In this document: positions 1 through 64,000 of the stretch, piece after piece | Layout: each line of letters opens with the position of its first letter | How positions within the stretch are numbered: position 1 is the stretch's first letter | Virus record (IMG/VR): IMGVR_UViG_3300043420_000984 | Coordinates: 1-64,000 of that record | DNA from: a virus | Direction: 5' to 3' (one strand) | Length of the DNA stretch: 64,000 nt | The notes under the pieces: model-generated | Databases searched by the model: none | The model's input: the letters and a program-made list of their open reading frames with translations, nothing else | What the model was told of the DNA's origin: nothing | Made by a program: the position numbers and the translations under genes

Positions 1-2
1 TT

Positions 3-101
3 AAGGTGCTTCCACCTAAGAAAGAATTCTTTGTCAAACTAATGAGTTACATCGACGAATACCAGGAACGATATGGAGAAAAAACAATTATTAGAGGATA
101 G
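3..101 (+). CDS. 3' end of an upstream gene (partial), probably cyanophage exonuclease A
   Basis: Open frame KVLPPKKEFFVKLMSYIDEYQERYGEKTIIRG* from the window edge; identity inferred only from usual position upstream of gp33. Confidence 0.45.
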   Translation, partial: KVLPPKKEFFVKLMSYIDEYQERYGEKTIIRG

Positions 102-327
102 ATTTATGACAGCTGCGAGATTTTCGCAGGAAGTGGAGAAGATTGCTTTACATAATCCAGATATGAATTATATTGATTCGGTTATCCATTACTGCGAAGT
201 GAATGAAATTGAGATAGATAGTGTAGGTAAGTTGATTAGCAAACCTCTAAAGGAAAAACTCCGTCATGAGGCACAGCAATTGAACTTCATGAAGAAAACC
301 AGTCGCGCAAAGTTGATGCTAGTATGA
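73..327 (+). CDS. gp33: Late promoter transcription co-activator gp33
   Basis: 84 aa with YIDSVIHYCEVNEIEIDSVGKLISKPLKEKL, typical of T4-like gp33; upstream of gp32. Confidence 0.92.
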   Translation: MEKKQLLEDRFMTAARFSQEVEKIALHNPDMNYIDSVIHYCEVNEIEIDSVGKLISKPLKEKLRHEAQQLNFMKKTSRAKLMLV

Positions 328-665
328 GCTTCTTTCAATCCGAATTAGTCCGTGGTGACATCCAAGAGATGGTAGAACTACAGCAGTTTTGCTTTCGTTC
401 TGCCATGAACTTTGTTCTTCTCAATGATGAGAGGAAAATGGAATACTTTGATAAACTAGAGGAACTAGTAGAAAAACAAAAAACTTTTTACTTCCGTATC
501 AAACTTAGTGATGATCCTGAAGCAGTTTCTGTGAGAGAAACGATGCAGCAGAGTGTTATCATGTTGGGTGCTACACCAGGCACACCAATTGAAAGTATGT
601 TTGATGAACTTCTTGAAAAAGTTCGTTACATGAAATCAAAATTAGAAACTGGCACAGGGGATTGA
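324..665 (+). CDS. Conserved cyanophage hypothetical protein (DUF1825-like)
   Basis: MSFFQSELVR start and RIKLSDDPEA motif; syntenic between gp33 and gp32. Confidence 0.75.
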   Translation: MSFFQSELVRGDIQEMVELQQFCFRSAMNFVLLNDERKMEYFDKLEELVEKQKTFYFRIKLSDDPEAVSVRETMQQSVIMLGATPGTPIESMFDELLEKVRYMKSKLETGTGD

Positions 666-691
666 CGCCCGACCCTGTGCCATGTTATTAT
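646..691 (+). promoter_or_regulatory. sigma70-type early promoter of gp32 with AACTGGCAC half-site and hairpin
   Basis: aactggcac, TTGACG (662-667), TATTAT (686-691); ggcacaggg/ccctgtgcc inverted repeat. Confidence 0.65.
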
Positions 692-746
692 GTCTAAGTT
701 GTGAGGGCATCACAGACCAAATCCAAAACTAATCCGAGAAAATCCT

Positions 747-1703
747 ATGTCTTTTGCTGATCTTAAGCGTAAATCCCAGAACAACCTCCAGTTCCTCCAG
801 AAGGAACTTGAGAAATCCGTCAGCGGTAAGCAGGCTGATGAGCGTTTCTGGAAGCCCGAAGTTGATGCTGCTGGTAACGGTTATGCCGTGATCCGATTTT
901 TGCCCGCTCCTGAAGGGGAGACGGTGCCCTGGGCTAAAGTGTACTCCCATGCCTTCCAAGGTCCTGGTGGTTGGTACATCGAAAACTCTCTCACCACTCT
1001 GAACGAAAAAGATCCCGTTGGTGAGATTAACCGCAAACTCTGGAACAGCGGTAGTGATGAAGACAAAGAGACTGCTCGTAAGCAGAAGCGTAAGCTCCAG
1101 TATTACAGCAACATCTATGTCGTGAAAGATCCTAAGAACCCTGAGAACGAGGGTAAAGTGTTCCTGTATAAGTATGGCAAGAAGATCCATGATAAGATCC
1201 TTGCTGCTATGCAACCTGAGTTTCAAGATGAAGACCCTGTGAATGTCTTTGATCTTTGGGAAGGTGCTAACTTCAAACTGAAGATCAAGAAGGTTGCTGG
1301 TTACTGGAACTACGATAGTTCTGAGTTCGATAGTGTGTCTGCCCTGAGTGCAGACGATGATGAACTGGAGAAAATTTGGAAGACTGAATACTCTCTTGAG
1401 GCATTCACTTCTAAAGACCAGTTCAAGACCTACGAAGAACTGGAAGCACGTTTGAACCTTGTGCTCAGTATCACCTCTCGTCCCGCTGCTACTCGTCCGA
1501 GTGTAGATGACGAAGAGTTTGAACCTTATCCCGATCCCAAACCTGAGGTTTCTAGCTTCCGCTCTCGTGTTACTGCTGCTCCCAGTCCTGTAGAAGATTT
1601 AATTAACCAACCAGCATTCATTCAGAATACTTATATGGAAGACGCAGTTGTTAATGATGACGATGCTCTGTCTTACTTCGCACGTCTTGCTGAAGAAGAC
1701 TGA
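747..1703 (+). CDS. gp32: Single-stranded DNA-binding protein gp32
   Basis: DERFWKP, GNGYAVIRFLPAP, HAFQGPGGWYIENSLTT, acidic tail DDDALSYFARLAEED. Confidence 0.98.
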   Translation: MSFADLKRKSQNNLQFLQKELEKSVSGKQADERFWKPEVDAAGNGYAVIRFLPAPEGETVPWAKVYSHAFQGPGGWYIENSLTTLNEKDPVGEINRKLWNSGSDEDKETARKQKRKLQYYSNIYVVKDPKNPENEGKVFLYKYGKKIHDKILAAMQPEFQDEDPVNVFDLWEGANFKLKIKKVAGYWNYDSSEFDSVSALSADDDELEKIWKTEYSLEAFTSKDQFKTYEELEARLNLVLSITSRPAATRPSVDDEEFEPYPDPKPEVSSFRSRVTAAPSPVEDLINQPAFIQNTYMEDAVVNDDDALSYFARLAEED

Positions 1704-1718
1704 ATAACTAGATAAAGC

Positions 1719-1747
1719 AAAGGGTGGGATCTCTCCCACCCTTTTTT
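1719..1747. terminator. Intrinsic terminator between convergent gp32 and gp53
   Basis: aaagggtggga-tctc-tcccaccc-tttttt. Confidence 0.85.
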
Positions 1748-1751
1748 ATTG

Positions 1752-2381
1752 TCAACCAGTTTTCTTGAGACGTTGACTGATGTAATTATCAGATTTTTTA
1801 TAAAGATTTTTCTTTCTAAAGTCATCAACAAACTGTCTAAAGTATGCTGGCTTCAGTAGATAGATTTCTCTTTTCTTTTCATTTTCATTTGAATAGTGTT
1901 CTGCAATAGTAACTGGTCTACAGATTGTGTTGCCCGCTTTGGTTACTATTGCGCCATCGATATTTAACTTATGAGTTTTATTATAAAACGCTTCATCTAC
2001 ATGGAGACCTTCTGGATATGGTCCGATTTCATAAGTTTCGTAGTGGTGAATTGTTCCATATGGATCATCAAACTCTGCTTCTAATGTTTTATACAGAGTG
2101 TAGTTAGTCATCGGCCAATCATATTGTGCGTTAACCATGTTGTTGGTAATTAGAACTACCCAATCATAAAACGGATCGCCATATGCTTTTCTCGCTAGAG
2201 TATCTGGTCTTTCTCCATCAGTAATGGTATACTTATCGAAGATAACCGCGTAAGAAAATACATCTTCATTAATTCTATATCTACGAAAGAAATTCTTTGC
2301 AGTTACAAAATCCGATTCGGAGAATGGATAACTGATAGGCTTTTCGTCGTATGAAATGTCTGGAACTAGTGAGAAGTACAT
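1752..2381 (-). CDS. gp53: Baseplate wedge protein gp53
   Basis: LysM-like YTITDGERPDTLARKAYGDPFYDWVVLITN; ENEKKREIYLLKP. Confidence 0.92.
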   Translation of the reverse strand: MYFSLVPDISYDEKPISYPFSESDFVTAKNFFRRYRINEDVFSYAVIFDKYTITDGERPDTLARKAYGDPFYDWVVLITNNMVNAQYDWPMTNYTLYKTLEAEFDDPYGTIHHYETYEIGPYPEGLHVDEAFYNKTHKLNIDGAIVTKAGNTICRPVTIAEHYSNENEKKREIYLLKPAYFRQFVDDFRKKNLYKKSDNYISQRLKKTG

Positions 2382-3475
2382 TAGTATTTGTCCGCCTCTT
2401 CTGAGAATATGAGTTTGGTTTCCTGGAATGATAACGACAATTGAATTGCAACCATACTTCCATCATCATATGTAGCATACGCTCCATCTGGTGTGTAGTT
2501 CACATCAACTTGAGTGATCGCACACATCTTATACTGAGTCACATCAGTATTTAAGTTACCACCTCGCATGAAAGAAACTTTGCAAACATCTGGAACTCTA
2601 ATAAAGTTATTACTAATTGATTGTGGGGATGCAAGTAGTGTTGATAAAGGAAGTTCAGTTCCCTTTGCAAACTTTGGTAGCATAGCTTTCTTAAACTCCT
2701 TGATAATATCCTTTATCATCTGAGCTTCGGATTGATTTCTAGGAACCATTTTAAAGTTTAAAGAAAAGTTTCTGAGATCAATACCACTAAACAATAGTTC
2801 TACGTTTGGGTTCAGAATTACTCCACGAGTGCTAGCAAAGATATCATTTGCTTCAATTGATTCTCCAGTTATCTTACCGATAACTTCTTGAATAACCTTG
2901 GCACCTGCGTTGGGAATAAACTGATCGACTATTGTTTCTGTGCTAGTTGCTATGTTAGACAGAAGTTGTCCAGCATTTCCAGATCCAGCAGTTGTCAAAG
3001 CATCTCTACCAATATTACTGAATGCTTTTCCAGTCCAGTTTGCTTTATAACCAGTTGAGATATCTTCTGGCATGTAGAGAACTATAGTTTTACCAGAAGT
3101 TTTATCATATAATCTGGAAGACATCGCGCTTTCATTATATGCACCAAGTGGACCAGCCTTTGCTTTTGTATCTGCTCGATTTATATTTTGAAAGGGTGGT
3201 TTGTACTCATAGAATTCGAACATTACATAGTCTGAATTCTCTTTCATGGCGACATCTTTTGGATATCTCAAGGCACCAGTTGTAGTACCACCAGAGGGAG
3301 TAGAAATTGCTGTGTAAGCTGTTCCGCCTGGATTTGCAGACTTCCACTTGTCTTTTGTTATTTCATTCCAATCTCTTCCATTCCATTCCCAATATTTAAA
3401 GGATCCAAAACCACCAGTATATGTGGTTTCTCCTACCTTCTTCCCATCTTTATTAGGCTTTCCTGGTCCGAACAT
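2381..3475 (-). CDS. gp48: Baseplate tail-tube cap gp48
   Basis: LRYP, LYMPEDI, NPNVELLFSGIDLRNFSLNFKMVPRN, VNYTPDG, LSFQE motifs. Confidence 0.9.
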   Translation of the reverse strand: MFGPGKPNKDGKKVGETTYTGGFGSFKYWEWNGRDWNEITKDKWKSANPGGTAYTAISTPSGGTTTGALRYPKDVAMKENSDYVMFEFYEYKPPFQNINRADTKAKAGPLGAYNESAMSSRLYDKTSGKTIVLYMPEDISTGYKANWTGKAFSNIGRDALTTAGSGNAGQLLSNIATSTETIVDQFIPNAGAKVIQEVIGKITGESIEANDIFASTRGVILNPNVELLFSGIDLRNFSLNFKMVPRNQSEAQMIKDIIKEFKKAMLPKFAKGTELPLSTLLASPQSISNNFIRVPDVCKVSFMRGGNLNTDVTQYKMCAITQVDVNYTPDGAYATYDDGSMVAIQLSLSFQETKLIFSEEADKY

Positions 3476-4152
3476 TATACGCTCATCTCCTTAGATTGTT
3501 TGCTGCCGTATCCTTTCACCGTTCTGTGTCCTGTGATTTTGTCGTAGAAACTTTCATCGGTCTCTTCCCAAACAGTTTGTTTATCTATTGGGAATATTCT
3601 TCCGTTCATATTCTTCACAAAATCTTCTATCGGTAAAAGAATGGCGGTATCCCATTCGACCAAAGCAAGATCAAGATATAATCCTTCTACATGGTTGTGA
3701 ATATATTTATGGAGACACTTCTTAGGTATGTCAATCCTTCCTTTCATTAACTTCTGTGTTGCAAGAAGTCTTTTCTTTGGTGAGAGGTAGTGGAGATTGG
3801 CACCCCAGAACTCATCTCTGTTTGACTTAAGAACATAGACAAGAGGGTTTCTGTCATAGTAAGGTAACCATCTCATCTTTGCTTTGTATTCAAACATGTA
3901 GAGGTGTCCTTCTACAGTATATCTTCTGAGTTCATTTCTGTCTTGTTCTTTGGCAAGACCTCCACGATCTTTGCGCTCATCAATAACATATTTCTCTAAG
4001 TTTGTATTATACTTACTTGCTTCTGCTTTGACTGCGCTTCTATACCAAGAGAGAGATTTCTTTTCTCCCTTGGTTGCTTCGTTTACTCTTTCAAAGAGTG
4101 TTTTGTATCCAGTATTTTCTTTTGGTGTTTTTGTAGCAAATCCTTTTGCCAT
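3475..4152 (-). CDS. gp2: DNA end protector gp2
   Basis: GHLYMFEYKAK..LPYYDRNPLV, FWGANLHYL. Confidence 0.9.
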   Translation of the reverse strand: MAKGFATKTPKENTGYKTLFERVNEATKGEKKSLSWYRSAVKAEASKYNTNLEKYVIDERKDRGGLAKEQDRNELRRYTVEGHLYMFEYKAKMRWLPYYDRNPLVYVLKSNRDEFWGANLHYLSPKKRLLATQKLMKGRIDIPKKCLHKYIHNHVEGLYLDLALVEWDTAILLPIEDFVKNMNGRIFPIDKQTVWEETDESFYDKITGHRTVKGYGSKQSKEMSV

Positions 4153-4154
4153 GT

Positions 4155-4586
4155 CTATACTCCTAAATGGTCTTCGGTGAGTATCAAGAAGTTCATCTGC
4201 CTGTCTTCACAATACTCACGAGCAGCGGACCATTTAGCTTGGTTCTTTGCGAATGTTATAACTGCATCACGGTAGGCAGCAGTTCGTTTGTTTTTGTCAT
4301 TCGGGGGTTGTGTTTGTTTTTTGGGTTTAATCTCGATAATATATTTGGTAATCTTACCAGTTTTTTCCTTTACCTTGATGTAAAAGTCTGGGAAGTATCG
4401 CCTCACCTTTCCATCGGGAGCACGGTAAGGTATGATTACCTCTTCGCTCCCCCACTCTATTATCGAGGGGTTGTTATCACAGAACACCATGAACTTTCGT
4501 TCCCATAATGATCTATAGATAACACGAGTTGGGTTTCCACGATACTTTCCAGGATTTACAGGTTTGTATAATCCAGAGTACGCCAT
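4155..4586 (-). CDS. gp4: Head completion nuclease gp4 (start re-assigned to MAYSG)
   Basis: KYRGNPTRVIYRSLWERKFM, WGSEE, RYFPDF, IEIKP, NQAKWSAA. Confidence 0.93.
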   Translation of the reverse strand: MAYSGLYKPVNPGKYRGNPTRVIYRSLWERKFMVFCDNNPSIIEWGSEEVIIPYRAPDGKVRRYFPDFYIKVKEKTGKITKYIIEIKPKKQTQPPNDKNKRTAAYRDAVITFAKNQAKWSAAREYCEDRQMNFLILTEDHLGV

Positions 4587-4615
4587 AAATATAGTTGGAC
4601 CAACATAGGTATTTA
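4584..4615. promoter_or_regulatory. Divergent T4-type late promoters for gp4 and the gp54-like gene
   Basis: cATAAATA on + (4584-4591) and CTAAATA on - (tatttag 4609-4615). Confidence 0.6.
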
Positions 4616-4617
4616 GT

Positions 4618-5292
4618 GTGTCTATAGATAGTTTCCTGGGTACTATTGCTGCTAACGGCGGGATGTCGTTCAGCAATAACTTTGTTGTGAGATTTCTTAA
4701 CCCACCAATTACTCCTCCTGGTGGTCAAGCTGGAGACTACTTTGAGTATTTTTGTAGCGAAGCACAATTACCAAACACTAATACCGCTCAAGGTCAAATA
4801 AACGGAATATATCTTGGTAGCGGATCGATTCAATACCCACACACCAGAGTATTCACAGAAATTCAGCTTGGATTTTTATGTGATGCTAACATGTCGGCAT
4901 TAAAGTTTCTTCAAGACTGGGTTGATTATATTTTTAACGAGCAAGGAACTAATCAAACTGCAAAGTCACTATCACAAATGCAGTCTCTTGCATATGGACC
5001 AATCAGAGATGAAAATAGAAATGTTCGATTAAAATATAGAGATCAATATGCTTGTAATATTGCAATAACTAAAACTGAAACTGGTCCTAGATCAACAACA
5101 GAAAGGGCACCAATCACATATATCCTAGAGAAAGCATATCCATTTGCTATTGATGCTGTTCCTCTACAGTTTGGATCATCTCAAATTACTCAAGTAACAG
5201 CACAGTTCTCATATATGAGACATTATGTTATTAAAAATGATATCACTTCGAACAGGGGTGATATAAAAGGATTGACAGATTTGTACAAATAG
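4618..5292 (+). CDS. Baseplate tail-tube initiator / tail-tube-like protein (gp54-like)
   Basis: FCSEAQLPN, LEKAYPFAIDAVPLQFG, VTAQFSY; position between gp4 and gp26. Confidence 0.7.
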   Translation: MSIDSFLGTIAANGGMSFSNNFVVRFLNPPITPPGGQAGDYFEYFCSEAQLPNTNTAQGQINGIYLGSGSIQYPHTRVFTEIQLGFLCDANMSALKFLQDWVDYIFNEQGTNQTAKSLSQMQSLAYGPIRDENRNVRLKYRDQYACNIAITKTETGPRSTTERAPITYILEKAYPFAIDAVPLQFGSSQITQVTAQFSYMRHYVIKNDITSNRGDIKGLTDLYK

Positions 5293-5361
5293 CAAAATTG
5301 ATTTTTCAATTCCATAAAAGCGGGAAAAAATTTTTCCGCCAAAAAATGGTCAAAAAAGTTG
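5293..5361. repeat. Phased A/T-tract intergenic element, copy 1
   Basis: Similar to 17748-17815, shared cggga(a)aaaatttttccgccaaaaaat core. Confidence 0.75.
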
Positions 5362-5394
5362 CGCTAAATATACATATGATCTGATCTGGGTATA

Positions 5395-6108
5395 ATGGCA
5401 TTACCACAAGTTGCTCTTCCAACTTATGAGTTGGAAATTCCTTCTAATGGAAAGAAAATTAAATATCGTCCGTTTGTTGTAAAAGAAGAGAAGCTTCTTT
5501 TGCTGGCACTAGAAACAAATGACGAGAAAGAAATCGAAAATGCTGTAAGAAATCTTCTCAAAGGATGTATTCAAACTCGTGTGAAGTTAGACGAGTTAGC
5601 ATCTTTTGATTTGGAATATATCTTCCTCAACATTCGTGCTGTATCAGTTGGTGAAGTTGTCGAGATGAATATTACATGTGAAGATGATGGAGCAACACAG
5701 GTTCGTTACAACCTCAATCTGACAGATGTTAAGGTTACCAAACCAGAAGGTCATAGTAATAAAATTATGATATCTGATACGATGGGTGTGATTATGAAGT
5801 ACCCATCGTTCGATGAGTTTGTTAAGATCTCAATCATCGGTCAGTCACCAACTGCAGATAATGTTATTCAGATTATGGCAAACTGCATCGATCAGATCTT
5901 TGAAGGTGAAGAAGTATATGATAGTTCTACGACTAGCAAGAAAGAATTTGTTGAATTTCTAGAAGGACTTACAAATCAACAGTTCGAAGATATTCAAAAG
6001 TTCTTTGATGATACTCCAAGATTAGAACATTCATTTAAGATCAGAAATCCAAATACTGGTGTGGAGAATGATGTAACGATTTCTGGGTTATCCAATTTTT
6101 TCGCATAG
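5395..6108 (+). CDS. gp26: Baseplate hub assembly protein gp26
   Basis: PTYELEIPS, KYRPFVVKEEKLLL, FDLEYIFLNIRAVSVGE, ends GLSNFFA. Confidence 0.95.
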   Translation: MALPQVALPTYELEIPSNGKKIKYRPFVVKEEKLLLLALETNDEKEIENAVRNLLKGCIQTRVKLDELASFDLEYIFLNIRAVSVGEVVEMNITCEDDGATQVRYNLNLTDVKVTKPEGHSNKIMISDTMGVIMKYPSFDEFVKISIIGQSPTADNVIQIMANCIDQIFEGEEVYDSSTTSKKEFVEFLEGLTNQQFEDIQKFFDDTPRLEHSFKIRNPNTGVENDVTISGLSNFFA

Positions 6109-6158
6109 CACTCTTCCACAATACGCTGGAAGGGTACTATAAAACCAACTTTGCTTTG

Positions 6159-6290
6159 ATGCAGCACCATAAATATAGCTTGACTGAGATTGAAAATATG
6201 ATGCCTTGGGAGAGACAAGTTTATACTAGTCTCTTAATGCAATATCTTGAACAAGTCAAACAAGAACAGCAAAAAGCAGCACAGCGGTAA
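6159..6290 (+). CDS. gp51: Baseplate hub assembly catalyst gp51 (not in ORF track; frame open from 6102)
   Basis: YYKTNFALMQHHKYSLTEIENMMPWERQVY motif; stop overlaps ATG of next gene. Confidence 0.88.
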   Translation: MQHHKYSLTEIENMMPWERQVYTSLLMQYLEQVKQEQQKAAQR

Positions 6291-9178
6291 TGGCACACGG
6301 TTTCCTAGCATATGAACCAGTATCGGGAGAAAGTCCTTTAGTTAACTTTGCCAAGAAAAAGTTAAAAGAAGGACTTAAAGCTTTATGGGGAAAATTCCAA
6401 AAGACTAGTGGATCTTTAGTAAAAAGTTCTGGTGGTCAAGTACAGTATGATGCCAATCCTCAAGGTGTAACAGTAAAAGATGTAACACAACCAGAACCAG
6501 CAGCCAAAAAAATGTTTTCTGGCACAACTGCCAGAGCACTTGGAGCAGGAATTGGATCTATTAGTAAACAAGAACCATCAGCAATTCCAGGTGGAACGAG
6601 TGGAGGAATTGCTACTAGACCTGGAGGATCATTTACTGAATTACCAGGAATTTCTGCTGCTTCTGGTGGATTGAATGCAGAAACATTTTTTAAGCAGGCA
6701 ACAACTGGTGTTGGATCATCTGGTGAGTATTTGTCAAATGCCCAGAGAAGAGAAGCATTTATCAAATCTCGCCAAGAAGGAGTAAAAACTGCAGAAGCTT
6801 CTGCATCTGCTCCTCCAATTTCACCAGATAGTGGAGTTGATATTGTCGCTGCAGTAAACAGAAACACGCAAATGATCGTGTCTCTGGTTGAAGCAGTCAA
6901 GGCACAAACAAAAAATGATAGTAACCTAGTAGAAAAGCAAATTCAGGGTCAAGAAACCTTGATGCTTCGCGCTGCTGCTAGAGATGAAGAGGCATCCTTA
7001 GAACAAGGAAGTGATCTCTCTGGTTTTATGACACCAGAGAATTTTGCAAAAAGAAAAAAGAACGAAGAAAAGAAAGAAACTGGTAGTAAGCTAAAAGAAT
7101 TCTTTAGAGGTCCAAACCCATTCAAAAAGGATGAGGGATGTGGTTGTAGTCCTATCATGCCTGGTCCTGGTGGACGCGGACCAATCCTAGGAGGACCCCC
7201 AGGAGGCGGCGGACTGCCTATCCCAGACTATGTTGATCAGTATCGTGATATGAACCGCCGCCCTGGCAGCAGACTTGGTGGTGGCGCTCCTGTGACCCGT
7301 AGAGCGGGTGGTGGAAGGAGAGCAACCCGTCTTGCCACTAAGATCGGCGGTAAGGGAGCTGGTAAAGCAGTAGCAAAAGGTCTAGGTAAATTTGGTGCTA
7401 AGAGAATTCCAGGATTAGGATTACTTGCTGGTATCGCTTTTGGTGCTGAGAGAGCGATGAAAGGAGATTTTCTAGGTGCTGCTGGAGAAGTTGCTTCTGG
7501 TGCTCTGGGTCCAGCAGGATTTGCTATTGATGCTGGATTAGCAGCAAGAGATGCTGGTCTAACTCCATTTGCGGAAGGTGGTATTGTAACTAGTCCAGTT
7601 GCTGGATTAGTTGGTGAAGCGGGTAACGAAGGTATTTTCCCACTAGAAGGTAAGCGTGGAGAGAAGACATTTAGAATGTTTGGTGAAGGTGTATTCCAGG
7701 CACAGAAAGATAATGATAAAGATTTTGCTAAGTTACAGTCGATGGGACTGAAGCAATATTATGAGAGAGAAGGTGGTTTCAAGAAAATGGGTGAAGGATT
7801 GAAAGGATTTTTTGAAAGCCTTGCTGGTGGTATTGCTTCTTTATTTGGTGGTGCTGCTAATGCGGGAACTCTAGATCAAGCTGGAGATTATCTTGGTGGC
7901 GGAGATTTTTCTGGTAATAGTGCTCAAGATCAGGCGATGAATTATTTCATCAGTCAAGGATTATCTAAGGATCAAGCAGCGGGTATTGTTGGAAACTTGA
8001 TGCAAGAATCTACTGCCGCTCTTGATCCAAAAGCAAATAATGGAACTCACCGTGGAATAGCTCAGTGGGATAAAAATAGATGGGCAAACTTTGAAAAATT
8101 TGCTAAGAAAAAAGGATTAGATGTAAATACTAGAGAAGCACAACTCCAGTGGATTATGGAAGAAATGAGAACTGGTGATGGTGGACTTGGTATTGAGAGA
8201 TTCAAGAAAACTAAAACTGCGGCAGAAGCAGCTGCTCTATTTGTAAAAGACTATGAAAGATCTGGAGAAAAACCAGGACAAGCTGGATATGATGCAAGAA
8301 TTAGAAATGCTAATACACTCGCAACTAGACAAATAACTGGAGGTGGGGGACCTGGGAGAGGTGGTGGATCTTCATCTGCTTTAGCAAATGCTGCAGCGCG
8401 TTTGAAGGGAATGTCAACAAAAGATAGTCCAGATGGTGGTGAAAATGGTTGTGTCTGGGCTGTAAACAAAGTATATAAAGCTGCTGGAATTACGCCTCCG
8501 TGGGGATCATCTGTGTATGTTCCAGATGCCGAAAAGAAAATGATTGGATCTGGATACCAACAGGTTGGTTATGGCCAGAGACAACCTGGCGATGTTATGG
8601 TAATGTATGATAGACAATCACCACCACAAGCACATATTGGTGTTGTTTTGCCAAATGGTAATATTCTTTCCAATTCGTCAAGTAAAGCAAAATTTGCTTG
8701 GGAAGCTTCTCCAGAAGAATATAATAGGTATTATGGAGCACAGGGAAAAATTTATAGAATGCCTGGTGGAGCTAGTGCTAGTACTATAGCTAGAAATAGA
8801 GGAAATCAATCTACAGCGGCGGCGCCAGCGCAACCATTATCAACAAATGGCAATCCAAACGGCAATCCAAATGCTATGTCTCCTCTATTCCAAAGACCTG
8901 CAGCTAATAAACCTGCTGCAGCAGGAGTAACACCAAGTCCTTTATTTAATATGTCTGCTGCTAACGCAAATACTGGCACACCTATGATGGCAACATCTCA
9001 GCAAGTTGCTATGGCATCTATGAGTGGTGGAGCAGCACCAACTGTTATTAATAACTATTACACAAGTGCTGGTGGTAGTGGCGGTGGAGTAAATCCAAAC
9101 GGTGTTTCTCCTGGTATTGGTATGGAACAAACTGGCACAGCAGTATTCCAAGATCTAAGAATTAGGGCACTAGCATAA
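6290..9178 (+). CDS. Tape-measure/baseplate hub-like protein with phage tail lysozyme and NlpC/P60-CHAP-like domains
   Basis: Gly/Ala-rich; FAEGGIV..GEAG; AAGIVGNLMQES..GIAQW..YERSG (tail lysozyme); GCVWAV..PGD..HIGVV (Cys-His hydrolase). Confidence 0.75.
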   Translation: MAHGFLAYEPVSGESPLVNFAKKKLKEGLKALWGKFQKTSGSLVKSSGGQVQYDANPQGVTVKDVTQPEPAAKKMFSGTTARALGAGIGSISKQEPSAIPGGTSGGIATRPGGSFTELPGISAASGGLNAETFFKQATTGVGSSGEYLSNAQRREAFIKSRQEGVKTAEASASAPPISPDSGVDIVAAVNRNTQMIVSLVEAVKAQTKNDSNLVEKQIQGQETLMLRAAARDEEASLEQGSDLSGFMTPENFAKRKKNEEKKETGSKLKEFFRGPNPFKKDEGCGCSPIMPGPGGRGPILGGPPGGGGLPIPDYVDQYRDMNRRPGSRLGGGAPVTRRAGGGRRATRLATKIGGKGAGKAVAKGLGKFGAKRIPGLGLLAGIAFGAERAMKGDFLGAAGEVASGALGPAGFAIDAGLAARDAGLTPFAEGGIVTSPVAGLVGEAGNEGIFPLEGKRGEKTFRMFGEGVFQAQKDNDKDFAKLQSMGLKQYYEREGGFKKMGEGLKGFFESLAGGIASLFGGAANAGTLDQAGDYLGGGDFSGNSAQDQAMNYFISQGLSKDQAAGIVGNLMQESTAALDPKANNGTHRGIAQWDKNRWANFEKFAKKKGLDVNTREAQLQWIMEEMRTGDGGLGIERFKKTKTAAEAAALFVKDYERSGEKPGQAGYDARIRNANTLATRQITGGGGPGRGGGSSSALANAAARLKGMSTKDSPDGGENGCVWAVNKVYKAAGITPPWGSSVYVPDAEKKMIGSGYQQVGYGQRQPGDVMVMYDRQSPPQAHIGVVLPNGNILSNSSSKAKFAWEASPEEYNRYYGAQGKIYRMPGGASASTIARNRGNQSTAAAPAQPLSTNGNPNGNPNAMSPLFQRPAANKPAAAGVTPSPLFNMSAANANTGTPMMATSQQVAMASMSGGAAPTVINNYYTSAGGSGGGVNPNGVSPGIGMEQTGTAVFQDLRIRALA

Positions 9179-10563
9179 TGGAACAGTTTCAGAATTCATC
9201 AGAGTTTTCTCTACGAAGTGTAAAGATTTCTGCCCTTGGCGACAAGAGTGAAGGATATGAAATCAAGCAAATGATTGGTACTTTCTCATACGTTGAAAGC
9301 ATCACAAGTCCATTTGTCGCAGCTACAATTGTAGTTGTTGATAGTGCTGGTCTACTGAATAGTCTGCCAATTCAGGGTGGAGAAACTGTAAGTATAACAG
9401 TACAAACTTCATCTTCAGAAAAACCACAAGAGTATAAGATGTTGGTTTGGAAAATTGGTAACAGATATGTTAAGAACAACGCTCAGTCATACACGCTTGG
9501 ATTGATATCAGAAGAGGCACTGAATAATGAATACTTTAGATTAGTCAAACCACTTAAGGGAACTGGTGATAAAATAGTCGATGAGATTTTGAAGAAGAAT
9601 TTGAAGACCACAAAAGAATTTTTCTCTGAAGCAACAGAGTTTGAAATGAAATTGATACCAGCAAACAGAAGACCATTCGATCTTATATCTTCTATTGCCG
9701 TTAAAAGTGTTGCAAAAGGTTTATCATCTACTAATAAATCTGGAGCAAAGAATGAGAAGCAAAAGGTCTCTGGTAGTGCTGGGTTTTTCTTCTGGGAAAC
9801 TAAGAGAGGATATAATTTCTTCTCTGTGGATAAACTTTTATCTGATGATGACAAGAACAAACCATGGGGACCTTATATTGAGAAGCCCGCAAACCAAGAA
9901 GATGGAGCAGACAATCGATTTACAATTTCTCAAGCAACCTTTAAGTCTGAAGTAGACGTGATGACATCTTTGAGGAAAGGAAAGTACTCATCTCTGATGG
10001 TATTCTTCAATCATTCCACAGGTCAGTATCATGAATATCATTACAGTCTTGCTGATGCATACAAAGATATGGAACATCTTGGAGCACAGAATACTCCATC
10101 TATTATTGAAACTGCGGATGGAAAAACTTTATCTGATTATCCCACTAGAATTATATCAGTATTACTAGATCATGAAAGTTGGTATAACAAACCAGGGATT
10201 GCTTCATTTGAAGAAGAGGATGGATCTGATAGTCCAAGTCAGTTCTGTGACTTCCACAAACATTTCGCGGGACAATCTATCATGAGATATGAGTTGCTTA
10301 AGCATCAGTTAGCAACTATAATTATTCCAGGTAATTCTGAAATGTGTGCTGGAGATAAGATTACTATCAAGTTAGTAAACAAACTTCCAACTGCGGAGAT
10401 TGATAAGGAACCATACGATCAAGAAAGTAGTGGCACATATCTCATACAAGAGATAACACATACTTATGATAGTACGAAGTCAACTAATGGTAGATTTTTA
10501 AGCACACTTAGATTGATGAGAGATTCATATGGTGATGTGGAGTCTAATCATGGCACTAAATAA
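9178..10563 (+). CDS. Baseplate hub protein (gp27-like)
   Basis: YVESITSP..DSAGL..LPIQGGE, FFFWETKRGYNFFS, IPGNSEMCAGD, SGTYLI..ITH..L.RDS. Confidence 0.75.
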   Translation: MEQFQNSSEFSLRSVKISALGDKSEGYEIKQMIGTFSYVESITSPFVAATIVVVDSAGLLNSLPIQGGETVSITVQTSSSEKPQEYKMLVWKIGNRYVKNNAQSYTLGLISEEALNNEYFRLVKPLKGTGDKIVDEILKKNLKTTKEFFSEATEFEMKLIPANRRPFDLISSIAVKSVAKGLSSTNKSGAKNEKQKVSGSAGFFFWETKRGYNFFSVDKLLSDDDKNKPWGPYIEKPANQEDGADNRFTISQATFKSEVDVMTSLRKGKYSSLMVFFNHSTGQYHEYHYSLADAYKDMEHLGAQNTPSIIETADGKTLSDYPTRIISVLLDHESWYNKPGIASFEEEDGSDSPSQFCDFHKHFAGQSIMRYELLKHQLATIIIPGNSEMCAGDKITIKLVNKLPTAEIDKEPYDQESSGTYLIQEITHTYDSTKSTNGRFLSTLRLMRDSYGDVESNHGTK

Positions 10564-10584
10564 TGTATACGGAGGTAACTAAAT

Positions 10585-10797
10585 ATGGAAAATATTAAAA
10601 CACACATCCAAAAAGACAAAGAAATTCTTGACGATCCAACTATCTCCCCACAGATGCGTCGTCATACGGAACAAGAACTAGCTGATCTTGAGGCATACGC
10701 AGAGCGCCACCCAAATGATCACCGCGATCCAACATCACTTGAACTATTTTGTGACAGCAATCCAGAAGCACTAGAATGTAGAGTATATGAAGACTGA
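10585..10797 (+). CDS. cp12: CP12 Calvin-cycle regulator (auxiliary metabolic gene)
   Basis: C-terminal DPTSLELFCDSNPEALECRVYED; GGAGG RBS and CTAAATA upstream. Confidence 0.93.
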   Translation: MENIKTHIQKDKEILDDPTISPQMRRHTEQELADLEAYAERHPNDHRDPTSLELFCDSNPEALECRVYED

Positions 10798-10802
10798 GTG
10801 AT

Positions 10803-13715
10803 ATGGATCAGTTAATATCCAGTATTTTACCTACAACCAGGATAGGTCAAGATGGATTTTCTTGGTGGGTAGGACAAATTGAAGGAACTGCTAGAGACGA
10901 AACAAATAACAAAGGTGGTTATCGTTTCAAAGTAAGAATTGTTGGCGATCATCCTGGTGATCCAGAAATCCTGCCAACTGAAGATTTGCCATGGGCTAAC
11001 GTTGTTATGCCCGTAACAGTTCCATTTGTTCCTGGAAATGCTGGAGGCGCTCATCCTCAACTAGAAGTTGGGTGTTGGGTTATCGGTTTCTACATGGATA
11101 CTGAGAAACAAAAACCTATTATTATGGGTTCCATCGGACAAACACCTGGAGCAACTAAAGTATTTGTAGAGAGAACACCAGACACTAAACCATTTGTTAC
11201 TGCCATTGGACAAATCAATCCAAAAGTTGATGGATCTCCAAAACAAAAAGGAACTGATAAGAATACTGCAACTGGTGGATTACCAGATGGTACAAAAGAT
11301 GGTGATGGAAATGCCAGAGTAAACGTATCAGAAAGAAAGGTAAATCCACTCAAGAATGGAAATCCATATTCAGAAGAATGGTGTCAATCTATTGCAGAAA
11401 AGTGTGATAATATTGACATCAAAACTCAGATGTCAAATGTTCTTGCTGAGTTACTTGCAGCGGTTCAAAGTAATGGTGGAAATATTGGAACATATCTAGT
11501 AAATCAAGCGACAGGAAAGATCAACGAAGGCGTAGGTATTGCAAGAAACTATATTAATAAAGCAGTATCTGTTGTTCGTGAATTCGTTGCTAGGGTAAAG
11601 GGATTTGTTATTGAAAAATTAACTGCTGCCGTAAAAGATTTAATTCAGGCACTATTGTTCCCATCAGAAACTGGTAATGCTCTCACTCCAGTTACAGAGT
11701 GGTTCAATAATTTGCTGAAAAATTTAGGTTGTCAGATGTCAGATCTTGGTGATCGCCTGGCAAAATGGTTGACTAATGTTTTGATGAGTTTTATTGAGCA
11801 AATTTATAGAGCAGCTGCTTGTCAGGTTGATAAGTTAGTCAATGGAATTATCTCCAAGATGAATTCTCTAATGGAAGATCTTCTTGAATCTATTCTTGGT
11901 CCTCTGCAAGAGATCTTGGGAGCAATTGCTGGTCCACTTAATTTAATTGGAGGCGCAATTAATTTTGTGATGCAATTACTTGGTATTACATGTTCTGGTC
12001 CAGATAAAACATGTAGTAAGTACAAACAGGTTTGCACCAGTGGAGAGGAAAAAGAAAAGGAGAATGATAGAGATTTCCTAGATGATTTGCTTGGGGAAAT
12101 TGATAATCTATTCCCAGCAACTGGCGCAGACTACACCCAATACACATGCGATGAAGCTTATACAGGAAGACCTCTAGAAATTACTACTGTTGGTTTTGTT
12201 GGTGGTATTCCACTATTTGATGGTGGTGATGGAACAATACCAGGGGCATCTCCATCTAGCACTAGAACTCCTGGATCGGAAACAAAGAGGATTACTTATA
12301 ATATTGAAGACATTACTGTTGAAGAGGGTGAAGATGCTATCTTTACTGTAACAAGAAGCGGATACCTTGGAGCATCTTCTTCAGTTAGATATAAGACTGT
12401 ATCATTTGAAGATGGAGCTGAAGAAGATGTTGATTACTTAAAGACTTCTGACATTCTAGGATTTGCTCCAGGTGAAAGCAGAAAGACCATCAGTGTAAAA
12501 ACTTTCTATGATACTATCTCAGAAGGACCAGAAGATTTTTCTTTGGTTTTGAGAAAGAACTCGCCAGTAAGTGGCAGTGGAGTTTCTTCTAAATTCACAA
12601 AAAATATTGCAATATGCACGATCACTGAAAGAAATGTAAGGGATAGAAATAGAAATCCATATGGTGGTACTCCATTAAATCCAACAACTGGTATTGAAAA
12701 CACATTCCCCACAGAAGTAACTGATTTGGACGGTGATGGTATTAATGACAGCATTGATACTGATATTACTATTGATGATCCAAATACTCCAACAACAGAA
12801 AGACCTCCTAGATATTTTATTCGTCCAGATAAAAATATTGTACGTGAAGGAGAGTTTGTAACTTACACAATAGAAACTCAGAATGTTGAGAATGGAACTA
12901 TATTATACTACACATTACTAGGAAATGATATAGAACCTTCTGATATTATTGGCGGATATACAACTGGTAATTTTACTATAAATTCTGGAATAGGTAAAGT
13001 AACAGTCGGTATTGAGGACGATGGTGTTGTTGAAGATTTTGAAATAATGAGATTTTCTATCAATGGAACTGGATCTTTTGCTGACGTTACTATCGTTCAA
13101 TCGGGTGAAGATCCTGAAGATGCTGACTTCGATGAAGGCGAGGGAGATACACCAGAGACAGAATTCGAAAACTTTAGATTGCCAGTTGTTAACTCAAATG
13201 AAATTATTACGGATGAAAATGGTGGTATTATAAGCATCCCAGTTTCAAATCCTGGATCTCCATATGCAGAACCTCCATATGTATTTGTTGGGGGAGAGGG
13301 TATTGGAGCAACCGCGTCTGCACTTTTAGATAGCGATGGTTTTGTGACTGAGATTAGAGTTAAGTCTTCTGGATATGGATACAAGAAGAACTTACAACAA
13401 GAAAAAAATCTCCGCTGTATTATCGATACGTTTACTTTAATTCGTCCAGGTGAAGGATACACTGAAGCACCAAAAGTTTATGTGAATGATCAACTTGGTG
13501 TTGCAGAAGCAATCATTAATGATGATGGTTTTGTTATTGGTGCTCGCGTCTTAGATAGACAGAGAGTTTATGAAAAAATGCCAAGGATAATTATTGTTGG
13601 TGGAAATGGATTTGGTGCGAAACTTATGCCATCTCTAGTTTGCCTAGATAATCAAGCACTATCTATTGTTGGTGCAACTAAGATTGGAACTGGTCGTTAC
13701 GTTGATTGTCCATAA
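10803..13715 (+). CDS. gp5: Baseplate central spike gp5 (N-terminal OB fold, Calx-beta-like domains)
   Basis: WWVGQIE..RFKVRIVGDH..LPWA..WVIGFYMD..PIIMGS; VEEGEDAIFTVTRSG..DY..FAPGE. Confidence 0.85.
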   Translation: MDQLISSILPTTRIGQDGFSWWVGQIEGTARDETNNKGGYRFKVRIVGDHPGDPEILPTEDLPWANVVMPVTVPFVPGNAGGAHPQLEVGCWVIGFYMDTEKQKPIIMGSIGQTPGATKVFVERTPDTKPFVTAIGQINPKVDGSPKQKGTDKNTATGGLPDGTKDGDGNARVNVSERKVNPLKNGNPYSEEWCQSIAEKCDNIDIKTQMSNVLAELLAAVQSNGGNIGTYLVNQATGKINEGVGIARNYINKAVSVVREFVARVKGFVIEKLTAAVKDLIQALLFPSETGNALTPVTEWFNNLLKNLGCQMSDLGDRLAKWLTNVLMSFIEQIYRAAACQVDKLVNGIISKMNSLMEDLLESILGPLQEILGAIAGPLNLIGGAINFVMQLLGITCSGPDKTCSKYKQVCTSGEEKEKENDRDFLDDLLGEIDNLFPATGADYTQYTCDEAYTGRPLEITTVGFVGGIPLFDGGDGTIPGASPSSTRTPGSETKRITYNIEDITVEEGEDAIFTVTRSGYLGASSSVRYKTVSFEDGAEEDVDYLKTSDILGFAPGESRKTISVKTFYDTISEGPEDFSLVLRKNSPVSGSGVSSKFTKNIAICTITERNVRDRNRNPYGGTPLNPTTGIENTFPTEVTDLDGDGINDSIDTDITIDDPNTPTTERPPRYFIRPDKNIVREGEFVTYTIETQNVENGTILYYTLLGNDIEPSDIIGGYTTGNFTINSGIGKVTVGIEDDGVVEDFEIMRFSINGTGSFADVTIVQSGEDPEDADFDEGEGDTPETEFENFRLPVVNSNEIITDENGGIISIPVSNPGSPYAEPPYVFVGGEGIGATASALLDSDGFVTEIRVKSSGYGYKKNLQQEKNLRCIIDTFTLIRPGEGYTEAPKVYVNDQLGVAEAIINDDGFVIGARVLDRQRVYEKMPRIIIVGGNGFGAKLMPSLVCLDNQALSIVGATKIGTGRYVDCP

Positions 13716-14800
13716 TGTCACAACAATTCTCTGCATTTACATATCCAGATTATATTTTTAAGCCAACAACTTTTGACGAAACTCAAGAGTTGAGTGATCA
13801 ACCAAGATTTCATACTTGGTATAAAGGAGTATTAACTGGTTCAGAAATATACGAAAGAACTCTTCCAGATGGTGAATCAAATGCTCTGAGGATTGATGGT
13901 CCCTCTGATGGAGCTATTGTCCTTGATAATAAAGGGTGCATTAAACTACTGACTGGTGTTCGTGGTAAAGAAACTGGTCCTGGTAGCGGGAGATTGTGCG
14001 TTCATACTTGGGGACAACTCCAAAAGCATGAAGGTAGATCTAATATTGAATATTCATGTGGAGATGACAAAGAGGGACAAGCACTAAACCTTGTTGCTTA
14101 TGGAGATATTGTAGAACAAACAATTGGTGGAACGAGGTACATCAGAGCACAAAAAATCGTCATCGAAGCATCAGAAGAACTGATGCTTATTGGTAAGACA
14201 CAAGTTACTATTCAAGCTGGTGGTGGAGGTGGTGGAACTATTACGATGAACGCTGGTAGTATTGAAAAATATACCAGTAATGATAAGGAGATTATTATAG
14301 GACAAAAAATGGAATTCGGTGTGTCTGAAAAGACAACCTTAAGTTTTGATCCTAGAGCATCTTCAAACATAGTTTCTCCAGGTCATATCAACTGGTCTAT
14401 TCTTGGTGATTATAAACAGTGGATTGGTGGCGCAGAACAACATATTGTTGCTGGCAATCCAATTAACATTCCACTAATTAAAGCAAGAGATAGTGCATAT
14501 TCAGTTAAGACTTTAATTGGTGGTCAGACATATGATGCAGCGGACTTTATTAGTACAAAAGCTGGTGGATTGATTAGCGGTATTGCTGGTGGTGCTATTG
14601 ATGTTAAAGCGGGTGGAGCATATAACGCTGATGTTGCTGGTGCATATGCAATCAAGGCAGGCGGAGCATTCTCTGCAAATGCTGGTGGTGCTGCATCGAT
14701 GGCTGCTGGCGCTGCGGCAAGCGTTACCGCTGCTGGTGCAGTCAATATTATAGGTGTAGGAAACGTAAATATCAAGGGTGCTCTCATTCTACTCAACTAA
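13706..14800 (+). CDS. gp5 C-terminal-like beta-helix spike protein
   Basis: 8-residue xAGGAx repeats ending NIKGALILLN; directly after gp5. Confidence 0.65.
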   Translation: MSIMSQQFSAFTYPDYIFKPTTFDETQELSDQPRFHTWYKGVLTGSEIYERTLPDGESNALRIDGPSDGAIVLDNKGCIKLLTGVRGKETGPGSGRLCVHTWGQLQKHEGRSNIEYSCGDDKEGQALNLVAYGDIVEQTIGGTRYIRAQKIVIEASEELMLIGKTQVTIQAGGGGGGTITMNAGSIEKYTSNDKEIIIGQKMEFGVSEKTTLSFDPRASSNIVSPGHINWSILGDYKQWIGGAEQHIVAGNPINIPLIKARDSAYSVKTLIGGQTYDAADFISTKAGGLISGIAGGAIDVKAGGAYNADVAGAYAIKAGGAFSANAGGAASMAAGAAASVTAAGAVNIIGVGNVNIKGALILLN

Positions 14801-14825
14801 ATAAACCTAGTTGTGGTGAGACTTT

Positions 14826-15143
14826 ATGCTGTCAACGAACTACCGTCTGCGTCTGGAATTTATCTGTGAAAGAATTGTAAAACATGAAGAAGTGAAATTG
14901 GAAGACATGATATGGGCGGAGAAGTTGGCGAAGCATAATAGAACTGCTGCTACCATTCTCAGGCAGGCGAGAAGACGCGCTGCAAGCCCAGAGATGGCAG
15001 AGGATGGGCTAGACGCTTTCATGAACGCCCTGGATCTTGGAGACCCTGATCCCAGCAATCACAGAACAGGGTTCAACAGTCCCGACGACATCGTCGACTG
15101 GTTCTCGCAGGATAAGTCAGACGATTGGCGACAGAGGGATTGA
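14826..15143 (+). CDS. Conserved cyanophage hypothetical protein
   Basis: MLSTNYRLRLEFIC..DWRQRD; CTAAATA late motif at ~14797. Confidence 0.75.
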   Translation: MLSTNYRLRLEFICERIVKHEEVKLEDMIWAEKLAKHNRTAATILRQARRRAASPEMAEDGLDAFMNALDLGDPDPSNHRTGFNSPDDIVDWFSQDKSDDWRQRD

Positions 15144-15194
15144 CAAACCTGACAAACCTCAGTAGAATAAGTCTGTCCGAGTTTCAGGTGAGTA

Positions 15195-15395
15195 ATGGCC
15201 TTAGGAAAACAAGTTGAAGAGAGCCTTCAAGAGGCTGCAGCGTCTCTTAGAAATGCTCTAGCGTTCGCTGCACGTCAGGAAAGACCAATTGTATGCACTC
15301 AGATCGCTAGAATGATTAGCGATATTGAGAGTGTTGGTTCTTTTGATACAATTTTAGATAAATTTGAGGAAATGGCAAATGAAAAAAACTCTTAA
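15195..15395 (+). CDS. Hypothetical protein
   Basis: 66-aa ORF behind a TTGACA..TAGAAT promoter-like pair. Confidence 0.7.
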   Translation: MALGKQVEESLQEAAASLRNALAFAARQERPIVCTQIARMISDIESVGSFDTILDKFEEMANEKNS

Positions 15396-15552
15396 GCGTA
15401 TAGATAGTAAAGGTCACGAAGAGATTTGGGAATGGGATGAGACACCTGAGCTCAAAGCATTCATCAAGTCCCAGACCAGTTCAAAAATTGCCACACCCCC
15501 TTTACGTCCCGTCTGAGGTGTGCTATAATTACTAGGTAATCGAGGCAAGACC

Positions 15553-15681
15553 ATGACTACGCTTCCTAACTGGCAGCATCACAGCAAAAAAGAAAAGAAG
15601 CGTAGTCTGAAACCTCAGGCTTTACGCCAAGCTAAAGCACGTTGTAAAGCGTTAAAAGCAAAACTATTAGAGCGAATATGA
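15553..15681 (+). CDS. Small basic hypothetical protein (not in ORF track)
   Basis: MTTLPNWQHHSKKEKKRSLKPQALRQAK..; GAGG RBS, TATAAT at 15524. Confidence 0.65.
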   Translation: MTTLPNWQHHSKKEKKRSLKPQALRQAKARCKALKAKLLERI

Positions 15682-15708
15682 AGCAATTATAACTTTTAAT
15701 CGCTTCAT

Positions 15709-15797
15709 GGGAGTGTGATGTATGGAGCATCGTGGGTCTTATAAGCCCAAGTGGACCAGATTAGTCCCGTGTTAGGGTTCGATTCCCTACACTCCCA
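15709..15797 (+). tRNA. tRNA-Ile(UAU) with long variable arm
   Basis: gggagtg/cactccc acceptor; tgggt-CTTATAA-gccca; extra ggac..gtcc arm; taggg-TTCGATT-cccta. Confidence 0.8.
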
Positions 15798-15799
15798 TC

Positions 15800-15872
15800 G
15801 CTCCTTTAGCTCTCTGGTGAAAGCACTGTCCTCATAAGACAAGAAAGGTGGGTTCGATCCCCTCAAGGAGCA
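15800..15872 (+). tRNA. tRNA with CAU anticodon (Met or Ile2)
   Basis: gctcctt/aaggagc; tgtc-CTCATAA-gaca; TTCGATC loop. Confidence 0.85.
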
Positions 15873-15875
15873 CCT

Positions 15876-15960
15876 GGGACGGTGGCGGAATTGGTAGACG
15901 CACCAGACTTAAAATCTGTTGAATGTAACATTCGTGAGGGTTCAAGTCCCTCGCGTCCCA
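15876..15960 (+). tRNA. tRNA-Leu(UAA)
   Basis: GGCGGAATTGGTAGACGC D arm; caga-CTTAAAA-tctg; variable arm. Confidence 0.92.
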
Positions 15961-15995
15961 TTGGGTTATAAATAACCTTGAGTTATCTAGAACCC

Positions 15996-16325
15996 ATGCC
16001 TTACAAAGATCCAAAAAAACAGAAAGAGTATCAGCGTGAATGGGCTTCCCAAAACAAACAACTAAAGTCAAAACAGACTGGTTGGTTGAAACGCAAAGCA
16101 ATGGTTGAAGCAGCAAAAGATAAACCTTGTGCTGCTTGTAATCAATCTTATCCTTCTGTTTGTATGGATTTTCACCACACAGATCCTACCGTTAAAGACG
16201 GCAGTGTATCTAAATTAATGAAATCTTCTTCTTATCAAAAATTACAAGAAGAGATTGACAAGTGTGTAGTTCTGTGCTCCAACTGCCACAGATTACTTCA
16301 CGCTGGACTTATTCCTGTTAAATAG
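15996..16325 (+). CDS. Small HNH endonuclease 1
   Basis: CAAC..MDFHH..EEIDKCVVLCSNCHRLLH; TATAAATA at 15967. Confidence 0.88.
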   Translation: MPYKDPKKQKEYQREWASQNKQLKSKQTGWLKRKAMVEAAKDKPCAACNQSYPSVCMDFHHTDPTVKDGSVSKLMKSSSYQKLQEEIDKCVVLCSNCHRLLHAGLIPVK

Positions 16326-16349
16326 TAACAGGATATACTAACAAATGTA

Positions 16350-16631
16350 ATGGCAGTTTTCAGATACACCATAACAAGGAAGCATGTCTTTATTGACAAT
16401 GAACCTGTTTTGATGTATTATATTGAGAACATACCATTTGCATTTGATATTCTCGAAGAAGATCAAAAACACGACAAGTGGATCTTATCTGAAGCAGCAC
16501 TCAATCAAGAATATACTATGGAAGATATCTTCCGTTATTCCGATTATTTGATTGCTGAAGAATGCCACCCAGTATTGTTTGAATTAGACCTAGTAAATCC
16601 TGAAGTATTGCCAGATGAACCAGTTTCTTGA
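16350..16631 (+). CDS. Hypothetical protein
   Basis: 93-aa acidic ORF overlapping cpeT start. Confidence 0.7.
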   Translation: MAVFRYTITRKHVFIDNEPVLMYYIENIPFAFDILEEDQKHDKWILSEAALNQEYTMEDIFRYSDYLIAEECHPVLFELDLVNPEVLPDEPVS

Positions 16632-17154
16632 ACTATTTGAAGGATCTTTTTCCAACAAGCGTCAAGCACAATCTCATCCTACTCGTTATGCTCATATCAG
16701 GGTACAACATCGGAAAATTTCCGATTATAGGTTCTATGGAGAACAATCTTACAATTACTTGCTAAATAGACCATATCGCCAGTTCGTAATTGAGGTGGTA
16801 GATGAGGGTAATGAAGTAGATGGAAACATCTACCGTCTCAAAAATTATGAGATTGAAGACCCTCAAAGGTTTGCCGAATGTAAAAATCTTGAACTCATCA
16901 CGGATGAGATCTTGACATACCGACCAGGGTGTGATAATATTATTAGGCAGACAGGACCCGAAACCTTCGAAGGTAAAAATGATACTTGCGAATGTTGGGT
17001 CATGCGTGGTACAATAAAGACCTACGTTCAAAACGAAGTTGTTCTCACACGAGACACCTATAAAGTTCTGGATCGTGGTCTCCACGCTGAAACCAATCAG
17101 AAAGTTTGGGGTTCTGATTGGGGAGCGTTTGAGTTCAAACGATTGCCTCTCTAG
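16615..17154 (+). CDS. cpeT: CpeT/CpcT-type phycobiliprotein lyase
   Basis: FSNKRQAQSHP..YAHI, YGEQ..RPYRQ, DRG..VWGSDWGAFEF. Confidence 0.9.
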   Translation: MNQFLELFEGSFSNKRQAQSHPTRYAHIRVQHRKISDYRFYGEQSYNYLLNRPYRQFVIEVVDEGNEVDGNIYRLKNYEIEDPQRFAECKNLELITDEILTYRPGCDNIIRQTGPETFEGKNDTCECWVMRGTIKTYVQNEVVLTRDTYKVLDRGLHAETNQKVWGSDWGAFEFKRLPL

Positions 17155-17216
17155 CTCAGTGGTAGAGCACCCGCCTTGTAAGCGGGCGGTCATCAGTTCA
17201 AATCTGATGGGGGGCT
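17145..17216 (+). tRNA. tRNA-Thr(UGU)
   Basis: cccgc-CTTGTAA-gcggg; AGCTCAGTGGTAGAGC; overlaps cpeT stop. Confidence 0.9.
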
Positions 17217-17277
17217 CTTGAAAGGTCTGGAAATGTTCGGATCTTTCATACGGATCGGGATCATCATATCCGATCCA

Positions 17278-17373
17278 CTCATCACTTGCGCTGGAAAGAT
17301 AAACCAGAATGCCGTGATAAGATAGAGGGTAAGCCTCTGTTATATCCTTATGAGGTATATCACGCTTACTCCA
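17278..17373 (+). ncRNA. ~95-nt pseudoknotted structured RNA, copy 1 (family not recognised)
   Basis: Homologous to 18656-18750 with compensatory changes in three helices. Confidence 0.75.
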
Positions 17374-17376
17374 TCT

Positions 17377-17450
17377 GGGGAATTAGCTCAGTTGGTAGTA
17401 GCACTTGCTTTGCAAGCAAGATGTCATCGGTTCGAGTCCGATATTCTCCA
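17377..17450 (+). tRNA. tRNA-Ala(UGC)
   Basis: G3:U70; cttgc-TTTGCAA-gcaag. Confidence 0.93.
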
Positions 17451-17473
17451 TTGAGAGGCGACGGTCTCTCAAA

Positions 17474-17657
17474 GGGTGTGACAGAATAATCCTATGCGGT
17501 CATGCACGGGATAATGTATATTAGGATAGGGGTGGTGCCCGCTGTAATACTGGGAGACCAGAGTTGCAGAATCCAATACCAAGGAATCCGAAAGTTCTAG
17601 GAAACGTTACTATCAGTGCGACCTCCTAGTTGTGAGTATGATAGAATCTCACCACCC
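17474..17657 (+). ncRNA. Probable manA RNA motif
   Basis: ~185 nt closed by gggtg/caccc, several internal hairpins, between tRNAs; size, context and recalled sequence fit the cyanophage manA motif. Confidence 0.6.
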
Positions 17658-17667
17658 ACAAACACAT

Positions 17668-17744
17668 CGCGGGATGGAACAGTCTGGTAGTTCAGCGGTC
17701 TCATAAGCCGCAGGTCGTGGGTTCAAATCCCACTCCCGCCCCCA
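17668..17744 (+). tRNA. Initiator-like tRNA-fMet(CAU), CCA encoded
   Basis: 5' CGCGGG, C1:C72 mismatch, CTCATAA loop. Confidence 0.85.
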
Positions 17745-17747
17745 TTT

Positions 17748-17815
17748 CAAAATTCACTTTTTGATTCTATAAATTCGGGAAAAATTTTTCCGCCAAAAAA
17801 TCGCCAAAAAAGTTG
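17748..17815. repeat. Phased A/T-tract intergenic element, copy 2
   Basis: Similar to 5293-5361. Confidence 0.75.
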
Positions 17816-17824
17816 AGGGCAAAA

Positions 17825-17983
17825 ATGTCACTAATTTCCCAAAAAGACAGAGAAGTAGTAATTGCTGCTCTTGAAAATTACATCATGAAGATCAGATCTG
17901 AAAATCCTCAGGATGATCAGCGTATCTCTGAAATCAATGCTTTGCTCAATTGGGTAAAACTTGAATATCAGAAAAATCTCTAA
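17825..17983 (+). CDS. Small hypothetical protein (52 aa, not in ORF track)
   Basis: MSLISQKDREVVIAALENY..LLNWVKLEY; GAGGG RBS. Confidence 0.65.
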   Translation: MSLISQKDREVVIAALENYIMKIRSENPQDDQRISEINALLNWVKLEYQKNL

Positions 17984-17989
17984 TATTAT

Positions 17990-18062
17990 TGGGGTGTAGC
18001 TCAGCGGTAGTAGCGGGAAGCTGTTAACTTCTAGGTCGCAGGTTCGATCCCTGCCACCCCAG
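17990..18062 (+). tRNA. tRNA-Asn(GUU)
   Basis: tggggtg/cacccca; gaag-CTGTTAA-cttc. Confidence 0.92.
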
Positions 18063-18247
18063 TTGCCAAAACGGCAAAAAACCCTTATAAATAAACACAC
18101 TAAAGGTCGAACATCATGTCTAACTTCAGCAAGCAAATTGAAATCTTTATGGAAAGCGATTGCCGCTATTGGCATATCGCACAGTCCCTCCTGCTTGCTA
18201 ATAAGGATAAACGTATGTAAGACGTAATCTGAAAAAGCAAAAAAGCA

Positions 18248-18282
18248 AGGGGAGGGAAACAAAAAGTTTCTCTCCCTTTTTT
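18248..18282 (+). terminator. Intrinsic terminator
   Basis: gggagggaaac-aaaaa-gtttctctccc followed by T6. Confidence 0.7.
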
Positions 18283-18289
18283 GTTGCCT

Positions 18290-18442
18290 GTGACAGTTTC
18301 CTAAGTGCCCACCCACTACCACCCAGAGATTGAAGCGGTGGTATATTACATAAGTCGGTGGGGGAACGAGACCCCAAACTGCCAAGTCCACTTTCGGAAC
18401 TGGCACAAACCACTTGCCCCGCAACGGGTTTGGTGGTATTCT
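18290..18442 (+). promoter_or_regulatory. Tandem early promoters driving the second tRNA block
   Basis: Two GTGNCA..TGNCAC-type palindromes each ~30 nt before an extended -10 (TGgTATATT 18342, TGgTATTCT 18437). Confidence 0.6.
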
Positions 18443-18448
18443 TAAGAG

Positions 18449-18574
18449 GTGGTTGAGAGAGAAGATTAAAGGTGGTTTTCAACCACCCCGACAACTAGAA
18501 GCGGGGACATAAGGTTGATGTAAAAGTAATTACCATGCTCTCTTAACCACACACACGCACCTTGACAATCTAAA
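18449..18574 (+). promoter_or_regulatory. rrn-like leader: long stem followed by boxA-like GCACCTTGACAA
   Basis: gtggttgagagag(18449-61)/ctctcttaaccac(18538-50); gcaccttgacaatctaaa 18557-74. Confidence 0.5.
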
Positions 18575-18582
18575 CCTTTAAT

Positions 18583-18655
18583 GGGTCTGTTGCATAGCGG
18601 CTAATGCACCTGGCTTTTAACCAGTATATCGTGGGTTCGAGTCCCACCAGACCCA
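18583..18655 (+). tRNA. tRNA-Lys(UUU)
   Basis: gggtctg/cagaccc; ctgg-CTTTTAA-ccag. Confidence 0.9.
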
Positions 18656-18750
18656 TTGCTACTTGCACTTGTCGATTAAACAAGAATGCCGTAGCAAGAC
18701 AGAGGCTATGTCCCTGTTATATCCTTATGAGGTATATCACACATAGTCCA
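18656..18750 (+). ncRNA. ~95-nt pseudoknotted structured RNA, copy 2
   Basis: Fills the tRNA-Lys/tRNA-Tyr spacer; covaries with copy 1. Confidence 0.78.
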
Positions 18751-18753
18751 TAT

Positions 18754-18835
18754 GGAAGGATGTCCGAGTGGTTAATGGAAACGGTCTGTAAAACCGTCGG
18801 CTCTGCCTTCGCAGGTTCGAATCCTGCTCCTCCCA
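18754..18835 (+). tRNA. tRNA-Tyr(GUA)
   Basis: acggt-CTGTAAA-accgt; variable arm. Confidence 0.92.
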
Positions 18836-18889
18836 CTTTATAAGTTTAATAACTTATAAATAATAGTGACACATTTTTGTTTCCCTACC

Positions 18890-19276
18890 ATGTTAAACTG
18901 TAAAACCTGTGGAATAGAACTGACTGAAGATAATACCTTCAGAAGGAGTGGAAGAAAAACAAACTTCCCAGTTGGATATTATAGACATTGTAAAAAATGT
19001 TATAATGCCAGCAGGTTAGGTAGAATGGTAGAAAACAAAAAGAAGCAAGTAGAATTTTTTGGTGGAAAATGTAAATTGTGTGGGTATGATAAATGCCATA
19101 ACGCACTTGAATTCCATCATTTAGACCCTACTATCAAGGAAGAAAGTCCATCTTCCTTGAGGCAAGTCACTGATGAACTTAGATGGAAAAGTGAATTGGA
19201 GAAGTGCATTCTTCTCTGTTCTAATTGTCATCGTGAAGTTCATGCTGGATTACATCCAAATTACTTGGCCCTATAG
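18890..19276 (+). CDS. Small HNH endonuclease 2 with N-terminal Zn finger
   Basis: CKTC..CKKC, GGKCKLCGY..LEFHHLDP..KCILLCSNCHREVH; TATAAATA at 18855. Confidence 0.9.
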   Translation: MLNCKTCGIELTEDNTFRRSGRKTNFPVGYYRHCKKCYNASRLGRMVENKKKQVEFFGGKCKLCGYDKCHNALEFHHLDPTIKEESPSSLRQVTDELRWKSELEKCILLCSNCHREVHAGLHPNYLAL

Positions 19277-19339
19277 TGAAGTGGTCTATCACGCCTACCT
19301 GTCTAGTAGGAATCTGGGATTCGAATTCCCATAGGGTCG
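19267..19339 (+). tRNA. tRNA-Asp(GUC)
   Basis: cctac-CTGTCTA-gtagg; overlaps HNH stop. Confidence 0.88.
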
Positions 19340-19482
19340 TTGGGAGTCAGTATTCTAACTCTCACGCATTCTTCAGAGGTTGCCAGTTTGCAGAAGAATG
19401 TTGTAGTAATAACTGGAATTGGGGAGGGATTTCCGCCCGATGATTTTAAATCATCACTTTGCGGGATACCCCCTCCCATCAA

Positions 19483-19557
19483 GTTCCTATCGACTAGCGG
19501 TTAGGTCACCACTCTTTCAAGGTGGCAGCACGGGTTCGAATCCCGTTAGGAATACCA
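19483..19557 (+). tRNA. tRNA-Glu(UUC), CCA encoded
   Basis: ccact-CTTTCAA-ggtgg. Confidence 0.9.
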
Positions 19558-19558
19558 A

Positions 19559-19632
19559 CGGAATGTAGCGCAGTTTGGTAGCGCATCTGTTTTGGGAACA
19601 GAGGGTCGCAGGTTCGAATCCTGTCATTCCGA
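19559..19632 (+). tRNA. tRNA-Pro(UGG)
   Basis: cggaatg/cattccg; tctgt-TTTGGGA-acaga. Confidence 0.93.
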
Positions 19633-19635
19633 TTT

Positions 19636-19708
19636 GGAAACATAGCTTAGTTGGTAAAGCATTCGACTGATAATCGAAAGACCACTGGTTCGAGTCCAGT
19701 TGTTTCCA
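19636..19708 (+). tRNA. tRNA-Ile(GAU)
   Basis: ttcga-CTGATAA-tcgaa. Confidence 0.92.
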
Positions 19709-19820
19709 CTATGGTGAACCTTAGTCCATCTGAGGAAGAAAGTTTTAGGATCTAGTCAATCCATAAAGACAAGTATTCCGATAAGGAGAATAAAGGTAGG
19801 GGGATGACTACCCTCTTTAT

Positions 19821-19903
19821 GGAAGATTGGCAGAGTGGTTAATGCAGCGGTTTGCTAAACCGTGAGGGTAAAACCTCCGTTGGTTCGAATCCAACATCTT
19901 CCG
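19821..19903 (+). tRNA. tRNA-Ser(GCU)
   Basis: gcggt-TTGCTAA-accgt; gagg/cctc variable arm; G73. Confidence 0.92.
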
Positions 19904-19907
19904 CCTT

Positions 19908-20041
19908 GGAGGTTACGGGTCGGGTAGGCGGTTCAATTCCGTCGTCGAGTGGTCTCGGATGGGGTTCGATTCCCCTTGGAGTATGGCTACTAAAAACGAC
20001 TAGCGCAAGTCGCCCTGTGGGTTCAACTCCCACAACCTCCA
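19908..20041 (+). ncRNA. 134-nt tRNA-like RNA with acceptor stem and three T-loop hairpins
   Basis: ggaggtt/aacctcc-A; ggcgg-TTCAATT-ccgtc, gggg-TTCGATT-cccc, gtggg-TTCAACT-cccac; no canonical D/anticodon arm. Confidence 0.75.
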
Positions 20042-20045
20042 ATTT

Positions 20046-20117
20046 GGCAGTGTAGTTCAGTGGTAGAACAAGAGATTCATACCCTCTATGTCGGTAGTTC
20101 AATTCTACCCACTGCCT
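20046..20117 (+). tRNA. tRNA with CAU anticodon (third copy, atypical)
   Basis: ggcagtg/cactgcc; agaga-TTCATAC-cctct (A31:C39 mismatch). Confidence 0.8.
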
Positions 20118-20118
20118 T

Positions 20119-20189
20119 GTGTCGTTAGCCTAGTGGTAAGGCATCGGTTTGTGGAACCGACTAGATGGGTTCAATTCCCATACGGCACC
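20119..20189 (+). tRNA. tRNA-His(GUG)
   Basis: tcggt-TTGTGGA-accga; C73. Confidence 0.88.
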
Positions 20190-20191
20190 CC

Positions 20192-20263
20192 GCCCTTATA
20201 GCTCAGTGGTAGAGCAACTCACTAGTAATGAGTAGGTCGTTGGTTCAAATCCGACTGAGGGCT
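20192..20263 (+). tRNA. tRNA-Thr(AGU)
   Basis: actca-CTAGTAA-tgagt; G1C2C3 acceptor. Confidence 0.9.
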
Positions 20264-20338
20264 TCTGAGGTCGCCAAGCGGTAAGGCAGCGGGTTTTGGT
20301 CCCGCCATTCGTGGGTTCGAATCCTACTCTCAGAACCA
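20264..20338 (+). tRNA. tRNA-Gln(UUG), CCA encoded
   Basis: gcggg-TTTTGGT-cccgc; GCCAAGCGGTAAGGC D arm. Confidence 0.9.
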
Positions 20339-20410
20339 GTCGGGTTGGTCTAATGGTAAGATGCAGGTCTCCAAAACCTTGCGATGGGGGTTCAAATCCC
20401 TCACCCTTCG
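20339..20410 (+). tRNA. tRNA-Trp(CCA) with mismatched acceptor pairs 2-3
   Basis: aggt-CTCCAAA-acct; G73. Confidence 0.8.
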
Positions 20411-20413
20411 CCT

Positions 20414-20487
20414 ACTCTCTTAGCTCAGCGGACTAGAGCAATCGGCTACGAACCGATGTGTCGCAGGTTCAAATCCTGCAGAGAGTG
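20414..20487 (+). tRNA. tRNA-Arg(ACG)
   Basis: actctct/agagagt; atcgg-CTACGAA-ccgat. Confidence 0.92.
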
Positions 20488-20606
20488 TTTTCGCTAAAAA
20501 TATATGAAAGGTGATTGTACGTGGTCCGAACAGTTCGGATACATTTATATTTGTTGTAAGGAAATAGCCAAAATACTTATTATGAAAGACAAGTACCGAC
20601 CTACTG

Positions 20607-20614
20607 TATAAATA
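20607..20614 (+). promoter_or_regulatory. T4-type late promoter
   Basis: Exact TATAAATA ~40 nt before the giant structural gene. Confidence 0.8.
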
Positions 20615-20655
20615 AATCCTAGGACAAAAGCTTAAACCGTAGGGTCAGTATAATC

Positions 20656-23600
20656 ATGCCATTAACACGTCTGGATAACCTTATCAGCTCAAAAACTGGT
20701 AAGTATCTTTATGTTTCTCCTGATGACTTTAACGCAACTGATGCGTTAGCAAACAGAGGTAATTCACCTATTACACCATTTAAAAGCATCCAGCGTGCAT
20801 TCCTAGAAATCGCAAGATATTCATATCTTCCTGGTTTCGGTAATGACAGATTTGACCAGTTCAGTATTATGCTGATGCCTGGTATTCACTATATTGATAA
20901 CCGTCCTGGTCTGGTAGATACCAGTGGTATTGATGTATTTGGATTTGATCAAGCACTAAATTCTTGGACTGACAACTCGATCCTAGATATTTCTAATCCC
21001 GATAACGTCCTCTACAAGTTCAACAATACTGAGGGTGGTGCTATCATCCCTCGTGGTTCATCGCTTGTTGGTTATGACCTACGTAGAACAACAATCAGAC
21101 CACTCTACGTTCCAGATCCTGCATCAGTAACTGTTCCTCGTTCTGCAATTTTCAACGTAACTGGTGGTTGTTACTTCTGGCAGTTTACCATCAAAGATGG
21201 TCAAACAACTTCAGAATCTCCTCTATATGACAATACACAAGGCACAGGTCTTGTTTATTATGATCCAAATGACTTTACTAAGTTAACTGCTCCTAACTAT
21301 TCTCACCACAAACTGACTGTATTCGAATATGCAGATCAGGAAGAGTTGGGTCTATTCTATAGAAAGATTGCTAAGGCATTCTCTGCATATCAGCCTACAA
21401 TTGATGATCCAGGTGAATTTGATTTCAATATTCAAGAGAATAGAATTGTTGGTCCTCTTTCCGACAGTAGAGTTATTGAAAGTCTGAAATTAACAGATGC
21501 AACAACAAAGCCAAGTGTTCCTGCATCTACTTCTGAAATTGAAGTAACTACAAAAGTAGATCATGGATATTTCCAAGGTCAGTTTGTTGCTATTTCTGGA
21601 ACTGAGATTGATAGTGTCCTGGAAGGTGTCTTCCCTATCAAATCTATCGATCAGAACGATCCTAGAAAATTCACTTATGAAGTTCCAATTGTTGTAAGTG
21701 CAATTGGTACAAACTTAGTATCTGGTCAAACAGTTAGTGTTCCTACTTTAGGACAAAACGCACAAACACTTGCAGAAGTAGATAGCGTTGAATCAGCATC
21801 TCCATACGTCTTTAACTGTTCTATTCGTTCTACTTGGGGTATTTGCGGTATCTGGGCTAATGGTCTTAAGGCGACAGGCTTTAAGTCGATGGTTATTGCT
21901 CAGTATACTGGTGTTTCTCTACAGAAAGACGATAGAGCGTTCATTCGTTATGATGAGTATTCTAACACTTGGAACCAAGCATCTCTAACTGATGCTTTTG
22001 CTACTGTTCCTTATCACACTAAGGGTGATAGCTACTGGAAAGATGATTGGAGAAACTTCCACGTTCGCGCTTCGGAAGATGCATTCATTCAGAACGTTTC
22101 GATCTTCGCTGTTGGTTTCGCTGATCACTTCCTAATGGAGAGTGGTGGTGACATGTCGATCACCAACTCTAACTCCAACTTTGGTAACACCTCTCTACAT
22201 GCTATTGGTTTCAAAGGATTTGCCTTCAACCAAGACAAGGGTGGTTATATTACCGACATTATTCCACCACAGAAAATTGCTGAAGGATCTGCAAATACAA
22301 AACGAGTACAATATTATACTATTGATATCCAAGGAACCATCAAGGATAATAACAACTACACAAAATTGTTCTTAGGAAGTGATAGTGTAATCACTCCCAT
22401 CGACAGACCATCTGTGACTATTCAGGGTTATAGACTTGGATCTAAAACTGATGAAAAATTATTTGTTACTTTAGACCCAGCTTCTCCTGGTGGACCAGAA
22501 GAATTTAACGCAACCTTAGAACCAACAGGATTTGTAAAGTATATTGCCAGTGCCAGCATTTTAAATCCATCTGGAATTGCAATTAACAATATCTATGCTG
22601 ATGCTGCTAATTTAATCCAGAATAATCGCAGAATGATCCAGGAGGAGGTATTTGGATATATCTTTGAGAAGTATCCAAGACTTCAGAATATCCCATATGT
22701 AAATCCTGGTAGAGATCCAGATGCAAATCGTTTCTATGATGCAAGAGATTTAATTATTGCAAATCGCCAATATATTATTACTCAAGCTCAAGTTGAAACT
22801 CTAGCTGCGTATCCAACTACGAGTATTACTTTGTTTGATATTGGTGAAATAGTTGATGCTATTGCAGAAGATTTGAGAGATGGTGGTAACTTTAATACTA
22901 TTGAAAAAGTAAAAGAATATTTTAGTGGATCTGGTAATCTATCTTCTTTCCTTGGTTTTGAGGCGGAAGCTATATTTGCATTCAATAGAACTCGTGATCT
23001 ATGCAAACTTGCAATTGCAAACCTTCTTCCAAATAAAGCTTATCTATATGATCCAGATCCAAACAGTGAGATTGCTGGGTATGTACTTAGTAGAAATGGA
23101 ATTACTACTGCTGGATATACTGGATCGGAAGCGGAGGAACTGTCTTTAACAACAAATGGAGTTACTGTTGATGTAGCTAACAAAGTAGATCCAGCTGGAA
23201 GATTTAAAGATGCTAGTAACTTAATTTCAGCTAATAAAGATTTTATTGTTGATAATGCATTGGCGGAGATTGGTGTTTATCATCCTGACTTTTTCTTCCC
23301 AAATGATCCGCAAACCACAGCAGATTCTAGATTTGCTGATGCATATCGTTTAATTCGTCGTAATAGAGAAGAAATTCAAAATGCTGCTATTGCTGCTATT
23401 CTAACAAACTATCCAACATTCGTATTTCCAAATGGATCTACAGATAAGTGTCGCAGAGATATTGGTTATCTGATTGATTCTATTGCTTTAGATATTTTTC
23501 TTGGTGGAAATGAATATACAATCAAGTTCACCAGAAAGTATTTTGATGCACTTGGCAATCCAATTTCTGATGGTTTATCTGGTGAAGAAGCTCAAAGCAT

Positions 23601-26600
23601 TTATGGATTTAATGCTGCTAGAGATGCAATGATGCTAGCAGTGTCTAATCAATTGACTTATAAAGATGATACAATTACTGCTGGAGAATCTGAGTATGGA
23701 GACGGAAATGGTGTCGTTCCAAATACCAATCCAACAGCATGTGCTGACGTTCAAAATGCTATTTCCACATTAACCTCTATCGCTACACAAGCTATTAGTG
23801 ATGGAAATACAGATTCACTCGATGATTCTGGCAATCCAAATTATGTTATACCAACTTCCAGAACATTACTTGCTGGAGAATCAAAGTGCCGCAGAGACAT
23901 TGGATTTGTTGTTGATGCAATTATCAATGACTTGTGGTTTGGCGGTAATGAGTATATGATTGCTGCAACTAAGGAGTATTTCCTTTACAACGGATCTGCA
24001 CTACTTCCAAATGGAGTATCTGGGGAGATAGAACCATCTGTTACGGCATTTAAGAGAATTGCTGATGCAGTTAATTTATCTATTAATAATCAGACATACG
24101 AAAAAGATCTTACTATTACTTTAGATAATACTGGAGATCCAGTAGTTGTTTCTGATATTCATGCTGATGCTTACAATCTTGTTCTGAGAAACAAAGAGTT
24201 TATTGCTAAAGAAGCATATGAGCGTATGCTTATTGCTTTCCCAACATATACTCCACAATTAACTAATACAGAACAAGATTGTCTTGATGATGTATACAAA
24301 GTCCTTGAGGAGGTAATGTATAACGTTAAGTTTGGTGGTAATCATAGAGCATATGATGCTGCTAATGTTTATGTTACAAATACTTTAAATGGTGAACCTA
24401 TTGAAACGTTTATTGACTCTGAACGAGATGAAGCAGCGTATGTTTTTACTCAAGCTAGAGATATTGCAATCCAAGTATTGAGAAATGAGATCGTAAACCA
24501 AACTGGAAACAATACAATCCCTCTATACATAGACAATACGATTGTACCTGATTGGGAATCGCCAACATGCCAATCTGCAGCTTCTGCTGTTGCAACTTTA
24601 ATGGATATTGTTATCCAAGCGATTGGAAATGATACTGGTGTTGGAAATCTTACTGGAATTTTTAGAACAGAACCAACACAGCCAACTCAATATGTTACTG
24701 GCAATTGTTCTGATGTTCTTTCGTCTGTTGATACTTTAATCAGCATTCTGTGTGATGCAATTTCTGATTATTCACTAAACTCTTTACCATCACTAAGTCA
24801 CGGACAGTGGGATTGTGCTAACGTTCGCTCTGCAATCGAAAACTTATTCGATATTGTAAATGATGCATTGAGAACTTCTTCCTTAGCAGAATTGCCAGAA
24901 GTTAATACTGGTGGTTTTGGTGTAGTTGCAGAGCAATCCAAGTGTTTCCGTGATGTAACATATATTGTTGATGCTATTACAAATGACTTGAGACTTGGTG
25001 GAAATATCAACAGCGTTCAATTTGCGGAAGCTTATTATGTTGGTACACAATTAGAGTATATTGATGGAGAAAAGGTTGAAACTCTAGATGCTTGGGATTA
25101 TGTTGGTCAGATGGCAATCGCAGCGATGCGTAACTTTGATTTCCTTGCTCTAAATTGTCAGACTACTTTTGGAAGTGCTATTGTTGAAGTTGGAGATACT
25201 CGTGGTATTCTTATCGGTATGAGAGTACAGGAATTTGATAATACAGATCCTGTAAATCCTGCTTATGTAAATGGTTTACTACAACCAAATGCTACCGCAA
25301 TCTATAGCAATATTCCACAAGATACATTTGTTAAGAGAATTGTAAGCAACACTGAAATTGAAATTGGTGTTGCCAATTCTAGATTAGATGTTGGAGAAAC
25401 TGTTCCTGCCCTACAGACAAGTACTACTGCTTCTCTTTACTTTACATTTGAAAAGGGACAATGGGCAGATACTCTTCCAACAACTGTATTTGTTGGACCA
25501 GAAAGTAGCAATCCAGATGTTATTCAAGATACAACTGCTTTTTCTCCAGGATCTCCAACCCAGAGAGAATGTGCTGGTACTGCTAATGCTATTACCACTC
25601 TTGTTGAAAATATCACTACAATTATTAGTAGTGGCATTGGAACAGTTGCGCGAGAAGAGCAGACAGTAAACACTGCGCTATTTGCTTCTAGAGCAACAGT
25701 ATTTACTGTTAATGTAACTGGTTATGGATCAACAAATCCACATAACTTTGAAACTGGTACTCCAGTTAGACTAGTTCCACGTCCACGTTTTAATGTTGAT
25801 ACTGGTAAATATGTCGACATCGATAAACGTCTTGTTAGACTTCCAAATGGATTTGAAACAAATAGAACATATTATGTAATTGCTCCAGGAAGAAGAACAC
25901 AACCAGAAAATTACGCTAACACTACATTCTTCAATGGTAGTGATCAAACTAAGTTGATGTTAGCAACATCCAAAGAGAATGCTGCTGCTGGTATTTACAT
26001 TTACTCATCTGAATCTGAAAATATTGATGCGGATGTTGAGATTGACATCTACCAGTTTGTATTGGATGATAGTTATGATCTACACAACTATAAGTGCACT
26101 TTAACTAATACAGTTAATGCTGGCATTCAAACTGATGTACCACACATTTTTGATGTTCCATTCTCATCAACAACTCCTCAAAAAGTATTCTTTAGAGCTA
26201 TTGAGGGTGGGGTATTGCCACTTGTATCTACAACTTATGCAAATGATTCGGATGTTGCGATAGTTGATCCTTTTGATCCAGAAGTTGGAAACATTAACAA
26301 GACAACTGAGTTTTTTGCAAGATATCAAAATGATAAAGTATTTACTATTCACAAAACACATGCAGATGCTATTAATAATGTAAATCCAATCACATTTACA
26401 TCGGGTCAACTTGGAACTTTTGAAGTGTTCTCAAACAAACGCAGAAGTCCAGTTCATTTTGATCCAACATTTGCAGATGGAGTGACAGATAGTGGAAAGT
26501 GGTTCGTCAGATTGAAAGATGAGGGATCTTCTAGTGTACCTGAATCTATCAAGCAAGAAAATATCATGTGGAGGATCCATCAAATTGATTATGCTGATAG

Positions 26601-29600
26601 ACCAAAATCTACAGATACGTGGTTTACACGTCTAGATGATACTCGTGAAGCAAATGAAAGAACATATAAACTACGCTATGTTATCCCTAAGTATCTTGAA
26701 AATGCTAGGGATCCTATCAATGGATTTGTAATTAAGACTAGGACTGATGATACTAGAAAACTTGTACCACAAAAACTATTACTAAAACCAGTTGCTGGAA
26801 CTGTATATGGTGCTAGATTTGAGAATCCAGTTCAAGCTGGAGAATATATTGGATATGATACTACTGATTTTGAAAATCAATCTCTAAATCTAGATTTTGC
26901 TTATGATCCATATAAGAAAGATCTAACTGGATCTGGAATTGAATATCGTGCGTTTGCTAGATTTAACAGCGGAGTTCAAGCAACAATTCAGAGTGGTCGA
27001 TATGTTACTGATAAACTTAATGCAAACATTAAATATCTTGAACTAACTGTCTTTGATCATACAATTGATTCTCTAAATTATCCTGGACTTAGAAATGAAA
27101 ATCTAACAACGGTCAGAATTAATGCACCTCAGGGTGGAGAGTTTGTAACTAATAAAACACAAAGTATTTCGGCAAATGAGGTTGAGTGGTCTGGAAATTC
27201 TTCTGGTATTGCTAATATTCATGGATACTTTAGTGTTGGTGATGAGCACTATCTTATTCTCAAGAGCCTCCGTGGCGGTAAGTTAGAGTATAGTGAATTT
27301 GCTAATACTACTTTCACTCAGGGTAGTGTATTTGCAGATATGGTTGAAGATCAGGATATGGGCAAATCTCTCCCATTGAAGACACTTATTCGTAAGGGAT
27401 ATCCTGAGTATTACTATAAGCAAAATGGCGCGAACGTTTACACTATTACTCCTGGTGATCGTATTCAAGACGATGCTGGTATTGAATACTATGTTGAGAG
27501 TGTTGAAGATGCTGGTGTTATTGAAGATACATTCTACGTCTTTAGTTATGAGACACTGCAGCGTAGAATTGCTGGCCAGCAAGATGGTATTTACTACCTA
27601 AGCTGCCTACGTGGTAATATTTCTCCATTCCCAACTGGTGCTGGTTCTGGCGGCAACTTCAGAAACTTTAAGTTCTCGCAACCAGTTAGCAAACTATATC
27701 CACTAAACTACAAAAACGATCCTCTGTGGTTTAATAAAGCTGGTACAACTCAGGAAGAGAAAGATTATGCTGCAGCATTGATCGATCCACCGCAAACTTA
27801 TTCTGCCGCCGATAACTACATTCATGGACTTGTTACAACAAACGATTACAAGAACTCTGTAACTAGAGAACTTGTTGAAGATTTAATTAACCAACCAGCA
27901 TTCATTCAGAATACTTATTCTGGAGCAACTGCTATCCAAGCACAGACTGGTAATGCTACTTCTGGTTCAGAAGATCGCCGTATTCCTATTGCTGGTGCTA
28001 GTGATGTTTTATCGGATCAGAGATACTATGTTGAACTCCGCAGACCATCGATTGCTCGTGCTGGTAACCACACATTTGAGTATCTTGGTTTCGGTCCAGG
28101 TAACTACTCTACAGGTCTTCCTGCGCGTCAGGAGATCGTCTTAAGTCCCACTGAGGACTTCTATGCTCAAAGTAAGAAACAAGACGCTGGTATTGTCTTC
28201 TACACTGGTCTAAACTCTAACGGTGACCTCTATATTGGTAACCGTAAGATCAACGCTATTACTGGCGAAGAAACATTCTTAGAATCTGCAGTTCTTGTAG
28301 AAAGTGAGGATGATAGTGAAGATATTGGAGCACTTGTAACCACTTTTGATACACCTGTAACATTTAATCAAAATATTACAGTTGTTGGTGGAGATGGGTC
28401 ACAGCAAAATACATTCCAGTCTCCAATTGTTGTTTCGGTACAAGACAATAATCTTACAGAGCAAAGAGACGCTTTAATTATTCGTTCTAATGTATCTTCT
28501 GTTGATCCAGTAACTGGATTTGAGCAAGATGAAAGTCTTGATAGAACTTCATTTAGACCTCCAACATCTGGTGACATTAAATTAAGCAAGAACAGAATTC
28601 AAGCTGCCGTCTTTGGATTTAATGCTAGAGGAAACGGACAGAGTTATGCAATTCAAACGCATATCACATCTGGAATTCCATCTAATGTGACACCTAATAA
28701 CAATCAACTAATTGCTGATGGTGGCAATAGATTATATACAAATCAGTTTGTTTCTTATGGTGGTGTTGCTCCTTCTGCTGGTGATATTTTACTTAAGGGT
28801 ATTGAAGTTGGAAAATCTGGATCTCTTGGATGGATTTACGCAAATTACTATGAAAAGATTGCAGATCAGAGCATCTTTACTATTGAATTTGATGGTTCAA
28901 ATGTTGTTAAGGTTACATTAGTTGACTTCAATAGTGGTCTAGACATTAAGAATGGAGATCTTGGAATTAATTCTGGATCTCAAATTAGAATTAGTAATTA
29001 TCCAGACGCCAGACTAAATCAAATTTGGACTATCTTTAGTCCAAATGGCGATGCGTTTGATCCAAATAATAACTATTTCCATTTCCAAGTAATTGATCAA
29101 ATTTCACTATCAACTTTGAATTGGTTGACTGATATTATTTCTCCTGTTCTTCCTGGAGCTCCATCACCAACCATAGAATTTTCCAATTCTAGTTGGAAAG
29201 AAGTTGGAGTTATTGGTGCAGAAGCAATAAGAACTGAGACTGAAACTATTGGTGATTACAAAGTCGGTATCAATACTATTGCTCGTACTCCACATAGTTC
29301 TACTCAGAAGGCATTTATCGATGAATATGCTGAGCCAAGAGCAAATCTTGATATTGTAGGTAACGTCTTCATCAGCGGTACTAAGTTTAACTCATATCTA
29401 TCTGAAACTACAACAATTAAGACAGAAACAAATGATGATAACGCTCTGATTGTTGGTGGAGATAGTCTTGATCCCGATAGCAAGGCAACTCTGAGAGTGA
29501 TGACCACAAATGGTGGTAGATTTGGAATTAATACTGCAGTTGTTGATAATATAAATCCACAGAACGTTCTTGATAAGAACTTAGTTGTCGTTGGAAATGG

Positions 29601-32136
29601 TAGAATTACTAGTAACTTCGAAGTCAAAGGAGATTTGGAAGTTAATGGTGGGGATATTACAACAACGTCTAACACGTTTAACTTAGTCAACAATACTGCA
29701 AATATTCTCAATATTGCAGGCGAGGGACAAGTACTTAGCATTGGAAATAATACTGCAGTTGCTCAAAACATTAATATTGGAAATAATACTCCTAATCAAG
29801 TAGTTCAAATTGGTGGAGCTGCAACAGATACAACTCTTAGAATTCACAGAAATTCTACACAAGCTGTTGTTGATATTGCTAGTGTGAGGGATACAAACCC
29901 TGGAAACACCTGCGAAATTACAATTGGTGGTGCTTGGAGTAATACAGCATCGTTTACTCAAATTGGAACAAGACAAACACTAATTGCTGGAGACCTTGAG
30001 ATTGGTACTAAGTTTGCCCCAGGAACAAGTCAAGCAAGAATATTCGCTCAGACAAGAACTGTAAATTTATTTGACGGAGACCAAACAAACACTGTAAATC
30101 TTGCAACAAATGCAACAGCATTCACTCTTGGATCTACTGGTGGTAGTACTACTATACGAAACACTCTCAATGTTCTTGCTTCTGCTGTTGTTGAAGCAAA
30201 TATTATTATTAACGGTGGATTAAATGCTGGAATTATTGAAATTGAGAGAGGTAGATTTGCAACATCTGTTGTTCCACATAATGTAGGAAGTGTTGAAAAT
30301 TCTAATATTGACTTTTATCAATATGATGATACTGGAAAGTTAATTGATACTGGTGGTGTTTCTTTCTGGGGTTCTACTGCTTTCTTACTTGCTGGTGGTC
30401 AAATTGCTGGTATTGATAATATTACAAATGATGGTGGTGAAAATAGAATTCCTGGAACTTATAGTTTTATTAATGCTACTGGTGGTACTGGAAGTGGAGC
30501 GACATTTACTGTTTTAATTAGATTTGACAAGACTTTCGAAATTACAATTGAAAGTCCTGGATCTGGTTACACAGATAACGATCTGCTTACTATCACCAAC
30601 AATCAACTTGGTGGAGGATCTGGCGGTGGAGATCTGACTTTTGAGATAAATGGAACTAACGATGCTGGCACTAATTACTTCTTGCCAATTACAACACCAT
30701 CTCAATTAGATTTCCAAGTTGGTGATCTTTTATTGATTGATAGAGCAAATGAAGCATCTCCTGATATTGTTGGTAGTGGTGGAAATGAGGTTACTGGACT
30801 TAGAGATGAATCTAAGAGTGAAATTGTTAGGGTTGTTGGACTTGCAAACCTAAGCAATCCTTATGATCCACTTGGTTACAGACTGATTGTTTCTAGAGGT
30901 CAGGAAGGAACTCAAGTAAGAATAGATCACCCAGATAACTGTGTTATTGCAAGACTGATTAAACAGTCAAATGCAAGCTTTATCACTGGTGCTGATTTGG
31001 ATCTTGATGGAAATCTAGATGTTCCATCTTCTGGTATCAGCAATTCTCCTCTTAATGTTAGAATTGGTGTTGCTGAGTTTGGTGGAGTAATTACAACTAG
31101 AGATTATCTTAGACTTTCTGGATCTGAATTTGTTAGAGTTGCAAGTCTAATTTCTACAACTCCACAATCTTTAATTATTAATGATGGTGGACTTCCAGCT
31201 GCTGAAGTATTTAAAGTTGAATCAACAACAGGTGATACTTATATCTTCGGTGATATTAAATCTGGTTCTGGATTTAACAAGTTCGTGGTTGATTCCGCAA
31301 CTGGTAACACAAACATCGCTGGAACTCTAACCACTGAAAATACACTAAAGATCAATGGTTCTACGATTGTAAATACTCAGTTCTTCACGATCACAAATGG
31401 TGGATCTACTGGAGTTCCATTGAGAACTACTTTCCAAGTTGATACTGCAACTGGAGATCTGACAATTAATGGCGGTAATTTTAACATTTTTGGTACAGAT
31501 GGAACAACACCAAGACTAACATTTAATAATTCTTCTGGTGACTTTACAACATATGGATCATTCTCCGCTCTTGGAACTGGTCCGAGCACATTTGGTGGCG
31601 ATATAGTTGTTGCTGGGGATGCTTATATCAATGGTGGTGATTTATCAATCACTTCCGATGATGATGAAATCTTTAGTGTTTCTAATGACGGGGCAGTTAA
31701 GATTGCTGGAATTAATAATTACTTTACTAGAACTGGTGGTCCTAAGTGGGAGTATATTTCTGATACTACTATTACTGCTCAGGCAAATGTAAATTATTTT
31801 GTAAATTCTACTGGTAATACTTTATTCAGACTACCACAAAATCCATTAATTGGTGATACAATTCGCATTATAGATATTAGTGGTAATCTAACATATAATC
31901 TAAGTCTAGTAGTAAGAGCACCAGATAATGTAAGAGTTCAGGGAAGTTCTACAAACACAGCAAGAAGTCTCACTAGTGGAGTTCCAGTAAATAGCTTTAT
32001 TGGATATAATGGCGGTGAACTTGTAGTACAAACTCCATATGCTGCTTTTGGTTTAGTATATGCTGGATCTTCAACTCCAGACGGAAATCCTGGTGTTCCT
32101 TCTGGGTTAACTGGTTGGTATTTAATGGACGTATAA
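20656..32136 (+). CDS. Giant (3826 aa) virion structural / tail-fibre-like protein
   Basis: MPLTRLDNL..YVSPDD..PFKSIQRA N-terminus as in cyanomyovirus fibres; pectin-lyase-like region; helical KCRRD repeats; Gly/Thr-rich C-terminal beta repeats. Confidence 0.85.
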   Translation: MPLTRLDNLISSKTGKYLYVSPDDFNATDALANRGNSPITPFKSIQRAFLEIARYSYLPGFGNDRFDQFSIMLMPGIHYIDNRPGLVDTSGIDVFGFDQALNSWTDNSILDISNPDNVLYKFNNTEGGAIIPRGSSLVGYDLRRTTIRPLYVPDPASVTVPRSAIFNVTGGCYFWQFTIKDGQTTSESPLYDNTQGTGLVYYDPNDFTKLTAPNYSHHKLTVFEYADQEELGLFYRKIAKAFSAYQPTIDDPGEFDFNIQENRIVGPLSDSRVIESLKLTDATTKPSVPASTSEIEVTTKVDHGYFQGQFVAISGTEIDSVLEGVFPIKSIDQNDPRKFTYEVPIVVSAIGTNLVSGQTVSVPTLGQNAQTLAEVDSVESASPYVFNCSIRSTWGICGIWANGLKATGFKSMVIAQYTGVSLQKDDRAFIRYDEYSNTWNQASLTDAFATVPYHTKGDSYWKDDWRNFHVRASEDAFIQNVSIFAVGFADHFLMESGGDMSITNSNSNFGNTSLHAIGFKGFAFNQDKGGYITDIIPPQKIAEGSANTKRVQYYTIDIQGTIKDNNNYTKLFLGSDSVITPIDRPSVTIQGYRLGSKTDEKLFVTLDPASPGGPEEFNATLEPTGFVKYIASASILNPSGIAINNIYADAANLIQNNRRMIQEEVFGYIFEKYPRLQNIPYVNPGRDPDANRFYDARDLIIANRQYIITQAQVETLAAYPTTSITLFDIGEIVDAIAEDLRDGGNFNTIEKVKEYFSGSGNLSSFLGFEAEAIFAFNRTRDLCKLAIANLLPNKAYLYDPDPNSEIAGYVLSRNGITTAGYTGSEAEELSLTTNGVTVDVANKVDPAGRFKDASNLISANKDFIVDNALAEIGVYHPDFFFPNDPQTTADSRFADAYRLIRRNREEIQNAAIAAILTNYPTFVFPNGSTDKCRRDIGYLIDSIALDIFLGGNEYTIKFTRKYFDALGNPISDGLSGEEAQSIYGFNAARDAMMLAVSNQLTYKDDTITAGESEYGDGNGVVPNTNPTACADVQNAISTLTSIATQAISDGNTDSLDDSGNPNYVIPTSRTLLAGESKCRRDIGFVVDAIINDLWFGGNEYMIAATKEYFLYNGSALLPNGVSGEIEPSVTAFKRIADAVNLSINNQTYEKDLTITLDNTGDPVVVSDIHADAYNLVLRNKEFIAKEAYERMLIAFPTYTPQLTNTEQDCLDDVYKVLEEVMYNVKFGGNHRAYDAANVYVTNTLNGEPIETFIDSERDEAAYVFTQARDIAIQVLRNEIVNQTGNNTIPLYIDNTIVPDWESPTCQSAASAVATLMDIVIQAIGNDTGVGNLTGIFRTEPTQPTQYVTGNCSDVLSSVDTLISILCDAISDYSLNSLPSLSHGQWDCANVRSAIENLFDIVNDALRTSSLAELPEVNTGGFGVVAEQSKCFRDVTYIVDAITNDLRLGGNINSVQFAEAYYVGTQLEYIDGEKVETLDAWDYVGQMAIAAMRNFDFLALNCQTTFGSAIVEVGDTRGILIGMRVQEFDNTDPVNPAYVNGLLQPNATAIYSNIPQDTFVKRIVSNTEIEIGVANSRLDVGETVPALQTSTTASLYFTFEKGQWADTLPTTVFVGPESSNPDVIQDTTAFSPGSPTQRECAGTANAITTLVENITTIISSGIGTVAREEQTVNTALFASRATVFTVNVTGYGSTNPHNFETGTPVRLVPRPRFNVDTGKYVDIDKRLVRLPNGFETNRTYYVIAPGRRTQPENYANTTFFNGSDQTKLMLATSKENAAAGIYIYSSESENIDADVEIDIYQFVLDDSYDLHNYKCTLTNTVNAGIQTDVPHIFDVPFSSTTPQKVFFRAIEGGVLPLVSTTYANDSDVAIVDPFDPEVGNINKTTEFFARYQNDKVFTIHKTHADAINNVNPITFTSGQLGTFEVFSNKRRSPVHFDPTFADGVTDSGKWFVRLKDEGSSSVPESIKQENIMWRIHQIDYADRPKSTDTWFTRLDDTREANERTYKLRYVIPKYLENARDPINGFVIKTRTDDTRKLVPQKLLLKPVAGTVYGARFENPVQAGEYIGYDTTDFENQSLNLDFAYDPYKKDLTGSGIEYRAFARFNSGVQATIQSGRYVTDKLNANIKYLELTVFDHTIDSLNYPGLRNENLTTVRINAPQGGEFVTNKTQSISANEVEWSGNSSGIANIHGYFSVGDEHYLILKSLRGGKLEYSEFANTTFTQGSVFADMVEDQDMGKSLPLKTLIRKGYPEYYYKQNGANVYTITPGDRIQDDAGIEYYVESVEDAGVIEDTFYVFSYETLQRRIAGQQDGIYYLSCLRGNISPFPTGAGSGGNFRNFKFSQPVSKLYPLNYKNDPLWFNKAGTTQEEKDYAAALIDPPQTYSAADNYIHGLVTTNDYKNSVTRELVEDLINQPAFIQNTYSGATAIQAQTGNATSGSEDRRIPIAGASDVLSDQRYYVELRRPSIARAGNHTFEYLGFGPGNYSTGLPARQEIVLSPTEDFYAQSKKQDAGIVFYTGLNSNGDLYIGNRKINAITGEETFLESAVLVESEDDSEDIGALVTTFDTPVTFNQNITVVGGDGSQQNTFQSPIVVSVQDNNLTEQRDALIIRSNVSSVDPVTGFEQDESLDRTSFRPPTSGDIKLSKNRIQAAVFGFNARGNGQSYAIQTHITSGIPSNVTPNNNQLIADGGNRLYTNQFVSYGGVAPSAGDILLKGIEVGKSGSLGWIYANYYEKIADQSIFTIEFDGSNVVKVTLVDFNSGLDIKNGDLGINSGSQIRISNYPDARLNQIWTIFSPNGDAFDPNNNYFHFQVIDQISLSTLNWLTDIISPVLPGAPSPTIEFSNSSWKEVGVIGAEAIRTETETIGDYKVGINTIARTPHSSTQKAFIDEYAEPRANLDIVGNVFISGTKFNSYLSETTTIKTETNDDNALIVGGDSLDPDSKATLRVMTTNGGRFGINTAVVDNINPQNVLDKNLVVVGNGRITSNFEVKGDLEVNGGDITTTSNTFNLVNNTANILNIAGEGQVLSIGNNTAVAQNINIGNNTPNQVVQIGGAATDTTLRIHRNSTQAVVDIASVRDTNPGNTCEITIGGAWSNTASFTQIGTRQTLIAGDLEIGTKFAPGTSQARIFAQTRTVNLFDGDQTNTVNLATNATAFTLGSTGGSTTIRNTLNVLASAVVEANIIINGGLNAGIIEIERGRFATSVVPHNVGSVENSNIDFYQYDDTGKLIDTGGVSFWGSTAFLLAGGQIAGIDNITNDGGENRIPGTYSFINATGGTGSGATFTVLIRFDKTFEITIESPGSGYTDNDLLTITNNQLGGGSGGGDLTFEINGTNDAGTNYFLPITTPSQLDFQVGDLLLIDRANEASPDIVGSGGNEVTGLRDESKSEIVRVVGLANLSNPYDPLGYRLIVSRGQEGTQVRIDHPDNCVIARLIKQSNASFITGADLDLDGNLDVPSSGISNSPLNVRIGVAEFGGVITTRDYLRLSGSEFVRVASLISTTPQSLIINDGGLPAAEVFKVESTTGDTYIFGDIKSGSGFNKFVVDSATGNTNIAGTLTTENTLKINGSTIVNTQFFTITNGGSTGVPLRTTFQVDTATGDLTINGGNFNIFGTDGTTPRLTFNNSSGDFTTYGSFSALGTGPSTFGGDIVVAGDAYINGGDLSITSDDDEIFSVSNDGAVKIAGINNYFTRTGGPKWEYISDTTITAQANVNYFVNSTGNTLFRLPQNPLIGDTIRIIDISGNLTYNLSLVVRAPDNVRVQGSSTNTARSLTSGVPVNSFIGYNGGELVVQTPYAAFGLVYAGSSTPDGNPGVPSGLTGWYLMDV

Positions 32137-32140
32137 TCTA

Positions 32141-33355
32141 ATGTTTTATCAAGGTTCTAAAACTGCAAAAGCTGCTGTAATTGGCACAATTATGCCTTGG
32201 AGTGGACCATTGGGTTCTATACCAGACGGATGGATTATTTGCGATGGTTCTACTAAGGTTGCTAGAAATTATCCACTTTTAGTTCAAGCAATTGGAGACA
32301 CTTACAATGCTGGTGCTTCCAATCTTGGCGGATCATTTCCAAACTATAGTGGTGAATTTGTTCTTCCAGATTTAAACAACAGAATGTTAATGGATATTGA
32401 AGAGGAATATTTTGGTGAAGTTGATAATGGTGGAACTGGAAAAGATATAGATATAGATGTTGATGCTAGATCTATTATTTCTCCATATATTGGAGATAAT
32501 ATTGACAATGGAATACCTGTAGTTTACAATAATGTCTATACTGATGTTGTTTTTACATTAAATGATAGAACTGGATATTCGGGAAGAATACGAGGAAACA
32601 CAATAATTCCAGGAGATTTTGAAAAAACAATATTTCTTGGTGGTAGAAAATTGGGAACTTCTCATGTTAGAAATCACAGTCACTCTGGATCATATGAAAC
32701 CCTTGCAAATGCTGATCCAACAAGACCAGGAGAAGGTGTAGTTCCATATGAAAATGCAACAACAACTTTTACTATTCAGGCTGTGGATACCTTTGGTGAT
32801 TTAGACTCTAGTGATAATGGCAATGAGATCAGATTTACTTACAATTTAAGTCCTGCAAACTGGGGGCAAGTTGAAAATATTAATGGATTTGGATCTGGTG
32901 TTCCTGGTAGAACTGTTGCTAGAGTTAGAACCGAACTCCCTCCAGCTAATTTAACTCCACAGAGAGTTATGTTTACCCCGATTAAAGATAATTTGGACAG
33001 TCCTCGTCTAGATTCTGGTACTACAATTCCATATGCTCTTGGTGGAAATACACTAACAGTGCCTACGGGATATAGAAATTATTATCCTGATATTCCAGGT
33101 GTTGGCAATTTCGGGACGTTAGTTAGTAATATAGCTGACAATTGGGATAGTCAGAATTTATTGGCTCATAATCATGATCCAATTGATGTTCAATTTGATA
33201 CTGGCAGTCTTAAACCAGCTTCTAGCCTCGTTGGTTCTGTTAATATTCCAGGGACAACAAATTTAGATAATGGAGCAAATGTTGCTGCATTTCAAATTGA
33301 TATGAATACTACTCAACCTTCTTTAACATGTGTTTACCTCATAAGAGCATATTAA
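32141..33355 (+). CDS. Tail-collar domain protein (short fibre/baseplate)
   Basis: IGTIMPWSG..PDGWIICDG..YPLL..IG..FVLPDL; ends YLIRAY. Confidence 0.85.
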   Translation: MFYQGSKTAKAAVIGTIMPWSGPLGSIPDGWIICDGSTKVARNYPLLVQAIGDTYNAGASNLGGSFPNYSGEFVLPDLNNRMLMDIEEEYFGEVDNGGTGKDIDIDVDARSIISPYIGDNIDNGIPVVYNNVYTDVVFTLNDRTGYSGRIRGNTIIPGDFEKTIFLGGRKLGTSHVRNHSHSGSYETLANADPTRPGEGVVPYENATTTFTIQAVDTFGDLDSSDNGNEIRFTYNLSPANWGQVENINGFGSGVPGRTVARVRTELPPANLTPQRVMFTPIKDNLDSPRLDSGTTIPYALGGNTLTVPTGYRNYYPDIPGVGNFGTLVSNIADNWDSQNLLAHNHDPIDVQFDTGSLKPASSLVGSVNIPGTTNLDNGANVAAFQIDMNTTQPSLTCVYLIRAY

Positions 33356-33364
33356 TTACTAAAA

Positions 33365-34255
33365 ATGGCAAACTACGCAAGAGAAAAATCTAGATATGGT
33401 GGTTGTACTGGATCTATTTTAGTACATTCTACTCCTGGTCTTGGATCTACAAATGATCCTGATTCCGCTGTTTTCAAGGAAAACTTGCCTGCTGGATATT
33501 TAAAATGTGATGGATCTGTACTTAATGCTAAAGATTACTTAGCATTATCTCAAATTCTTGGTGTTGGTGACGCATGTAGATTTGCCAAGGAGGGAGTAAT
33601 CTTACGAAATCCAGATGAAAACACTGGAGATCTTGGAAGCTTCCAATTGCCAGATCTTGGATCTAAAGTAATTATTGGTGGTAGAGCAACTGGAACTTAT
33701 AATAATGATACGGTAGAAACAGAAGTTATAACAACTGCTAGACCAGTTAATAGAGTTGGGCCTCAGATAGAAGTTATTTCTAATATTGGAAATAGAGTTG
33801 AGGCTGGTTTTATTGGAAATATGACGCTTTCTGCAAGTGGAGAGATTTTTATGATTGGTTCTCCAAAGTACACTCTTGATAGAAAAACTTCTTTGACTAG
33901 TTTGGATATTGAATATTTCCAAGGTCACGCACACAACTCATCTCAAAGATATCTAAACTATAGTGCATCACATGAAGTTGGTGGTGAAGGCGGTAAAGAT
34001 CGTGGAAGAGCTCTTGCTAACAGTGGATCTGGCAATACTTTTGAAGAAACTGGAGATGGGGGAACTACGTCAATTCATCAACATAACATGACACGACCAT
34101 TTACATATTCTCATGATTTTTCTTATACTTATCCAGAAGTCAATATTGATATGTCTGGTGTTAGTGCATATATTGACGTTAAACTATCTGAAGAAAACAA
34201 GTTAGATCAATTGGTAACTCCGTTTATACTCGTAGAGTATATCATTAAATTCTAG
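33365..34255 (+). CDS. Tail-collar domain protein
   Basis: PAGYLKCDGS..FQLPDLG; HAH/HQH motifs; ends EYIIKF. Confidence 0.85.
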   Translation: MANYAREKSRYGGCTGSILVHSTPGLGSTNDPDSAVFKENLPAGYLKCDGSVLNAKDYLALSQILGVGDACRFAKEGVILRNPDENTGDLGSFQLPDLGSKVIIGGRATGTYNNDTVETEVITTARPVNRVGPQIEVISNIGNRVEAGFIGNMTLSASGEIFMIGSPKYTLDRKTSLTSLDIEYFQGHAHNSSQRYLNYSASHEVGGEGGKDRGRALANSGSGNTFEETGDGGTTSIHQHNMTRPFTYSHDFSYTYPEVNIDMSGVSAYIDVKLSEENKLDQLVTPFILVEYIIKF

Positions 34256-34257
34256 AA

Positions 34258-35973
34258 ATGCCAGTAACTACTAATATTTCTACCACTCAAAACTATACAA
34301 TTCCATCGGACGTTTTTAGTTTAACTATTCGTCTCTGGGGAGCTGGTGGCGGAGGTGAGTTTGTTAACACAAATGCCACTTTAACTGCTACTGCTGGTAG
34401 CAGTGGATCTGCTACTTCATTTATTGGACTTGTTGCTGGTGGTGGACAAGGTGGTGGTGTTGGTGGAAAAAATCAAGGTGGATCTGGTGGATCTGCCTCT
34501 ACAACTTATAATTGGGCAACTGAGCATTCGGCAACGGTAAGTTCTAATGATGGTAATTCTGGTTCTATTAGTAGTGGTGGTGCTGGAAGAACATTAAATT
34601 CACTAACAAAAGGCGATGGTGGTAGTGGAACAACTGGTGCTGCAGAATACACCTCTAGCATATATCATGTATTTAATAATGATGCTAATGTTCATATCGT
34701 CACTAATAGTAGTTCAGATATTATAGTTGGATATGAATCTCCAGAGGCTCCAAATAGTCAACCATGTAGTACAAATTATAGCTATAAACACTATAGAATT
34801 ACATTTGTATCTCCATTTGTAGATAGTAGTTACAGTATTAGTGTTTATGATATATGTCAGCAAGCTGCGGCTGGTGGAACTGGCGTACCAATTACTGTTG
34901 CTGGATTTCGAGATAAAACATCTAGCGGATTTCGTATATGGTTTTGTAGAAATGCTAATAGTTATGTCAGATGCTTTTCTTTTACTGCGTCTGGAATTAA
35001 GTCTGGTGCTGCTGGTATGGGTGGTGGTAGTGGAGCTACTATACAAACTACACTAACACGTCAAATGTTTATTAATTCTACTACTTATGCTCCTGGTACT
35101 GCACATTCTGTTACTATTGGATCTGGGGGTGCTCGCGGAGGAACCACTTCTGTAGCTGGATCTGATGGATATGCCCAAATTTATGCAATTATTATTCCTA
35201 AGGTAACTTTAACTGCTAGTTCATATGCAATAATTGTTGGTCAATCCACAACTCTTAGTTGGAGTACCAGTGGTGATGGTGACACCATTACATGGACATC
35301 TGAAAATATTAATAATACTAATTTGACAAGTAGTGTTAGCGTTTCCCCACAAGAAACCACAACATATACTGCCGTTGCCTCTGGATTGGGTGGATCATCT
35401 GCTCCAGCTAGTGTTACTATTGTTGTATATCAAGTTCCTACCGCTTCCATTACCGTTCCAGAAACTTTGAATTACGGTGAAGATGCTATAATATCATATA
35501 CTACGAAATATGCAGATAGTAGTATTTTACTAAGACCATATTACACATATTTAAATGAAGATACTGAGGTTGCTGGAGACCCAATTTCTTTACCCAAAGC
35601 TACAAGTGCAGAAAATGGAAAACTAGATTCTGAAATTGTCAGGGAGAATAATTCTCTTACTGTCAGTATTCCATATAATGATTATGGACCTACTAGTGTA
35701 ACATATGTTCTAGAAGCAAGCGGGTCTGGAGGATTTGTGAGTGTAGAACAATCGATTGATATTGTAATAGATCAATATCCTGAAAATATTATTATTCCAG
35801 AAAAGGAAGATGCTTTTAAAAATCAAGATCCAGTATTTACTCCCGAAACCGAAGTTTTATCAGAATTGTTATTAATAAATGACATAGATATTCCAGTTGA
35901 AATTAAATCAAATTATCCAATTCAAGTTGATATCAATGGGCAAAGTGACTGGCAAAATTTGCGAGAAATCTGA
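34258..35973 (+). CDS. Fibre/receptor-binding paralogue A (Gly-rich N-terminus, Ig-like repeats, conserved C-terminal module)
   Basis: LWGAGGGG domain; C-terminus IDQYPENIIIPE..DIPVEIKSNYPIQVDING shared with next two genes. Confidence 0.75.
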   Translation: MPVTTNISTTQNYTIPSDVFSLTIRLWGAGGGGEFVNTNATLTATAGSSGSATSFIGLVAGGGQGGGVGGKNQGGSGGSASTTYNWATEHSATVSSNDGNSGSISSGGAGRTLNSLTKGDGGSGTTGAAEYTSSIYHVFNNDANVHIVTNSSSDIIVGYESPEAPNSQPCSTNYSYKHYRITFVSPFVDSSYSISVYDICQQAAAGGTGVPITVAGFRDKTSSGFRIWFCRNANSYVRCFSFTASGIKSGAAGMGGGSGATIQTTLTRQMFINSTTYAPGTAHSVTIGSGGARGGTTSVAGSDGYAQIYAIIIPKVTLTASSYAIIVGQSTTLSWSTSGDGDTITWTSENINNTNLTSSVSVSPQETTTYTAVASGLGGSSAPASVTIVVYQVPTASITVPETLNYGEDAIISYTTKYADSSILLRPYYTYLNEDTEVAGDPISLPKATSAENGKLDSEIVRENNSLTVSIPYNDYGPTSVTYVLEASGSGGFVSVEQSIDIVIDQYPENIIIPEKEDAFKNQDPVFTPETEVLSELLLINDIDIPVEIKSNYPIQVDINGQSDWQNLREI

Positions 35974-35986
35974 GAGGTAAAAAGTA

Positions 35987-37405
35987 ATGCCATATGTAGA
36001 CTCTTACTATTATTCATTTGGTGGTACTCAGTGTGTTCAAATTAAAGCTTGGAGATGCTGTGGTGGTGGAGATGCTAATGATACCACTAGAAATTCAATA
36101 ACTAGTGCATATTTTTCTTTGTTTGGCAGGTATGGTGAGTTAGCTGGTGTAGAGGGTTATGTATCAACGTGGGTATACAACAATGGACCAGCACTCTATG
36201 GCACCATTACTGAAATGGTCAGAAGAGGTGGGGATCGGAATGCAAGTCCCCCTGGTAGTGGTGAATGGAATGACGTTCAATCCAGAGGCAGGCATGTCTG
36301 GGGTGGAGCTGGTAGTTGCCCAGTTCTTGGATGTACGGATCCAGCAGCAACAAATTATAACCGAAACGCAACCCAGGACAATGGATCTTGCACTTATCCT
36401 GCTCCAACGGTTAGTATATCGGTAAATCCATCTTCTATAATTAGGGGTAATTCATCTACGTTATCTTGGTCTGCTAGTGGAGTTGTTAGTAGCGTTACTG
36501 TAACTGATGTTTCTTCTCCATCGAATTCTGGATCTAGATCTGTATCCCCGCCAGATGATAAAACTTATTTTATAACAGCATCTGGTTCTGGAGGATCTAG
36601 TACCGCAAGCACTACTCTTGTAGTTTATATTCCTCCAGTAATAACTCTATCTTTAAACAAGACTTCAATTATTGCTGGTCAATGTACCACTCTTAGTTGG
36701 TCTACTACTGGAGATGCAAGCAGTATTCAATGGAACTCTCAAAATGTAAATAACTTTAATCTTACCAGCAATACAACTGTTTGTCCTACAGATACAACAA
36801 CATATACAGCAACAGTTAGTGGTCTTGGTGGTACAGATAATGATACAATAACCCTGACAGTAAATCAAATACCAACGTTGTCTTTAACAACACCCGAATC
36901 ATTAGATTATGGGAATACTGGTTCTTTTTCTTATGAATCTCAATATGTAGATATTAGTTTAAATTTAAAAATATATTATAGGTATGCATCCGAAACAGTT
37001 TTAGTTACAGACTTAGACTTGCCTACTGCATCATCAACTCAACTAAGTGCTTTAGATAGCGCAACAAAAAGATCTGGAACTATAGATTTAAATATGGAAT
37101 ATAATGATTTTGGTCCTAGATATGTTGATGTAGTATTGACAGCTAATGCAAGTGGCGGAAATGCAACTGTTTCGAAAGAAATTGTTATCAATATTGATGA
37201 GAGACCAGAAAATATTATTGTTCCAGAAAAAGATGATGCAATTAAAGCTGAAAATCCAGTATTTGCCCCCGAGACAGAAATTCTATCTGAATTGTTATTA
37301 ATAAGTGATATAGACATTCCAGTTGAAATTAAATCAAATTCTCCAATCCAAGTTGATATCAATGGGCAAAATAACTGGCAAAATTTAAGACAAATAATTG
37401 ATTGA
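35987..37405 (+). CDS. Fibre/receptor-binding paralogue B
   Basis: GCTDPAATNYN..DNGSC motif, Ig-like repeats, shared C-terminus. Confidence 0.75.
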   Translation: MPYVDSYYYSFGGTQCVQIKAWRCCGGGDANDTTRNSITSAYFSLFGRYGELAGVEGYVSTWVYNNGPALYGTITEMVRRGGDRNASPPGSGEWNDVQSRGRHVWGGAGSCPVLGCTDPAATNYNRNATQDNGSCTYPAPTVSISVNPSSIIRGNSSTLSWSASGVVSSVTVTDVSSPSNSGSRSVSPPDDKTYFITASGSGGSSTASTTLVVYIPPVITLSLNKTSIIAGQCTTLSWSTTGDASSIQWNSQNVNNFNLTSNTTVCPTDTTTYTATVSGLGGTDNDTITLTVNQIPTLSLTTPESLDYGNTGSFSYESQYVDISLNLKIYYRYASETVLVTDLDLPTASSTQLSALDSATKRSGTIDLNMEYNDFGPRYVDVVLTANASGGNATVSKEIVINIDERPENIIVPEKDDAIKAENPVFAPETEILSELLLISDIDIPVEIKSNSPIQVDINGQNNWQNLRQIID

Positions 37406-37416
37406 GGAAAATATAA

Positions 37417-38826
37417 ATGGCAATCATCTATACCAGTAGAGATCTTCCTGGGACTTATAGTGGATATACTAATACTAATTGGGGTTTTCTTATGAACTCT
37501 TATGCCGTTAGATTTACTCCTGGTGCTGGTGGTCAGGGTGGTGGAGCTTTTGAGGGAGTAACGCATTATTTTGGTGTTAGTGTATATTTTCCAAATAGTG
37601 GAAATTACACAGTAAGGGCATCTGCTGATAACTTTGGAAGTTTAAGTGTTGCTGGCCAGAGTTGTGCAGTATCTGGACTTGCTAGTGATTCTTCAACTAC
37701 ACTTTACATAAACAGAGGGACTCATACTGTAAGTGGTAGTGTATATAATTCTTTTCATGGACCTAGCTATGCTACCAATCCTTATGGTATTGCTTTTACT
37801 ATTGATGCGCCTCCTCCACCACCAGCACCAACAGTTAGTATTTCTGCTAGTCCATCGGCTATTATTCGGGGGAACTGTGTAACTCTTACATATTCTTCTT
37901 CTGGTGTAAATTTAAGTAGTGCTAGTCTTACTGATGTTAGTGATCCAGGATTTAGTGGGTCAGCAACAGTTTGTCCAAATAGTACTAGATCATATTCTTA
38001 TGAAGTTTGTGGTGAGGGTGGTTGTACGACAAGAACAGCAACAGTTACTGTTTATATACCTCCAGTAGTTACTCTATCTTTAAACAAGACTTCAATTATT
38101 GCTGGTCAATGCACCACTCTTAGTTGGTATACGACTGGAGATGCCGATACTATACAGTGGATTTCTGGTTCTATTGATAATCTTAATCTTACCAGCAATA
38201 CAACTGTTTGTCCTGCAGATACAACAACATATACAGCAAAAGTTAGTGGTACTGGTGGTGAAGATACTGATTCCATTACAATAGTCGTAAATCAGGTCCC
38301 AACATTATCTTTTACTTTACCAGATACCATTAATTATGGAGACTCTTTATCTTTCTCATACGAAAGCCAGTATTCTAATACTTTGCTTGGATATACTGTT
38401 TCTTATGTTTATACAGACGATACTACATTTTTAGCAGATGAGATTGATCTTCCAAATCCTTCTTCTAGTGAGTTAAATGGCACAAATACTTATGTATCTG
38501 GCACTACAACCGCAAATATTTCTTATAACGATTTTGGCCCTAAATTTATTGATATTGTTGTGACTGCCGCTGGAGGAGGCGGTCAAGTTACTCGAAGTGG
38601 AAGAGTTGAGGTTATAATAGATCAATATCCTGAAAATATTATTATTCCAGAAACAGAAGATGTAATCAAAAATCAAGATCCAGTATTTACTCCCGAAACC
38701 GAAGTTTTATCAGAATTGTTATTAATAAATGACATAGATATTCCAGTTGAAATAAAATCAAATTATCCAATTCAAGTGGATATTAACGGACAAGATGACT
38801 GGAAAGATGTCAGGCAGATAACTTAA
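37417..38826 (+). CDS. Fibre/receptor-binding paralogue C
   Basis: SADN-containing N domain, PPPPPAP linker, Ig-like repeats, shared C-terminus. Confidence 0.75.
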   Translation: MAIIYTSRDLPGTYSGYTNTNWGFLMNSYAVRFTPGAGGQGGGAFEGVTHYFGVSVYFPNSGNYTVRASADNFGSLSVAGQSCAVSGLASDSSTTLYINRGTHTVSGSVYNSFHGPSYATNPYGIAFTIDAPPPPPAPTVSISASPSAIIRGNCVTLTYSSSGVNLSSASLTDVSDPGFSGSATVCPNSTRSYSYEVCGEGGCTTRTATVTVYIPPVVTLSLNKTSIIAGQCTTLSWYTTGDADTIQWISGSIDNLNLTSNTTVCPADTTTYTAKVSGTGGEDTDSITIVVNQVPTLSFTLPDTINYGDSLSFSYESQYSNTLLGYTVSYVYTDDTTFLADEIDLPNPSSSELNGTNTYVSGTTTANISYNDFGPKFIDIVVTAAGGGGQVTRSGRVEVIIDQYPENIIIPETEDVIKNQDPVFTPETEVLSELLLINDIDIPVEIKSNYPIQVDINGQDDWKDVRQIT

Positions 38827-38868
38827 TGTGAGATAAATACTCTATACTGACACCTCTAAGCATCTGGA

Positions 38869-41835
38869 ATGGCGTATCAATATTCTACAACACCGTTATA
38901 TGTCAGAGAAGGTGATTTAATTCAATTTAGATACACCGCTCCTCCTTTTTGGGACTACACGGAAACTATTACAATCCAGATCGGTGAATTAATTCAATTT
39001 TGGTATATTACTACAATACCAGAAGACTTTCAACCAGATCCTTTTCCATTTCAAAAAGTTACTAATGCTGAACTAAGCACGATGTACGTATATGGAGATG
39101 GTTCTAGGGCAGGAGAAGAAATCGTGACTGTTTCTGGACTAACTCCAACAACCCAGGCTGCAGTTAGCTTAGCATCAAATATTATTGGAGATGCAAGTGT
39201 TTATTCCTTAAGAATTGATTATGACGGTGATGGAACTTGGGATACCGCATGGTTTCAACCAGGAGAGTCTATAGTAGTTGAAAATGGAGCAAAAATACAG
39301 GTAAGATTAACTACTGGTCCAAATTCTAATCAAAATTCTAGATTAACTCTTGGTATTGGACTTGGTTATGAAACATGGAGAGTTCAAAATAAAGCAATCC
39401 CCCTCAATATACCAGAACCATTTCCAGAATTTACTGATTTGACGGGTCAACCAGTTGATACTCCAATTTATAGTAATGTAATCAGAATACAAGGACTACT
39501 TGGCCCAGCATCGATTTCTGTTGATAATAGTGCAGAATATGCAATATCAAACTCTGATACTACATTTACAAATGATGATGGTTTTGATGTATTGAGTGGA
39601 GTTACATTTACAAATACTGTTGGAACTATTGATAATGGACAATATTTACAGTTGAAATTGCAGAGTTCTGCAATTCAATTTACTATAAATCAGACATCAT
39701 TAAGTATTGGAGATCAAAGCGACGGATCTGTTTGGGAAGTTACGACTGGGGCAAATCCATCTACTACACCAATTACTTTCTCATTCCCAGATGTTCTTAG
39801 TGCAATCGAAGATTTTTTACAACCATCTCAGGCTAGACCTCTCGGTGGAATAACAGGTCTTGGTGATGGAATTTCTGTGCCAGTTACTTTAGTTTCTACA
39901 ACTGCTTCGGAAGTAAAAATTAAAATTAATAACCAATCGATTGGTGTATTTCCAGCATCTGTTCAAAATGGGGATACTATAACTCTGTATGCAAAGTCTT
40001 CTGCAACTTTTGGTGATCTTGTTGAAACTCAAATTCAAGTTGGAAATCTTGTTATTCCAACTTGGCAGGTTATCACAAATACTGGACCAGATTATGATGC
40101 TGTATTTACTCCTCCAGCAGACAAGAGTAATGTTGTTCCAGAAAGCTTTGTATCTAGTAGTGTAGTAACAGTTACTGAGATTACTAGACCAATTACTATT
40201 ACTGCGACAAACGGAGCTTTAATATCGATTGATTATGACACACCAGTAGAAGGACCAAGAGTATTTGATCCAACTGTAAATAGCACTTTCTATCTTGTTT
40301 TGCAAGCAAATACGGGGTTGCTCACAGAAGTTGATACAACAGTTGTTGTTGGCACTGAAGCAGAAAATGTTGCTGCAGTGACATTTACCTGGACAGTTAC
40401 TACATATGCTGCTGTTCCACCAGCTGCTACAAATCTTGGTGTTTGGTATAGCAAAAAGACAGAAAAATTTGATGGATATCCTATTGGTACAGTAATACCT
40501 GTTTTAAAGCAAAATGTTATTGTTGGATATGGAGATGTTTCTGGAGATCTTGGTTCTAGATATGCTGGATTTGTTGAATGTGATGGATCTTCTTATTCTG
40601 TAGATAGGTTCCCAGCACTTTGGGACGTTATTAAAAATACCTATGGTGGAAATGGATCTTATAACGAAGATACTGGAGAATATTCTGGCAGTTTTAATGT
40701 TCCTGATTATAGAAACAGAAGACTAACAGGAACTGGATTTGTTGATGGCACAAATCTTGGATCATCTTTCCTTCCAGTTACTACGGTAGGTAAAGGTATT
40801 TTTGATGTTGGTGCTGAAGGTGGGTATTGGTATTTCGACAAAGTGGATGTTGCTGGATCAGATCCATTGGAACAGGTTGAGGGAACTGGAACATCTGGAA
40901 CAGTTAGCAATTTCTTTACAATTGGAACAGTGAAGGTTTCTGGACTTGAAACTGTTACTGAAAATGTAACTTTTAATGTTAGTGGAACTGTTACCGCTCA
41001 AGTCGGACCTATAGGAAATACATTAGTGTCTGTCCCACAGCATTCTCACCTTTTTGTTAGTGCTGTAATAGAACAGGATGGTGGAGATCCATGTATTCCA
41101 TGGAGAGCTAGAGCATTATTCTTTACTGGGGATACTGCTGGAAGAGATGATTATCGTGTAGATCCAAATCCAGGATATAGTTCTGATAGAATTACCAAAT
41201 TTAAGCAGTGGGTTAATAATAACCTAGGAGATTTCAATCAAGAAATTGCACTTTATAATCCAGCATATTCTGACCTAGATGTTTTTGCTTCTCAGATTAA
41301 TTTTCCATCCCTTCCAGATGCACCTGGATCGGCACCTGAAGTAAATACTGATATTGAATGGATGGTTATCTGGACTAGTCCAGCATCAAATTTGGATGGT
41401 CCAATCGCTGCGGGAAGATTTACGGATAATAATCTTGAGGTTCAAGGTGGCGCGAATATTGCAACGGGTGTTATTGACACAAACGCTACAACATTTAGAA
41501 TTGATTCATATACGCCACCAACTGGATCTACAAATCCTCATAGTCACTATATTACAACAAGTCCAGTTGAAGATCCTAATACAGATTATTCTGGTGGAAA
41601 TACAGACGGTGCTGGCATAATTGGAGCTCCATTTGGTTCTGGTCTGGGTGGAGCGGCAACTAGCATTAATTTATCCTTTAATCAATCTGAAGTTAATATA
41701 GAACTAACAGATGCTGTTTTTGAACTCAATACAAGTGTAAAGAAACCAGTTCCTGATGTTGCATTGTCGCCGCAAAGACAAGTTCCAATATTGAACCCAT
41801 TTCACAAAACTAAATATCTCATTAAAGCATATTGA
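38869..41835 (+). CDS. Tail fibre / baseplate protein with C-terminal collar domain
   Basis: YPIGTVIP..FVECDG..FNVPDYR; ends KYLIKAY. Confidence 0.8.
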   Translation: MAYQYSTTPLYVREGDLIQFRYTAPPFWDYTETITIQIGELIQFWYITTIPEDFQPDPFPFQKVTNAELSTMYVYGDGSRAGEEIVTVSGLTPTTQAAVSLASNIIGDASVYSLRIDYDGDGTWDTAWFQPGESIVVENGAKIQVRLTTGPNSNQNSRLTLGIGLGYETWRVQNKAIPLNIPEPFPEFTDLTGQPVDTPIYSNVIRIQGLLGPASISVDNSAEYAISNSDTTFTNDDGFDVLSGVTFTNTVGTIDNGQYLQLKLQSSAIQFTINQTSLSIGDQSDGSVWEVTTGANPSTTPITFSFPDVLSAIEDFLQPSQARPLGGITGLGDGISVPVTLVSTTASEVKIKINNQSIGVFPASVQNGDTITLYAKSSATFGDLVETQIQVGNLVIPTWQVITNTGPDYDAVFTPPADKSNVVPESFVSSSVVTVTEITRPITITATNGALISIDYDTPVEGPRVFDPTVNSTFYLVLQANTGLLTEVDTTVVVGTEAENVAAVTFTWTVTTYAAVPPAATNLGVWYSKKTEKFDGYPIGTVIPVLKQNVIVGYGDVSGDLGSRYAGFVECDGSSYSVDRFPALWDVIKNTYGGNGSYNEDTGEYSGSFNVPDYRNRRLTGTGFVDGTNLGSSFLPVTTVGKGIFDVGAEGGYWYFDKVDVAGSDPLEQVEGTGTSGTVSNFFTIGTVKVSGLETVTENVTFNVSGTVTAQVGPIGNTLVSVPQHSHLFVSAVIEQDGGDPCIPWRARALFFTGDTAGRDDYRVDPNPGYSSDRITKFKQWVNNNLGDFNQEIALYNPAYSDLDVFASQINFPSLPDAPGSAPEVNTDIEWMVIWTSPASNLDGPIAAGRFTDNNLEVQGGANIATGVIDTNATTFRIDSYTPPTGSTNPHSHYITTSPVEDPNTDYSGGNTDGAGIIGAPFGSGLGGAATSINLSFNQSEVNIELTDAVFELNTSVKKPVPDVALSPQRQVPILNPFHKTKYLIKAY

Positions 41836-42506
41836 TTACTATGACTGTTCAACCATTCAGACCAATTGAGTTGATGCAAGATGAAAGATTGACGAAATCT
41901 GATTTTACTGATTTTATTGGTGTTTGGGAAAATTTTATTCCGAGAAATTTTTGTGATAATGTTATTAAATATTTCGAGGACATTTATTCTCAGAGGGGAT
42001 GTTACATTCCCTCGGAAGAAGCACAAGATTTTGGTACATGTGAAGACATTACGAGATCTGAAGATGTTTATGGTGGGGCATTAAACAGAAAAGATTATGC
42101 TCTTCTGCTTAACTACACAAATCCAGAACTTACATATCAAACAAATCAATTTCTAAAATCCTGCGTTCTCCATTACAGAGAAGTTTTTCCTCAGTTAAAA
42201 CAAGCAGCACTTGTTTCTACAGATGTGAAAATTCAGAAAACTCCTCCTGGTGGTGGATATCATTTGTGGCACTATGAAAATAGTACTATGAGCCATGCTA
42301 TGAGGGAATTGACGTGGATGATTTATTTGAATGATATGCCAGAAGGTGATGGTGAAACTGAGTTTTTATATCAGAGAAGAAGAATTCGTCCCACTGCTGG
42401 AACAGTTGTTGTTTGGCCTGCAGGATATACTCACGTTCATAAAGGAAACACTGTATTCGCTCAAGATAAATACATATTGACTGGATGGTATATCAAGAAT
42501 AAGTAA
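41832..42506 (+). CDS. 2OG-Fe(II) oxygenase
   Basis: GGYHLWHYE, WMIYLND..GETEF, WPAGYTHVHKG. Confidence 0.92.
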   Translation: MITMTVQPFRPIELMQDERLTKSDFTDFIGVWENFIPRNFCDNVIKYFEDIYSQRGCYIPSEEAQDFGTCEDITRSEDVYGGALNRKDYALLLNYTNPELTYQTNQFLKSCVLHYREVFPQLKQAALVSTDVKIQKTPPGGGYHLWHYENSTMSHAMRELTWMIYLNDMPEGDGETEFLYQRRRIRPTAGTVVVWPAGYTHVHKGNTVFAQDKYILTGWYIKNK

Positions 42507-42515
42507 GGTATCACA

Positions 42516-43415
42516 ATGACTATAATTAAAACATCTGTAATGGAAGTTGATTTTTTAAACGACTTTATTGTAATACTTCCTCATGATAAAACCACTATTA
42601 CTCTAGAGTTGAAAGAGAGATTTCTTTCTTCTCTCGATCCTTTCTGGCATAGCGATAAAGATCAACTTGATTTTTTCCAGGTTTTTAATACTGGTGAATA
42701 TTTTTGTCAAAGAAAAAAGCTAAAATATGATTTTGCAGAAAATGTAAGTTATTGGTCTACTTATTCTTTTACTGGTGCAACAAAAGAACAAGCAGAGGAA
42801 TTCAAAAATCTATTACAAGATTTCTTTGTTGTTTCGCGTGAAGTAAAATTATCGCAAATTAATCAAGCAATTGAAAAAATCGATAAAGAATTAATCTTTT
42901 TCGAGCAAAGATACGAGAAAAAAATCGCAGAAAAAAATGCAATGCTATCGGCATCTGATTGGAGAGTTCTTCCAGATGTAGAAGATTCATATCCTGGCGA
43001 AAAAGATATGTGGATTGCTTGGAGAAATGCTTTGAGAAATCAAGTTATTAAGATGCCAAGTGATTTCGAAACTAACTTGGAATTCTTTAAATACAGCTTC
43101 AACATAAAGTATCCAATTGACCCAAAAAATTATTTCAAGAAATACCCAGACGGCAAACTAGAAGATGGATCTCCAGCACCCGCGTTCTTAGATCAAAACG
43201 ATCCCAATCAGTGGGTTGGATATGATACGGAAGCTTCTGTTGACTTTGTTAATAAAAGGTTGCTTAATATTATTAGATATGCTGGTAACTACAAGCCGTC
43301 TTATATTAAGATAAAATCATCGATTTTGGAGTTGATGAAAAAACTGCAAGTTGATCAAATTTCTGAAATCGACTGGGATAATTATTATGTAGATGAAACT
43401 GAAATTGTCCCATGA
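42516..43415 (+). CDS. Tail fibre assembly chaperone-like protein
   Basis: LSASDWRVLPD..W..WRNALR motif. Confidence 0.6.
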   Translation: MTIIKTSVMEVDFLNDFIVILPHDKTTITLELKERFLSSLDPFWHSDKDQLDFFQVFNTGEYFCQRKKLKYDFAENVSYWSTYSFTGATKEQAEEFKNLLQDFFVVSREVKLSQINQAIEKIDKELIFFEQRYEKKIAEKNAMLSASDWRVLPDVEDSYPGEKDMWIAWRNALRNQVIKMPSDFETNLEFFKYSFNIKYPIDPKNYFKKYPDGKLEDGSPAPAFLDQNDPNQWVGYDTEASVDFVNKRLLNIIRYAGNYKPSYIKIKSSILELMKKLQVDQISEIDWDNYYVDETEIVP

Positions 43416-44071
43416 TATATGAAATTGATTTATTTGATGATGATAATTTGAAATATATTATCTCTCATTACACTAAAAATAATTTTATTGATGGATCAAT
43501 AAGTAATTCTTCCCCATCAAAGAAAAATATGATGATGCGAGATTGTTATGAATACAGATTGATAAACAAATATTGCAACGAAATACTTTTATCTAATTCT
43601 CGTTTTAGATCAGTTTTTATTCCAAAGCAAATATCGCAAATGTATTATCTTTGGTATGAAACTGGAATGAAATATGGATATCATATTGACAATCATCCTA
43701 TTGGTGGAGTTAATGCACATTATAGCATGACGTGCTTCTTATCCGACCCAGAAGATTATTCTGGTGGTGAACTAGTTTTAAAGATTGGATCCAAAGAATT
43801 GGAATATAAATTGAAACCTGGGAAAGCAGTTATATATTCAACTGGAATAAAGCATAAGGTGAATGAAGTAACAAGTGGTGACAGAAAAGTATTTGTATGT
43901 TGGATAGAATCTTGTGTGCAAAATAGTTTTATCCGCCAATATCTTATTGACTATGGAAATACAGTATTTGATATGAAAGTGGTTGATGATAAAATTGAAT
44001 GCGCTTCTGAAGTATTGGAAAATTTGGAGCAACTTAGAGTTAATTTAATTAGAGAATATGGATCGTTCTGA
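43412..44071 (+). CDS. PKHD-type (PiuC/YbiX-like) 2OG-Fe(II) hydroxylase
   Basis: YGYHIDN, SMTCFLSDPEDYSGGEL, HKVNEVTSGDR..WIES. Confidence 0.9.
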   Translation: MIYEIDLFDDDNLKYIISHYTKNNFIDGSISNSSPSKKNMMMRDCYEYRLINKYCNEILLSNSRFRSVFIPKQISQMYYLWYETGMKYGYHIDNHPIGGVNAHYSMTCFLSDPEDYSGGELVLKIGSKELEYKLKPGKAVIYSTGIKHKVNEVTSGDRKVFVCWIESCVQNSFIRQYLIDYGNTVFDMKVVDDKIECASEVLENLEQLRVNLIREYGSF

Positions 44072-44582
44072 TATTATTGAATATGATAACTTTTTTTCTA
44101 AAGAAGATTATTCCAAAATACTTGATTGTGTCTACGATGCAAAGTGGAAGTTTGGGCATGGAACATATCCACAATCGGATCCCAGATATAAGACAGCATT
44201 TCCGTTTTGGGCTATGGGATTTGAAAATAATCCTTTCTTCACGGAATATCTTCTAAATATTATTGAAGAAAAAACAAATCAAAAATATGATTTGTTTGAT
44301 GTTTATGCCAACGGGCATACCTTTGGGACCAAAGGATCTCTTCACCAAGATTGGTATGATGAACGTGGAAAAACATTTTTATATTATGCAAACGAGATGT
44401 GGCATGTAGATTGGGGTGGTAAAACTATTTTTGATTTTGGGAATGGGGAATACTATTTCCATATGCCAAAACCAAATTCTGCTATATTATTTCCTGGTGT
44501 TATCAATCATTCTGCAGAGGGTCCTTCTAGGAGTTTTCCTGGACTTCGTATAACAATTGCTTGGAAGTTGCTAGTAAAATGA
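44058..44582 (+). CDS. 2OG-Fe(II) oxygenase
   Basis: YANG..LHQD, WGGKT, FPG..H..RITIAWK. Confidence 0.88.
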   Translation: MDRSDIIEYDNFFSKEDYSKILDCVYDAKWKFGHGTYPQSDPRYKTAFPFWAMGFENNPFFTEYLLNIIEEKTNQKYDLFDVYANGHTFGTKGSLHQDWYDERGKTFLYYANEMWHVDWGGKTIFDFGNGEYYFHMPKPNSAILFPGVINHSAEGPSRSFPGLRITIAWKLLVK

Positions 44583-44920
44583 ATACCGAATATCAAGTCT
44601 ATTTTTTTGAAAACTTTATCGAGAAGTATGCACAAGCTACTGGTAAATGTGTTGCGTACATTAGAACATATGGATGGAACAATACATCTGATGTTGACAA
44701 GATAAACGAATCAATTTCTTTATATGAAAATCTTCTTCCATTGGATTTCATTACAGTAATGAAAAATAGTGAGTTTATATTTGTAGAAATTGATGATATT
44801 GCCGAAGCGGTAGATTTCTTTGAGAGCTATTTCCCAGTGGATCAAGAAAATTGTGAACCAGCGAACTACGTTCACTTTACTTTGTATAACAATCTAGGTC
44901 AAATAGTACTCTCTAACTAA
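44579..44920 (+). CDS. Hypothetical protein
   Basis: Translationally coupled ORF (MNTEY..). Confidence 0.65.
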   Translation: MNTEYQVYFFENFIEKYAQATGKCVAYIRTYGWNNTSDVDKINESISLYENLLPLDFITVMKNSEFIFVEIDDIAEAVDFFESYFPVDQENCEPANYVHFTLYNNLGQIVLSN

Positions 44921-44921
44921 A

Positions 44922-45803
44922 ATGTTTTCAGACAACTATATTGTATACGATAAATTTAGTCTTTTTGACAAGAAGTATATTTCTACTGGAGAAGTGATGC
45001 CATGGAGATTTACTTCTTTGTATGATAATTCATACCTACCAGATATTAATGCAGACGTAGCGGATAAATTAAATTTATTTTTTAGATATAAGTACATTCA
45101 TTCAATTGAAAATTTATATGATGAATTTAAGAACTTAATCATAGAACATGATGGTGAAAATATTTTGGAATACAAAATATACAACACCATGAAATATGCT
45201 ACGGTAAATGGACATCGTTCCTTCTGGAACCATTTTACGAGTTCAATCGATTGTCCAGAACTAGATTTATGTCAGGAAAAGATTGACCTGATGACAGATG
45301 AAACCGATGAATTGTCTACAAATATCGTTCAAATTAACTACACGACTGAAGGAGAATTTAAATCAGTAGTTATTCATGATTTGAAATACGATCTCAACAA
45401 CTATGAAAATAACACTGGTTTGCATTTAGTTAATGAATTATGCAAAAATAATCCTGGGACGTTTAAGGGACTAATCACCCTTTATCCAAACTCAGATAAC
45501 ATCACTTTTGATTTGATGGGAAATTATGCTCCTTATAGTATAGTTCCTTTCCGTGCTATCGATAAGAAGAGGCATGAAGTATTAGTGGTTCCTCATTCGA
45601 ATAATTTTCACAATATCAACTTTAAAAAGATTTTATTTGATAAAGAAATTCTTACACAAGAGCAAGTTGATTACATCGATACGATAATTACTGATAATTC
45701 TAGATTTGATCTTAGATTTGAAATAGATCAAAATGGAACATTTAACGACATTCGACTAATACATTACCGAGTTTACGAATTCGAGGACTTGACAGAGGGT
45801 TGA
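44922..45803 (+). CDS. Hypothetical protein
   Basis: 293-aa AT-rich ORF in operon. Confidence 0.7.
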   Translation: MFSDNYIVYDKFSLFDKKYISTGEVMPWRFTSLYDNSYLPDINADVADKLNLFFRYKYIHSIENLYDEFKNLIIEHDGENILEYKIYNTMKYATVNGHRSFWNHFTSSIDCPELDLCQEKIDLMTDETDELSTNIVQINYTTEGEFKSVVIHDLKYDLNNYENNTGLHLVNELCKNNPGTFKGLITLYPNSDNITFDLMGNYAPYSIVPFRAIDKKRHEVLVVPHSNNFHNINFKKILFDKEILTQEQVDYIDTIITDNSRFDLRFEIDQNGTFNDIRLIHYRVYEFEDLTEG

Positions 45804-45840
45804 CACCTGTGCTACTCTAGCAAAGCACAATTGAAACCAC

Positions 45841-46068
45841 ATGAAAGTTCCCACACAACCTGAGCTGATCCATCTTCAACTTCAAGCTATGTTGCGAGAT
45901 CACAACATCCCAGAGACTGAGGTGAAGTATCTGGGTGATCGTGAATATACTATTGAGTATCAAGCACATCCTGAATATCATGGTCAAATCATGCCGTGGT
46001 ATTTGATTGCAAACGAGCATGAGGTGCCTGTCTGTGATATAGCATCAGTTGATCGCGCGGACGATTGA
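45841..46068 (+). CDS. Hypothetical protein
   Basis: 75-aa ORF after TTGACA..TACTCT promoter-like pair. Confidence 0.65.
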   Translation: MKVPTQPELIHLQLQAMLRDHNIPETEVKYLGDREYTIEYQAHPEYHGQIMPWYLIANEHEVPVCDIASVDRADD

Positions 46069-46115
46069 ACAACTGTCACAGGGGGTCCAGCACCCCCTTT
46101 TTCGTGCCCTATACT
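46058..46115 (+). promoter_or_regulatory. Early promoter cassette (palindrome + GC hairpin + TATACT)
   Basis: One of ~12 copies; aactgtcac 30 nt upstream of the -10. Confidence 0.75.
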
Positions 46116-46137
46116 ATTCTCATCAACAGCGCACCAG

Positions 46138-47382
46138 ATGACCCTCACTCTTCGCCCCCATCAGCAGCGTATGCTCGATGCTCTGCTGACTGCCTCTAAA
46201 GGTCGCGTGACCTGCCCTACGGGCGGCGGCAAGACCCTTGTGATGATCCTTGACTGTCTGCGTCGCCTGCAGCAGGCAGACCGCCCTCAGACGATCGTGG
46301 TGGTCTCTCCTCGCATCCTGCTGTCGGTCCAACTCTATGAAGAGTTCTTTGCTGAACTGAATGGCAAGGTGAATGTGGAAGTTCTCCATGTTCATAGCGG
46401 TGAGGTTGATGGCATGAGCACCACCAAGATCGATATGATCCAGTGCCATGATGTTGTGTGTGAGACTGCTGGTGTTCATCAACTGATCTTCACCACCTAC
46501 AACTCTCTTCGCCGTGTGAATGAGGCAGGCATCGATGTAGATACTATCTACTATGATGAGGCGCACAACTCTGTTCGCCGTGACTTCTTCAAAGAAGTTG
46601 CTGCTGCTACTCTGACTGCCAAGAATGCTTACTATCTGACTGCCACCCCTAAGTTTCGTGGCGGTGTGATCAGCATGAACAACACTGATGTGTATGGTTC
46701 CGAGTTGATCTCTGTTCCTGCTCCTGAGTTGATCAACAACGGTAGCATCATTCCTCCTACTGTGCAAGCTCACGTTGTAGATTTCGAGCGTAACAAGTCT
46801 CTGCTCGCTGCAGAGAATGACCGTGAAGTGCTGATGGATATTGTCAGCAAACTCGATGGTGATAGTGCCCAGAAGATCCTGGTTGCTGCTCCCAACACTC
46901 GTGTGCTGTGGGCGCTGCTGTCGCAAACTAACGTGATGGCAGAGTTTGCTGCTCGTGGTTATGATGTGCTTCACATCACCAGCAAGCATGGTGCTTACAT
47001 CAACAAAAAGAAAGTAGGTCGTCAAGAGTTCTTCGATACTCTTGATGCCTGGGGTAAAGATCCCAACCGTAAGTTCATCATGTTCCACTACAGCATCCTG
47101 TCTGAAGGTATCAACGTCCCTGGTCTCACCCATACTATTCTCCTTCGCAATCTGCCCGTGATTGAGATGGCGCAAACCATCGGTCGTGTGATCCGTCTTG
47201 ACCGTCAGGATGCTGCTGACATCGCTGCTGGTAAGATCACTCCTGGCAAACTGGAGATGTATCGCAAGCGTACTGGTTTCGTGACTGTGCCTGTCTTCAC
47301 CAACTATGGTAAGCAGACTGAGAAGCGCCTGCAAGCGGTTGTGGATACCATCTTTGTCAAGGGTCAATCCCTTATCGGTTGA
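46138..47382 (+). CDS. Superfamily 2 (DEAH, ResIII-like) helicase
   Basis: LRPHQ, PTGGGKT, DEAH, TATP, LSEGINVP, QTIGRVIR. Confidence 0.93.
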   Translation: MTLTLRPHQQRMLDALLTASKGRVTCPTGGGKTLVMILDCLRRLQQADRPQTIVVVSPRILLSVQLYEEFFAELNGKVNVEVLHVHSGEVDGMSTTKIDMIQCHDVVCETAGVHQLIFTTYNSLRRVNEAGIDVDTIYYDEAHNSVRRDFFKEVAAATLTAKNAYYLTATPKFRGGVISMNNTDVYGSELISVPAPELINNGSIIPPTVQAHVVDFERNKSLLAAENDREVLMDIVSKLDGDSAQKILVAAPNTRVLWALLSQTNVMAEFAARGYDVLHITSKHGAYINKKKVGRQEFFDTLDAWGKDPNRKFIMFHYSILSEGINVPGLTHTILLRNLPVIEMAQTIGRVIRLDRQDAADIAAGKITPGKLEMYRKRTGFVTVPVFTNYGKQTEKRLQAVVDTIFVKGQSLIG

Positions 47383-47399
47383 GTAAATAGTAATCAATC

Positions 47400-48588
47400 A
47401 TGGAGATTAGCATGGACGACAAGCAACGTAAGCAGAAAGATGCTCTCGGTCTATTCATTGAGAGTGTCTTGAAACCAGACCATGAGCTACGCCAGTGTGC
47501 CCATAACCAGAAATGTTACAATGAACTGCTGGAATGGCGCGAAAGTGTGCTAGAATATCTCTACGCGAAGAGAAAAGACTTCGAATGAAACTAAATCCCA
47601 CTAACCCCTACGTTTTTACTATGACAGGACATGAGTACGTGACTGAAGGACGCCCTAATGTGAGTGTAGATTGGAAAGCGGAGTATGCTAAGCAACGCAA
47701 AGATCGTTTGGCAGACAGTATCCACGAGTATCTTGAGGATAGTGACGTGAGTATCCTAGAATTCTATAACGATCTGCGCGATATTATTGTGGAGATCAAT
47801 ACTTACCACAAAACCTTCGCTGAAAAGGCTGAGGGCGCCCTGCTGCTGGTCCATGGCAAACCCAAGACCGAAAATGGTGATGTTGAACCTCCTGCGGAAG
47901 CCTGGAATGGATGAGAAAACCAAACTGATCCTTGCACAGATGCAAATAAATAACCTCGTCGAACTGCTGAAAGGCAACGAATACGAGCAGTATTTGTATC
48001 ACAAACTTATCACTGTCGATGTAGAACTGAAGCGCCAACTATCTCACCATGACTGAAGACGATTTTAAGAAAGCAATCGAAAATGTTCTGATGATGCAGA
48101 ATAATAACGATGCAAACTTCCAAATTTTACAAGCACAAAATGATAGATTGCAGTCTCAAATTGATGGACTGAAACAACAACTATCCGAATTGAATGATCT
48201 CAAGGAGATGTTCCGTCTTCCTAAACCAGAGAACAAAGATCGTCAATTGTTTGAAGTAATTGACGAATGACTTTCAAATATGGTACGATGGTAGAATACC
48301 GCAACGTTCGCGGTTGGGTCAATTTCATTGACGATCAGTACATTACTATCTGTTATATTGACAGACCAGATAGATCATCTCATACTGGTCGTTACCAAGC
48401 AAACCTTGTAGTTTTTCGTGAGTATTGGAATGAAGTACGCAGTTGTGTGGATGAAACAAAAAAAGAACAAGCAGACGAAACAACAAGCTATTTTCTACAA
48501 TCTAGAGGATGCGATTATGTGGGAGCAGCATGTTAATATGACAGAACATGCTAAAACAGAAATCCACCCCGTCTTCGGGGACAGTTGA
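47400..48588 (+). other. Run of ~6 small coupled hypothetical ORFs
   Basis: 47412-47588, 47585-47914, 47907-48056, 48049-48270, 48267-48536, 48430-48588 with ATGA-type overlaps. Confidence 0.65.
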
Positions 48589-48659
48589 AAAAGTGGTACG
48601 GGGGGCGATTGACACCGCCCCTTTTTCATGCCATAATACCAGTATCAACATAATCTATC

Positions 48660-49505
48660 ATGACACCACTCCAACGCCTTGAGTCTATTCTAACTGCAGT
48701 TTATGATAATGCTAGACATCTAGAAACTGCTGCTGATCAGGTGTATATGTCATGCTTCCGAACAGGAACTGACCTCACTTCCTTGTTGGACAATATTCAA
48801 TCTGACATGATGTTTGATGTAGATAATTTTAGTGAAGCATCTGCTGGTAATATTTTCGGTTATATACGAGAAGAATTTCGTGAATGTGTCTCACGTTTTG
48901 TCAATATTACTGCTGGTGGTAATGGTGGCATGGCATCTATAGGTCGTGGTGAATTCATGATTTCGTTTGCTAGTAACTTTAAAGCTAAGATTAGCAAGGC
49001 AGGTAAGGGTGATCTTGAATATGTCATCAATCTTATTAACGAAGAAGTAAAGCGGATTAACGAAGAAGTAAAGTGGAATGGTGGTAAAATCGAAGTATCT
49101 AAAACTCAGGGTAAGGAAGTTTATAAGGAGTTTATCTCCCTATTGAAAGAGAATAATGATATTGATCTTATCATCAAGGACTTTCTTCCCTTTCGCAAAA
49201 AAGATAAGAAGGTGTATGACGCTGACACTATCAATCTCCTGAATTCTTATTTCTGGCAAGCGGTTTCTGGGCAAAAATGTGGTCCTCTTACAGATGCTGA
49301 GTTGAAAAAACTCTGTCTCCGCTGTGCTTTTGATCTTACTTTTACTAAATCAGATTCTATTCTCATTGTCAATGAAGATGGTAAGTTTGTTCGCTTTACA
49401 AATGTAGATAATGCTGTAGAATATTACCAAAACAAAATTGATGAGGTTGATCTAGAAATTCGTGCTAAACAAACTAATCCCATTGCCATTTACTTATTTG
49501 TATGA
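48660..49505 (+). CDS. Putative PD-(D/E)xK restriction-type endonuclease
   Basis: GRGE..GDL..EVK pattern; coupled (ATGA) to a DNA methylase. Confidence 0.5.
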   Translation: MTPLQRLESILTAVYDNARHLETAADQVYMSCFRTGTDLTSLLDNIQSDMMFDVDNFSEASAGNIFGYIREEFRECVSRFVNITAGGNGGMASIGRGEFMISFASNFKAKISKAGKGDLEYVINLINEEVKRINEEVKWNGGKIEVSKTQGKEVYKEFISLLKENNDIDLIIKDFLPFRKKDKKVYDADTINLLNSYFWQAVSGQKCGPLTDAELKKLCLRCAFDLTFTKSDSILIVNEDGKFVRFTNVDNAVEYYQNKIDEVDLEIRAKQTNPIAIYLFV

Positions 49506-50269
49506 CTTTTGATTTACAACTAGGTGACTGTCTGGAACTCATGAAAGAGATTCCAGACGAATTCATTGATTTTATTTGTTGCGATCCACCCTACGGCACT
49601 ACCAGCATCAAATGGGACGAGATTTTGGATTTTGATGCTATGTGGGAGCAGTATGGTCGCATCATTAAGCCCAAGGGTATGATGTGTCTGTTTGGATCAC
49701 AACCATTCTCCGCGCAGTTGATCTGTTCGAAGATCAATTGGTTCAAGTATGAACTGGTGTGGAATAAGAACAAGTGTGGTTCTCCTGGTCTTGCCAAGTA
49801 TAGACCTATGAAAACACATGAGAATGTACTTTTATTTGCCAAGAATCCTGGTGGTATCTACAACCCACAGATGGAGGAGGGAGAACCATATGCTCGCAAG
49901 AGCAAGAATCCCGAGGGATATGTTGGACGTAAGAATGACCATGGATATGGTATGAAACCACGCAAGGAGTTTGAGAACAAAGGTACGCGCTACCCTAAGT
50001 CTGTTTTGAACATCTCACGCGACTTCAGCGCACAACAGCAAGTACATCCCACACAAAAGCCCGTGCCTTTGATGGAATGGTTGATCAACACATACTCCAA
50101 TGAGGGTGATACCGTGCTTGATAATTGCATGGGATCTGGTTCTACTGGTGTTGCTGCCGTTAAATTGCGCCGTAATTTTATTGGTATGGAATCTGACGCG
50201 GAATATTACTCCGTGGCAGAGAAAAGAATAAAAGAAGTAGATAGGGTTGACATTAATAATTTTTTGTGA
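49502..50269 (+). CDS. Beta-class DNA amino-methyltransferase (N6-A/N4-C)
   Basis: GDCLE, DPPYG, HPTQKP, VLDNCMGSGSTG. Confidence 0.95.
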   Translation: MTFDLQLGDCLELMKEIPDEFIDFICCDPPYGTTSIKWDEILDFDAMWEQYGRIIKPKGMMCLFGSQPFSAQLICSKINWFKYELVWNKNKCGSPGLAKYRPMKTHENVLLFAKNPGGIYNPQMEEGEPYARKSKNPEGYVGRKNDHGYGMKPRKEFENKGTRYPKSVLNISRDFSAQQQVHPTQKPVPLMEWLINTYSNEGDTVLDNCMGSGSTGVAAVKLRRNFIGMESDAEYYSVAEKRIKEVDRVDINNFL

Positions 50270-50335
50270 TATAGTAGTTCGGTAATTAGAAATGGACAAT
50301 TTCCATTTCTCCCAAACAGTTTAAGGAGACCCATT

Positions 50336-51427
50336 ATGTCTTTCGCAAAACCACCAGAAATTAAGCGAGTTATGTTTAATGACTGGGTAGATGAAAAAAA
50401 GTACAGAGTCAATCCAATTGAAAGACCATACAAGCAACGAGCAAAAAGAGCTGATGTAATTGAACGGTTCAATCCATGGCAGCCTACACATTATCTTGGA
50501 CACGCTACTATTCTTCAAAATGATGACGTTGATGAAGTCAGTGGTATAAAATATAAAAAAGGAACCATATTCAAATTGGATATGCACACCAGACCCCAAG
50601 TAATTATTAATGGGGATAGTGATGCAACTCCAGAACTAATTGATCAAAATGGCGGATTCATTATTTCCACGGAAAATGCTGATAGTATCAAGGATGTGAA
50701 GAGACAATATAAGCAGCATGATAGCTCAGAAGCAGTTGAGAAGAGATCTGATGCAATGTATTCTGCTTTCTTTTCCGCTTACTGCGATACTCTGATTCCA
50801 CAACCAGACAATCCTGCTTTTATGAAAGCTCAACCACTTTCATATGCCGCACACTACACATTTGGATGGGATCCAGTAGAAAGAACAGGATTCAAAACTG
50901 ACAGTGGATTGGATCAAGAAACTCTTTCTTATGCTGTAAAAGAGTTTATGCCTTACTTTGATAAACTTGATAACATCACCTTTAATACTAAGAAGATGTC
51001 ATCAAAAAATGATGCAGCACATGTTTATTCTTGCATCAAATGGGATAGTTGGTTGTATTTTGCCAGTTTGATGACTGGTCATTATCATAACTGGTCTCCT
51101 GCTTGGTATCATACAGTTTTAAAGATCAACGATTGTGATCTGTCTGGTTTAGATCTTACTGGAAAAAAAGGATCTACAGCACTTGCTCTCCTCTGCCGCG
51201 AATGGGATCAAACTAATGGTGTTCCAGCACATCCAGACAAGCGTTTGAACAAAGGACAATTAGGTAGTGCTTTGATCGATCAATTGTTCTTTCTATTTGA
51301 TACTTCTATCAATGAACCCAACAAAAGATTTAAGAGTATTTCATCTGAAAGTGCTGGTTATTTTGATAATTTCTATAAATTCAGGTTGAACAAAGGTAGG
51401 AAGAATAATCTCTCGTTTTTCTTTTGA
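50336..51427 (+). CDS. Hypothetical protein, possible ParB/DGQHR-like domain
   Basis: 363 aa, AGGAG RBS; KLDMHTR resembles (I/L)DG(Q/H)xR. Confidence 0.6.
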   Translation: MSFAKPPEIKRVMFNDWVDEKKYRVNPIERPYKQRAKRADVIERFNPWQPTHYLGHATILQNDDVDEVSGIKYKKGTIFKLDMHTRPQVIINGDSDATPELIDQNGGFIISTENADSIKDVKRQYKQHDSSEAVEKRSDAMYSAFFSAYCDTLIPQPDNPAFMKAQPLSYAAHYTFGWDPVERTGFKTDSGLDQETLSYAVKEFMPYFDKLDNITFNTKKMSSKNDAAHVYSCIKWDSWLYFASLMTGHYHNWSPAWYHTVLKINDCDLSGLDLTGKKGSTALALLCREWDQTNGVPAHPDKRLNKGQLGSALIDQLFFLFDTSINEPNKRFKSISSESAGYFDNFYKFRLNKGRKNNLSFFF

Positions 51428-51428
51428 T

Positions 51429-54400
51429 GTGACACTTTGAGAAGTGGCACAGGGGTCCTCGTGACCCCTTTTTTATGCTCTATACTACTAAGGTAATCGA
51501 GAGACACCCCATGCAACTGGTCCAAGGCGCAATGCAAGTTGATTTCTATCCTGCTGCTGGATTGACTGGTAAGTTCGTTCAAGTAACTTCTTTTGACGGT
51601 AAAGAAATGAGTGAGCGTCTGATCTCCAAGAAAGATATGGAGTATGAAGCAGACTCTCGTATTAACACTTATGGTTACAAAGTGACCAAGTTTCACACTT
51701 TCCCCCGTGTTAAAGTTATGGTGTGCTGCTGATGTTTGCTCTCATTCTCGCCACAGTTACTGCTTATCAAGATCCTTATGTTGCACCCGAGTTTGTACGT
51801 CGTCATTGCGCTGCTGTCGTTGGTATTCCTTATGCTTCCGACAACTTCACAGAAGAAGAATGGTTTGAATTCGTGGGATGCGTCCGTCGTCATTTAGATA
51901 CTCAGATTGATGTTTGAATTCCCATATAAACCACCTAAAGGATACACCTATGAGATCATGCCTCATAAGCGCAATGTTCTTTCTATTTGGATCTGTAACC
52001 ACGGTAAGTTTAGCTATACTGATGATACCCCAGTTAAGTCAATCTGGGGATTTTATAATACAAAAACCAATCAATACATTGCACCAGTTAATTCATCAAC
52101 ACCAGGAGAAGTGGTAGAATTTGATGCCACAACTCCCTACAGCGCCATGCAGATCCTGAAACCGCTGCGCCCCAGCGTCCTATCGTTCTGCTAGAGGCAC
52201 CTAGGAGCGCCTGTAACCCCCCTCTGACCGTTATGACCTATCTTTGCCCCTCTGTCGTCACCATGGCGACCCTAGACACGCAGCAGCTCCAGTTCCTGAT
52301 CGACCTGATGTGGGGGCACGATCCCAAGGATACCAGGAAACTGGCGAAGCACCATGGCGTTGATGAGATCAAGCTCCTGTGCCAGTTGGCAGAGTGTCTC
52401 AACAACGCCCTTGCTGAGCTCGACTGACCCTATACTACTAAGGTACTCAAGGGAACGCCCCATGATCAAAGACCTCCCCGCTGAGATCTACGACATCTGC
52501 CCCAATACTGGTATGCCTCTCTTTCCTGGTCAATCTCCTATGACACAAGAAGAGATTGATGAGTTTCATCGTGTTTGTGAGATGACTGAGGAAGAATACT
52601 ACATGTATTGGAATGAGGGTGAAGACCACGCTCAAGATGCTATGTGGCATGAATCTCACAATTGATTATGAAAACAACTTACATCTTTCTCGCGGTTATT
52701 GCCATTATCATGTATAATGGCATGTTGATCAACCGCGACAAACAACTATTTGAAGCATACGATAAAGTATGCGCTGAACTTCCCAAACCCCATCCTGATT
52801 GCCGTTACTCCAAATGACACCTGATACTTACAGTTTTGCTGGTGATGCTACCACCTTCCTTGGTCTGGTTGGTGTGGTTTCGTCGCTTGTTATTATTGTT
52901 ACTGCTTTCCGCCGCTTTTACACTTCCCCCTTGAACAAATGATTGAAGAAGTTATGCTTGACCGTCAGATCCTAGAACAACTGGATCGCTATGATATTTC
53001 CCTAGGATGGGATGACGAACTGCCTGATCTGGATACCGAGTGGGCAGTTGAACAACTGTCACAGGAGGCCCTCCTGCTCCTGTCCTGATCCTCTATACTG
53101 ATTACATCAGCGAAAGACACCGCACCATGATCTCCCTGCCCAACCCCACCTTCGCCCAGTTCCAAGCAGAGCAAGACGCTCGCAACACTATCCAACTGAA
53201 CATCGTCAAGTATGGTCTGATGCTGTGTGATGCTCTCCAGCAAGATGCTCCTGATGGTTACACTTACGCTCTGGATTCTTCTGGTCGTAAGTATCACAAA
53301 GTCTTCATGTATATTGATGGTAAGCGTAGCAGCATCCACGCTTTCATTGACAAGAAGACTGGTGAAGTCTACAAACCTGCTAGTCTCAAAGCGCCTGCCA
53401 AGGGTGTTCGTTACAACGTTCTCTCTATTTCTTCCCGCGAAGAGATGTTTGAGAAGTGTGACTGGGCGGGTGGTTATCTTTACATGCGTTGACATTCCGC
53501 CCCTCACCTGCTAAATTACTACAGAGTTCAATCGCTTTCACTCCCATGTTTTACATCGTTACTGGTGGTACTGCTTACGCCATGGATCATTCCACGGATG
53601 TTATGTACGGCATGACCTGTTTTGACGACAATACGGTTGATGTTGATGACTGCTTCGAGATCGACTATGATAGCATGGATAATGATGAACGTGAATATGT
53701 CGCTCATGTGGCGTATCACCTTCAGCAGATTGCTAAGTTGACCGAAGAGCACCGTGAGGTATTTGTCAAATGAATTTACTACAGGATTACATCAGGGATT
53801 TCATAGAACCCTATCCCAATCGTTACACGATGGGTGAGTACGAGACCCGTGTTCGCCCCAAATCTACTCTAGATGACGATGGGGTAGCTAAGTTCTGGCG
53901 TCTGTTCGCTAAGTTTCCCAACGATTTTGCCGCTGCTGCAGTTTCGCTGCTTCCTCGTGATGTAGAATTCATCCAGTACGACCACCTCAACAACATCCTT
54001 TTCCTGAAAAAACTATGAACGAAATTCAACGCCTCTCTGCCCAACGTGATGACATCTACGATTGGGCATGTGATCGCTTTCAGGAATTGTTGGCGGCGGA
54101 AGATCATGATGGTGCTTTATCTATTGCTGATGAGTTTTTTGAGTGGTTGGACCCCGAACAACTGGAAGACGAACCTATTCACTACTATGACGAACGAGAA
54201 CTCATCCAACTCCACTACGAACTCTATCAGCAGCGAAATGCGTAGTTTGATCCTAGATTACATGACAGCGTACAATTCTGATAATTACGTATTGGCAGAA
54301 ACTCTGCTACAAAAAATCAAGCAGATGAGGAAAAATGAAAGTAACGATTGAACTAGGTCCCGATCTCCAACTAGAATATCAGTCCTGGTTGGACGTAAAA

Positions 54401-55178
54401 GAAAGTCTTGGTATTGATCGTAGCATCAACAACTTTCTGTACTACACTTACAACTTTGGTACGTTTGCCAATCCTAAGAACCCTGACGAAAACCAAGATG
54501 AATGAGAAAACATGTTGTAAAATCTCTCGCTTCGCCATGGTTTATAGTTGAGACATTTTTAGCACACTACTTACAGAAATGGAGAAACATGATTGATGTC
54601 AAACAAGAAGACGACGGCACCCTCACCATCAGCTGGGACGAAAACGACCCTCAAGAAAGCATCCTCAACACCTGGACCGAAGAAGACTTCATCAACGCAA
54701 TCCAAGACAAATGCAAGTCTCTCCAAGAACTTGGAGAAGCTGACAACGCAACCGAAGCGGTCAACCAAGTCACAGACTACTTCATCGACCAAACCCCAGA
54801 GGAAGTCCAGCAAGACATCCGCAACGCCCAAGAGTTCATCGAAAAGAAAGAATACAAGTCCACAGGAGCTCGTCTATTCTTCTGATCTGAACTTGTTTCC
54901 CTATGTCGATACATTCCCGTATCGCCTAGAGGACAAGACCGAAAAGAAAACCTGTTACTTCCAAACTGAAAGCCATGCTCGAAAGTACATTGACCGATAC
55001 AAACCTGAATACCAACTATACTGTTTTGCTTGAGGAAGACGGAGATGATCTCATTCTCCCTATTCCCGATGAGATCCTTGATCAACTGGGTTGGGATGAC
55101 GGTTGCCTACTAGATTGGAGTGTTGATGAGGTAAATAATACTATTATCATCAGCAAGGTGAACGAGGAGGTGATGTAA
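51429..55178 (+). other. Early region of small hypothetical ORFs in promoter cassettes, ending in an AbrB/SpoVT-like ORF
   Basis: Cassettes at 51429, 52379, 53041; ORFs 51511-51732, 51723-51917, 51907-52194, 52462-52665, 53127-53492, 53546-53773, 53770-54018, 54015-54245, 54589-54885; LILPIPDEILDQLGWDDG in 54975-55178. Confidence 0.65.
54596..55033 (+). CDS. Protein with basic K/S/T-rich N-terminus overprinted on 54589-54885
   Basis: Only ATG for the globular C-terminal part (FPYRLEDK..CYFQ..HARKYIDRY) is at 54596. Confidence 0.5.
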   Translation: MSNKKTTAPSPSAGTKTTLKKASSTPGPKKTSSTQSKTNASLSKNLEKLTTQPKRSTKSQTTSSTKPQRKSSKTSATPKSSSKRKNTSPQELVYSSDLNLFPYVDTFPYRLEDKTEKKTCYFQTESHARKYIDRYKPEYQLYCFA

Positions 55179-55179
55179 T

Positions 55180-55572
55180 TTGGGTATGTTCGACTATTTC
55201 AGATCATCTTATGACCTGGGACCACAACTAACAAACGTGGAGTGTCAAACCAAAGATATTGAAGATGGATATAGTGGCACCATGTCACAATACTGGTTGT
55301 CACCCGATGGTTATCTGTATGTGGTAGACTACTCCAACACTCAGGATCTCAAGATGTACGAGCCAGGAGATCCTGAGTATAATGCTGAACGATCCTGGTT
55401 GAATTTTGCCTGGATACCAAACGGCAACCACGGAAAAATTAGAGTACATGCCCTCACCAAATATGTTGAAGTCTATACATCAGCATGGGGAGGAGCATGG
55501 GAAGACTGGCCTCGTGCTAAACTACACTTCAAGTACGGTAAGTTACAAGACTATGAGCTTATTACGCGCTAG
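55180..55572 (+). CDS. Conserved hypothetical protein (MGMFD type)
   Basis: GMFDY..QTKD motif; GGAGG upstream, TTG start. Confidence 0.7.
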   Translation: MGMFDYFRSSYDLGPQLTNVECQTKDIEDGYSGTMSQYWLSPDGYLYVVDYSNTQDLKMYEPGDPEYNAERSWLNFAWIPNGNHGKIRVHALTKYVEVYTSAWGGAWEDWPRAKLHFKYGKLQDYELITR

Positions 55573-55860
55573 ACACCGTGAAGACTTCGGACATGAGTGG
55601 TACGTTCAAATCCTAAACACAGGTAAGCATGTACCTAGACCATTCAAAGATATGTCCCTGTTACAACTGTCTGTATCATGGAATGATTATCCTAGTTGGC
55701 CCTACCTACAGATCAAATCTGGAACTGGTAGTCTATTGAGTATCCTGTTCTGGGCTTACAAACTAGGATTTGATATTGGATTTATTGAGCGCACCTGGGA
55801 TTGGGGGCGCGTTGACAATTTGACTAATGACCCTGATTTTATTAGAATAGAGGATTGCTA

Positions 55861-56259
55861 ATGGCACAAGATAACACTATTCGTAACTTTGGTATTGTTG
55901 GGGTATCCTTTCTGGTATCCCTGTTTGTGATTAGTTCTATTATAGGACCAATCTACAACGTCTGGGCTCAGTCTCTTGATGGTAAGGCAGAGCTACAGAA
56001 AGCAGAATACACTCGCCAGGTTGCTGTGCTTGAAGCACAAGCAAAGAAAGATAGTGCTCAGCAACTTGCTGATGCTGAAATTATCCGTGCTCAAGGTGTG
56101 GCAAAAGCAAACTCTATCATCGGTGAGAGTCTGAAGGACAATCCTGCTTATCTTCAGTATCTGTGGATTACCGAGGGTGAGAAAGATTCTAACCGCACGG
56201 TGTATATGGTCCCCAGCAATGGTGGCGCTCCAGTTCCTACATTTGATATTCAAAAATGA
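55861..56259 (+). CDS. Membrane protein with SPFH/band-7-like coiled coil
   Basis: N-terminal TM helix; ADAEIIRAQGVAKANSIIGESL..YLQYLWI. Confidence 0.7.
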   Translation: MAQDNTIRNFGIVGVSFLVSLFVISSIIGPIYNVWAQSLDGKAELQKAEYTRQVAVLEAQAKKDSAQQLADAEIIRAQGVAKANSIIGESLKDNPAYLQYLWITEGEKDSNRTVYMVPSNGGAPVPTFDIQK

Positions 56260-58828
56260 CCTTCAGTAGAGCAGTGCTTGGTACAGCAAATAAGAAAACC
56301 AAACTCAGTTGGTGGGACTATTGGATCAACCACTGCTGGATGACTGGTTGGCAGAGCATCAGGCACTCATTCTACAACTGGGCTGACCTGATGACTGGTA
56401 ACTGGAAAGATTACGGTCTCATGTTTTATGATGATCCTTTTGAAGAGTGTCGTGATTGCTTCTGGTCTTACCTTGGTGAGGATGACACTCTACCGAAAGA
56501 GTTTTTAGAGCATCTACAAGAACTGGTAGATCGTATTGAGCGTGGTGAAGAGAAACTCATCCCCATGGATGAAGTCATGAAAAATCTTAGAGAAGATGAT
56601 GAACCTCCCAGTATTTCTGAATAGATTAGTAATTGGATCTAAATTGATTAGACACACTCCATTCTGGTGGTGGTACAGGTTGATCTCACATGAAGGATTT
56701 CGCTTTGATGATTATCATGTGTGGAGAGAGTTCTGGCATTCACTCAATCATGGATGGCAGCACATGGAATATGTAAATGAGTTTGAAACGTTCTGGGGCA
56801 AGCGATGAAGGAATTTCCCGACAAACTAGACCTCAGAATTATGTGGACGGTAGCCACATCGACCAGTATCGAAACTGGCACACCTGCCTACGAAGGCTTC
56901 GCCAGGATGCTGTATGATTACATCACAGACAAAAAACCCCTCGTTGAACTGAACTATGACCTCTATCCGTCAGAAACAAGCACTGATCAAGAAACTTGAG
57001 AATGCTTACAAAACATGCTTTGATTGTGGACGAACCTATGGTGTTTATTCTGTAGGTTGTTCTTCTGTTTATGAAGCAGTCTGTGATGTATGTGGAGAAA
57101 CTAAACCTATTACTGAAACACGAGACTTTGGTTATTTCATCACAGGTATTCGCAAACTCAAAATGGAGGTTCTGAATGAAAAGAGTAACAGTAAGACCAA
57201 AAAGCAAAAAGGCCAAGAACCGCCTTTGTAATATCATGGACAACAATCCTATTTGTATTGTTGAACAGGACAAAGGCGATGGTATGATGTTCCTTGCATC
57301 TGAAAACAAAAAATACTTCTTCTGGGTTAATGTAAATGATTTCTGGGAGTGTGACTGGGAAGTGCTATGAAACCTAAAACTCGTGTCATCTTGGAGATGG
57401 CAATTGAACAAGGCATACAACGTGGTTGGCGTCTTGCTCACAAGCATATGGATAATCCCCAAGAATATGTCATCGTTGAGCGGATTAACTTTGCTGTGAT
57501 GGAACAAATCTACGAATACTTTACTTTTGACGACGAGGATCTATGAGTTTTAGCAAGACTATTTCTGTGTTTGCCGCACTCGCTAGCATCTTTGGTGCTG
57601 GAGCTGCTGGATGGAAACTGTCTCAAGAAAATCAAACCAAACCTGTGGAAGTACAACAAGATATATCTGTATTTGAGAATAAGATCAACGAACTTGAAAA
57701 GAAACTAGAAGAAGCAGAAAAACCACAAGAACAACCTGTGATCGTGCAGCAACCTCAACCGCAGATCCTACCACCTCTCCCCCCTATGCCCGAACCCAAA
57801 CCAGGAGAGTTTGAGTGACACTCTGACAACTGGCACACCACCCCATGAGGCAGGGGGGTTTCGCCTTATAATAAACACATCAACCAAGGCACTCCATGAC
57901 TGACCGCCTCCAGCAGATCCTCAACCGCCCTGAAGACCGTGCTCGCTATGCTCTCCAGTTCTACTACGATTTCATGGATCCTAAGATGAATGAGAAGGCG
58001 CTCAACCGCTTCCAAGAGTTCCTGGATGTGATTGAGTACAACGTTGAACCCTACGAACTTTACTGAACTATGTCTAACTCTTCTTCCTCTTCCTCCAGCG
58101 GCATCGGTTTCCCTGGTCTGCTGACTGTTCTCTTCATCGGTCTGAAACTCACAGGCCATATTACCTGGAGCTGGTGGTGGGTGCTGTCTCCCCTGTGGAT
58201 TAGTGCTCTGCTTGCTATTGCTATTCTTGGATTTGCTTTGATCATTCTTCTCATTCAAGGTGCTTTCAAATGACCTACACTATCACCAAACACATCAAAA
58301 TTGAACACGAAGAAGATGGTTGGAGTTTTGATTTTACTGCTGATGAATGTGGAACTGTGAGTGTGCGTGATGGTAATGGACCAGAATACCAAACCATTCA
58401 CATTCCCAAAGATTGTATTCAACACTTTATTGATGTTCTGGAGCAATTCAAATGACCGTTGCTGAATGGATTGAAAAACTCAAAGAGTTTCCACTTGATC
58501 AAGAAGTAAGAATTACTGATGGACACAAGTATCACTTCTATGAAGGTGATTTTGACTTCCAACTTTTTGAGGATGTTGATGGTTCTACCTTCGTAGATAT
58601 TGGTATTGGTGGATTTGAGGAAGAAGAATGACCTACGATGAACTCTACGAGCATGTGCTAAAGTATGTTGCCATGCCAATAGATGACAAACGCCGTGCCT
58701 GTCTCATTCTAGGAGCATTTATGGAGTTTATCATGGATTGTACTGATGCTGGTATTGATCCACGCACACTTGATATGACTGGTATTATGAATGAGAAACT
58801 TGATCAACTGGAGAACAAAAACAAATGA
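56256..58828 (+). other. Run of small hypothetical ORFs
   Basis: Overlapping start/stop chain; promoter cassette at 57815-57872; small membrane protein 58070-58273. Confidence 0.6.
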
Positions 58829-59877
58829 CTATCCGCAAACTCGCCAGTATCGCTGAAATCACTTACATCAAACCTATTGAAGGTGCTGATGCTATTGAAT
58901 GTGCCATCGTGAATGGTGGTTGGCCAGTTGTGGTCAAGAAAGGTGAATATCAAGTTGGTGATGTTGCCATCTATCTTGAGATTGATAGTTGGGTGCCACA
59001 TGAACTTGCTCCTTTCCTGAGCAAAGGTCAAGAACCCCGTGAATATAATGGTGTGAAGGGTGAGCGTCTTCGTACTGTGAAACTTCGTGGGCAAATCAGT
59101 CAGGGACTTCTGCTTCCCATCAACCTGGATTCGCCTCTTGCTGATGCTGTTTCGTTGGGTGATGATGTAACAGAGATGCTCAAAATCCAGAAGTGGGAAC
59201 CACCTATCCCTGCTCAACTTGCTGGTACGATGAAGGGTAACTTCCCTCACTTCATCCCTAAAACTGACCAGGAACGTTGCCAGAACCTTCGTAAGGACAT
59301 CTTTGAGATCCACAAAGATGAAATCTATGAAGTTACCACTAAACTTGATGGTAGCAGTATGACTGTGTATGTCAAAGATGGTGAGATTGGTGTCTGTTCT
59401 CGTAATATTGACCTGAAGGAAACTGAAGGCAATAGTTTCTGGAAAGCAGCACGGGAACAGAATATCGTTGATGCTCTGCTTGCTTTGTGTTCCAAGCATG
59501 GTGAAGAGTATGCTATTCAGGGTGAGTTGATTGGTGAAGGTATTCAGGGCAATCCTGAGAAACTCAAAGGTCAGCGTTTCTATCTGTTTGACATCTTCAG
59601 CATCACTTATGGATACTATCTGAAACCAGAAGAACGTTACACTGTTCTTGAAATGCTGGGTGATATGGGTGCCGATATTGAGCATGTTCCCATTATTGAT
59701 CAAGATGTTCGTGTTGCTCAAGCATATGATACCATTGATGAACTTCTGGAGTTTGCTGAAGGTCCATCGCTGAACCCTCAAACTAAGCGTGAGGGACTTG
59801 TATTCAAGTCCTGGGAGAGTGATTTCACTTTCAAGGCGATTGCTAACTCTTATCTTCTGAAGCACAAAGACCGATGA
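58825..59877 (+). CDS. RNA ligase, DRB0094 family
   Basis: N-terminal RKLASI..GADAIE domain, LRGQISQGL, motif I KLDGSS, QGELIG, FDI, REGLVFK, FKAI. Confidence 0.92.
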   Translation: MTIRKLASIAEITYIKPIEGADAIECAIVNGGWPVVVKKGEYQVGDVAIYLEIDSWVPHELAPFLSKGQEPREYNGVKGERLRTVKLRGQISQGLLLPINLDSPLADAVSLGDDVTEMLKIQKWEPPIPAQLAGTMKGNFPHFIPKTDQERCQNLRKDIFEIHKDEIYEVTTKLDGSSMTVYVKDGEIGVCSRNIDLKETEGNSFWKAAREQNIVDALLALCSKHGEEYAIQGELIGEGIQGNPEKLKGQRFYLFDIFSITYGYYLKPEERYTVLEMLGDMGADIEHVPIIDQDVRVAQAYDTIDELLEFAEGPSLNPQTKREGLVFKSWESDFTFKAIANSYLLKHKDR

Positions 59878-61087
59878 CTGACAAAACTAAACTACTCAAG
59901 ATGATTGAGAATGCTCTCCAAACAGCACCACCTAATGAAGAGGCAGAAGCACAAGCAGTAATTGACACTATGGCAGATTGGTTTGAAGAAGTTTTGAGCC
60001 AAATTGGTATTCAACCTTCATGTATCCCCACTCTGCTACGATGGCAAGCACACCAACACGAGTATCTGAACGATGACTGACATCACCAACCTTACTTACA
60101 AAGAACTTCAACAACTTGAAAAACAGATTGAAGAACGCAAAAAGGCACTGCGTTATTCAAAGGATTGTGTTGAAGGGTATAAAATCACCTTCTGTGTGAA
60201 ATTCAATCCTGCTACTCATTCAGATTCTCAACTGGAAAATCCCGTAGATTTCGGTGATTATCTGGCAAATGATATAGCAAACACAATTGTTGATTATTTT
60301 TGCCTTCGTCAATCTGATGTAAGTGGTTTTGAAGTTGAAGAGATGACTGATGAGTATAAGGTAGAATGGAAGGACTTCTGGGAGAATGATGAATGAAACT
60401 CACAGCACACGAACTCGCAGTTATTATTGATACACTCAACCATTCTCTAATGGTATCAAACTGGAATGGATATTATACTGCCCAATCAAGGGAAAATGTA
60501 AGGAATACGATTGCTGTGATTATGAATGAAATGAGTGTAGAGATTATCACAGACAAACCAAACTTCACTATTGATGCTGACGCAGGTATTTAAAATGACT
60601 GACATAAAACTCTGTAAGGATTGTAAGCACTACAAGAAAGATTGGTATGCTCGTATCACTGGATATGGAGACACATTTGATATTTGCGTCAATCCTCATT
60701 TGATTGCTGTAAATCCTGTGAGTGGAAAGACCAAAGGTGATTTTTGTGATACAATGAGAAAGTATCACGGATGTGGTATGGAAGGTAAGTATTGGGAGGC
60801 ACGAAAATGAGCAAATCTGAAACATTCCTCATTATCTCACAGATTTATTGTGTAGGTGATCTTATTGTTGAAGGTAAAAAAACATTTTTATATGGTGTGG
60901 GATGAAAGAACTTGAAATAGGTTCTAAATGGAAACATAAGACCTCAAATGATGTTTATGTTGTGAAAGAACAGTATTCTCATAGAGTAGTGTTAGAGCAT
61001 GAACTTACTGGTGAAACTGTAAAACTAACTGTGGGGCATTTCAATCCTCAAGGTTTTGATGAGTATGAGTATTATGAAACTAACTAA
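59874..61087 (+). other. Run of small hypothetical ORFs
   Basis: 59874-60080, 60073-60396, 60393-60593, 60595-60810 (CxxC), 60902-61087. Confidence 0.6.
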
Positions 61088-61120
61088 ACTAATCTTTGAT
61101 TATAAGTGGTATTATTTGAG

Positions 61121-61204
61121 GACACTTGAAGAACTGGCACAGGAGCATCCCACAGGTGCTCCTTTTGCCCTATAATACTCTCATACACACAGAAACCTGA
61201 TGAC
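61121..61204 (+). repeat. 84-bp direct repeat (promoter cassette), copy 1
   Basis: Nearly identical (3 differences seen) to 61729-61812. Confidence 0.9.
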
Positions 61205-61730
61205 CTACACACCAGAACAGATTTCTCAAATTGTCCTTAAGGTTCTTAAGGAAATTGAAGAACCTGATATTCTTAAACTTTCTTACCTAGAGAAACTTAA
61301 ACTTGCAAAAGACCCAAACACATCACAAGAAACTTTAGCAATTCTTGCGACTGATGAGAATTTTGATGTTCGTTATCGGGTTGTAGTACATCCAAACACA
61401 TCACAAGAAACTCTAGCAGTTCTTGTAACTGATGAGTATTGGGGTGTTCGTTATGGGGTTGCACAACATCCAAATACATCAACAGAAACTATAGCAGTTC
61501 TTGCAACTGATGAGGATCCTGATGTTCGTTGTTGGGTCGCAAAACACCCAAACACATCACAAGAAACTCTAAATGTTCTTGCAACTGATGAGGATTCGAG
61601 TGTTCGCTATTATGTTAAACAAAACCCAAACTATAAGAAGCAAACTCTTGAACTGAATACAAAACAGTATGATGCCCTGAAGAAACTGATTGAGTCTTCA
61701 CAAGATGAGTCTCTTAAGGATATTATGTGA
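61200..61730 (+). CDS. HEAT/LRV-like repeat protein (4-5 tandem 26-aa repeats)
   Basis: Repeated HPNTSQETLAVLATDExxxVRxxVA, 78-bp DNA period. Confidence 0.85.
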   Translation: MTYTPEQISQIVLKVLKEIEEPDILKLSYLEKLKLAKDPNTSQETLAILATDENFDVRYRVVVHPNTSQETLAVLVTDEYWGVRYGVAQHPNTSTETIAVLATDEDPDVRCWVAKHPNTSQETLNVLATDEDSSVRYYVKQNPNYKKQTLELNTKQYDALKKLIESSQDESLKDIM

Positions 61731-61812
61731 CACTTGAAAAACTGGCACAGGAGCATCCCACAGGTGCTCCTTTTTCCCTATAATACTCTCATACACACAG
61801 ACACCTGATGAC
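61729..61812 (+). repeat. 84-bp direct repeat (promoter cassette), copy 2
   Basis: See copy 1. Confidence 0.9.
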
Positions 61813-63180
61813 TATCAAACGCATCAAAGTCAAAGAAACCGCAGAGATTGACGCATCTAACTTCACAGGTAAGTTAGAGAATCTTATCGCACAACTTCAA
61901 GATTGGATAAATGAAGGTGAGTGGGAAGGGATTGAGGAATATTATGATGGTGGTTATGACCTTTCTTCTCCTATCGTAGAGTATTATCGTCTTTACAAGT
62001 TCCGCGAAGAAAACGACCAAGAGTATAATAAAAGAGTAAAACAACTGGAGAAAGAAAAAGCAGAAAAAGCAAAAGCAAAGGAACGAAAACTTCAACAACT
62101 CAAGAAAGACCTTGCTAATCTAACTGAAGACGAACTCAAACAACTTGGAGTAAAATGACTGAACGAGTAAAATTCACACACATCACACGAGTGATTGACC
62201 CAAAGACACGCATTCATTATCTTGACGCAATAGACACCAACGGAAATCATTGGAGTGCTGAAATGCAAACTGGTGTAGAACGATGGATTATCTACAAGGA
62301 AGTTTGGAAAGAAGACCCACAGCAACCTTACATTCTATGAAACATCCTACAAAAGATTGGGAATGGGAAGAAACTGCCGAAGTCGCATTTCAGGAATGGT
62401 TCAACGGAGAGTATGGTAATTTTACATTCCGTTGTGAATGGTTCTTTGGTGATTGTGAAGTTGAGGATGTGAATACTCGTAAGGATTTGATGACTAAGTG
62501 GGTTCATTCCGCATTTTTGACGGGTTATAATACTGGGAGATGCTCCAAGACAGATGAGTGATCTAATCTTCTACACAAATAATGAGGAAACATACCGTAT
62601 TTCTTTTCCAACTCTTGGAACCAAATGTCCTGAAACTAAACTTGAAATCAAAATGACTGAAACCGACATCTCAAAAGTTCTCATAGAAGGAGAATACGCA
62701 ACCATTATGGGTGTGAAGTATAAGAGAGTGGAAGAACCAAAAAGTTTCTATGATAAACTTTGGGAAGAACTTGGAAAGAAAGTAGGATATGGTATTGATT
62801 GTGATGAACTGACTGATAGGGTTATGGACTTGATTAAAGATAATATTCCAGAACCTACGGGAGAGTTTCAACCATCTCCTCAAACACCAGAACAAGTTGC
62901 TGATGGTTTGAAAGAAGCATTCCGTGAAGCAGTCAAGCAAGGTGTGGTATCATCTACTAAATCAAAAACTCTCACAGATCTCATTTATCGTTGGTGGGAT
63001 GATATATTCACAACTCATAGTAGTCGGGGTATGGAAACTTCTATTGAAGATTTGGTAGACCAGATTGAGTTATTTCTACCTAAAGAACAATCTGCTGCTG
63101 GTTCTCAAAATGCTTATGTTGAATCTGCTGTGGAGGGATTTAATGATGCGATTAAACAAATCAAATCAAAGTTGAGGTAA
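61808..63180 (+). other. Four hypothetical ORFs
   Basis: 61808-62158, 62155-62340, 62337-62561, 62554-63180. Confidence 0.65.
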
Positions 63181-63189
63181 ATAAATAAT

Positions 63190-63250
63190 AATGTCTGTTT
63201 GGACGGCAATCTCTACAGACAAAGATTGGGTGCTCTTTTGGGCACCTTTT
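63190..63250 (+). ncRNA. Candidate small antisense RNA / regulatory hairpin upstream of homing endonuclease
   Basis: TAAATAAATA upstream, gtctgt/acagac hairpin, terminator ggtgctc-tttt-gggcacc-tttt, 17-nt complementarity to 63265-63281. Confidence 0.5.
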
Positions 63251-63287
63251 CTATTATAAATAGTATTGCCGTCCAAATAGAATAGAA

Positions 63288-63983
63288 ATGAACTACCTAA
63301 AGGTATATTGTAACCTTATTAGGAAAGCAGAGAATAGAAATCCTCCTGAAGGATATACGGAAAAACATCATACATTTCCAAAAAGTATCTTTGGAAAGAA
63401 TAATAAAATTGTTGTGCTTACTGGAAGGGAACATTACATAGCACACGCATTATTGGAAAAGGCATTTATCAAAAGATATGGATTGAATAATATAAAAACA
63501 CAAAAAATGATAAAAGCATTTTGGTGTATGAATAATCAAAAAACAAAAAATACATATCTTAATTCCCATTTATATGAAAGTTCAAAAATAAGATACATTG
63601 AAAATATAAAAGGAGAAAATCACCACTGGTATGGGAAAAAACATTCCCAAGAAACCAAAGAAAAAATGAGAAAAAGAGAAACACATCCTATGAGTGGAAA
63701 AACTCATAGTGACGAAACGAAAATAAAAATGAGTAAATCTCATATAGGAAAACCTTCACCAAAAGGAATGTTAGGAAAAAATCATACAAAAGAGACAAAA
63801 CAAAAACTACAACAAAGTAAGGAAGTTAAATCTTTTTCAGTAATAAGTCCTACTGGTGAAATAATTCATTCTAAAAATACTAAACAATTTTGTAGAGATA
63901 ATAATCTGGATAAAGGTCACTTTTCTCAAGTTTTGAATGGAAAACGACCATCCCATAAGGGATTTCGTCTCTATACTGGATAA
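63288..63983 (+). CDS. Free-standing homing endonuclease (HNH N-terminus, NUMOD3 repeats)
   Basis: EKHHTFPKS..N..VVLTGREHYIAH; G+xHSxETKxKM repeats; TATAAATA at 63255. Confidence 0.9.
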   Translation: MNYLKVYCNLIRKAENRNPPEGYTEKHHTFPKSIFGKNNKIVVLTGREHYIAHALLEKAFIKRYGLNNIKTQKMIKAFWCMNNQKTKNTYLNSHLYESSKIRYIENIKGENHHWYGKKHSQETKEKMRKRETHPMSGKTHSDETKIKMSKSHIGKPSPKGMLGKNHTKETKQKLQQSKEVKSFSVISPTGEIIHSKNTKQFCRDNNLDKGHFSQVLNGKRPSHKGFRLYTG

Positions 63984-64000
63984 GGACACTTCCAAAACTG

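Follow-up and report, generated by a model that had tools for sequence, protein, structure and literature searches.

Conserved structured RNAs in the spacers of a cyanophage tRNA array, probably released by tRNA processing

The long spacers of a tRNA gene array in a T4-like cyanomyovirus hold, as our analysis supports, real and conserved structured non-tRNA RNAs, not junk. Two of these, a hairpin RNA that we call R1 and an RNA lodged between tRNA-Asp and tRNA-Glu, are uncatalogued and extend the known repertoire of small RNAs that lie within tRNA clusters of phages. We consider it probable (at roughly 60%) that the spacers are RNA modules co-transcribed with the tRNAs and set free by tRNA processing. 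The window that we analysed comprises 64,000 nucleotides (positions 1 to 64,000 of IMG/VR record IMGVR_UViG_3300043420_000984) and is a piece of a T4-like cyanomyovirus genome, kin to S-PM2.

ARAGORN places 20 tRNA genes on the plus strand between positions 15708 and 20488, the number originally predicted, and the Rfam tRNA model concurs. Several open reading frames are interspersed with the tRNAs: two HNH-like frames with weak Pfam HNH matches (15978-16325 and 18866-19276), a frame at 16350-16631, a CpeT frame at 16615-17154 (Pfam CpeT, 130 bits) and one of 56 amino acids at 17813-17983. A conserved stretch at 18116-18220 (plus strand) is a micro-gene of 34 amino acids and not an RNA element; a frame of 32-35 amino acids is retained in 22 of 24 distinct homologous stretches, and a late-promoter-like box, TATAAATA, lies upstream of it. 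Downstream, at 18247-18279 on the same strand, a hairpin with a T run resembles an intrinsic terminator and divides the array, as we read it, into two transcription units. A conserved promoter-like and leader region (18290-18581, plus strand) then precedes tRNA-Lys and is made up of promoter-like modules with a hairpin after each one.

Six spacers had been named as folded elements placed flush with their flanking tRNAs. All six are present, and all are flush when boundaries are taken from ARAGORN and the Rfam tRNA model: 17218-17375 (tRNA-Thr ends at 17217, tRNA-Ala starts at 17376), 17452-17667 (tRNA-Met starts at 17668), 18657-18753 (tRNA-Lys/tRNA-Tyr), 19341-19482 (tRNA-Asp/tRNA-Glu), 19710-19820 (tRNA-Ile/tRNA-Ser) and 19906-20045 (tRNA-Ser/tRNA-Met). 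For every element the gap to the tRNA at either end is 0-5 nt. Compared with dinucleotide shuffles, folding energies give z-scores of -1.6 for 17226-17375, -3.2 for 18657-18753, -3.4 for 19341-19482 and -2.3 for 19906-20045. The fifth spacer, 19710-19820, folds no better than chance (z = +0.23), and its relatives, two contigs only, are at 91% identity too alike for a structure test. The prediction of folded elements thus stands for five of the six spacers and lacks structural support at 19710-19820, while conserved structure in relatives, in the form of both conservation and covariation, is borne out for four of the six elements (the two R1 copies, a manA RNA and the Asp-Glu RNA). It is nonetheless still true that there are at least six structured modules, because the first spacer has, in its upstream part, two covarying hairpins in addition. 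The first (17219-17248, plus strand) has a 13-bp stem directly 3' of tRNA-Thr and compensatory changes; blast finds 24 matching stretches, and in the related contigs inspected the hairpin starts 1 nt past the tRNA 3' end. The second (17252-17276, plus strand) combines a 7-bp covarying stem with a conserved 11-nt loop.

R1 is a hairpin of about 55 nt, consisting of a basal helix, a small asymmetric internal loop and a 9-bp upper helix closed by a 7-nt loop. The record's 91 kb contain two copies, each within the tRNA array and on the plus strand: 17321-17375, ending 0-1 nt upstream of tRNA-Ala, and 18698-18752, ending 1 nt upstream of tRNA-Tyr. Both match the covariance model R1 with both helices retained, at 86.8 and 75.2 bits respectively, and both had been included in the model's seed alignment. 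Other contigs, and cultured phages too, yield independent hits that score 48-90 bits. A 27-nt core is found as an exact match in more than 119 IMG/VR contigs and is present in five cultured cyanophages. Cultured carriers of R1 include the Synechococcus phage S-CREM1 and also S-SZBM1. Across 185,579 prokaryote genomes, on the other hand, the core was not found save in two contigs of less than 1 kb, and no Rfam family matches R1 even at E = 5. In the basal helix, two-sided changes affect 5-6 pairs, pairing holds in 98-99% of cells, and none of 500 shuffles reached its covariation score. The upper helix is 99.7% paired in the register with the 7-nt loop, where two pairs covary, and 96.3% paired in an alternative register. 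Adjacency to tRNAs, a test of which had been proposed, is borne out: a same-strand tRNA lies within 400 nt at 79 of 80 distinct loci, a tRNA starts 0-8 nt downstream at 41, and one ends no more than 45 nt upstream at 57. Each copy in the window is preceded by a two-level hairpin on the plus strand. The one ahead of the first copy (17281-17318; predicted fold, repeat family D6) has compensatory variants in four relatives (L006, L015, L019 and L066), and in most relatives its slot is taken by a promoter or a short hairpin; the one ahead of the second (18656-18697) starts at the 3' end of tRNA-Lys.

The Asp-Glu RNA, our second uncatalogued conserved family, spans 142 nt (19341-19482, plus strand). 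Its consensus fold comprises hairpin A (19341-19364), a near-invariant core (19366-19420) and an acceptor-like hairpin C (19421-19477), which is trailed by an A and then by a 4-nt tail. Relatives were found in S-CREM1 and in 16 IMG/VR contigs, and occupy the tRNA-Asp/tRNA-Glu gap in all contigs but one, where the ARAGORN call for the upstream tRNA is ambiguous. Hairpin A has been exchanged among relatives, with compensatory changes.

The second spacer is filled by a full-length manA RNA (17452-17662, plus strand), 1 nt downstream of tRNA-Ala and 5 nt upstream of tRNA-Met. The Rfam search that had been suggested as a check recovers it at 100.9 bits against a gathering threshold of 55.2 (RF01745, model positions 1-192, E = 6e-26). 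The family, reported from T4-like cyanophages, has been described in 5' UTRs of protein genes as a riboswitch candidate (Weinberg et al. 2010, PMC2864571), and its Rfam class is cis-regulatory. The copy in the window, in contrast, is not in the 5' UTR of a protein gene, the next open reading frame lying past tRNA-Met; here, as in S-CREM1 and one IMG/VR record, manA lies flush with a tRNA on either side, and there is no gene for it to control. This placement argues for a free processed RNA and against the riboswitch label, and a free RNA fits the report that manA RNAs assemble into RNA-only cages (2026 preprint).

How might such modules become RNAs in their own right? They start at a tRNA 3' end and stop 0-5 nt short of the next tRNA. 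Since module ends are tRNA ends, excision by RNase P together with tRNA 3' maturation is naturally expected: the host RNase P cut at the 5' end of the downstream tRNA, combined with 3'-end maturation of the upstream one, would yield discrete small RNAs. Once freed, manA would work by self-assembly, and a protein or another RNA may bind the near-invariant upper stem-loop of R1. Release along these lines can soundly be inferred from the geometry of the array and from two small RNAs of phage T4, rnaC (species 1, 139 nt) and rnaD (species 2, 119 nt).

Like the modules described here, these are non-tRNA RNAs encoded on the tRNA strand, within the cluster and flush with a tRNA: rnaD lies 1 nt past tRNA-Arg, and rnaC 6 nt past rnaD. 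Both RNAs accumulate, and to our knowledge no function has been established for either. A homing endonuclease gene, segB, lies within the T4 tRNA cluster much as HNH-like genes lie within the cyanophage array. The likeness does not extend to sequence, where blast returns T-arm words only and model R1 draws a blank in the T4 region. The cyanophage array also differs in having more families, spread among the tRNAs, whereas the T4 RNAs are gathered at one end, and the R1 family, unlike rnaC and rnaD, is often linked to promoters. Other structured RNAs near phage tRNA islands, GOLLD and ROOL of phages and prophages, form RNA-only cages (PMC12286853); they are far larger (600-800 nt) than the RNAs in the window, where Rfam has no match to them. 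A closer parallel is S-CREM1, which shares with the window the tRNA order Lys-Tyr-Asp-spacer RNA-Glu and an R1 copy adjoining tRNA-Ala, and which carries manA between tRNA-Leu and tRNA-Asn rather than between tRNA-Ala and tRNA-Met. In the available part of the S-CREM1 paper the non-coding RNA cluster is annotated with Rfam matches only (wcaG, manA, glnA and abiF), and flush placement, R1 and the Asp-Glu RNA are not mentioned there (PMC9964418).

The promoter linkage of R1 deserves attention, as it feeds the strongest alternative. Imagine that the modules work exclusively in cis, belong to the architecture of the tRNA operon and are degraded after processing with no function of their own; they might be promoter-proximal leaders, protective hairpins at 5' or 3' ends, processing guides, or insulators that let each tRNA fold independently. 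A sigma-70-type promoter (TTGACA-N17-TAnnnT) indeed lies a few bases upstream of R1 at 27 of the 80 loci, and at 32 of the 80 R1 is preceded by a short hairpin and an A/T-rich box that is shared with the promoter class. R1 is found ahead of at least nine tRNA identities, of another RNA element or, in a few loci, of a ribosome-binding site and gene instead of a tRNA, and in this respect acts like a portable leader. Its position directly after a promoter in relatives fits a cis-acting 5' leader as well as it fits a released RNA, and the constant 1-nt offset of the first trailer hairpin and the repeated promoter-hairpin modules of 18290-18581 can be read in the same way. Four observations argue against a role in cis as a satisfactory explanation. 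A generic stabilising or insulating hairpin needs no exact 27-nt core maintained in so many contigs; both R1 copies in the window are mid-operon and have no promoter; manA is a 210-nt multi-helix RNA for which self-assembly has been shown (2026 preprint); and in the T4 record both rnaC and rnaD bear the annotation of a small, stable RNA. We therefore regard an exclusively cis-acting role as possible but unlikely, and favour release of the modules as free RNAs.

The sixth spacer calls for a different set of considerations. It contains a tRNA-like RNA (19908-20041, plus strand) in which a 7-bp acceptor stem, a discriminator A and a canonical T arm with its T-loop can be read from sequence and fold, and in which about 100 nt of hairpins, two of them T-arm-like, stand in place of the D and anticodon arms. 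With no cloverleaf D or anticodon arm, it is not called as a tRNA by ARAGORN at default settings or by the Rfam tRNA model; relaxed ARAGORN thresholds give two overlapping, mismatch-rich pseudo-tRNA folds. A tmRNA identity was considered and rejected (13-15 bits against a gathering threshold of 47, covering the 3' T-arm part only), and ARAGORN at default settings makes no tmRNA call. The prediction that this element is folded holds up in its perfect acceptor stem and T arm and finds no echo in relatives: no homologue turned up in cultured phages, in IMG/VR (by pattern search) or in 53 related records. The element aligns to a serine tRNA carrying two inserted T-arm-like hairpins, and its slot is taken in S-PM2 by tRNA-Ser(GGA) and in the relative L135 by another sequence, of 84 nt; in L143 the slot is empty. 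It is, then, a lineage-specific, tRNA-derived mosaic, and it may be a tRNA in decay. T4 rnaC likewise has paired termini and ends in a canonical T arm.

Could the spacers as a whole be functionless debris of a hyper-variable array, that is, decayed tRNA genes or leftovers of recombination and homing endonucleases? The history of the sixth slot with its poor pseudo-tRNA calls, the missing fold signal at 19710-19820 and the two HNH-like genes would all suit such an account, but it fails for R1, the Asp-Glu RNA, the trailer hairpins and manA, which combine compensatory changes with near-invariant cores and span many contigs with differing flanks, and we judge it improbable overall.

We give similarly little credence to the idea that the released RNAs imitate parts of tRNAs, as decoys or mimics, and so titrate enzymes that handle tRNAs or host nucleases that target them, or that they act on translation. 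The whole case is one of resemblance. The R1 loop, CU-UAU-GA with variants CU-GAU-GA, shares six of its seven positions with the anticodon loops of two tRNAs in the window, tRNA-Ile(UAU) and tRNA-Ile(GAU); an A follows the terminal helix of R1 as well as that of the Asp-Glu RNA, which recalls an acceptor stem with its discriminator; and 19908-20041 retains an acceptor stem and T arm. Yet the anticodon likeness is lost in some R1 variants, whose loop has 5 nt, and the R1 stem has 9 bp rather than 5. The abiF RNA (RF03085) has Rfam matches in S-CREM1 and in relatives, where it sits flush upstream of tRNAs, but is absent from the window, with no Rfam match in 15000-21500 at E = 5. The RNA ligase noted elsewhere in the window is real (Rnl2-type, PF09414, 100 bits, 59326-59838), but no defence or counter-defence gene is tied to the array. 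An action on translation or against tRNA-targeting defences, as the original prediction had ventured, is thus not where any finding of this analysis points. In its boldest form, the idea would have the phage imitate parts of tRNAs on purpose with three RNAs (R1, the Asp-Glu RNA and the acceptor/T-arm RNA), mass-produce these by tRNA processing and use them in the infected cell as a sponge for the tRNA-cleaving nucleases of host defence or for enzymes that modify tRNAs. This is a long shot; if true, it would provide the first function for the 50-year-old class of T4 rnaC and rnaD.

Extra small RNAs in phage tRNA clusters have been recognised since T4, and we know of no explanation for them. The set in marine and estuarine cyanophages proves far richer and is strongly conserved, which offers both comparative and experimental handles. 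For R1 these include the exact core, two covarying helices and cultured phages with a culturable host. If the released RNAs bind host factors, they would represent a new layer of host take-over in some of the ocean's most abundant viruses.

In the window the tRNA array comprises 20 tRNA genes on the plus strand between 15708 and 20488 (ARAGORN; the Rfam tRNA model agrees), and the IMG/VR record from which it comes is a virus fragment of 91 kb. Megablast of 15700-20500 matches Synechococcus myoviruses, S-PM2 best, at 93% in pieces. The order of tRNAs in S-PM2 is identical but its spacers are much shorter, so that the spacer contents described below are additions relative to that phage. Alongside the tRNAs, the array holds a CpeT gene (16615-17154; 130 bits), two HNH-like ORFs (15978-16325 and 18866-19276) and several small ORFs. 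The two HNH-like ORFs have a C-terminal CSNCH motif in common and occupy a position like that of segB among the tRNA genes of T4. The CpeT gene and the second HNH-like ORF each overlap the next tRNA gene by about 10 nt. A strong terminator-like hairpin at 18247-18279 likely splits the array into two transcription units. Far downstream, a 357-aa open frame includes an RNA ligase domain of the Rnl2 type at 59326-59838 (100 bits to PF09414).

The original prediction had placed at least six folded non-coding elements in these spacers, at 17278, 17474, 18656, 19341, 19711 and 19908. Those at 17278 and 18656 have a 95-nt repeat in common (79% identity), the 3' half of which is a hairpin of ~55 nt, R1, present at 17321-17375 and 18698-18752. 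Across an alignment of 58 distinct copies, the basal helix of R1 is 99% paired and five pairs have changed on both sides; the observed covariation score was reached by none of 500 shuffles, and sliding the partners against each other lowers pairing to 30-50%. The upper helix, a 9-bp stem with a 7-nt loop, is 99.7% paired and includes two covarying pairs. Divergent copies keep this form, which settles the register; a fold with a 4-nt loop and a bulge was dropped, four of its pairs being broken in those copies.

A 27-nt stretch of R1 recurs exactly in more than 119 IMG/VR contigs (a lower bound). Searched with a covariance model built from the 58-copy alignment, the full 91-kb record yields no R1 beyond the two known copies. 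Outside the record the model picks up copies that have diverged further, both in other contigs and in three cultured phages (S-SZBM1, S-RIM8 and S-SRM01), and blast adds S-CREM1 and S-RIM32. In S-RIM8 (KX349286.1), R1 lies at about 19436-19489 in an unannotated gap between tRNA-Thr and tRNA-Ala where the locus-tag series skips 027; ARAGORN calls an odd tRNA with a two-base anticodon ~80 nt upstream of it. The R1 core was not found in one genome per species from 185,579 prokaryote species, except in two contigs shorter than 1 kb (JAURIR010000201.1 and JALRAI010000177.1) from MAGs of unrelated phyla, one a Chitinophagales and the other a Flavobacteriaceae MAG; both contigs are most likely mis-binned cyanophage fragments. 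R1 has no Rfam match in the window or in five related loci.

The proposed association with tRNAs was borne out when contexts were counted at 80 distinct R1 loci with full flanks: a same-strand tRNA lies within 400 nt at 79 of them. At 41/80 loci a tRNA starts 0-8 nt downstream of R1 and at 23/80 it does so 40-140 nt downstream, and at 57/80 a tRNA ends no more than 45 nt upstream. The tRNAs that start 0-8 nt past R1 have at least nine different identities. Given these counts and the variety of downstream tRNAs, R1 is a module of tRNA arrays that is not tied to one tRNA. The gaps of 40-140 nt are mostly taken up by another conserved RNA, ~85 nt long, for which we found no Rfam match and which is absent from the window. 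This RNA has a GUAGGA/UCCUAC-type closing stem, abuts tRNA-Asn or tRNA-Leu and occurs in many related contigs (L041, L012, L019 and L067 among them); in L041, for example, it takes up the ~90 nt that follow R1.

What might R1 do? Its upper stem-loop is near-invariant and sits on a freely covarying base, which suggests that R1 has a specific binding partner. A serious rival is that R1 is a purely cis-acting leader. Covariation is also seen in the hairpin ahead of each R1 copy in the window; most relatives have in its place either a TTGACA-N17-TAnnnT promoter or a short hairpin with an A/T-rich box. That R1 is often placed after a promoter favours the leader reading. Kissing between the R1 loop and that of the second hairpin behind tRNA-Thr (17252-17276) was considered and rejected: the loops are complementary over 5-6 nt, yet that hairpin is found at only ~7 of 119 R1 loci. 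R1 was rejected as coding sequence: the copies differ in frame, the frames extend into tRNAs, and those of relatives begin only about 8 nt past a promoter. Across 903 tRNA contexts, CCAUC does not hold as a general rule for the junction ahead of a tRNA. The R1 loop also resembles tRNA-Ile anticodon loops, a lead only, and a weaker one given the variants whose loop has 5 nt.

An Rfam search, as had been suggested, identified the element at 17474 as a full-length manA RNA, a known family (17452-17662; 100.9 bits). In all three phage cases examined (the window, S-CREM1 and one IMG/VR record) manA sits flush between tRNAs, which favours a free RNA over a 5'-UTR switch. This reading agrees with a 2026 preprint in which manA RNAs assemble into RNA-only cages, and in which tRNAs are not mentioned. 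GOLLD and ROOL also form cages, and their genes too lie near tRNA islands of phages (PMC12286853).

The 142-nt spacer between tRNA-Asp and tRNA-Glu, which contains the element at 19341, folds well relative to shuffled sequence (z = -3.4). The corresponding spacer of S-CREM1 is homologous, and homologues occur in 16 IMG/VR contigs, flanked by tRNA-Asp and tRNA-Glu in all but one, where ARAGORN calls the upstream tRNA ambiguously. Homologues differ in the first hairpin, which is swapped for other hairpins with compensatory changes, and hardly at all in the 55-nt middle; in the last hairpin, a G/C-rich acceptor-like stem is retained and the insert it encloses varies. Thus the prediction of structured spacer elements stands for both R1 spacers, manA and the Asp-Glu RNA, all of them conserved.

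It does not extend to 19711. That spacer folds no better than its shuffles (z = +0.23) and its only relatives are two copies, 91% identical, located after tRNA-Ile; a structured RNA is not supported here. At 19908-20041 we find a perfect 7-bp acceptor stem, a discriminator A and a canonical T arm enclosing ~100 nt of hairpins, two with T-loop-like sequences. Serine tRNAs can be aligned to the element if two insertions are allowed, and S-PM2 has tRNA-Ser(GGA) in the same slot. In the T4 small stable RNA rnaC, too, the termini pair and the last element is a T arm. ARAGORN returns only poor overlapping pseudo-tRNAs, and these only at relaxed thresholds, where its permuted tmRNA calls are spurious. 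Blast of cultured phages, an IMG/VR pattern search across the two inner T-arm loops, and searches of related records at the DNA level (5 at first, later 53) recovered T-arm words only, so that no relative was found in the places searched.

Other parts of the array are also structured or conserved. Two hairpins make up the first 60 nt past tRNA-Thr (17219-17276); related contigs (24 matching stretches) carry both right behind the 3' ends of tRNAs, with compensatory changes. Between 18064 and 18581, a gap of 518 nt contains a 34-aa gene, a terminator and a conserved promoter-like region and no RNA gene; 18064-18290, tried as an RNA element, is ruled out by the first two of these. The micro-gene (18116-18220) lies behind the late-promoter-like box TATAAATA and ahead of the strong terminator, its DCRYWHI motif is invariant, and of 24 distinct related stretches 22 retain an ORF 32-35 aa long. 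For this region the S-PM2 annotation gives a hypothetical gene that runs on the opposite strand and overlaps a tRNA. From 18290 to 18581 the sequence consists of repeated promoter-like modules with a small hairpin behind each, and it is conserved in contigs L067 and L076 as well as in S-PM2. Its last TTGACA box, 12 nt ahead of tRNA-Lys, has no usable -10. In related cyanophage arrays, Rfam hits to abiF RNA (RF03085; 45-51 bits) lie 4-5 nt upstream of tRNAs (L023 11169-11205, L019 2367-2403, L067 6337-6373 and S-CREM1 10531-10567), and wcaG RNA lies 27-47 nt ahead of a tRNA in L023 and S-CREM1. The Rfam search found no abiF RNA in the window.

R1 and the Asp-Glu RNA are not in Rfam 15, and a literal literature search for the R1 core sequence gave no match; both may be among the 8,495 unnamed candidates of the IMG/VR structured-RNA catalogue (PMC10690425). 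As to function, nothing in our analysis shows the suggested action on translation or against tRNA-targeting defences, and the acceptor-like ends of the elements are a lead only. The elements are conserved structured RNAs whose ends abut tRNAs and which lie on the same strand and in the same transcription units as these. From established tRNA processing, RNase P would cut each downstream tRNA at its 5' end and, together with 3' maturation of the upstream tRNA, would release the elements. T4 provides a precedent: rnaD starts 1 nt past tRNA-Arg and rnaC 6 nt past rnaD, in a cluster that also houses segB. Phage tRNA clusters are already known to carry embedded small RNAs.

Follow-up and report, generated by a model that had tools for sequence, protein, structure and literature searches.

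Two uncatalogued families of small structured RNAs in the tRNA arrays of T4-like cyanophages

A duplicated element in a cyanophage tRNA array

The window, by which we mean the whole stretch of 64,000 nucleotides that was analyzed (positions 1 to 64,000 of IMG/VR record IMGVR_UViG_3300043420_000984), is a contig of a T4-like cyanophage with an array of 20 tRNA genes. An element of ∼95 nt is present twice in this array (17278 to 17373 and 18656 to 18750), as the first-pass annotation had reported; the surrounding features are collected in Table 1. The two copies align at 84% identity and both terminate in CCA (17371 to 17373 and 18748 to 18750), with three bases between this triplet and the following gene, which is tRNA-Ala (17377) after copy 1 and tRNA-Tyr (18754) after copy 2. 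The first base of copy 2 directly follows tRNA-Lys, whose discriminator base is 18655. Two exact occurrences of the 23-mer TATATCCTTATGAGGTATATCAC were counted in the window, compared to 0.00 expected from shuffles; this 23-mer had been described as invariant, and it is identical in both copies and in at least 119 contigs, but across the family its loop varies and its stem covaries. No promoter-like site was seen directly upstream of either window copy, so that both copies are internal to tRNA transcripts.

A comparable slot of the same array is occupied by an RNA that is already catalogued, the structured manA RNA, which scored 100.9 bits in Rfam against a gathering score of 55.2. The duplicated element itself had not been recognized on first inspection, and Rfam 15 likewise contains no matching family for either copy, even at an E value of ≤10; the searches covered the window at the gathering score, 1.7 kb at E ≤ 10, and each copy alone (∼100 nt) at E ≤ 10, and at this last threshold the copies recovered only chance-level matches to microRNAs and snoRNAs. 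A Pfam search at 1e-3 gave no match for the HNH-motif open reading frame (ORF) of the window, and none for a fragment labeled “RNA binding protein” in the cultured phage S-CREM1.

Table 1. Features of the tRNA array around the two copies of the element
Feature	Position	Strand	Basis or remark
tRNA-Thr(UGU)	17145..17217	+	61 nt upstream of module A copy 1; ARAGORN, Rfam
Module A copy 1	17279..17320	+	Alignment A5; MFE fold agrees
Module B (core) copy 1	17321..17375	+	CM R1, alignment A4, MFE fold
tRNA-Ala(UGC)	17377..17450	+	ARAGORN, Rfam
manA RNA (RF01745)	17452..17662	+	Flush between tRNA-Ala and tRNA-Met; Rfam
tRNA-Lys(UUU)	18583..18655	+	ARAGORN, Rfam
Module A copy 2	18656..18697	+	Starts one base past tRNA-Lys discriminator; alignment A5, fold
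Module B (core) copy 2	18698..18752	+	CM R1, alignment A4, fold
tRNA-Tyr(GUA)	18754..18835	+	ARAGORN, Rfam
HNH-motif ORF	18890..19276		Within window

Fold and covariation of the two modules

The element had been read as a single RNA of 95 nt, a view that did not survive comparison with its relatives: it is composed of two separable modules that are found apart elsewhere, and module A lies upstream of only 37 of 228 copies (16%) of module B, here also called the core. Covariation is strong in both modules (none of 500 shuffles reached the score), which bears out the earlier conclusion that the locus encodes a structured RNA with true covariation tied to tRNA genes.

In module A (∼42 nt), a covarying outer helix encloses an invariant UUGC/AAUGCC internal loop and a CUGG-AAAGAUAAA-CCAG inner hairpin. 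This is the form found in copy 1, where the outer helix pairs 17279 to 17285 with 17314 to 17320; copy 2 has the helix UUGCUAC/GUAGCAA and the inner hairpin CUUG-UCGAUUAAA-CAAG. In an alignment of 44 distinct homologues (A5), 98.8% of the cells are paired and 7 of the 13 pairs show changes on both sides. The compensation proposed for the outer helix from the two copies (atcac/gtgat to gctac/gtagc) extends to these homologues, where six of its seven pairs are compensatory, and the G:C-to-U:A change implied by ctgg/ccag to cttg/caag is likewise present among them.

Module B (∼55 nt) is a long nested hairpin flanked by GAG on its 5′ side and CCAUC on its 3′ side, in which an 8-bp base helix is followed by a CNC bulge, a U·U mismatch, an upper stem, and, at the tip, a loop that varies, giving an irregular hairpin of ∼17 bp with a small internal loop. 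Copy 1 (87 bits with covariance model R1) begins with GAUAGAG and proceeds through the base helix (17327 to 17334 with 17364 to 17371), a CUC bulge, U:A and G:C pairs, the U·U mismatch, and the upper stem (17341 to 17346 with 17354 to 17359) to the loop CUUAUGA, ending in CCAUC. Copy 2 (80.3 bits) has the base helix GGCUAUGU/ACAUAGUC and the same interior, and its 3′ end, CCAUA, is followed by one more base before tRNA-Tyr. The nested model accounts for 99.9% of cells as standard pairs in an alignment of 94 distinct homologues (A4), with compensatory changes in 8 of 16 pairs, and sliding the partner by one column reduces pairing to only 30 to 35%. Strand specificity is conferred on the fold by G·U pairs (10:52, 27:37, and 21:43), and the reverse strand scores ∼14 bits with model R1, compared to ∼90 bits on the tRNA strand.

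The 8-bp pairing gggtaagc/gcttactc, changed to ggctatgt/acatagtc in copy 2, is well supported, with six of eight pairs compensatory among the 94 homologues; it had been taken for a pseudoknot, however, and is instead the base helix of the nested module B hairpin. The stem that would turn it into an H-type pseudoknot, AGAG/CNCU (helix 4-8/18-22) with its loop pairing to a downstream strand, was rejected: none of its pairs is changed on both sides, 48 of 58 sequences leave pair 8:18 open, and the stem competes with pairs 20:44 and 21:43. Three further pairings, namely P0 (GAU/AUC), GUGAUA/UAUCAC, and loop AUG with tail CAU, show no compensating change where the 5′ flank differs and were set aside as well. 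Variation in module B is limited to the outer helix and the terminal loop, while the bulge region and the flanks are constant, with some of the “invariant” columns being set by the search patterns used to collect the copies. The loop is 5 to 7 nt long and reads CUUAUGA in the majority of copies, with CUGAUGA, found only in S-CREM1 and S-SZBM1 variants, and CUUGA, CCUGA, and CUCGA as the other forms; it is as short as 5 nt in S-RIM8 and S-RIM32.

Distribution and genomic context

Copies gathered from IMG/VR contigs and five cultured members of the Kyanoviridae amount to 228 of module B (214 loci) and 106 of module A. The modules belong to two uncatalogued RNA families of T4-like cyanophages (Kyanoviridae), and none of the five cultured phages with the core has them annotated. 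A strict 27-nt core pattern searched against ∼185,000 bacterial species genomes recovered only two metagenome-assembled genome (MAG) contigs, of 576 and 802 bp. The core sequence string was not found in the literature, where a catalogue of ∼10,000 viral structured RNAs exists that may already list it (PMC10690425).

Of 95 copies of module A, 47 have no core beside them, for example in phage S-SZBM1. On its 5′ side, the core has a sigma70-like promoter in 30 of 87 unique contexts, while 34 show a short hairpin with an AU-rich box and 12 show module A. The promoter is near consensus (TTGACA-N17-TAcTAT), and its spacer is a hairpin. At one locus (L061) the order is promoter, core, second promoter, and tRNA, so that the core there is not simply the leader of the next gene.

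All 228 cores are co-oriented with the tRNAs, and no opposite-strand tRNA was found near any of them. A same-strand tRNA starts within 8 nt downstream of 145 cores (64%), at spacings of 0 to 8 nt, and does not do so for the other 36%; a same-strand tRNA ends 6 to 60 nt upstream of 173 cores. Some cores precede another RNA module or an ORF of 63 to 67 amino acids with a ribosome-binding site, and in S-CREM1 the core is located past the stop codon of a protein-coding gene and before a lone tRNA-Ala. The core is absent from the syntenic 38-nt spacer between tRNA-Lys and tRNA-Tyr in phage S-PM2. HNH-motif ORFs lie within 1.5 kb of 38 of 122 cores, that of the window among them, an association that is biased by the choice of loci for containing the core. 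The CCAUC flank was considered as a general leader motif of tRNAs and rejected, since only 96 of 1,053 leaders carry it, about the number with a core upstream. With a conserved fold, placement on the same strand, and positions flush with tRNA genes, the modules have the features of tRNA-cluster small RNAs, and their excision is predicted.

Candidate functions and known systems

A self-cleaving ribozyme for tRNA processing had been put forward for this element, and a new class that aids maturation of the adjacent tRNA would suit a small RNA with an invariant bulge and flanks beside tRNA genes, for which the tRNA-adjacent theta (HDV-like) ribozymes of phages offer a precedent (PMC10879173). We nevertheless regard this as highly improbable, because no Rfam ribozyme matches at E ≤ 10 even when only ∼100 nt are searched, the nested hairpin accounts for all covariation with no nested double pseudoknot, the distance to the tRNA varies from 0 to 8 nt, and 36% of copies lack a tRNA start within 8 nt downstream. 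Mapping P1 to P4 of the HDV-like fold by hand onto module A, module B, and the two together fails on strand order and on the 6-nt AAUGCC insert: covariation backs only the nested order P2-stem-stem′-P2′ and not P1-P2-P3-P3′-P1′-P4-P4′-P2′, module A has 6 nt between its inner hairpin and closing strand and no 3′ partner for P2, and the HDV-type covariance models of Rfam had no match at E ≤ 10 on either copy. The hammerhead core consists of CUGAUGA ... GAAA around three helices, with an essential G5; the CUGAUGA loops of the S-CREM1 and S-SZBM1 copies recall it, but they are a minority, the majority loop CUUAUGA lacks G5, and both the GAAA partner strand and an Rfam match are absent. The hairpin ribozyme has loop A (N*GUC opposite AGAA) and loop B (AGAAACA opposite UAUAUUAC) between four helices. 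The strings GGUAUAUUAC and AGUC..CUGUU resemble those of the hairpin ribozyme, a likeness that covariation contradicts since these bases are Watson-Crick paired here (UAUAUYAC and AGUC..CUGUU fall in pairs 14:48, 16:46, 20:44, and 23-26:38-41); there is also no AGAA or AGAAACA strand and no Rfam hairpin-ribozyme match. A pseudoknotted tRNA mimic, another of the earlier proposals, fares worse still. The module would imitate a tRNA or anticodon arm through its acceptor-like helix, the CCA directly after these 8 bp, and the 7-nt loop C-U-UAU-G-A, one position off the CUUAUAA loop of the phage tRNA-Ile(UAU) (∼15740), and the stem and connector lengths of module B recall armless mitochondrial tRNAs. 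Against this, ARAGORN finds no plus-strand tRNA in bacterial, relaxed, or mitochondrial mode, the CCA lacks a discriminator base before it and runs into a conserved UC, D and T arms are absent, and the would-be anticodon loop is constant in neither length nor sequence (5 nt in S-RIM8 and S-RIM32; CUGAUGA, CCUGA, or CUCGA elsewhere). These loop variants largely refute a mimic, which we judge the least probable of the explanations considered.

Two other explanations place the function in cis or in the DNA. The core could be a processing or stability cassette, that is, a nuclease recognition site (as the RNase III sites of phage T7 are) or a protective hairpin that sets the boundaries and half-lives of tRNA, noncoding RNA, and small-ORF segments, capping the 3′ end of the upstream RNA after RNase P cleavage and, where a promoter precedes it, the 5′ end of the primary transcript. 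Its stereotyped position agrees with such a role: for 64% of copies, at most 8 nt separate the 3′ end from the start of a tRNA, others stand before an RNA module or small ORF or, as in S-CREM1, between a stop codon and a lone tRNA, and the TTGACA-N17-TAcTAT promoter precedes one-third of copies, with a start predicted near GAUAGAG. The irregular ∼17-bp hairpin with its small internal loop is also what such a site might look like, and the usual place of the core, just 3′ of a promoter or AU-rich box and just 5′ of a tRNA, a second RNA, or a small ORF, suits a cis-acting leader equally well. We still hold this role to be somewhat unlikely, as ∼30 invariant bases are not needed by a protective hairpin, the spacing to the tRNA ranges from 0 to 8 nt, a new promoter 3′ of the core at three loci (L061, L094, and L013) rules it out there as leader of the following gene, and S-PM2 matures tRNA-Lys and tRNA-Tyr across its 38-nt spacer without a core. 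That the element acts as DNA, either as a mobile or recombination cassette resembling the promoter/stem-loop (PeSL) cassettes known in T4-type phages (PMC2839356 and PMC4122927) or as the conserved target of the HNH homing endonucleases of these arrays, with hairpin potential being secondary, appears very unlikely. Its mosaic distribution, absent from the S-PM2 spacer and found beside many different neighbors, and the HNH-motif ORFs near 38 of 122 copies are in keeping with this, but that HNH association is drawn from loci chosen for the core, the G·U pairs give a strand-specific fold, and 228 of 228 copies are co-oriented with the tRNAs, whereas mobile elements insert both ways. Moreover, the concentration of variation in compensatory pairs around a fixed interior points to selection on an RNA fold and not to recent spread.

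The reading we favor, held tentatively and at a little under even odds, is that A and B are two independent small noncoding RNA modules that are excised from the tRNA-array transcript and most likely offer a conserved protein its binding site, in the role of decoy or regulator. In both, a freely covarying outer helix presents an invariant interior, which is the UUGC/AAUGCC loop and AAAGAUAAA hairpin in module A and the CNC bulge, U·U mismatch, adjoining base pairs, and GAG and CCAUC flanks in module B. The modules would be transcribed within the polycistronic tRNA-array RNA, and, given that every copy is co-oriented with the tRNAs, tRNA-processing nucleases would probably release them. Judging from established knowledge of tRNA processing, the nucleases maturing the neighboring tRNAs may excise the modules, RNase P by cutting 1 to 3 nt past CCAUC and RNase Z or RNase E by cutting at the upstream tRNA 3′ end or in an AU-rich linker. 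The 5′ end of tRNA-Ala (the RNase P site) would then set the 3′ end of copy 1, while 3′ processing of tRNA-Lys would set the 5′ end of copy 2 and the 5′ end of tRNA-Tyr its 3′ end. Freed hairpins could bind a conserved protein through their invariant interiors, as decoys or regulators. A protein-binding small RNA, a decoy of this kind being among the functions first proposed, is the favored reading by analogy with the abiF RNA of the same arrays, which is the RNA partner of AbiF-type toxin systems, an antitoxin-type RNA proposed to act by binding a protein. The narrower idea that module B, and perhaps A, is a trans-acting decoy that sequesters a conserved host defense or RNA-processing protein seems to us rather improbable. 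Close mimicry of a host antitoxin RNA would predict a bacterial counterpart of the core, and the recovery of only two tiny MAG contigs with the strict 27-nt pattern counts against the favored reading.

Among viruses that infect the main primary producers of the ocean, T4-like cyanophages rank with the most abundant, and their tRNA arrays are usually read only as aids to codon usage. Our findings add two well-supported RNA families (228 and 106 copies) with clean covariation and a small, near-absolutely conserved interior that are absent from Rfam and extend the cargo of these arrays beyond the manA, wcaG, and abiF RNAs, strengthening the view of tRNA arrays as scaffolds on which small RNAs are expressed and processed. 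If the decoy idea were true, the arrays would also deliver RNA counter-defense modules (abiF RNA, A, B, and others) trimmed by the enzymes of tRNA maturation. Culturable phage-host pairs bear the modules (S-RIM8, S-CREM1, S-SZBM1, and S-SRM01), and because the modules are short and each has one obvious candidate site in its invariant interior, their function is directly testable.

Several known systems resemble the modules in part. The rnaC and rnaD genes of T4 (species 1 and species 2, annotated in NC_000866 as “small, stable RNA” beside tRNA-Arg) are likewise small RNAs that lie flush with a tRNA gene, co-oriented, within a T4-type tRNA cluster. They are 119 to 139 nt long, however, and rnaC has a tRNA-like GGTTCGAATCC arm, whereas the modules are hairpins of 42 and 55 nt; a search of the T4 tRNA region with model R1 and filters off found nothing significant, the top match of 13.4 bits lying on the other strand from the tRNA, rnaC, and rnaD genes, and hence no homology. 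The abiF RNA (RF03085) is, like the modules, a short hairpin of these cyanophage arrays that abuts the tRNAs on either side; this flush arrangement was seen in 9 of 14 related loci, at one locus (L021) the RNA comes immediately after the core, and S-CREM1 has both an abiF RNA (PMC9964418, Table 4) and the core. The Rfam abiF model does not match module A or B, and abiF RNA has bacterial relatives in Rfam, in contrast to the core with its two tiny MAG contigs. The manA and wcaG RNAs (RF01745 and RF01761) share with the modules a conserved structure, a place in the tRNA arrays of T4-like cyanophages, and an unknown function, but they are larger (98 to 192 model positions), multi-stemmed, and pseudoknotted, with no model similarity to the modules. 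Theta ribozymes are also small structured RNAs immediately beside the tRNA genes of tailed phages, with an HDV nested double pseudoknot and a cleavage site adjoining the tRNA (PMC10879173), whereas module B is a plain nested hairpin at variable distances from tRNA 5′ ends and matches no HDV family. Finally, PeSL elements recall the hairpin-spacer promoter often found 5′ of the core and its mosaic distribution among related genomes; they are promoter and terminator DNA cassettes (PMC2839356 and PMC4122927), whereas the core is a compensating RNA fold for which a promoter is optional.

Two separable modules in a cyanophage tRNA array

The window comes from a 91-kb IMG/VR virus contig, and its tRNA genes (20 at 15708-20488 on the + strand, identified with ARAGORN), its manA RNA, and its best DNA matches, which are to Synechococcus myoviruses such as S-PM2 and S-RIM8, identify this region as a T4-like cyanophage tRNA array. 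A duplicated RNA had been placed here at 17278-17373 and 18656-18750, and these coordinates were borne out: the two copies align with 84% identity, the 23-mer common to both is seen twice in the window where none would be expected, and both end in CCA, with three bases separating it from a tRNA, namely tRNA-Ala (17377) and tRNA-Tyr (18754), respectively. The 5' end of copy 2 is the base right after the tRNA-Lys discriminator. Neither copy has a promoter-like site directly upstream, and a terminator-like hairpin between them divides two transcription units; thus, both copies are internal to tRNA-containing transcripts.

The first-pass annotation treated each copy as a single pseudoknotted RNA of ~95 nt, but our comparisons resolve it instead into two separable modules, a ~42-nt 5' part (module A) and a ~55-nt 3' hairpin (module B, or the core). 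The exact 23-mer is present in at least 119 IMG/VR contigs, and when these were lined up the common part was the 3' ~55 nt only. Upstream sequence varied among 87 unique contexts, comprising a near-consensus TTGACA-N17-TAcTAT promoter with a hairpin within its spacer in 30, a short hairpin followed by AUAUAUAAAAGU in 34, and the UUGC..AAUGCC element, as in the window, in 12. Pooling all fetched sequences gave 228 cores in 214 loci and 106 copies of module A, and module A was directly upstream of only 37 of the 228 cores. Conversely, module A is found in 96 further contigs and lacks a core behind it in 47 of 95 copies; the cultured phage S-SZBM1, for example, carries it without a core between tRNA-Ala and tRNA-Asn.

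Features of the array and of homologous loci holding the core (L numbers)
Feature	Position	Strand	Remarks
tRNA-Ile, anticodon UAU	15708-15799		Unusually long variable region, 92 nt (ARAGORN)
CpeT/CpcT-family ORF	16615-17154	+	Pfam PF06206, 1e-37; 3' end overlaps first bases of tRNA-Thr (17145)
manA RNA (RF01745)	17452-17662		100.9 bits, Rfam; exactly fills gap from tRNA-Ala to tRNA-Met
Strong terminator-like hairpin	18247-18279		14 pairs and T run; downstream of 34-aa ORF
GC-rich, apparently structured stretch	18290-18582		~290 nt after terminator-like hairpin; 3' end CCTTGACAATC, then tRNA-Lys; no Rfam match above chance
ORF with HNH-type motif (..EFHHLDP....CSNCH..)	18890-19276	+	Directly 3' of tRNA-Tyr; no Pfam match at 1e-3
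143-nt spacer; may be a further spacer RNA	19340-19482		Upstream of tRNA-Glu; 3' end CCCAUCAA resembles module B CCAUC end, body differs
~90-nt conserved RNA	L017:1806-1890		Also L001, L005, L009, L016, L033, L039, L044, L065, L073, L074, L081, L095, L103-L105
abiF RNA (RF03085)	L021:11169-11205		Flush in same tRNA arrays, here between core and tRNA-Gly; also L001, L006, L009, L012, L016, L017, L058, L065

Nested folds of the modules

We tested a nested model of module B (an 8-bp base helix, a CNC bulge, U:A and G:C/U pairs, a U.U mismatch, and a 6-bp upper stem) on an alignment of 94 distinct cores that included five isolates and the results of a second scan with a C-to-U variant of the pattern. 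Standard pairs made up 99.9% of positions in the model, 8 of 16 pairs showed changes on both sides, and the covariation score was reached by none of 500 shuffles. Sliding the partner by one column lowered pairing to 30 to 35%, and the register of the upper stem is set by the exchanges 25:39 U:A to C:G and 26:38 A:U to G:C. Minimum-free-energy folds recovered the same nested hairpin in the window copies and in three unrelated contexts (z-scores of -1.9 to -3.8). The 8-bp pseudoknot proposed earlier is the base helix of this hairpin; the AGAG/CNCU stem needed for a pseudoknot lacked compensatory changes, with its pair 8:18 unpaired in 48 of 58 sequences. The terminal loop varies: CUUAUGA predominates, S-CREM1 and S-SZBM1 have CUGAUGA, S-RIM8 and S-RIM32 have a loop shortened by two bases, and CCUGA or CUCGA is found elsewhere. 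The bulge region, the adjacent pairs, the 5' GAG, and the 3' CCAUC are fixed, with several of these columns set by the search patterns.

Module A, modeled on 44 distinct sequences, consists of a 7-bp outer helix, two G:C pairs, and a 4-bp inner hairpin; 98.8% of positions were paired and 7 of 13 pairs changed on both sides, six of the seven in the outer helix, among whose variants are UUGCUAC/GUAGCAA, GGGUAG/CUACCC, CCAUCA/UGAUGG, and UAGAUUG/CAAUCU. The compensating changes first noticed between the two copies, atcac/gtgat to gctac/gtagc as well as ctgg/ccag to cttg/caag, fall within the covariation seen across these homologues. Almost no variation is seen in the interior, GC-G-CUGG-AAAGAUAAA-CCAG-AAU-GC, although the scan pattern itself fixed 23 of its bases. 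The original observation is confirmed, with its fold and unit boundaries corrected, and each of modules A and B is a strand-specific RNA fold on which selection is strong.

Genomic neighborhood of the core

A same-strand tRNA starts within 8 nt downstream of 145 of the 228 cores and another ends 6 to 60 nt upstream of 173, and no core has a nearby tRNA on the opposite strand. The gap before the next tRNA ranges from 0 to 8 nt, with nine or more tRNA species taking that position; where no tRNA comes next, the core is followed by a ~90-nt conserved RNA, abiF RNA, a second promoter and tRNA, or an ORF of 63 to 67 aa that has a ribosome-binding site. The modules are modular in combination, always co-oriented, and interleaved with tRNAs. 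CCAUC was rejected as a general tRNA leader motif, being found in only 96 of 1,053 leaders. The ~90-nt RNA, often directly 3' of the core, spans GUAGGAAGUGCAA to CCCUCCUAC and has a long-range closing helix; Rfam returned nothing for it at E ≤ 1, and the window lacks it. Of 122 cores, 38 have an HNH-type ORF similar to that in the window no more than 1.5 kb away, usually 250 to 800 nt downstream on the same strand, and the window ORF may encode a homing endonuclease that belongs to the array, comparable to SegB of T4.

The element is not evolutionarily essential, since S-PM2 has in its place a 38-nt spacer (a hairpin and an AU-rich stretch) between orthologous tRNA-Lys and tRNA-Tyr genes. None of five isolate records is annotated at the element. 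Locus tags of S-RIM8 (KX349286.1, 19436-19486) skip from _026 (tRNA-Thr) to _028 (tRNA-Ala) exactly at the core, where a feature may once have been called and later dropped from the record. The strict core pattern was absent from ~185,000 bacterial and archaeal species genomes except for two MAG contigs (JAURIR010000201.1 and JALRAI010000177.1; 576 and 802 bp, core scores of 80 to 89 bits) binned as Chitinophagales and Flavobacteriaceae, which are probably mis-binned cyanophage fragments.

Possible functions and nearest known RNAs

Established tRNA maturation suggests a route of release, in which RNase P cleavage at the downstream tRNA would form the 3' end of a module and its 5' side would be freed by RNase Z or RNase E, through cleavage at the upstream tRNA or within the AU-rich linker; for copy 2 the predicted product is ~98 nt (18656-18753). 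The manA RNA lies exactly between two tRNAs and therefore would also come free by tRNA processing. Because both modules join a free outer helix to an invariant interior, and because the arrays also carry abiF RNA, the bacterial relatives of which are partnered with a toxin protein, we favor the hypothesis that they work in trans as hairpins that bind a protein, either as decoys or as regulators. The chief competitor of this reading, a cis-acting element that marks boundaries or confers stability, agrees equally well with the stereotyped position.

The other explanations appear less likely. For a new ribozyme, the helix order of the modules is incompatible with an HDV/theta double pseudoknot; theta ribozymes have their cleavage site set against the tRNA (PMC10879173). 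Rfam gave no match to either module in either copy, even at E ≤ 10 with only ~100 nt searched, and there is therefore no detectable similarity to HDV, hammerhead, hairpin, twister, pistol, or hatchet ribozymes or to the manA, wcaG, and abiF models. As for a tRNA mimic, ARAGORN finds no tRNA on the transcribed strand, and a likeness to the anticodon loop of the phage's tRNA-Ile(UAU) is removed by the module B loop variants; that anticodon loop, CUUAUAA, is one base from the majority module B loop. A DNA-level mobile cassette is likewise less likely; variation is concentrated in compensatory pairs around a fixed interior, the folds are strand specific, and all 228 cores share the orientation of the tRNAs.

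Modules A and B are two new families among the small structured RNAs of phage tRNA clusters, and culturable phage-host pairs make the function of both testable. T4 rnaC and rnaD sit in a comparable slot but are not homologous. The 3' side and trailer of abiF RNA (ACAGAGGGG then UCACUG) have strings in common with the 5' half of module B (ACAGAGGG..GUCACUG), despite which the abiF model (RF03085) does not match module B.

What the first reader, a model, noticed from the sequence alone, without database searches (positions are those of the whole stretch)
19908..20041. tRNA-like RNA with three T-arm mimics and no anticodon arm
A perfect 7-bp acceptor stem, discriminator A and canonical T arm enclose ~100 nt holding two further GGTTCRATTCC hairpins, a cgag-TGGT-ctcg D-loop-like hairpin and a cgact/agtcg hairpin. 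It should be processed like a tRNA but cannot decode normally. It is too short for tmRNA and lacks G3:U70. Possible multivalent decoy for elbow-binding proteins or anticodon nucleases, or a Y-RNA-like molecule.
Basis: partly seen in the sequence, partly recalled or inferred. Interest (0 to 1): 0.8.

Follow-up and report, generated by a model that had tools for sequence, protein, structure and literature searches.

The report
Three-T-arm tRNA-like phage RNA
Inside the tRNA gene cluster of a marine cyanophage lies a gene for a 134-base RNA with the stem and end of a tRNA, no codon-reading arm and three copies of the tRNA "elbow" hairpin; it belongs to a conserved phage RNA family that I found in no database or paper searched, and its job is unknown.

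Summary
The element has a perfect 7-bp acceptor stem, discriminator A, three T-arm hairpins, two small hairpins with UGG-type loops and a GC hairpin. It lies flush between tRNA-Ser(GCU) and tRNA-Met in a T4-like Synechococcus phage. ARAGORN and Rfam 15 do not call it.

It is not a one-off or decaying tRNA fusion. Pattern scans of IMG/VR found about 20 distinct RNAs of 118-158 nt with the same order of parts. A covariance model built from 14 of them, without the window, matches the window element end to end (73 bits, E 1e-22). Tandem tRNAs and other multi-T-loop RNAs score below 50 bits. On a 21-sequence alignment, 19 of the 24 modelled pairs show compensatory changes.

Members occur in unrelated phages, often inside tRNA arrays. 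They share no neighbouring protein and no BLAST homologue in cultured phages.

Most likely it is cut out of the tRNA precursor like a tRNA and acts as a non-decoding tRNA mimic with three elbows. That step is inference, and the target is unknown. The closest precedent is T4 RNA C/D. Earlier notes of this scan describe other non-decoding tRNA-shaped RNAs in phage arrays; the two look-ups I made returned no three-T-arm family.

The parts
19908..19914 (+). 5' strand of the acceptor stem (GGAGGTT)
   Evidence: Pairs 7/7 with 20034-20040. Pair probability is 0.4-1.0 in the ensemble. This helix covaries at all 7 positions across the family.
19915..19926 (+). 5' linker with GG runs, ending in GTA just before T1
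   Evidence: Aligns to the family's conserved 'uuGGuaaaGuaA' linker in the R1 match. Its proposed role as a D-loop-like GG donor is inference.
19927..19943 (+). T1: T-arm hairpin, 5-bp stem (one G.U), loop TTCAATT
   Evidence: The helix covaries in the family: 4 of 5 pairs show double changes.
19945..19958 (+). H2: 5-bp hairpin with TGGT loop (D-arm-like)
   Evidence: A hairpin of at least 4 bp with a GG-containing loop sits at this place in all 20 family members examined, with at least 10 different stem sequences. RNAfold does not favour it for the window sequence.
19960..19976 (+). T2: T-arm hairpin, 4 G-C pairs, U.U at the closing position, loop TTCGATT
   Evidence: A non-standard closing position is seen in 10 of 21 aligned family members, and it is T.T in 7 of the 14 training sequences.
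19980..19991 (+). H3: 4-bp hairpin with TGGC loop
   Evidence: Equivalent small hairpins with TGG loops (for example CCA/TGG/TGG) occur in most members, though they are weak or absent in four. It is not in the RNAfold MFE of the window sequence.
19992..19996 (+). A-rich linker (AAAAA), in place of the core family's invariant AATAG
   Evidence: R1 alignment. The metagenome member L342 has AAAAGG here.
19997..20012 (+). V: 5-bp hairpin with 6-nt loop, just upstream of T3 (placed like a class II variable arm)
   Evidence: The corresponding helix covaries in the family.
20017..20033 (+). T3: canonical T arm, 5 bp, loop TTCAACT, stacked on the acceptor
   Evidence: pair probability 0.99. The ...ACTCC loop ending is the commonest form of T3 in the family.
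20034..20041 (+). 3' strand of the acceptor stem (AACCTCC) plus discriminator A; no encoded CCA
   Evidence: The discriminator is A in 18 of 21 members and the first base is G in 19 of 21.
19821..19905 (+). Upstream neighbour tRNA-Ser(GCU), 2 nt from the element
   Evidence: ARAGORN and Rfam.
20046..20117 (+). Downstream neighbour tRNA-Met(CAU), 4 nt from the element
   Evidence: ARAGORN and Rfam.

Best explanation
The element is a functional gene for a non-decoding tRNA-like RNA. It is a divergent member of a conserved phage RNA family, here called 3T RNA, whose acceptor stem encloses three tandem modules, each a GG-bearing loop or hairpin followed by a T arm. Shown here: the architecture, the family membership, and selection for the helices. 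Inferred from what is established for tRNA clusters: it is co-transcribed with the flanking tRNAs, released by RNase P at G19908 and by 3' trimming after A20041, and given CCA. Further inference: each of the three conserved GG sites caps one T loop, as G18/G19 cap the T loop in tRNA, so the RNA presents one acceptor/T minihelix and three tRNA elbows. It then works in trans by occupying proteins that recognise the upper half or elbow of tRNA (processing or modification enzymes, or tRNA-directed host defence enzymes), not by decoding.
For: 1. The anatomy is intact. Seven helices lie within 134 nt, and the only non-Watson-Crick positions in the helices are two G.U pairs and one U.U.
2. The element is flush with tRNAs on both sides and on the same strand.
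3. Model R1 was built from 14 IMG/VR sequences without the window. It matches 19908-20041 over model positions 1-134 at 73.3 bits, E 1.4e-22. The best other window hits are tandem tRNAs at 29 bits or less. In about 2.7 Mb of tRNA-rich and multi-T-loop phage DNA, sequences outside the family stay at about 48 bits or below.
4. On the 21-sequence alignment, 93.7% of cells are paired, against 43-58% when partners are slid. 19 of 24 pairs have compensatory changes, and 0 of 500 shuffles reach the observed values.
5. H2 has a GG loop in 20 of 20 members with many different stems.
6. tRNA-like end features are conserved: G1 in 19 of 21, A73 in 18 of 21.
7. 11 of 20 carrier loci have same-strand tRNAs nearby, at gaps down to 2-7 nt.
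8. There is a precedent. T4 RNA C and RNA D are stable RNAs made from the T4 tRNA region, with roles still unknown (PMC3014915; PMC9697503).
Against: 2. The window's version is a singleton among cyanophages in the collections searched, so selection within its own lineage cannot be shown.
3. It lacks two core-family invariants: AATAG is AAAAA here, and the CGC after the V hairpin is CCC.
4. RNAfold prefers a fold in which the H2 and H3 strands cross-pair around T2: -51.5 against -45.5 kcal/mol for the comparative structure. The whole element folds only modestly better than shuffles (z -2.0).
5. Eight carrier loci have no tRNA nearby, so release by tRNA processing is not the only possible route.
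6. No partner protein emerged.
7. The covariation alignment was fitted to the model, which leans towards its structure.
Confidence: 0.5

Rival explanations
1. It is a chargeable tRNA-like acceptor. The acceptor/T3 minihelix, the variable-arm-like V hairpin and the conserved A73 let a synthetase that ignores the anticodon (LeuRS or SerRS type) aminoacylate it. The charged RNA would then serve a non-ribosomal purpose or act as a sink.
For: A73 is conserved in 18 of 21 members and G1 in 19 of 21. A hairpin lies directly 5' of T3, as in class II tRNAs. The window element has G1-C72, G2-C71 and A3-U70. In S-PM2 the same slot holds the class II tRNA-Ser(GGA), which also begins GGAG. That LeuRS, SerRS and AlaRS do not read the anticodon is textbook knowledge.
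Against: There is no test of charging. Acceptor sequences vary freely across the family, which argues against one shared identity set. The discriminator differs from tRNA-Ser (G73). No partner transferase gene is shared among carriers.
Confidence: 0.15
2. It is a cis-acting processing element. The extra elbows recruit or position RNase P and 3'-processing enzymes to improve maturation of the neighbouring tRNAs, and the excised RNA has no role of its own.
For: It is flush with tRNAs on both sides in the window, and 2-14 nt from tRNAs in L138, L231, L253 and L203. That RNase P recognises the tRNA elbow is established knowledge.
Against: Eight of 20 carrier loci have no tRNA within the fetched DNA. 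Related cyanophages process the same tRNA-Ser/tRNA-Met junction without it. Conservation of the internal linkers and the V hairpin exceeds what a spacer would need.
Confidence: 0.12
3. It is a Y-RNA-like partner of a Ro60/Rsr protein, comparable to YrlA, which carries a tRNA-like domain.
For: TROVE-domain ORFs above the Pfam cut-off are present in 2 of 15 carrier contigs, those of L253 and L213. YrlA mimics tRNA (PMC4201824, listed but not opened here).
Against: No TROVE gene is found in the window's own record or in 12 other carrier contigs, 7 of them at least 92% complete. The YrlA model scores 13.6 bits against a cut-off of 69, and on a different stretch. There is no long Ro-binding stem. 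The two positive contigs are simply phages with large tRNA arrays.
Confidence: 0.05
4. It is debris: a recombinant or decaying fusion of tRNA fragments, for example from T-arm-mediated recombination or stacked att sites, with no function.
For: The slot holds an ordinary tRNA-Ser(GGA) in S-PM2 and other relatives. The motif CCTTGGAG occurs both just before the element and after T2. No close relative of the window's version was found.
Against: All seven helices are intact. The full-length match to an independently built family model has the same order of parts. Compensatory changes occur in every helix of the family, including the acceptor stem that att-site scars would lack.
Confidence: 0.04

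Closest known systems
Phage T4 RNA C and RNA D (species 1 and 2 RNAs; rnaC, rnaD)
   Same: They are small stable RNAs of about 120-140 nt encoded at the end of the tRNA cluster of a T4-type phage, and they are not tRNAs. rnaC ends in a canonical T arm followed by an acceptor-like 3' strand, and has a hairpin just before the T arm and TGG-containing motifs. Their function is still unknown (PMC3014915; PMC9697503).
   Different: T4 rnaC has one T arm, not three, and its acceptor pairing is imperfect (5 of 7). The 3T model does not match it at E<=1. No sequence homology was detected.
YrlA / bacterial Y RNAs (Rfam RF02553)
   Same: They are non-decoding RNAs with a tRNA-like domain (acceptor-like stem, T arm, D-arm mimic), and are also found in phages.
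   Different: YrlA has a single T arm plus a long Ro60-binding stem. The window element has neither the stem nor a model match (13.6 bits against 69). Ro60 genes are absent from most carrier phages.
Class II tRNA (Ser/Leu type), such as tRNA-Ser(GGA) in the same slot of S-PM2
   Same: They share a 7-bp acceptor stem, a T arm, a hairpin directly 5' of the T arm, a position inside the array, and a first four acceptor bases of GGAG.
   Different: The element has no D stem and no anticodon arm, two extra T arms, and discriminator A instead of G. It is not detected by ARAGORN or RF00005.
tmRNA tRNA-like domain (RF00023)
   Same: The T3 loop ending ...ACTCC resembles tmRNA T arms. The only tmRNA signal is a 17-nt match to T3.
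   Different: The element has no G3:U70, no tag reading frame and no pseudoknots, and at 134 nt it is too short. ARAGORN and the Rfam tmRNA models do not call it.
GOLLD and ROOL, large phage RNAs found next to tRNA islands
   Same: They are phage-encoded structured RNAs of unknown function associated with tRNA islands (PMC12286853). A different triple-T-loop stretch lies just downstream of a GOLLD match and a tRNA in L094-type prophages.
   Different: They are 400-800 nt, have no acceptor closure, have different models, and give no match here.

Membership tests
3T RNA family (defined here; model R1) | Full-length match to a covariance model built from other members | tested here: met
   73.3 bits, E 1.4e-22, model positions 1-134, exactly 19908-20041. 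The model was built without the window.
3T RNA family (defined here; model R1) | Order of parts: acceptor, GG linker, T1, GG-loop hairpin, T2, GG-loop hairpin, linker, GC hairpin, T3, acceptor, discriminator | tested here: met
   All parts are present in this order.
3T RNA family (defined here; model R1) | Core invariant single-stranded motifs (AATAG before the V hairpin, CGC after it) | tested here: not met
   The window has AAAAA and CCC. L342 and the short variants L086 and L228 also depart from these. The window is therefore a divergent subtype.
3T RNA family (defined here; model R1) | Helices maintained by compensatory change | tested here: met
   For the family, 19 of 24 pairs. For the window's own lineage this could not be tested, because no close relative was found.
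Canonical tRNA (RF00005) | Acceptor stem, T arm and discriminator | tested here: met
Canonical tRNA (RF00005) | D arm, and an anticodon arm with a 7-nt loop | tested here: not met
   No such arms exist. The only candidate hairpin has a 6-nt loop and corresponds to tetraloop hairpins in relatives. ARAGORN and RF00005 do not call it.
tmRNA | G3:U70, a tag reading frame, pseudoknots, and detection by ARAGORN or Rfam | tested here: not met
   Pair 3:70 is A-U. There is no call by ARAGORN or Rfam, only a 12-bit match to the T arm.
YrlA / Y RNA | Match to RF02553, and a Ro60-binding stem | tested here: not met
   13.6 bits against 69, on 19987-20070. No long stem is seen in the sequence.
YrlA / Y RNA | A Ro60 (TROVE) protein encoded with it | tested here: not met
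   No TROVE gene in the window's 91-kb record (about 48% complete). Present in 2 of 15 carrier contigs in all. Host-encoded Ro60 was not tested.
T4 rnaC/rnaD-type stable RNAs | A stable non-tRNA RNA released from the tRNA cluster transcript | not testable with these tools
   The genomic position fits. Expression data could not be obtained.
T4 rnaC/rnaD-type stable RNAs | Sequence or structure homology to T4 rnaC | tested here: not met
   R1 gives no match on L344 1909-2047.

The most novel reading that the evidence does not exclude
3T RNAs are multivalent tRNA-elbow mimics that phages use as counter-defence. After release by RNase P and CCA addition, they would soak up host enzymes that attack or disable tRNAs through the acceptor end or elbow (for example toxins that modify the CCA end, or tRNA-directed nucleases), or titrate T-arm-binding enzymes, and so protect the phage's translation. 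This would be a new class of RNA-based anti-defence factor and a new RNA fold with three intramolecular D-loop/T-loop-type corners.
Probability: 0.2. Interest if true: 0.88.

Novelty: new variant of a known kind. Interest (0 to 1): 0.72.

Why it matters
Phage tRNA clusters are usually read as codon-usage or anti-defence supplies of ordinary tRNAs. This finding adds a conserved family that keeps the tRNA end and triples the elbow while discarding decoding. Selection is therefore acting on recognition of tRNA shape, not on translation. The family gives a concrete, compact object (about 130 nt, about 20 natural variants) for three uses: structural work on T-loop/GG-loop modules, asking which host or phage proteins read tRNA elbows during infection, and revisiting the 50-year-old question of what T4 RNA C and D do. 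It also shows that standard tRNA and Rfam annotation leaves such genes invisible.

Tried and rejected
- ARAGORN and Rfam, at gathering and E-value thresholds, give no call on the element. Rfam on 19 other loci gives no family on any multi-T-arm element.
- BLAST of the element and of four core members against 50,697 GenBank phage records finds only T-arm-length matches or nothing, so no cultured carrier was identified.
- Close relatives of the window's version were sought by T-loop/hairpin patterns, by the flanking tRNA-Met and by the flanking tRNA-Ser. None was found in IMG/VR. Two metagenome scans gave 0 hits and 5 hits, of which only L342 is a family member, and of the GC-rich type.
- A genome-contig scan gave one partial copy, in a Streptomyces genome (L323, model positions 20-126). 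Only that same genome, out of 151 Streptomycetaceae genomes sampled, had a match, under strict filters.
- ORF clustering across 24 carrier loci found no shared neighbour protein. Clusters are shared only within closely related phages, and Pfam contexts are unrelated to one another.
- TROVE/Ro60 linkage was rejected as a general partner.
- T4 rnaC is not matched by the model.
- A spliced or nested ordinary tRNA was considered and rejected, because no excision leaves a D arm and a 7-nt anticodon loop.
- ORF 19839-20102 (-) runs across tRNA genes and was taken to be spurious.
- The supplement of the 10,006-candidate viral RNA catalogue (PMC10690425) is not held, so I could not check whether the family is listed there without description.

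Full report
**Setting.** The window is part of a 91-kb IMG/VR record of a T4-like Synechococcus myovirus. The region 15-23 kb matches S-WAM2, S-RSM4, S-CAM4 and similar phages at 78-80% identity, and S-PM2 in the tRNA genes. Between 15.7 and 20.5 kb ARAGORN finds 20 tRNA genes, all on the + strand, and Rfam adds a manA RNA. The finding lies between tRNA-Ser(GCU) (19821-19905) and tRNA-Met (20046-20117), with 2 nt and 4 nt of spacer.

**Observation.** All listed features are present:
- acceptor 19908-19914 paired with 20034-20040, 7/7 Watson-Crick;
- discriminator A at 20041, with no encoded CCA;
- three T arms: T1 19927-19943, T2 19960-19976, T3 20017-20033;
- the TGGT-loop hairpin H2, 19945-19958;
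- the CGACT/AGTCG hairpin V, 19997-20012;

Neither ARAGORN nor Rfam calls the element, and relaxed Rfam scores are all far below threshold. Closely spaced T-loop consensus pairs are expected 0.00 times by chance in this window.

**It is not a one-off.** In S-PM2 and several uncultured relatives the same slot holds an ordinary tRNA-Ser(GGA). In other relatives it holds nothing, or other non-tRNA elements. That alone could have suggested a decayed tRNA.

Scans of IMG/VR for two or three T-loop motifs at short spacing returned many loci. Among them is a set with the same order of parts as the window element. The order is: 7-bp acceptor stem, a GG-containing linker ending in GTA(A), T1, a small hairpin with a TGG-type loop, T2, a second small TGG-loop hairpin, a conserved AATAG, a GC hairpin followed by CGC, T3 (mostly with an ...ACTCC loop end), the 3' acceptor strand and a discriminator. 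Lengths are 128-141 nt for the 14 sequences used to build the model, and 118-158 nt with the variants.

**Membership test.** I aligned 14 such sequences without the window (A3). I annotated only the five robust helices and built covariance model R1.
- R1 matches the window at exactly 19908-20041, over model positions 1-134, at 73.3 bits and E 1.4e-22.
- The next window hits are pairs of adjacent tRNAs at 29 bits or less.
- Across about 2.7 Mb of fetched, tRNA-rich DNA the training sequences score 102-128 bits.
- New family members score 51-81 bits: L342 from a metagenome, L232, L213 and L203. A partial copy in a Streptomyces genome (L323) scores 75 bits.
- Tandem tRNAs reach about 41 bits at most. 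Other classes of multi-T-loop RNA, with shorter variants of this family, reach about 48 bits.

The window element is the third-best hit outside the training set and sits clearly above that background.

**Covariation.**
- RNAalifold on a MAFFT alignment finds 16 of 22 predicted pairs with double changes.
- On the 21-sequence model-based alignment, 93.7% of cells are standard pairs, against 43-58% with slid partners. 19 of 24 pairs have compensatory changes, and no shuffle out of 500 reaches the observed values. That alignment is fitted to the model, which leans in its favour. The acceptor helix, which owes nothing to the T-loop anchors, covaries at all seven positions.
- H2 was not in the model. 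It is present in 20 of 20 members as a hairpin of at least 4 bp with a GG loop, with at least ten unrelated stem sequences.
- H3 is present but weaker: 3-bp stems in many members, none in four.
- Two odd details are shared. Position 7:66 of the acceptor is non-standard in 16 of 21 members, mostly A.C. The closing position of T2 is non-standard in 10 of 21, and is U.U in the window.
- The first base is G in 19 of 21 members and the discriminator is A in 18 of 21.

**How the window's copy differs.** It has AAAAA for AATAG and CCC for CGC, a perfect seventh acceptor pair, and a V hairpin with a 6-nt loop. It is therefore a divergent subtype, and I found no close relative of it in any collection. 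Thermodynamic folding of the single sequence keeps the acceptor, T1, T2, V and T3. It prefers to cross-pair the H2 and H3 strands into one arm around T2 (-51.5 against -45.5 kcal/mol). The stems of H2 and H3 differ between members and each stays self-complementary, while the cross-pairing seen in the window is not evident in the two members I inspected by eye (L227, L157). I therefore follow the comparative structure and flag this as a caveat.

**Distribution and context.** Carriers are diverse uncultured phages of 30-350 kb, mostly with 50-67% GC in the RNA itself. They include complete genomes with terminal repeats. Eleven of 20 carrier loci have same-strand tRNAs nearby, at gaps down to 2-7 nt, and eight have none in the fetched DNA. 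No protein family is shared around the RNA beyond close relatives. BLAST finds no copy in 50,697 GenBank phage records. Cellular genomes hold it only sporadically: the one Streptomyces genome found by the pattern scan, and no other among the 151 Streptomycetaceae genomes sampled.

**Related oddities.** These show that multi-T-arm tRNA-like RNAs are a wider theme.
- A family of about 90 nt with two T arms occurs in cyanophage arrays, in L058 in the very slot upstream of the same tRNA-Met.
- Another two-T-arm type ends in GCC(A).
- Shorter three-module variants lack the V hairpin (L086, L228).
- A separate triple-T-loop stretch lies downstream of GOLLD plus a tRNA in L094-type prophages.

**Mechanism.** What is shown is an intact, conserved, non-decoding tRNA-like gene embedded like a tRNA. 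What follows from established knowledge of tRNA operons, and from the T4 precedent, is release by RNase P and 3' processing, followed by CCA addition. T4 RNA C and D are made from the tRNA region and their roles are unknown (PMC3014915; PMC9697503; T4 locus). T4 rnaC also ends in a T arm plus an acceptor-like strand.

What is inference is the 3D logic. There are three T loops and three conserved GG sites. In tRNA, G18 and G19 cap the T loop to form the elbow. The simplest reading is three intramolecular elbows on one acceptor/T minihelix. Such an RNA cannot decode. It can be read only by factors that recognise tRNA shape, such as RNase P, CCA-adding enzyme, TruB/TrmA, EF-Tu, some synthetases, or tRNA-directed toxins.

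I therefore favour a trans-acting mimic or decoy (confidence 0.5 for the whole chain). The rivals are a chargeable acceptor (0.15), a cis processing aid (0.12), a Y-RNA-like Ro60 partner (0.05) and debris (0.04). The Ro60 idea was tested: TROVE ORFs occur in 2 of 15 carrier contigs, and are missing from the window's record and from seven near-complete carrier genomes.

**Novelty.** No Rfam 15 family covers the window element or the relatives scanned. Full-text searches found no description of a multi-T-arm tRNA-like phage RNA. The 2023 catalogue of 10,006 candidate viral RNAs discusses only five ARAGORN-overlapping tRNA-like candidates, and its supplement is not held. Earlier notes of this scan describe other non-decoding tRNA-shaped RNAs in phage arrays and point to T4 rnaC as the nearest precedent. 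The two look-ups I made for multi-T-arm elements returned no three-T-arm family. I class it as a new variant of a known kind, namely stable tRNA mimics in phage tRNA clusters, with an architecture that appears to be undescribed.

Noticed in passing
window 19710-19820: A non-tRNA element of about 110 nt between tRNA-Ile and tRNA-Ser recurs nearly unchanged in six other cyanophage contigs (L016, L028, L031, L045, L051, L057). There it sits directly upstream of the same tRNA-Met. It has no Rfam match.
   Followed up: partly
window 17452-17662: A manA RNA (Rfam, 100.9 bits) starts immediately after tRNA-Ala (17376-17451). L058 has the same arrangement, a manA RNA flush after a tRNA.
   Followed up: no
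L017 1875-1964 (-), also L052, L058, L173, L108, L114, L158, L166, L172, L184, L192, L196: A tRNA-like RNA family of about 90 nt with two T arms occurs in cyanophage tRNA arrays. The order is a 7-bp covarying acceptor, a CACC/TTGG/GGTG hairpin, a second hairpin, T1, TTGGCAATG and T2. There are 8 distinct sequences. Neither ARAGORN nor Rfam calls it. In L058 it occupies the slot upstream of the same tRNA-Met as the window element.
   Followed up: partly
L012, L013, L026, L030, L034, L048, L055, L061, L066, L068-L070, L075 (directly upstream of tRNA-Met): An element of about 84 nt closed by GGAC...GTCC, with no T arm, fills the same inter-tRNA slot in many related cyanophage contigs. The slot behaves like a cassette site: it can hold tRNA-Ser(GGA), this element, the 110-nt element, the two-T-arm RNA or the three-T-arm RNA.
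   Followed up: no
L027, L043, L058 (about 90 nt, upstream of the two-T-arm RNA in L058): A tRNA-shaped gene with a normal acceptor, D arm and T arm has an anticodon stem closing a loop of about 20 nt. It may be an intron or a non-decoding variant.
   Followed up: no
L002 7065-7160 (-), L132, L164, L182: Another two-T-arm tRNA-like type occurs in jumbo-phage tRNA arrays. Its 3' acceptor strand is followed by GCC(A), a partly encoded CCA. It has no Rfam match.
   Followed up: no
L094 259-354 (-), with L154, L193, L201, L208 and others: A conserved triple-T-loop stretch lies just downstream of a GOLLD RNA match (L094 529-904) and a tRNA (436-519) in prophage-like records. It may be part of GOLLD or a separate RNA.
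   Followed up: no
L204, L209, L225, L245, L207, L211, L216, L234, L248, L121, L199: A recurrent motif consists of a T arm, then CTCG.TGG.CGAGA, then TGGTGA, then a second T arm. It looks like a further multi-T-loop RNA class with no Rfam hit.
   Followed up: no
L058 4662-4917 (-): A 248-kb cyanophage-like contig encodes a cyanobacterial-type permuted tmRNA (Rfam 105.8 bits) inside its tRNA array.
   Followed up: no
window 20656-32136 (+): A single 3826-aa ORF starts about 170 nt after the last tRNA of the array. It was not analysed.
   Followed up: no
L323 1948-2065 (+), Streptomyces sp. chromosome: This is a partial three-T-arm copy without the outer acceptor stem. Here the GAATAGG motif itself is complementary to the 7 nt that follow T3, forming a local acceptor-like closure.
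   Followed up: partly
L253 7424-8623 (+); L345, L346: The carrier phage of L253 encodes an ADP-ribosyltransferase-exoenzyme-domain protein beside its tRNA array. It and the carrier phage of L213 each encode a TROVE-domain ORF elsewhere (572 and 643 aa).
   Followed up: partly

Follow-up and report, generated by a model that had tools for sequence, protein, structure and literature searches.

The 113 bases at positions 63178-63290 of the window, by which we mean the whole stretch of 64,000 nucleotides analysed from a viral record of 91.5 kb (39.6% G+C), are, judging from comparison with related loci, the conserved 5' control head of a mobile homing-endonuclease cassette. Pairing between a hairpin at the start of this head and the leader of the endonuclease mRNA is strongly supported by the pattern of substitutions among relatives, which points to maintenance by compensatory evolution, and we regard this pairing as almost certainly functional. 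The best explanation we can offer for the arrangement as a whole, and one to which we would give a shade less than an even chance, is that it is a portable control head combining silencing in cis, late expression from a promoter placed between the two pairing arms (P2) and damping of that expression in trans by a late RNA. Homing endonucleases are selfish genes whose harm to the carrier phage must be avoided, and knowledge of how they are restrained comes mostly from T4 itself.

By its sequence the contig comes from a T4-like cyanophage whose relatives include S-SRM01, S-CREM1 and S-PM2. Upstream of the cassette lies a resident 208-aa open reading frame (62554-63180, plus strand; taken from the ORF list and without a Pfam match), which has homologues in these three phages and at 80 IMG/VR loci. 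It is on the same strand as the endonuclease gene, within a region of sigma-70-type early modules, and its TAA stop codon (63178-63180) adjoins the cassette. At empty sites in two related phages (L113 and L114) the last codons and TAA of this reading frame run straight into the sequence that is found after position 63983 here. The cassette is therefore taken to be the 803 bp from 63181 to 63983 on the plus strand, with end positions that are ambiguous by the shared TAA. Its 5' edge is an upstream promoter-like box, which we call P1, and its 3' edge is the endonuclease stop codon. The remaining bases of the window (63984-64000, plus strand) begin an early-promoter/hairpin module that is resident and belongs to the next gene; they lie outside the cassette, since at the empty sites this sequence comes immediately after the stop codon. 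A megablast search of the region against cultured phages gave no match, and S-SRM01 was the sole match in a more distant blastn search.

The endonuclease gene itself (63288-63983, plus strand, with its ATG at 63288) encodes a 231-aa, MobE-like HNH protein with NUMOD3 repeats and an I-HmuI-like domain, as identified with Pfam, phrog and tblastn. It matches Pfam NUMOD3 (2.1e-18) and the homing endonuclease family phrog_655 (2.9e-35), and the genes matched by tblastn are annotated MobE or homing endonuclease. Elsewhere in the window, the tRNA cluster contains a small HNH gene (at 15996) preceded by a plain T4-type hairpin, and a box identical to P2 precedes the giant tail-fibre gene.

The control head has six recognizable parts, all on the plus strand. 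P1 (AATAAATA, 63180-63187) resembles a late promoter, in its A(-13) variant, and its core is invariant in relatives. Hairpin 1 (63193-63220) has a 6-bp stem (63193-98 with 63215-20) and a 16-nt loop, is supported by folds and by compensatory changes, and has as its first base the purine at which P1 transcripts are predicted to start. Its 5' stem and loop together make up the 5' arm (63194-63210), one half of an inverted repeat (I1) whose two halves covary among relatives. An intrinsic-terminator-like hairpin (63228-47; 8 pairs, 5 of them G-C, with a loop of 4) and its T-run occupy 63228-63251 and were recovered by a terminator scan. P2, a consensus late promoter (TATAAATA, 63255-63262) that is likewise found in relatives, lies between the arms. 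The 3' arm (63265-63281), the other half of I1, is the leader of the endonuclease mRNA and complements the 5' arm over 17 nt with a single G-U at 63197/63278; the resulting long helix stops 6 nt short of the ATG and includes the conserved AG of an SD-like element. The first-pass annotation of this DNA had described the same anatomy (P1, hairpin, terminator, P2 and a 17-nt complementarity with one G-U), and every element of it was recovered base for base.

Several observations set this arrangement apart from chance. The predicted fold of the 130-nt read-through RNA, in which the 17-bp long helix encloses the terminator hairpin, has an energy of -47 kcal/mol as compared to -21.5 +/- 3.5 for shuffled sequences (z = -7.4; 0 of 200 shuffles). 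The predicted small RNA, which would run from the P1 start to the terminator (63193-63251, plus strand, approximately 59 nt, as deduced from the P1/terminator geometry and the fold), folds at -24.1 kcal/mol (z = -4.6). The heptamer ATAAATA is under-represented in the window (12 observed versus 19.5 expected, 11 of the 12 on the plus strand), and two of these 12 copies fall within this interval. Together with the recurrence of the arrangement, with compensatory changes, in dozens of independent loci, the shuffles and the scarcity of ATAAATA show that it is not a product of chance. Three other features of the interval were considered and set aside: (i) a 22-codon frame from 63191 within the predicted RNA, as a possible peptide gene (most relatives have no ATG there); (ii) an attenuator (by inspection, the 3' strand of hairpin 1 has no alternative pairing with the 5' strand of the terminator); and (iii) an extra helix (I3/I4) that would pair the terminator tail with the bases immediately 5' of the ATG and is not kept in other module subclasses.

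A scan of IMG/VR seeded by the endonuclease protein returned 79 loci, at 39-87% identity, and the same arrangement of about 100 nt precedes the ATG in 72 of them. The order is constant: P1 (NNTAAATA), 6-7 nt, the 5' arm within a hairpin, a G+C-rich hairpin with a T-run and P2 (TATAAATA), followed after 4 nt by a leader complementary to the 5' stem and loop of hairpin 1 and, after a further 6-7 nt, by the ATG. Sequence 5' of P1 is unrelated from locus to locus and the flanks cannot be aligned. The remaining seven of the 79 loci form a second class, which has no P1 and in which a single larger hairpin presents the 5' arm in its loop. Searching with a covariance model of 51 modules recovered a single copy from this contig and approximately 45 others from the flanks and genomes of other phages, and 80 distinct modules were collected in all. 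The covariance model (R1) includes the P1 box, so that statistics on the 80 modules are biased toward P1 and the unbiased figure is that from the protein search alone, 72 of 79. Six modules are present in the cultured phage S-SRM01, one of them at 192421-192522, and nine in one IMG/VR contig. Beyond the family studied here, the nucleases encoded behind the module include a GIY-YIG enzyme, a NUMOD3-bearing family (phrog_15526/314), an endonuclease VII-like HNH protein and two unannotated families, so that, counting its own, the module precedes at least five nuclease families, and near-identical modules can stand before different ones (L167 versus L170). A search of Rfam returned no family for the module; the best hit, mir-77, scored 26.5 bits against a gathering score of 83 and is spurious.

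The first-pass annotation had suggested looking for loop-leader covariation in the upstream regions of related genes, and such covariation is found. In an alignment of 51 modules, 87% of the cells of the long helix are paired, a share that drops to 34-48% if the 3' partner is shifted by 1-3 columns, and 11 of the 17 pairs have changed on both sides; for the terminator helix the corresponding values are 90.8% and 4 of 8 pairs. None of 500 shuffles reached the observed percentage paired, number of cells changed on both sides or covariation score, and RNAalifold returned the same long helix unaided. More than 20 different arm pairs occur among the modules. This covariation gives the module enough support for curation as an RNA family. 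This covariation fits pairing in cis and pairing in trans equally well. Hairpin 1 is uninformative on the MAFFT alignment, where loop lengths differ, and was assessed instead from per-sequence folds, a procedure that leans toward pairing; these show compensatory changes at three stem positions, including a switch from T-A to C-G at the base of the hairpin that the long helix does not share.

The features that would distinguish a free RNA are concentrated around P1. Its core, TAAATA, is invariant both in 62 unique aligned modules and in the 80 distinct modules. The box is followed by five mostly A/T nucleotides and then, in 80 of 80 modules, by a purine that is the first base of hairpin 1, and this start-site spacing equals that at P2, where the predicted +1 coincides with base one or two of the 3' arm and, again in 80 of 80 modules, is a purine. 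At least four T residues follow the second hairpin in 67 of the 80 modules, with three or fewer in the other 13. In L018-L021 and L026 another terminator stands directly before P1, yet the box is still there. A two-hairpin fold is predicted for all 62 of 62 P1 transcripts. Taken together, P1, the start-site purine, hairpin 1, the terminator and the retention of P1 lead us to predict a two-hairpin RNA of 52-63 nt. Its net cofold gain with its own leader is -15.7 kcal/mol in this window and averages -14.8 kcal/mol for cognate partners (98 modules) versus about -3 for non-cognate ones.

There are reasons for caution about P1. Its -13/-12 positions read AA in 22 of the 80 modules, TA in 16, AC in 15, GA in 11, TC in 9, CA in 6 and CC in 1; they are thus off consensus in 64 of 80, and P1 may therefore be weak. 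The corresponding positions of P2 are TA in 77 of 80. These P1 variants do match known late-promoter variants: 9 of 50 late promoters of T4 have A(-13), and the Aeh1 late box is (a/g)CTAAATA (PMC2988020), while the late-promoter consensus of cyanophage S-PM2 is NATAAATA (PMC2984593). In addition, the TAA of P1, or a TAA/TAG four bases further on, is the stop codon of the upstream reading frame in 46 of 79 contexts. P1 thus also supplies a stop codon at the cassette edge, which weakens the promoter inference, and this supply may account for part of its conservation. It does not explain the invariance of all six core bases, because in 12 of 80 modules the box is followed by T or C, which rules out a second stop there, while T5 and A6 never vary, and because the box is also kept where the upstream reading frame stops before it. 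On balance we think that P1 is probably an active late promoter that gives rise to a discrete RNA.

There is ample precedent for part of this design. In the cases of I-TevI, I-TevII, I-TevIII, segB and Aeh1 mobE, a helix masks the initiation region and a late promoter is so placed that late RNA lacks the 5' arm (PMC2988022; PMC3014915); the statement in the first-pass annotation that cis hairpins of T4 endonuclease genes are established is borne out by these two papers. Dassa et al. (2009) described hairpins that contain TATAAATA and two mutually complementary motifs before endonuclease open reading frames among marine metagenomic 'fractured genes' (PMC2677866). As in the T4-type devices, a homing endonuclease is regulated here and both hallmarks that we looked for are present, namely an occluding helix over the initiation region and a late promoter (TATAAATA) between the arms; as in the cyanophage-like endonucleases of Dassa et al., two mutually complementary conserved motifs flank the promoter. 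Given the T4 and metagenomic precedents, masking in cis is an ordinary reading. By analogy with these systems, the leader is very probably masked in cis on read-through RNA, and we infer that the helix blocks ribosomes.

Unlike in T4-type control, 54 nt separate the arms here and a complete intrinsic terminator lies between them, the 5' arm itself sits in a covarying local hairpin and a second invariant late box stands at the cassette edge in start-site register with that hairpin. The enclosed terminator, the local 5'-arm hairpin and the second late box are all absent from the accounts of T4-type endonuclease genes in PMC2988022, PMC3014915 and PMC2677866, and the word 'terminator' does not occur in the last of these; an E. 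coli T4-like relative of mobE has a simple local hairpin only. What is new here relative to the literature is the invariant P1 core at the edge, the start-site purine at the base of the hairpin, the covariation of hairpin 1 and the terminator between the arms.

A scenario that would accommodate both the shared and the additional features is the following. Early transcripts arriving from upstream would mostly end at the terminator; in the RNA that reads through, the long helix would bury the short leader and the SD-like AG, so that no nuclease would be translated early; and transcripts started at P2, lacking the 5' arm, would be translatable late. These three steps are suggested by analogy with I-TevI of T4 and mobE of Aeh1. 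The extra conserved features suggest that P1 would also fire late and yield the stable 52-63-nt RNA with two hairpins, the first of which may nucleate, through its loop, pairing with the first 14 nt at the 5' end of the P2 mRNA (a gain of about -15 kcal/mol). Such pairing would damp translation of the endonuclease in trans. The control head would in this way keep the nuclease silent except on transcripts started at P2, and those too would probably be throttled. For the last step taken separately, damping of endonuclease translation in trans by a late RNA of 52-63 nt, the sequence evidence leaves us close to evenly balanced and leaning slightly against. We are equally hesitant about the broader proposal that T4-like cyanophages carry a family of late, same-strand small RNAs, each with its own gp55-type promoter and terminator, one for every endonuclease cassette, with as many as nine or ten in a genome, and that each of them could base-pair in trans with its neighbouring nuclease mRNA at the 5' end.

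A device acting only in cis, which would be an elaborated form of the T4 arrangement with a late promoter in a hairpin, is possible, if distinctly short of an even chance. In such a device the terminator would insulate the gene against early read-through, the helix would silence the rest and P2 would provide late expression; TAAATA would be kept as the stop codon at the cassette end, as an RNase-sensitive A/U tract or as a recombination junction, and hairpin 1 would be a co-transcriptional folding intermediate or a stabiliser of the 3' end of the upstream mRNA. It would follow the established pattern of I-TevI/II/III, segB and Aeh1 mobE (PMC2988022; PMC3014915) and recall the TATAAATA-holding hairpins previously reported 5' of metagenomic endonuclease reading frames (PMC2677866), and the second HNH gene of the window has a simple T4-type hairpin. 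The relatives without P1 also speak for it: they indicate that the nuclease can be controlled when P1 is missing and that enclosing the 5' arm in a local hairpin is not peculiar to a free RNA. So does the fact that in 46 of 79 contexts the upstream reading frame takes its stop codon from the box. Against it, the six-base core is invariant beyond what stop supply would ask for (T or C after the box in 12 of 80, with T5 and A6 fixed), and the box is kept where the reading frame stops earlier or where a terminator precedes it. Two further features, the start purine at the hairpin base in 80 of 80 modules and the T-A to C-G covariation specific to hairpin 1, would be left unexplained.

A further point in favor of control in cis alone is the lack of an orthogonality signal. 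When cassettes within one genome were compared, with pairs at -10 kcal/mol or lower counted as cross-reactive, 3.2% of pairs were cross-reactive versus 3.3% of random pairs from different families. In the first sample none of 66 pairs within a genome was cross-reactive, and with the addition of 15 more large contigs the rate equalled background; in one contig two cassettes have identical arms. This result provides no support for action in trans but is not decisive, as cross-talk need not be harmful.

Precedent for an RNA of the predicted kind comes from temperate phages. The c4 RNA, which acts on icd/ant, and the comparable CI RNA of phage P4 are same-strand, cis-encoded RNAs; in both, the regulator lies upstream on the same strand, carries its complementary bases in hairpin loops and targets a downstream initiation region, and among their relatives specificity differs through matched changes in both partners. 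The c4 RNA of phages P1 and P7 acts in trans (PMC8546580) and is the closest functional analogue for a trans-acting RNA at this locus. The likeness lies in loop bases that complement a downstream initiation region and in specificities that covary (more than 20 arm pairs here). The difference is that the c4 and CI RNAs are processed from an operon transcript and serve temperate immunity, whereas the RNA predicted here would have its own late promoter and terminator and would control a selfish nuclease in a lytic T4-like phage. CfrI of S-PM2, an antisense RNA of approximately 225 nt (psbA to F-CphI), is likewise a non-coding RNA near a homing endonuclease gene in a T4-like cyanophage, but it is encoded on the opposite strand, overlaps coding region, is about four times longer and is unrelated in sequence and architecture.

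The first-pass annotation had interpreted the separate promoter and terminator as signs of a free RNA, either type I-antitoxin-like or a partner of the nuclease. The promoter and terminator gain support from the comparative data (invariant TAAATA with a start purine in 80 of 80 modules, compensatory changes in hairpin 1 and a T-run of at least four in 67 of 80); neither of the two roles does. As in type I toxin-antitoxin systems, the predicted small RNA would block translation of a neighbouring and potentially harmful product. A type I toxin, however, is by definition a small, usually hydrophobic membrane peptide, and the antitoxin analogy fails on this point, the target here being a DNA endonuclease of 231 aa. 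In addition, the two genes share a strand, no differential-stability logic is evident and the 22-codon frame is not conserved.

It is also conceivable, if rather improbable, that a small RNA, transcribed from P1 or processed out of the 3' end of the upstream mRNA, exists without being repressive; by pairing with the first 14 nt of the P2 mRNA it might protect that mRNA against 5'-end-dependent decay, or it might act on the copy of the cassette in a co-infecting phage. Such a role would fit the start of the complementarity at the predicted first base of the mRNA, the 6-7 nt left free before the AUG and the fold, by which terminated upstream transcripts would also end in the hairpin. Yet the leader is only about 20 nt long, and a duplex of 14-17 bp ending at -7 would lie within the ribosome footprint; repression is therefore the simpler expectation. 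Nor does the window offer a second target: the best other complements of the loop have two mismatches in 13 nt, and none has fewer. A role of the RNA as guide or partner of the nuclease, in a ribonucleoprotein like those of the IscB/TnpB omega-RNAs, has nothing to recommend it beyond adjacency to a nuclease gene and conserved structure and is hardly credible, given that such an RNA would be specific to one nuclease family and this module is found in front of five or more (HNH/NUMOD3, GIY-YIG, endonuclease VII-like and unannotated), that near-identical modules stand before unrelated families (L167 versus L170), that the variable segment matches the gene's own leader rather than a DNA target and that MobE-type enzymes are generally known as DNA-binding endonucleases that consist of protein only.

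With regard to the wider meaning of these results, the module appears from its distribution to be a compact control unit that is swappable between genes, common to at least five cyanophage nuclease families and without an entry in Rfam. It is directly testable in cultured S-SRM01, with its six copies, and the matched loop-leader pairs may be of interest to builders of orthogonal riboregulators. If P1 works as a promoter, it would add a layer of control by trans-acting RNA that is undescribed for T4-type phages. If action in trans proves true, these RNAs would be the first class of trans-acting regulatory sRNAs in T4-type phages, and they would amount to a natural collection of over 20 sRNA-leader specificities moving with mobile nuclease genes.

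The interpretation of TATAAATA as this phage's late promoter is supported by its occurrence elsewhere in the window, since the box also lies ahead of a 3826-aa open reading frame (20608-32136) with matches to tail-fibre and virion structural families. The box is also found within a cluster of 14 tRNA genes (15708-19905), where two small HNH endonuclease genes lie at 15996-16325 and at 18890-19276; each one has a tRNA plus a TATAAATA box immediately ahead of it. In front of the gene at 15996 is a classic T4-type hairpin, where the 5' arm contains the promoter and the 3' arm contains the bases preceding the ATG.

A 22-codon frame (63191-63259) overlaps the predicted small RNA, running from an ATG to a TAA that falls within the box of P2, the late promoter of the cassette's control module; its ATG is absent from most relatives. 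For the homing endonuclease gp297 of S-SRM01 (NC_070963.1; 1447-1504 of locus L160), the annotated start falls within the module's terminator hairpin and precedes the conserved ATG (MNYLK...) by 55 nt. The gp297 annotation probably begins too early.

Several variants of the module were found. Seven endonuclease loci of the same HNH family as the cassette gene (L025, L039, L044, L046, L049, L050 and L055) have what we call a class 2 leader, in which the upstream box is absent and a 5' arm of 10 nt sits in the loop of a single large hairpin immediately ahead of the late promoter; local and long-range folds of this leader have similar energies. The only module found without the upstream late-promoter-like box, P1, is that of locus L086 (1393-1497), and this module may be decaying, as there are two mismatches in its leader-hairpin complementarity. 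At six loci (L016, L023, L029, L061, L109 and L117:1407) the P2 region (TATAAA...TATAAATA) is partly duplicated between the terminator and the leader, which suggests that the promoter box has undergone slippage or recombination.

On the right-hand side, the neighbour of the endonuclease cassettes is usually a conserved early-promoter module. Within the window it covers 63984-64000, and in the contig (L161) it extends as far as about 64065; it opens with GGACACTT and contains a G+C hairpin over a -35-like TTGAA element and a TATAAT box. The same module is present at L113, L114, L099, L001, L002 and L036, and it follows the stop codons of many genes. It is similar to the promoter-early stem-loop cassettes known from T4-type hyperplastic regions.

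A single contig can carry many control modules, as in the 136-kb IMG/VR contig G006, which has nine (L177, L182 and L186-L192). Two of these have identical arms and precede the same nuclease family; two others are one compensated base pair apart and precede different families. Modules L167 (S-SRM01) and L170 (IMG/VR contig G003) differ by one base, and the endonucleases behind them (MVNPNRFYTY... and MTSQSPRIY..., respectively) belong to different families. From this pair it follows that the control head is swapped as a unit among nuclease genes.
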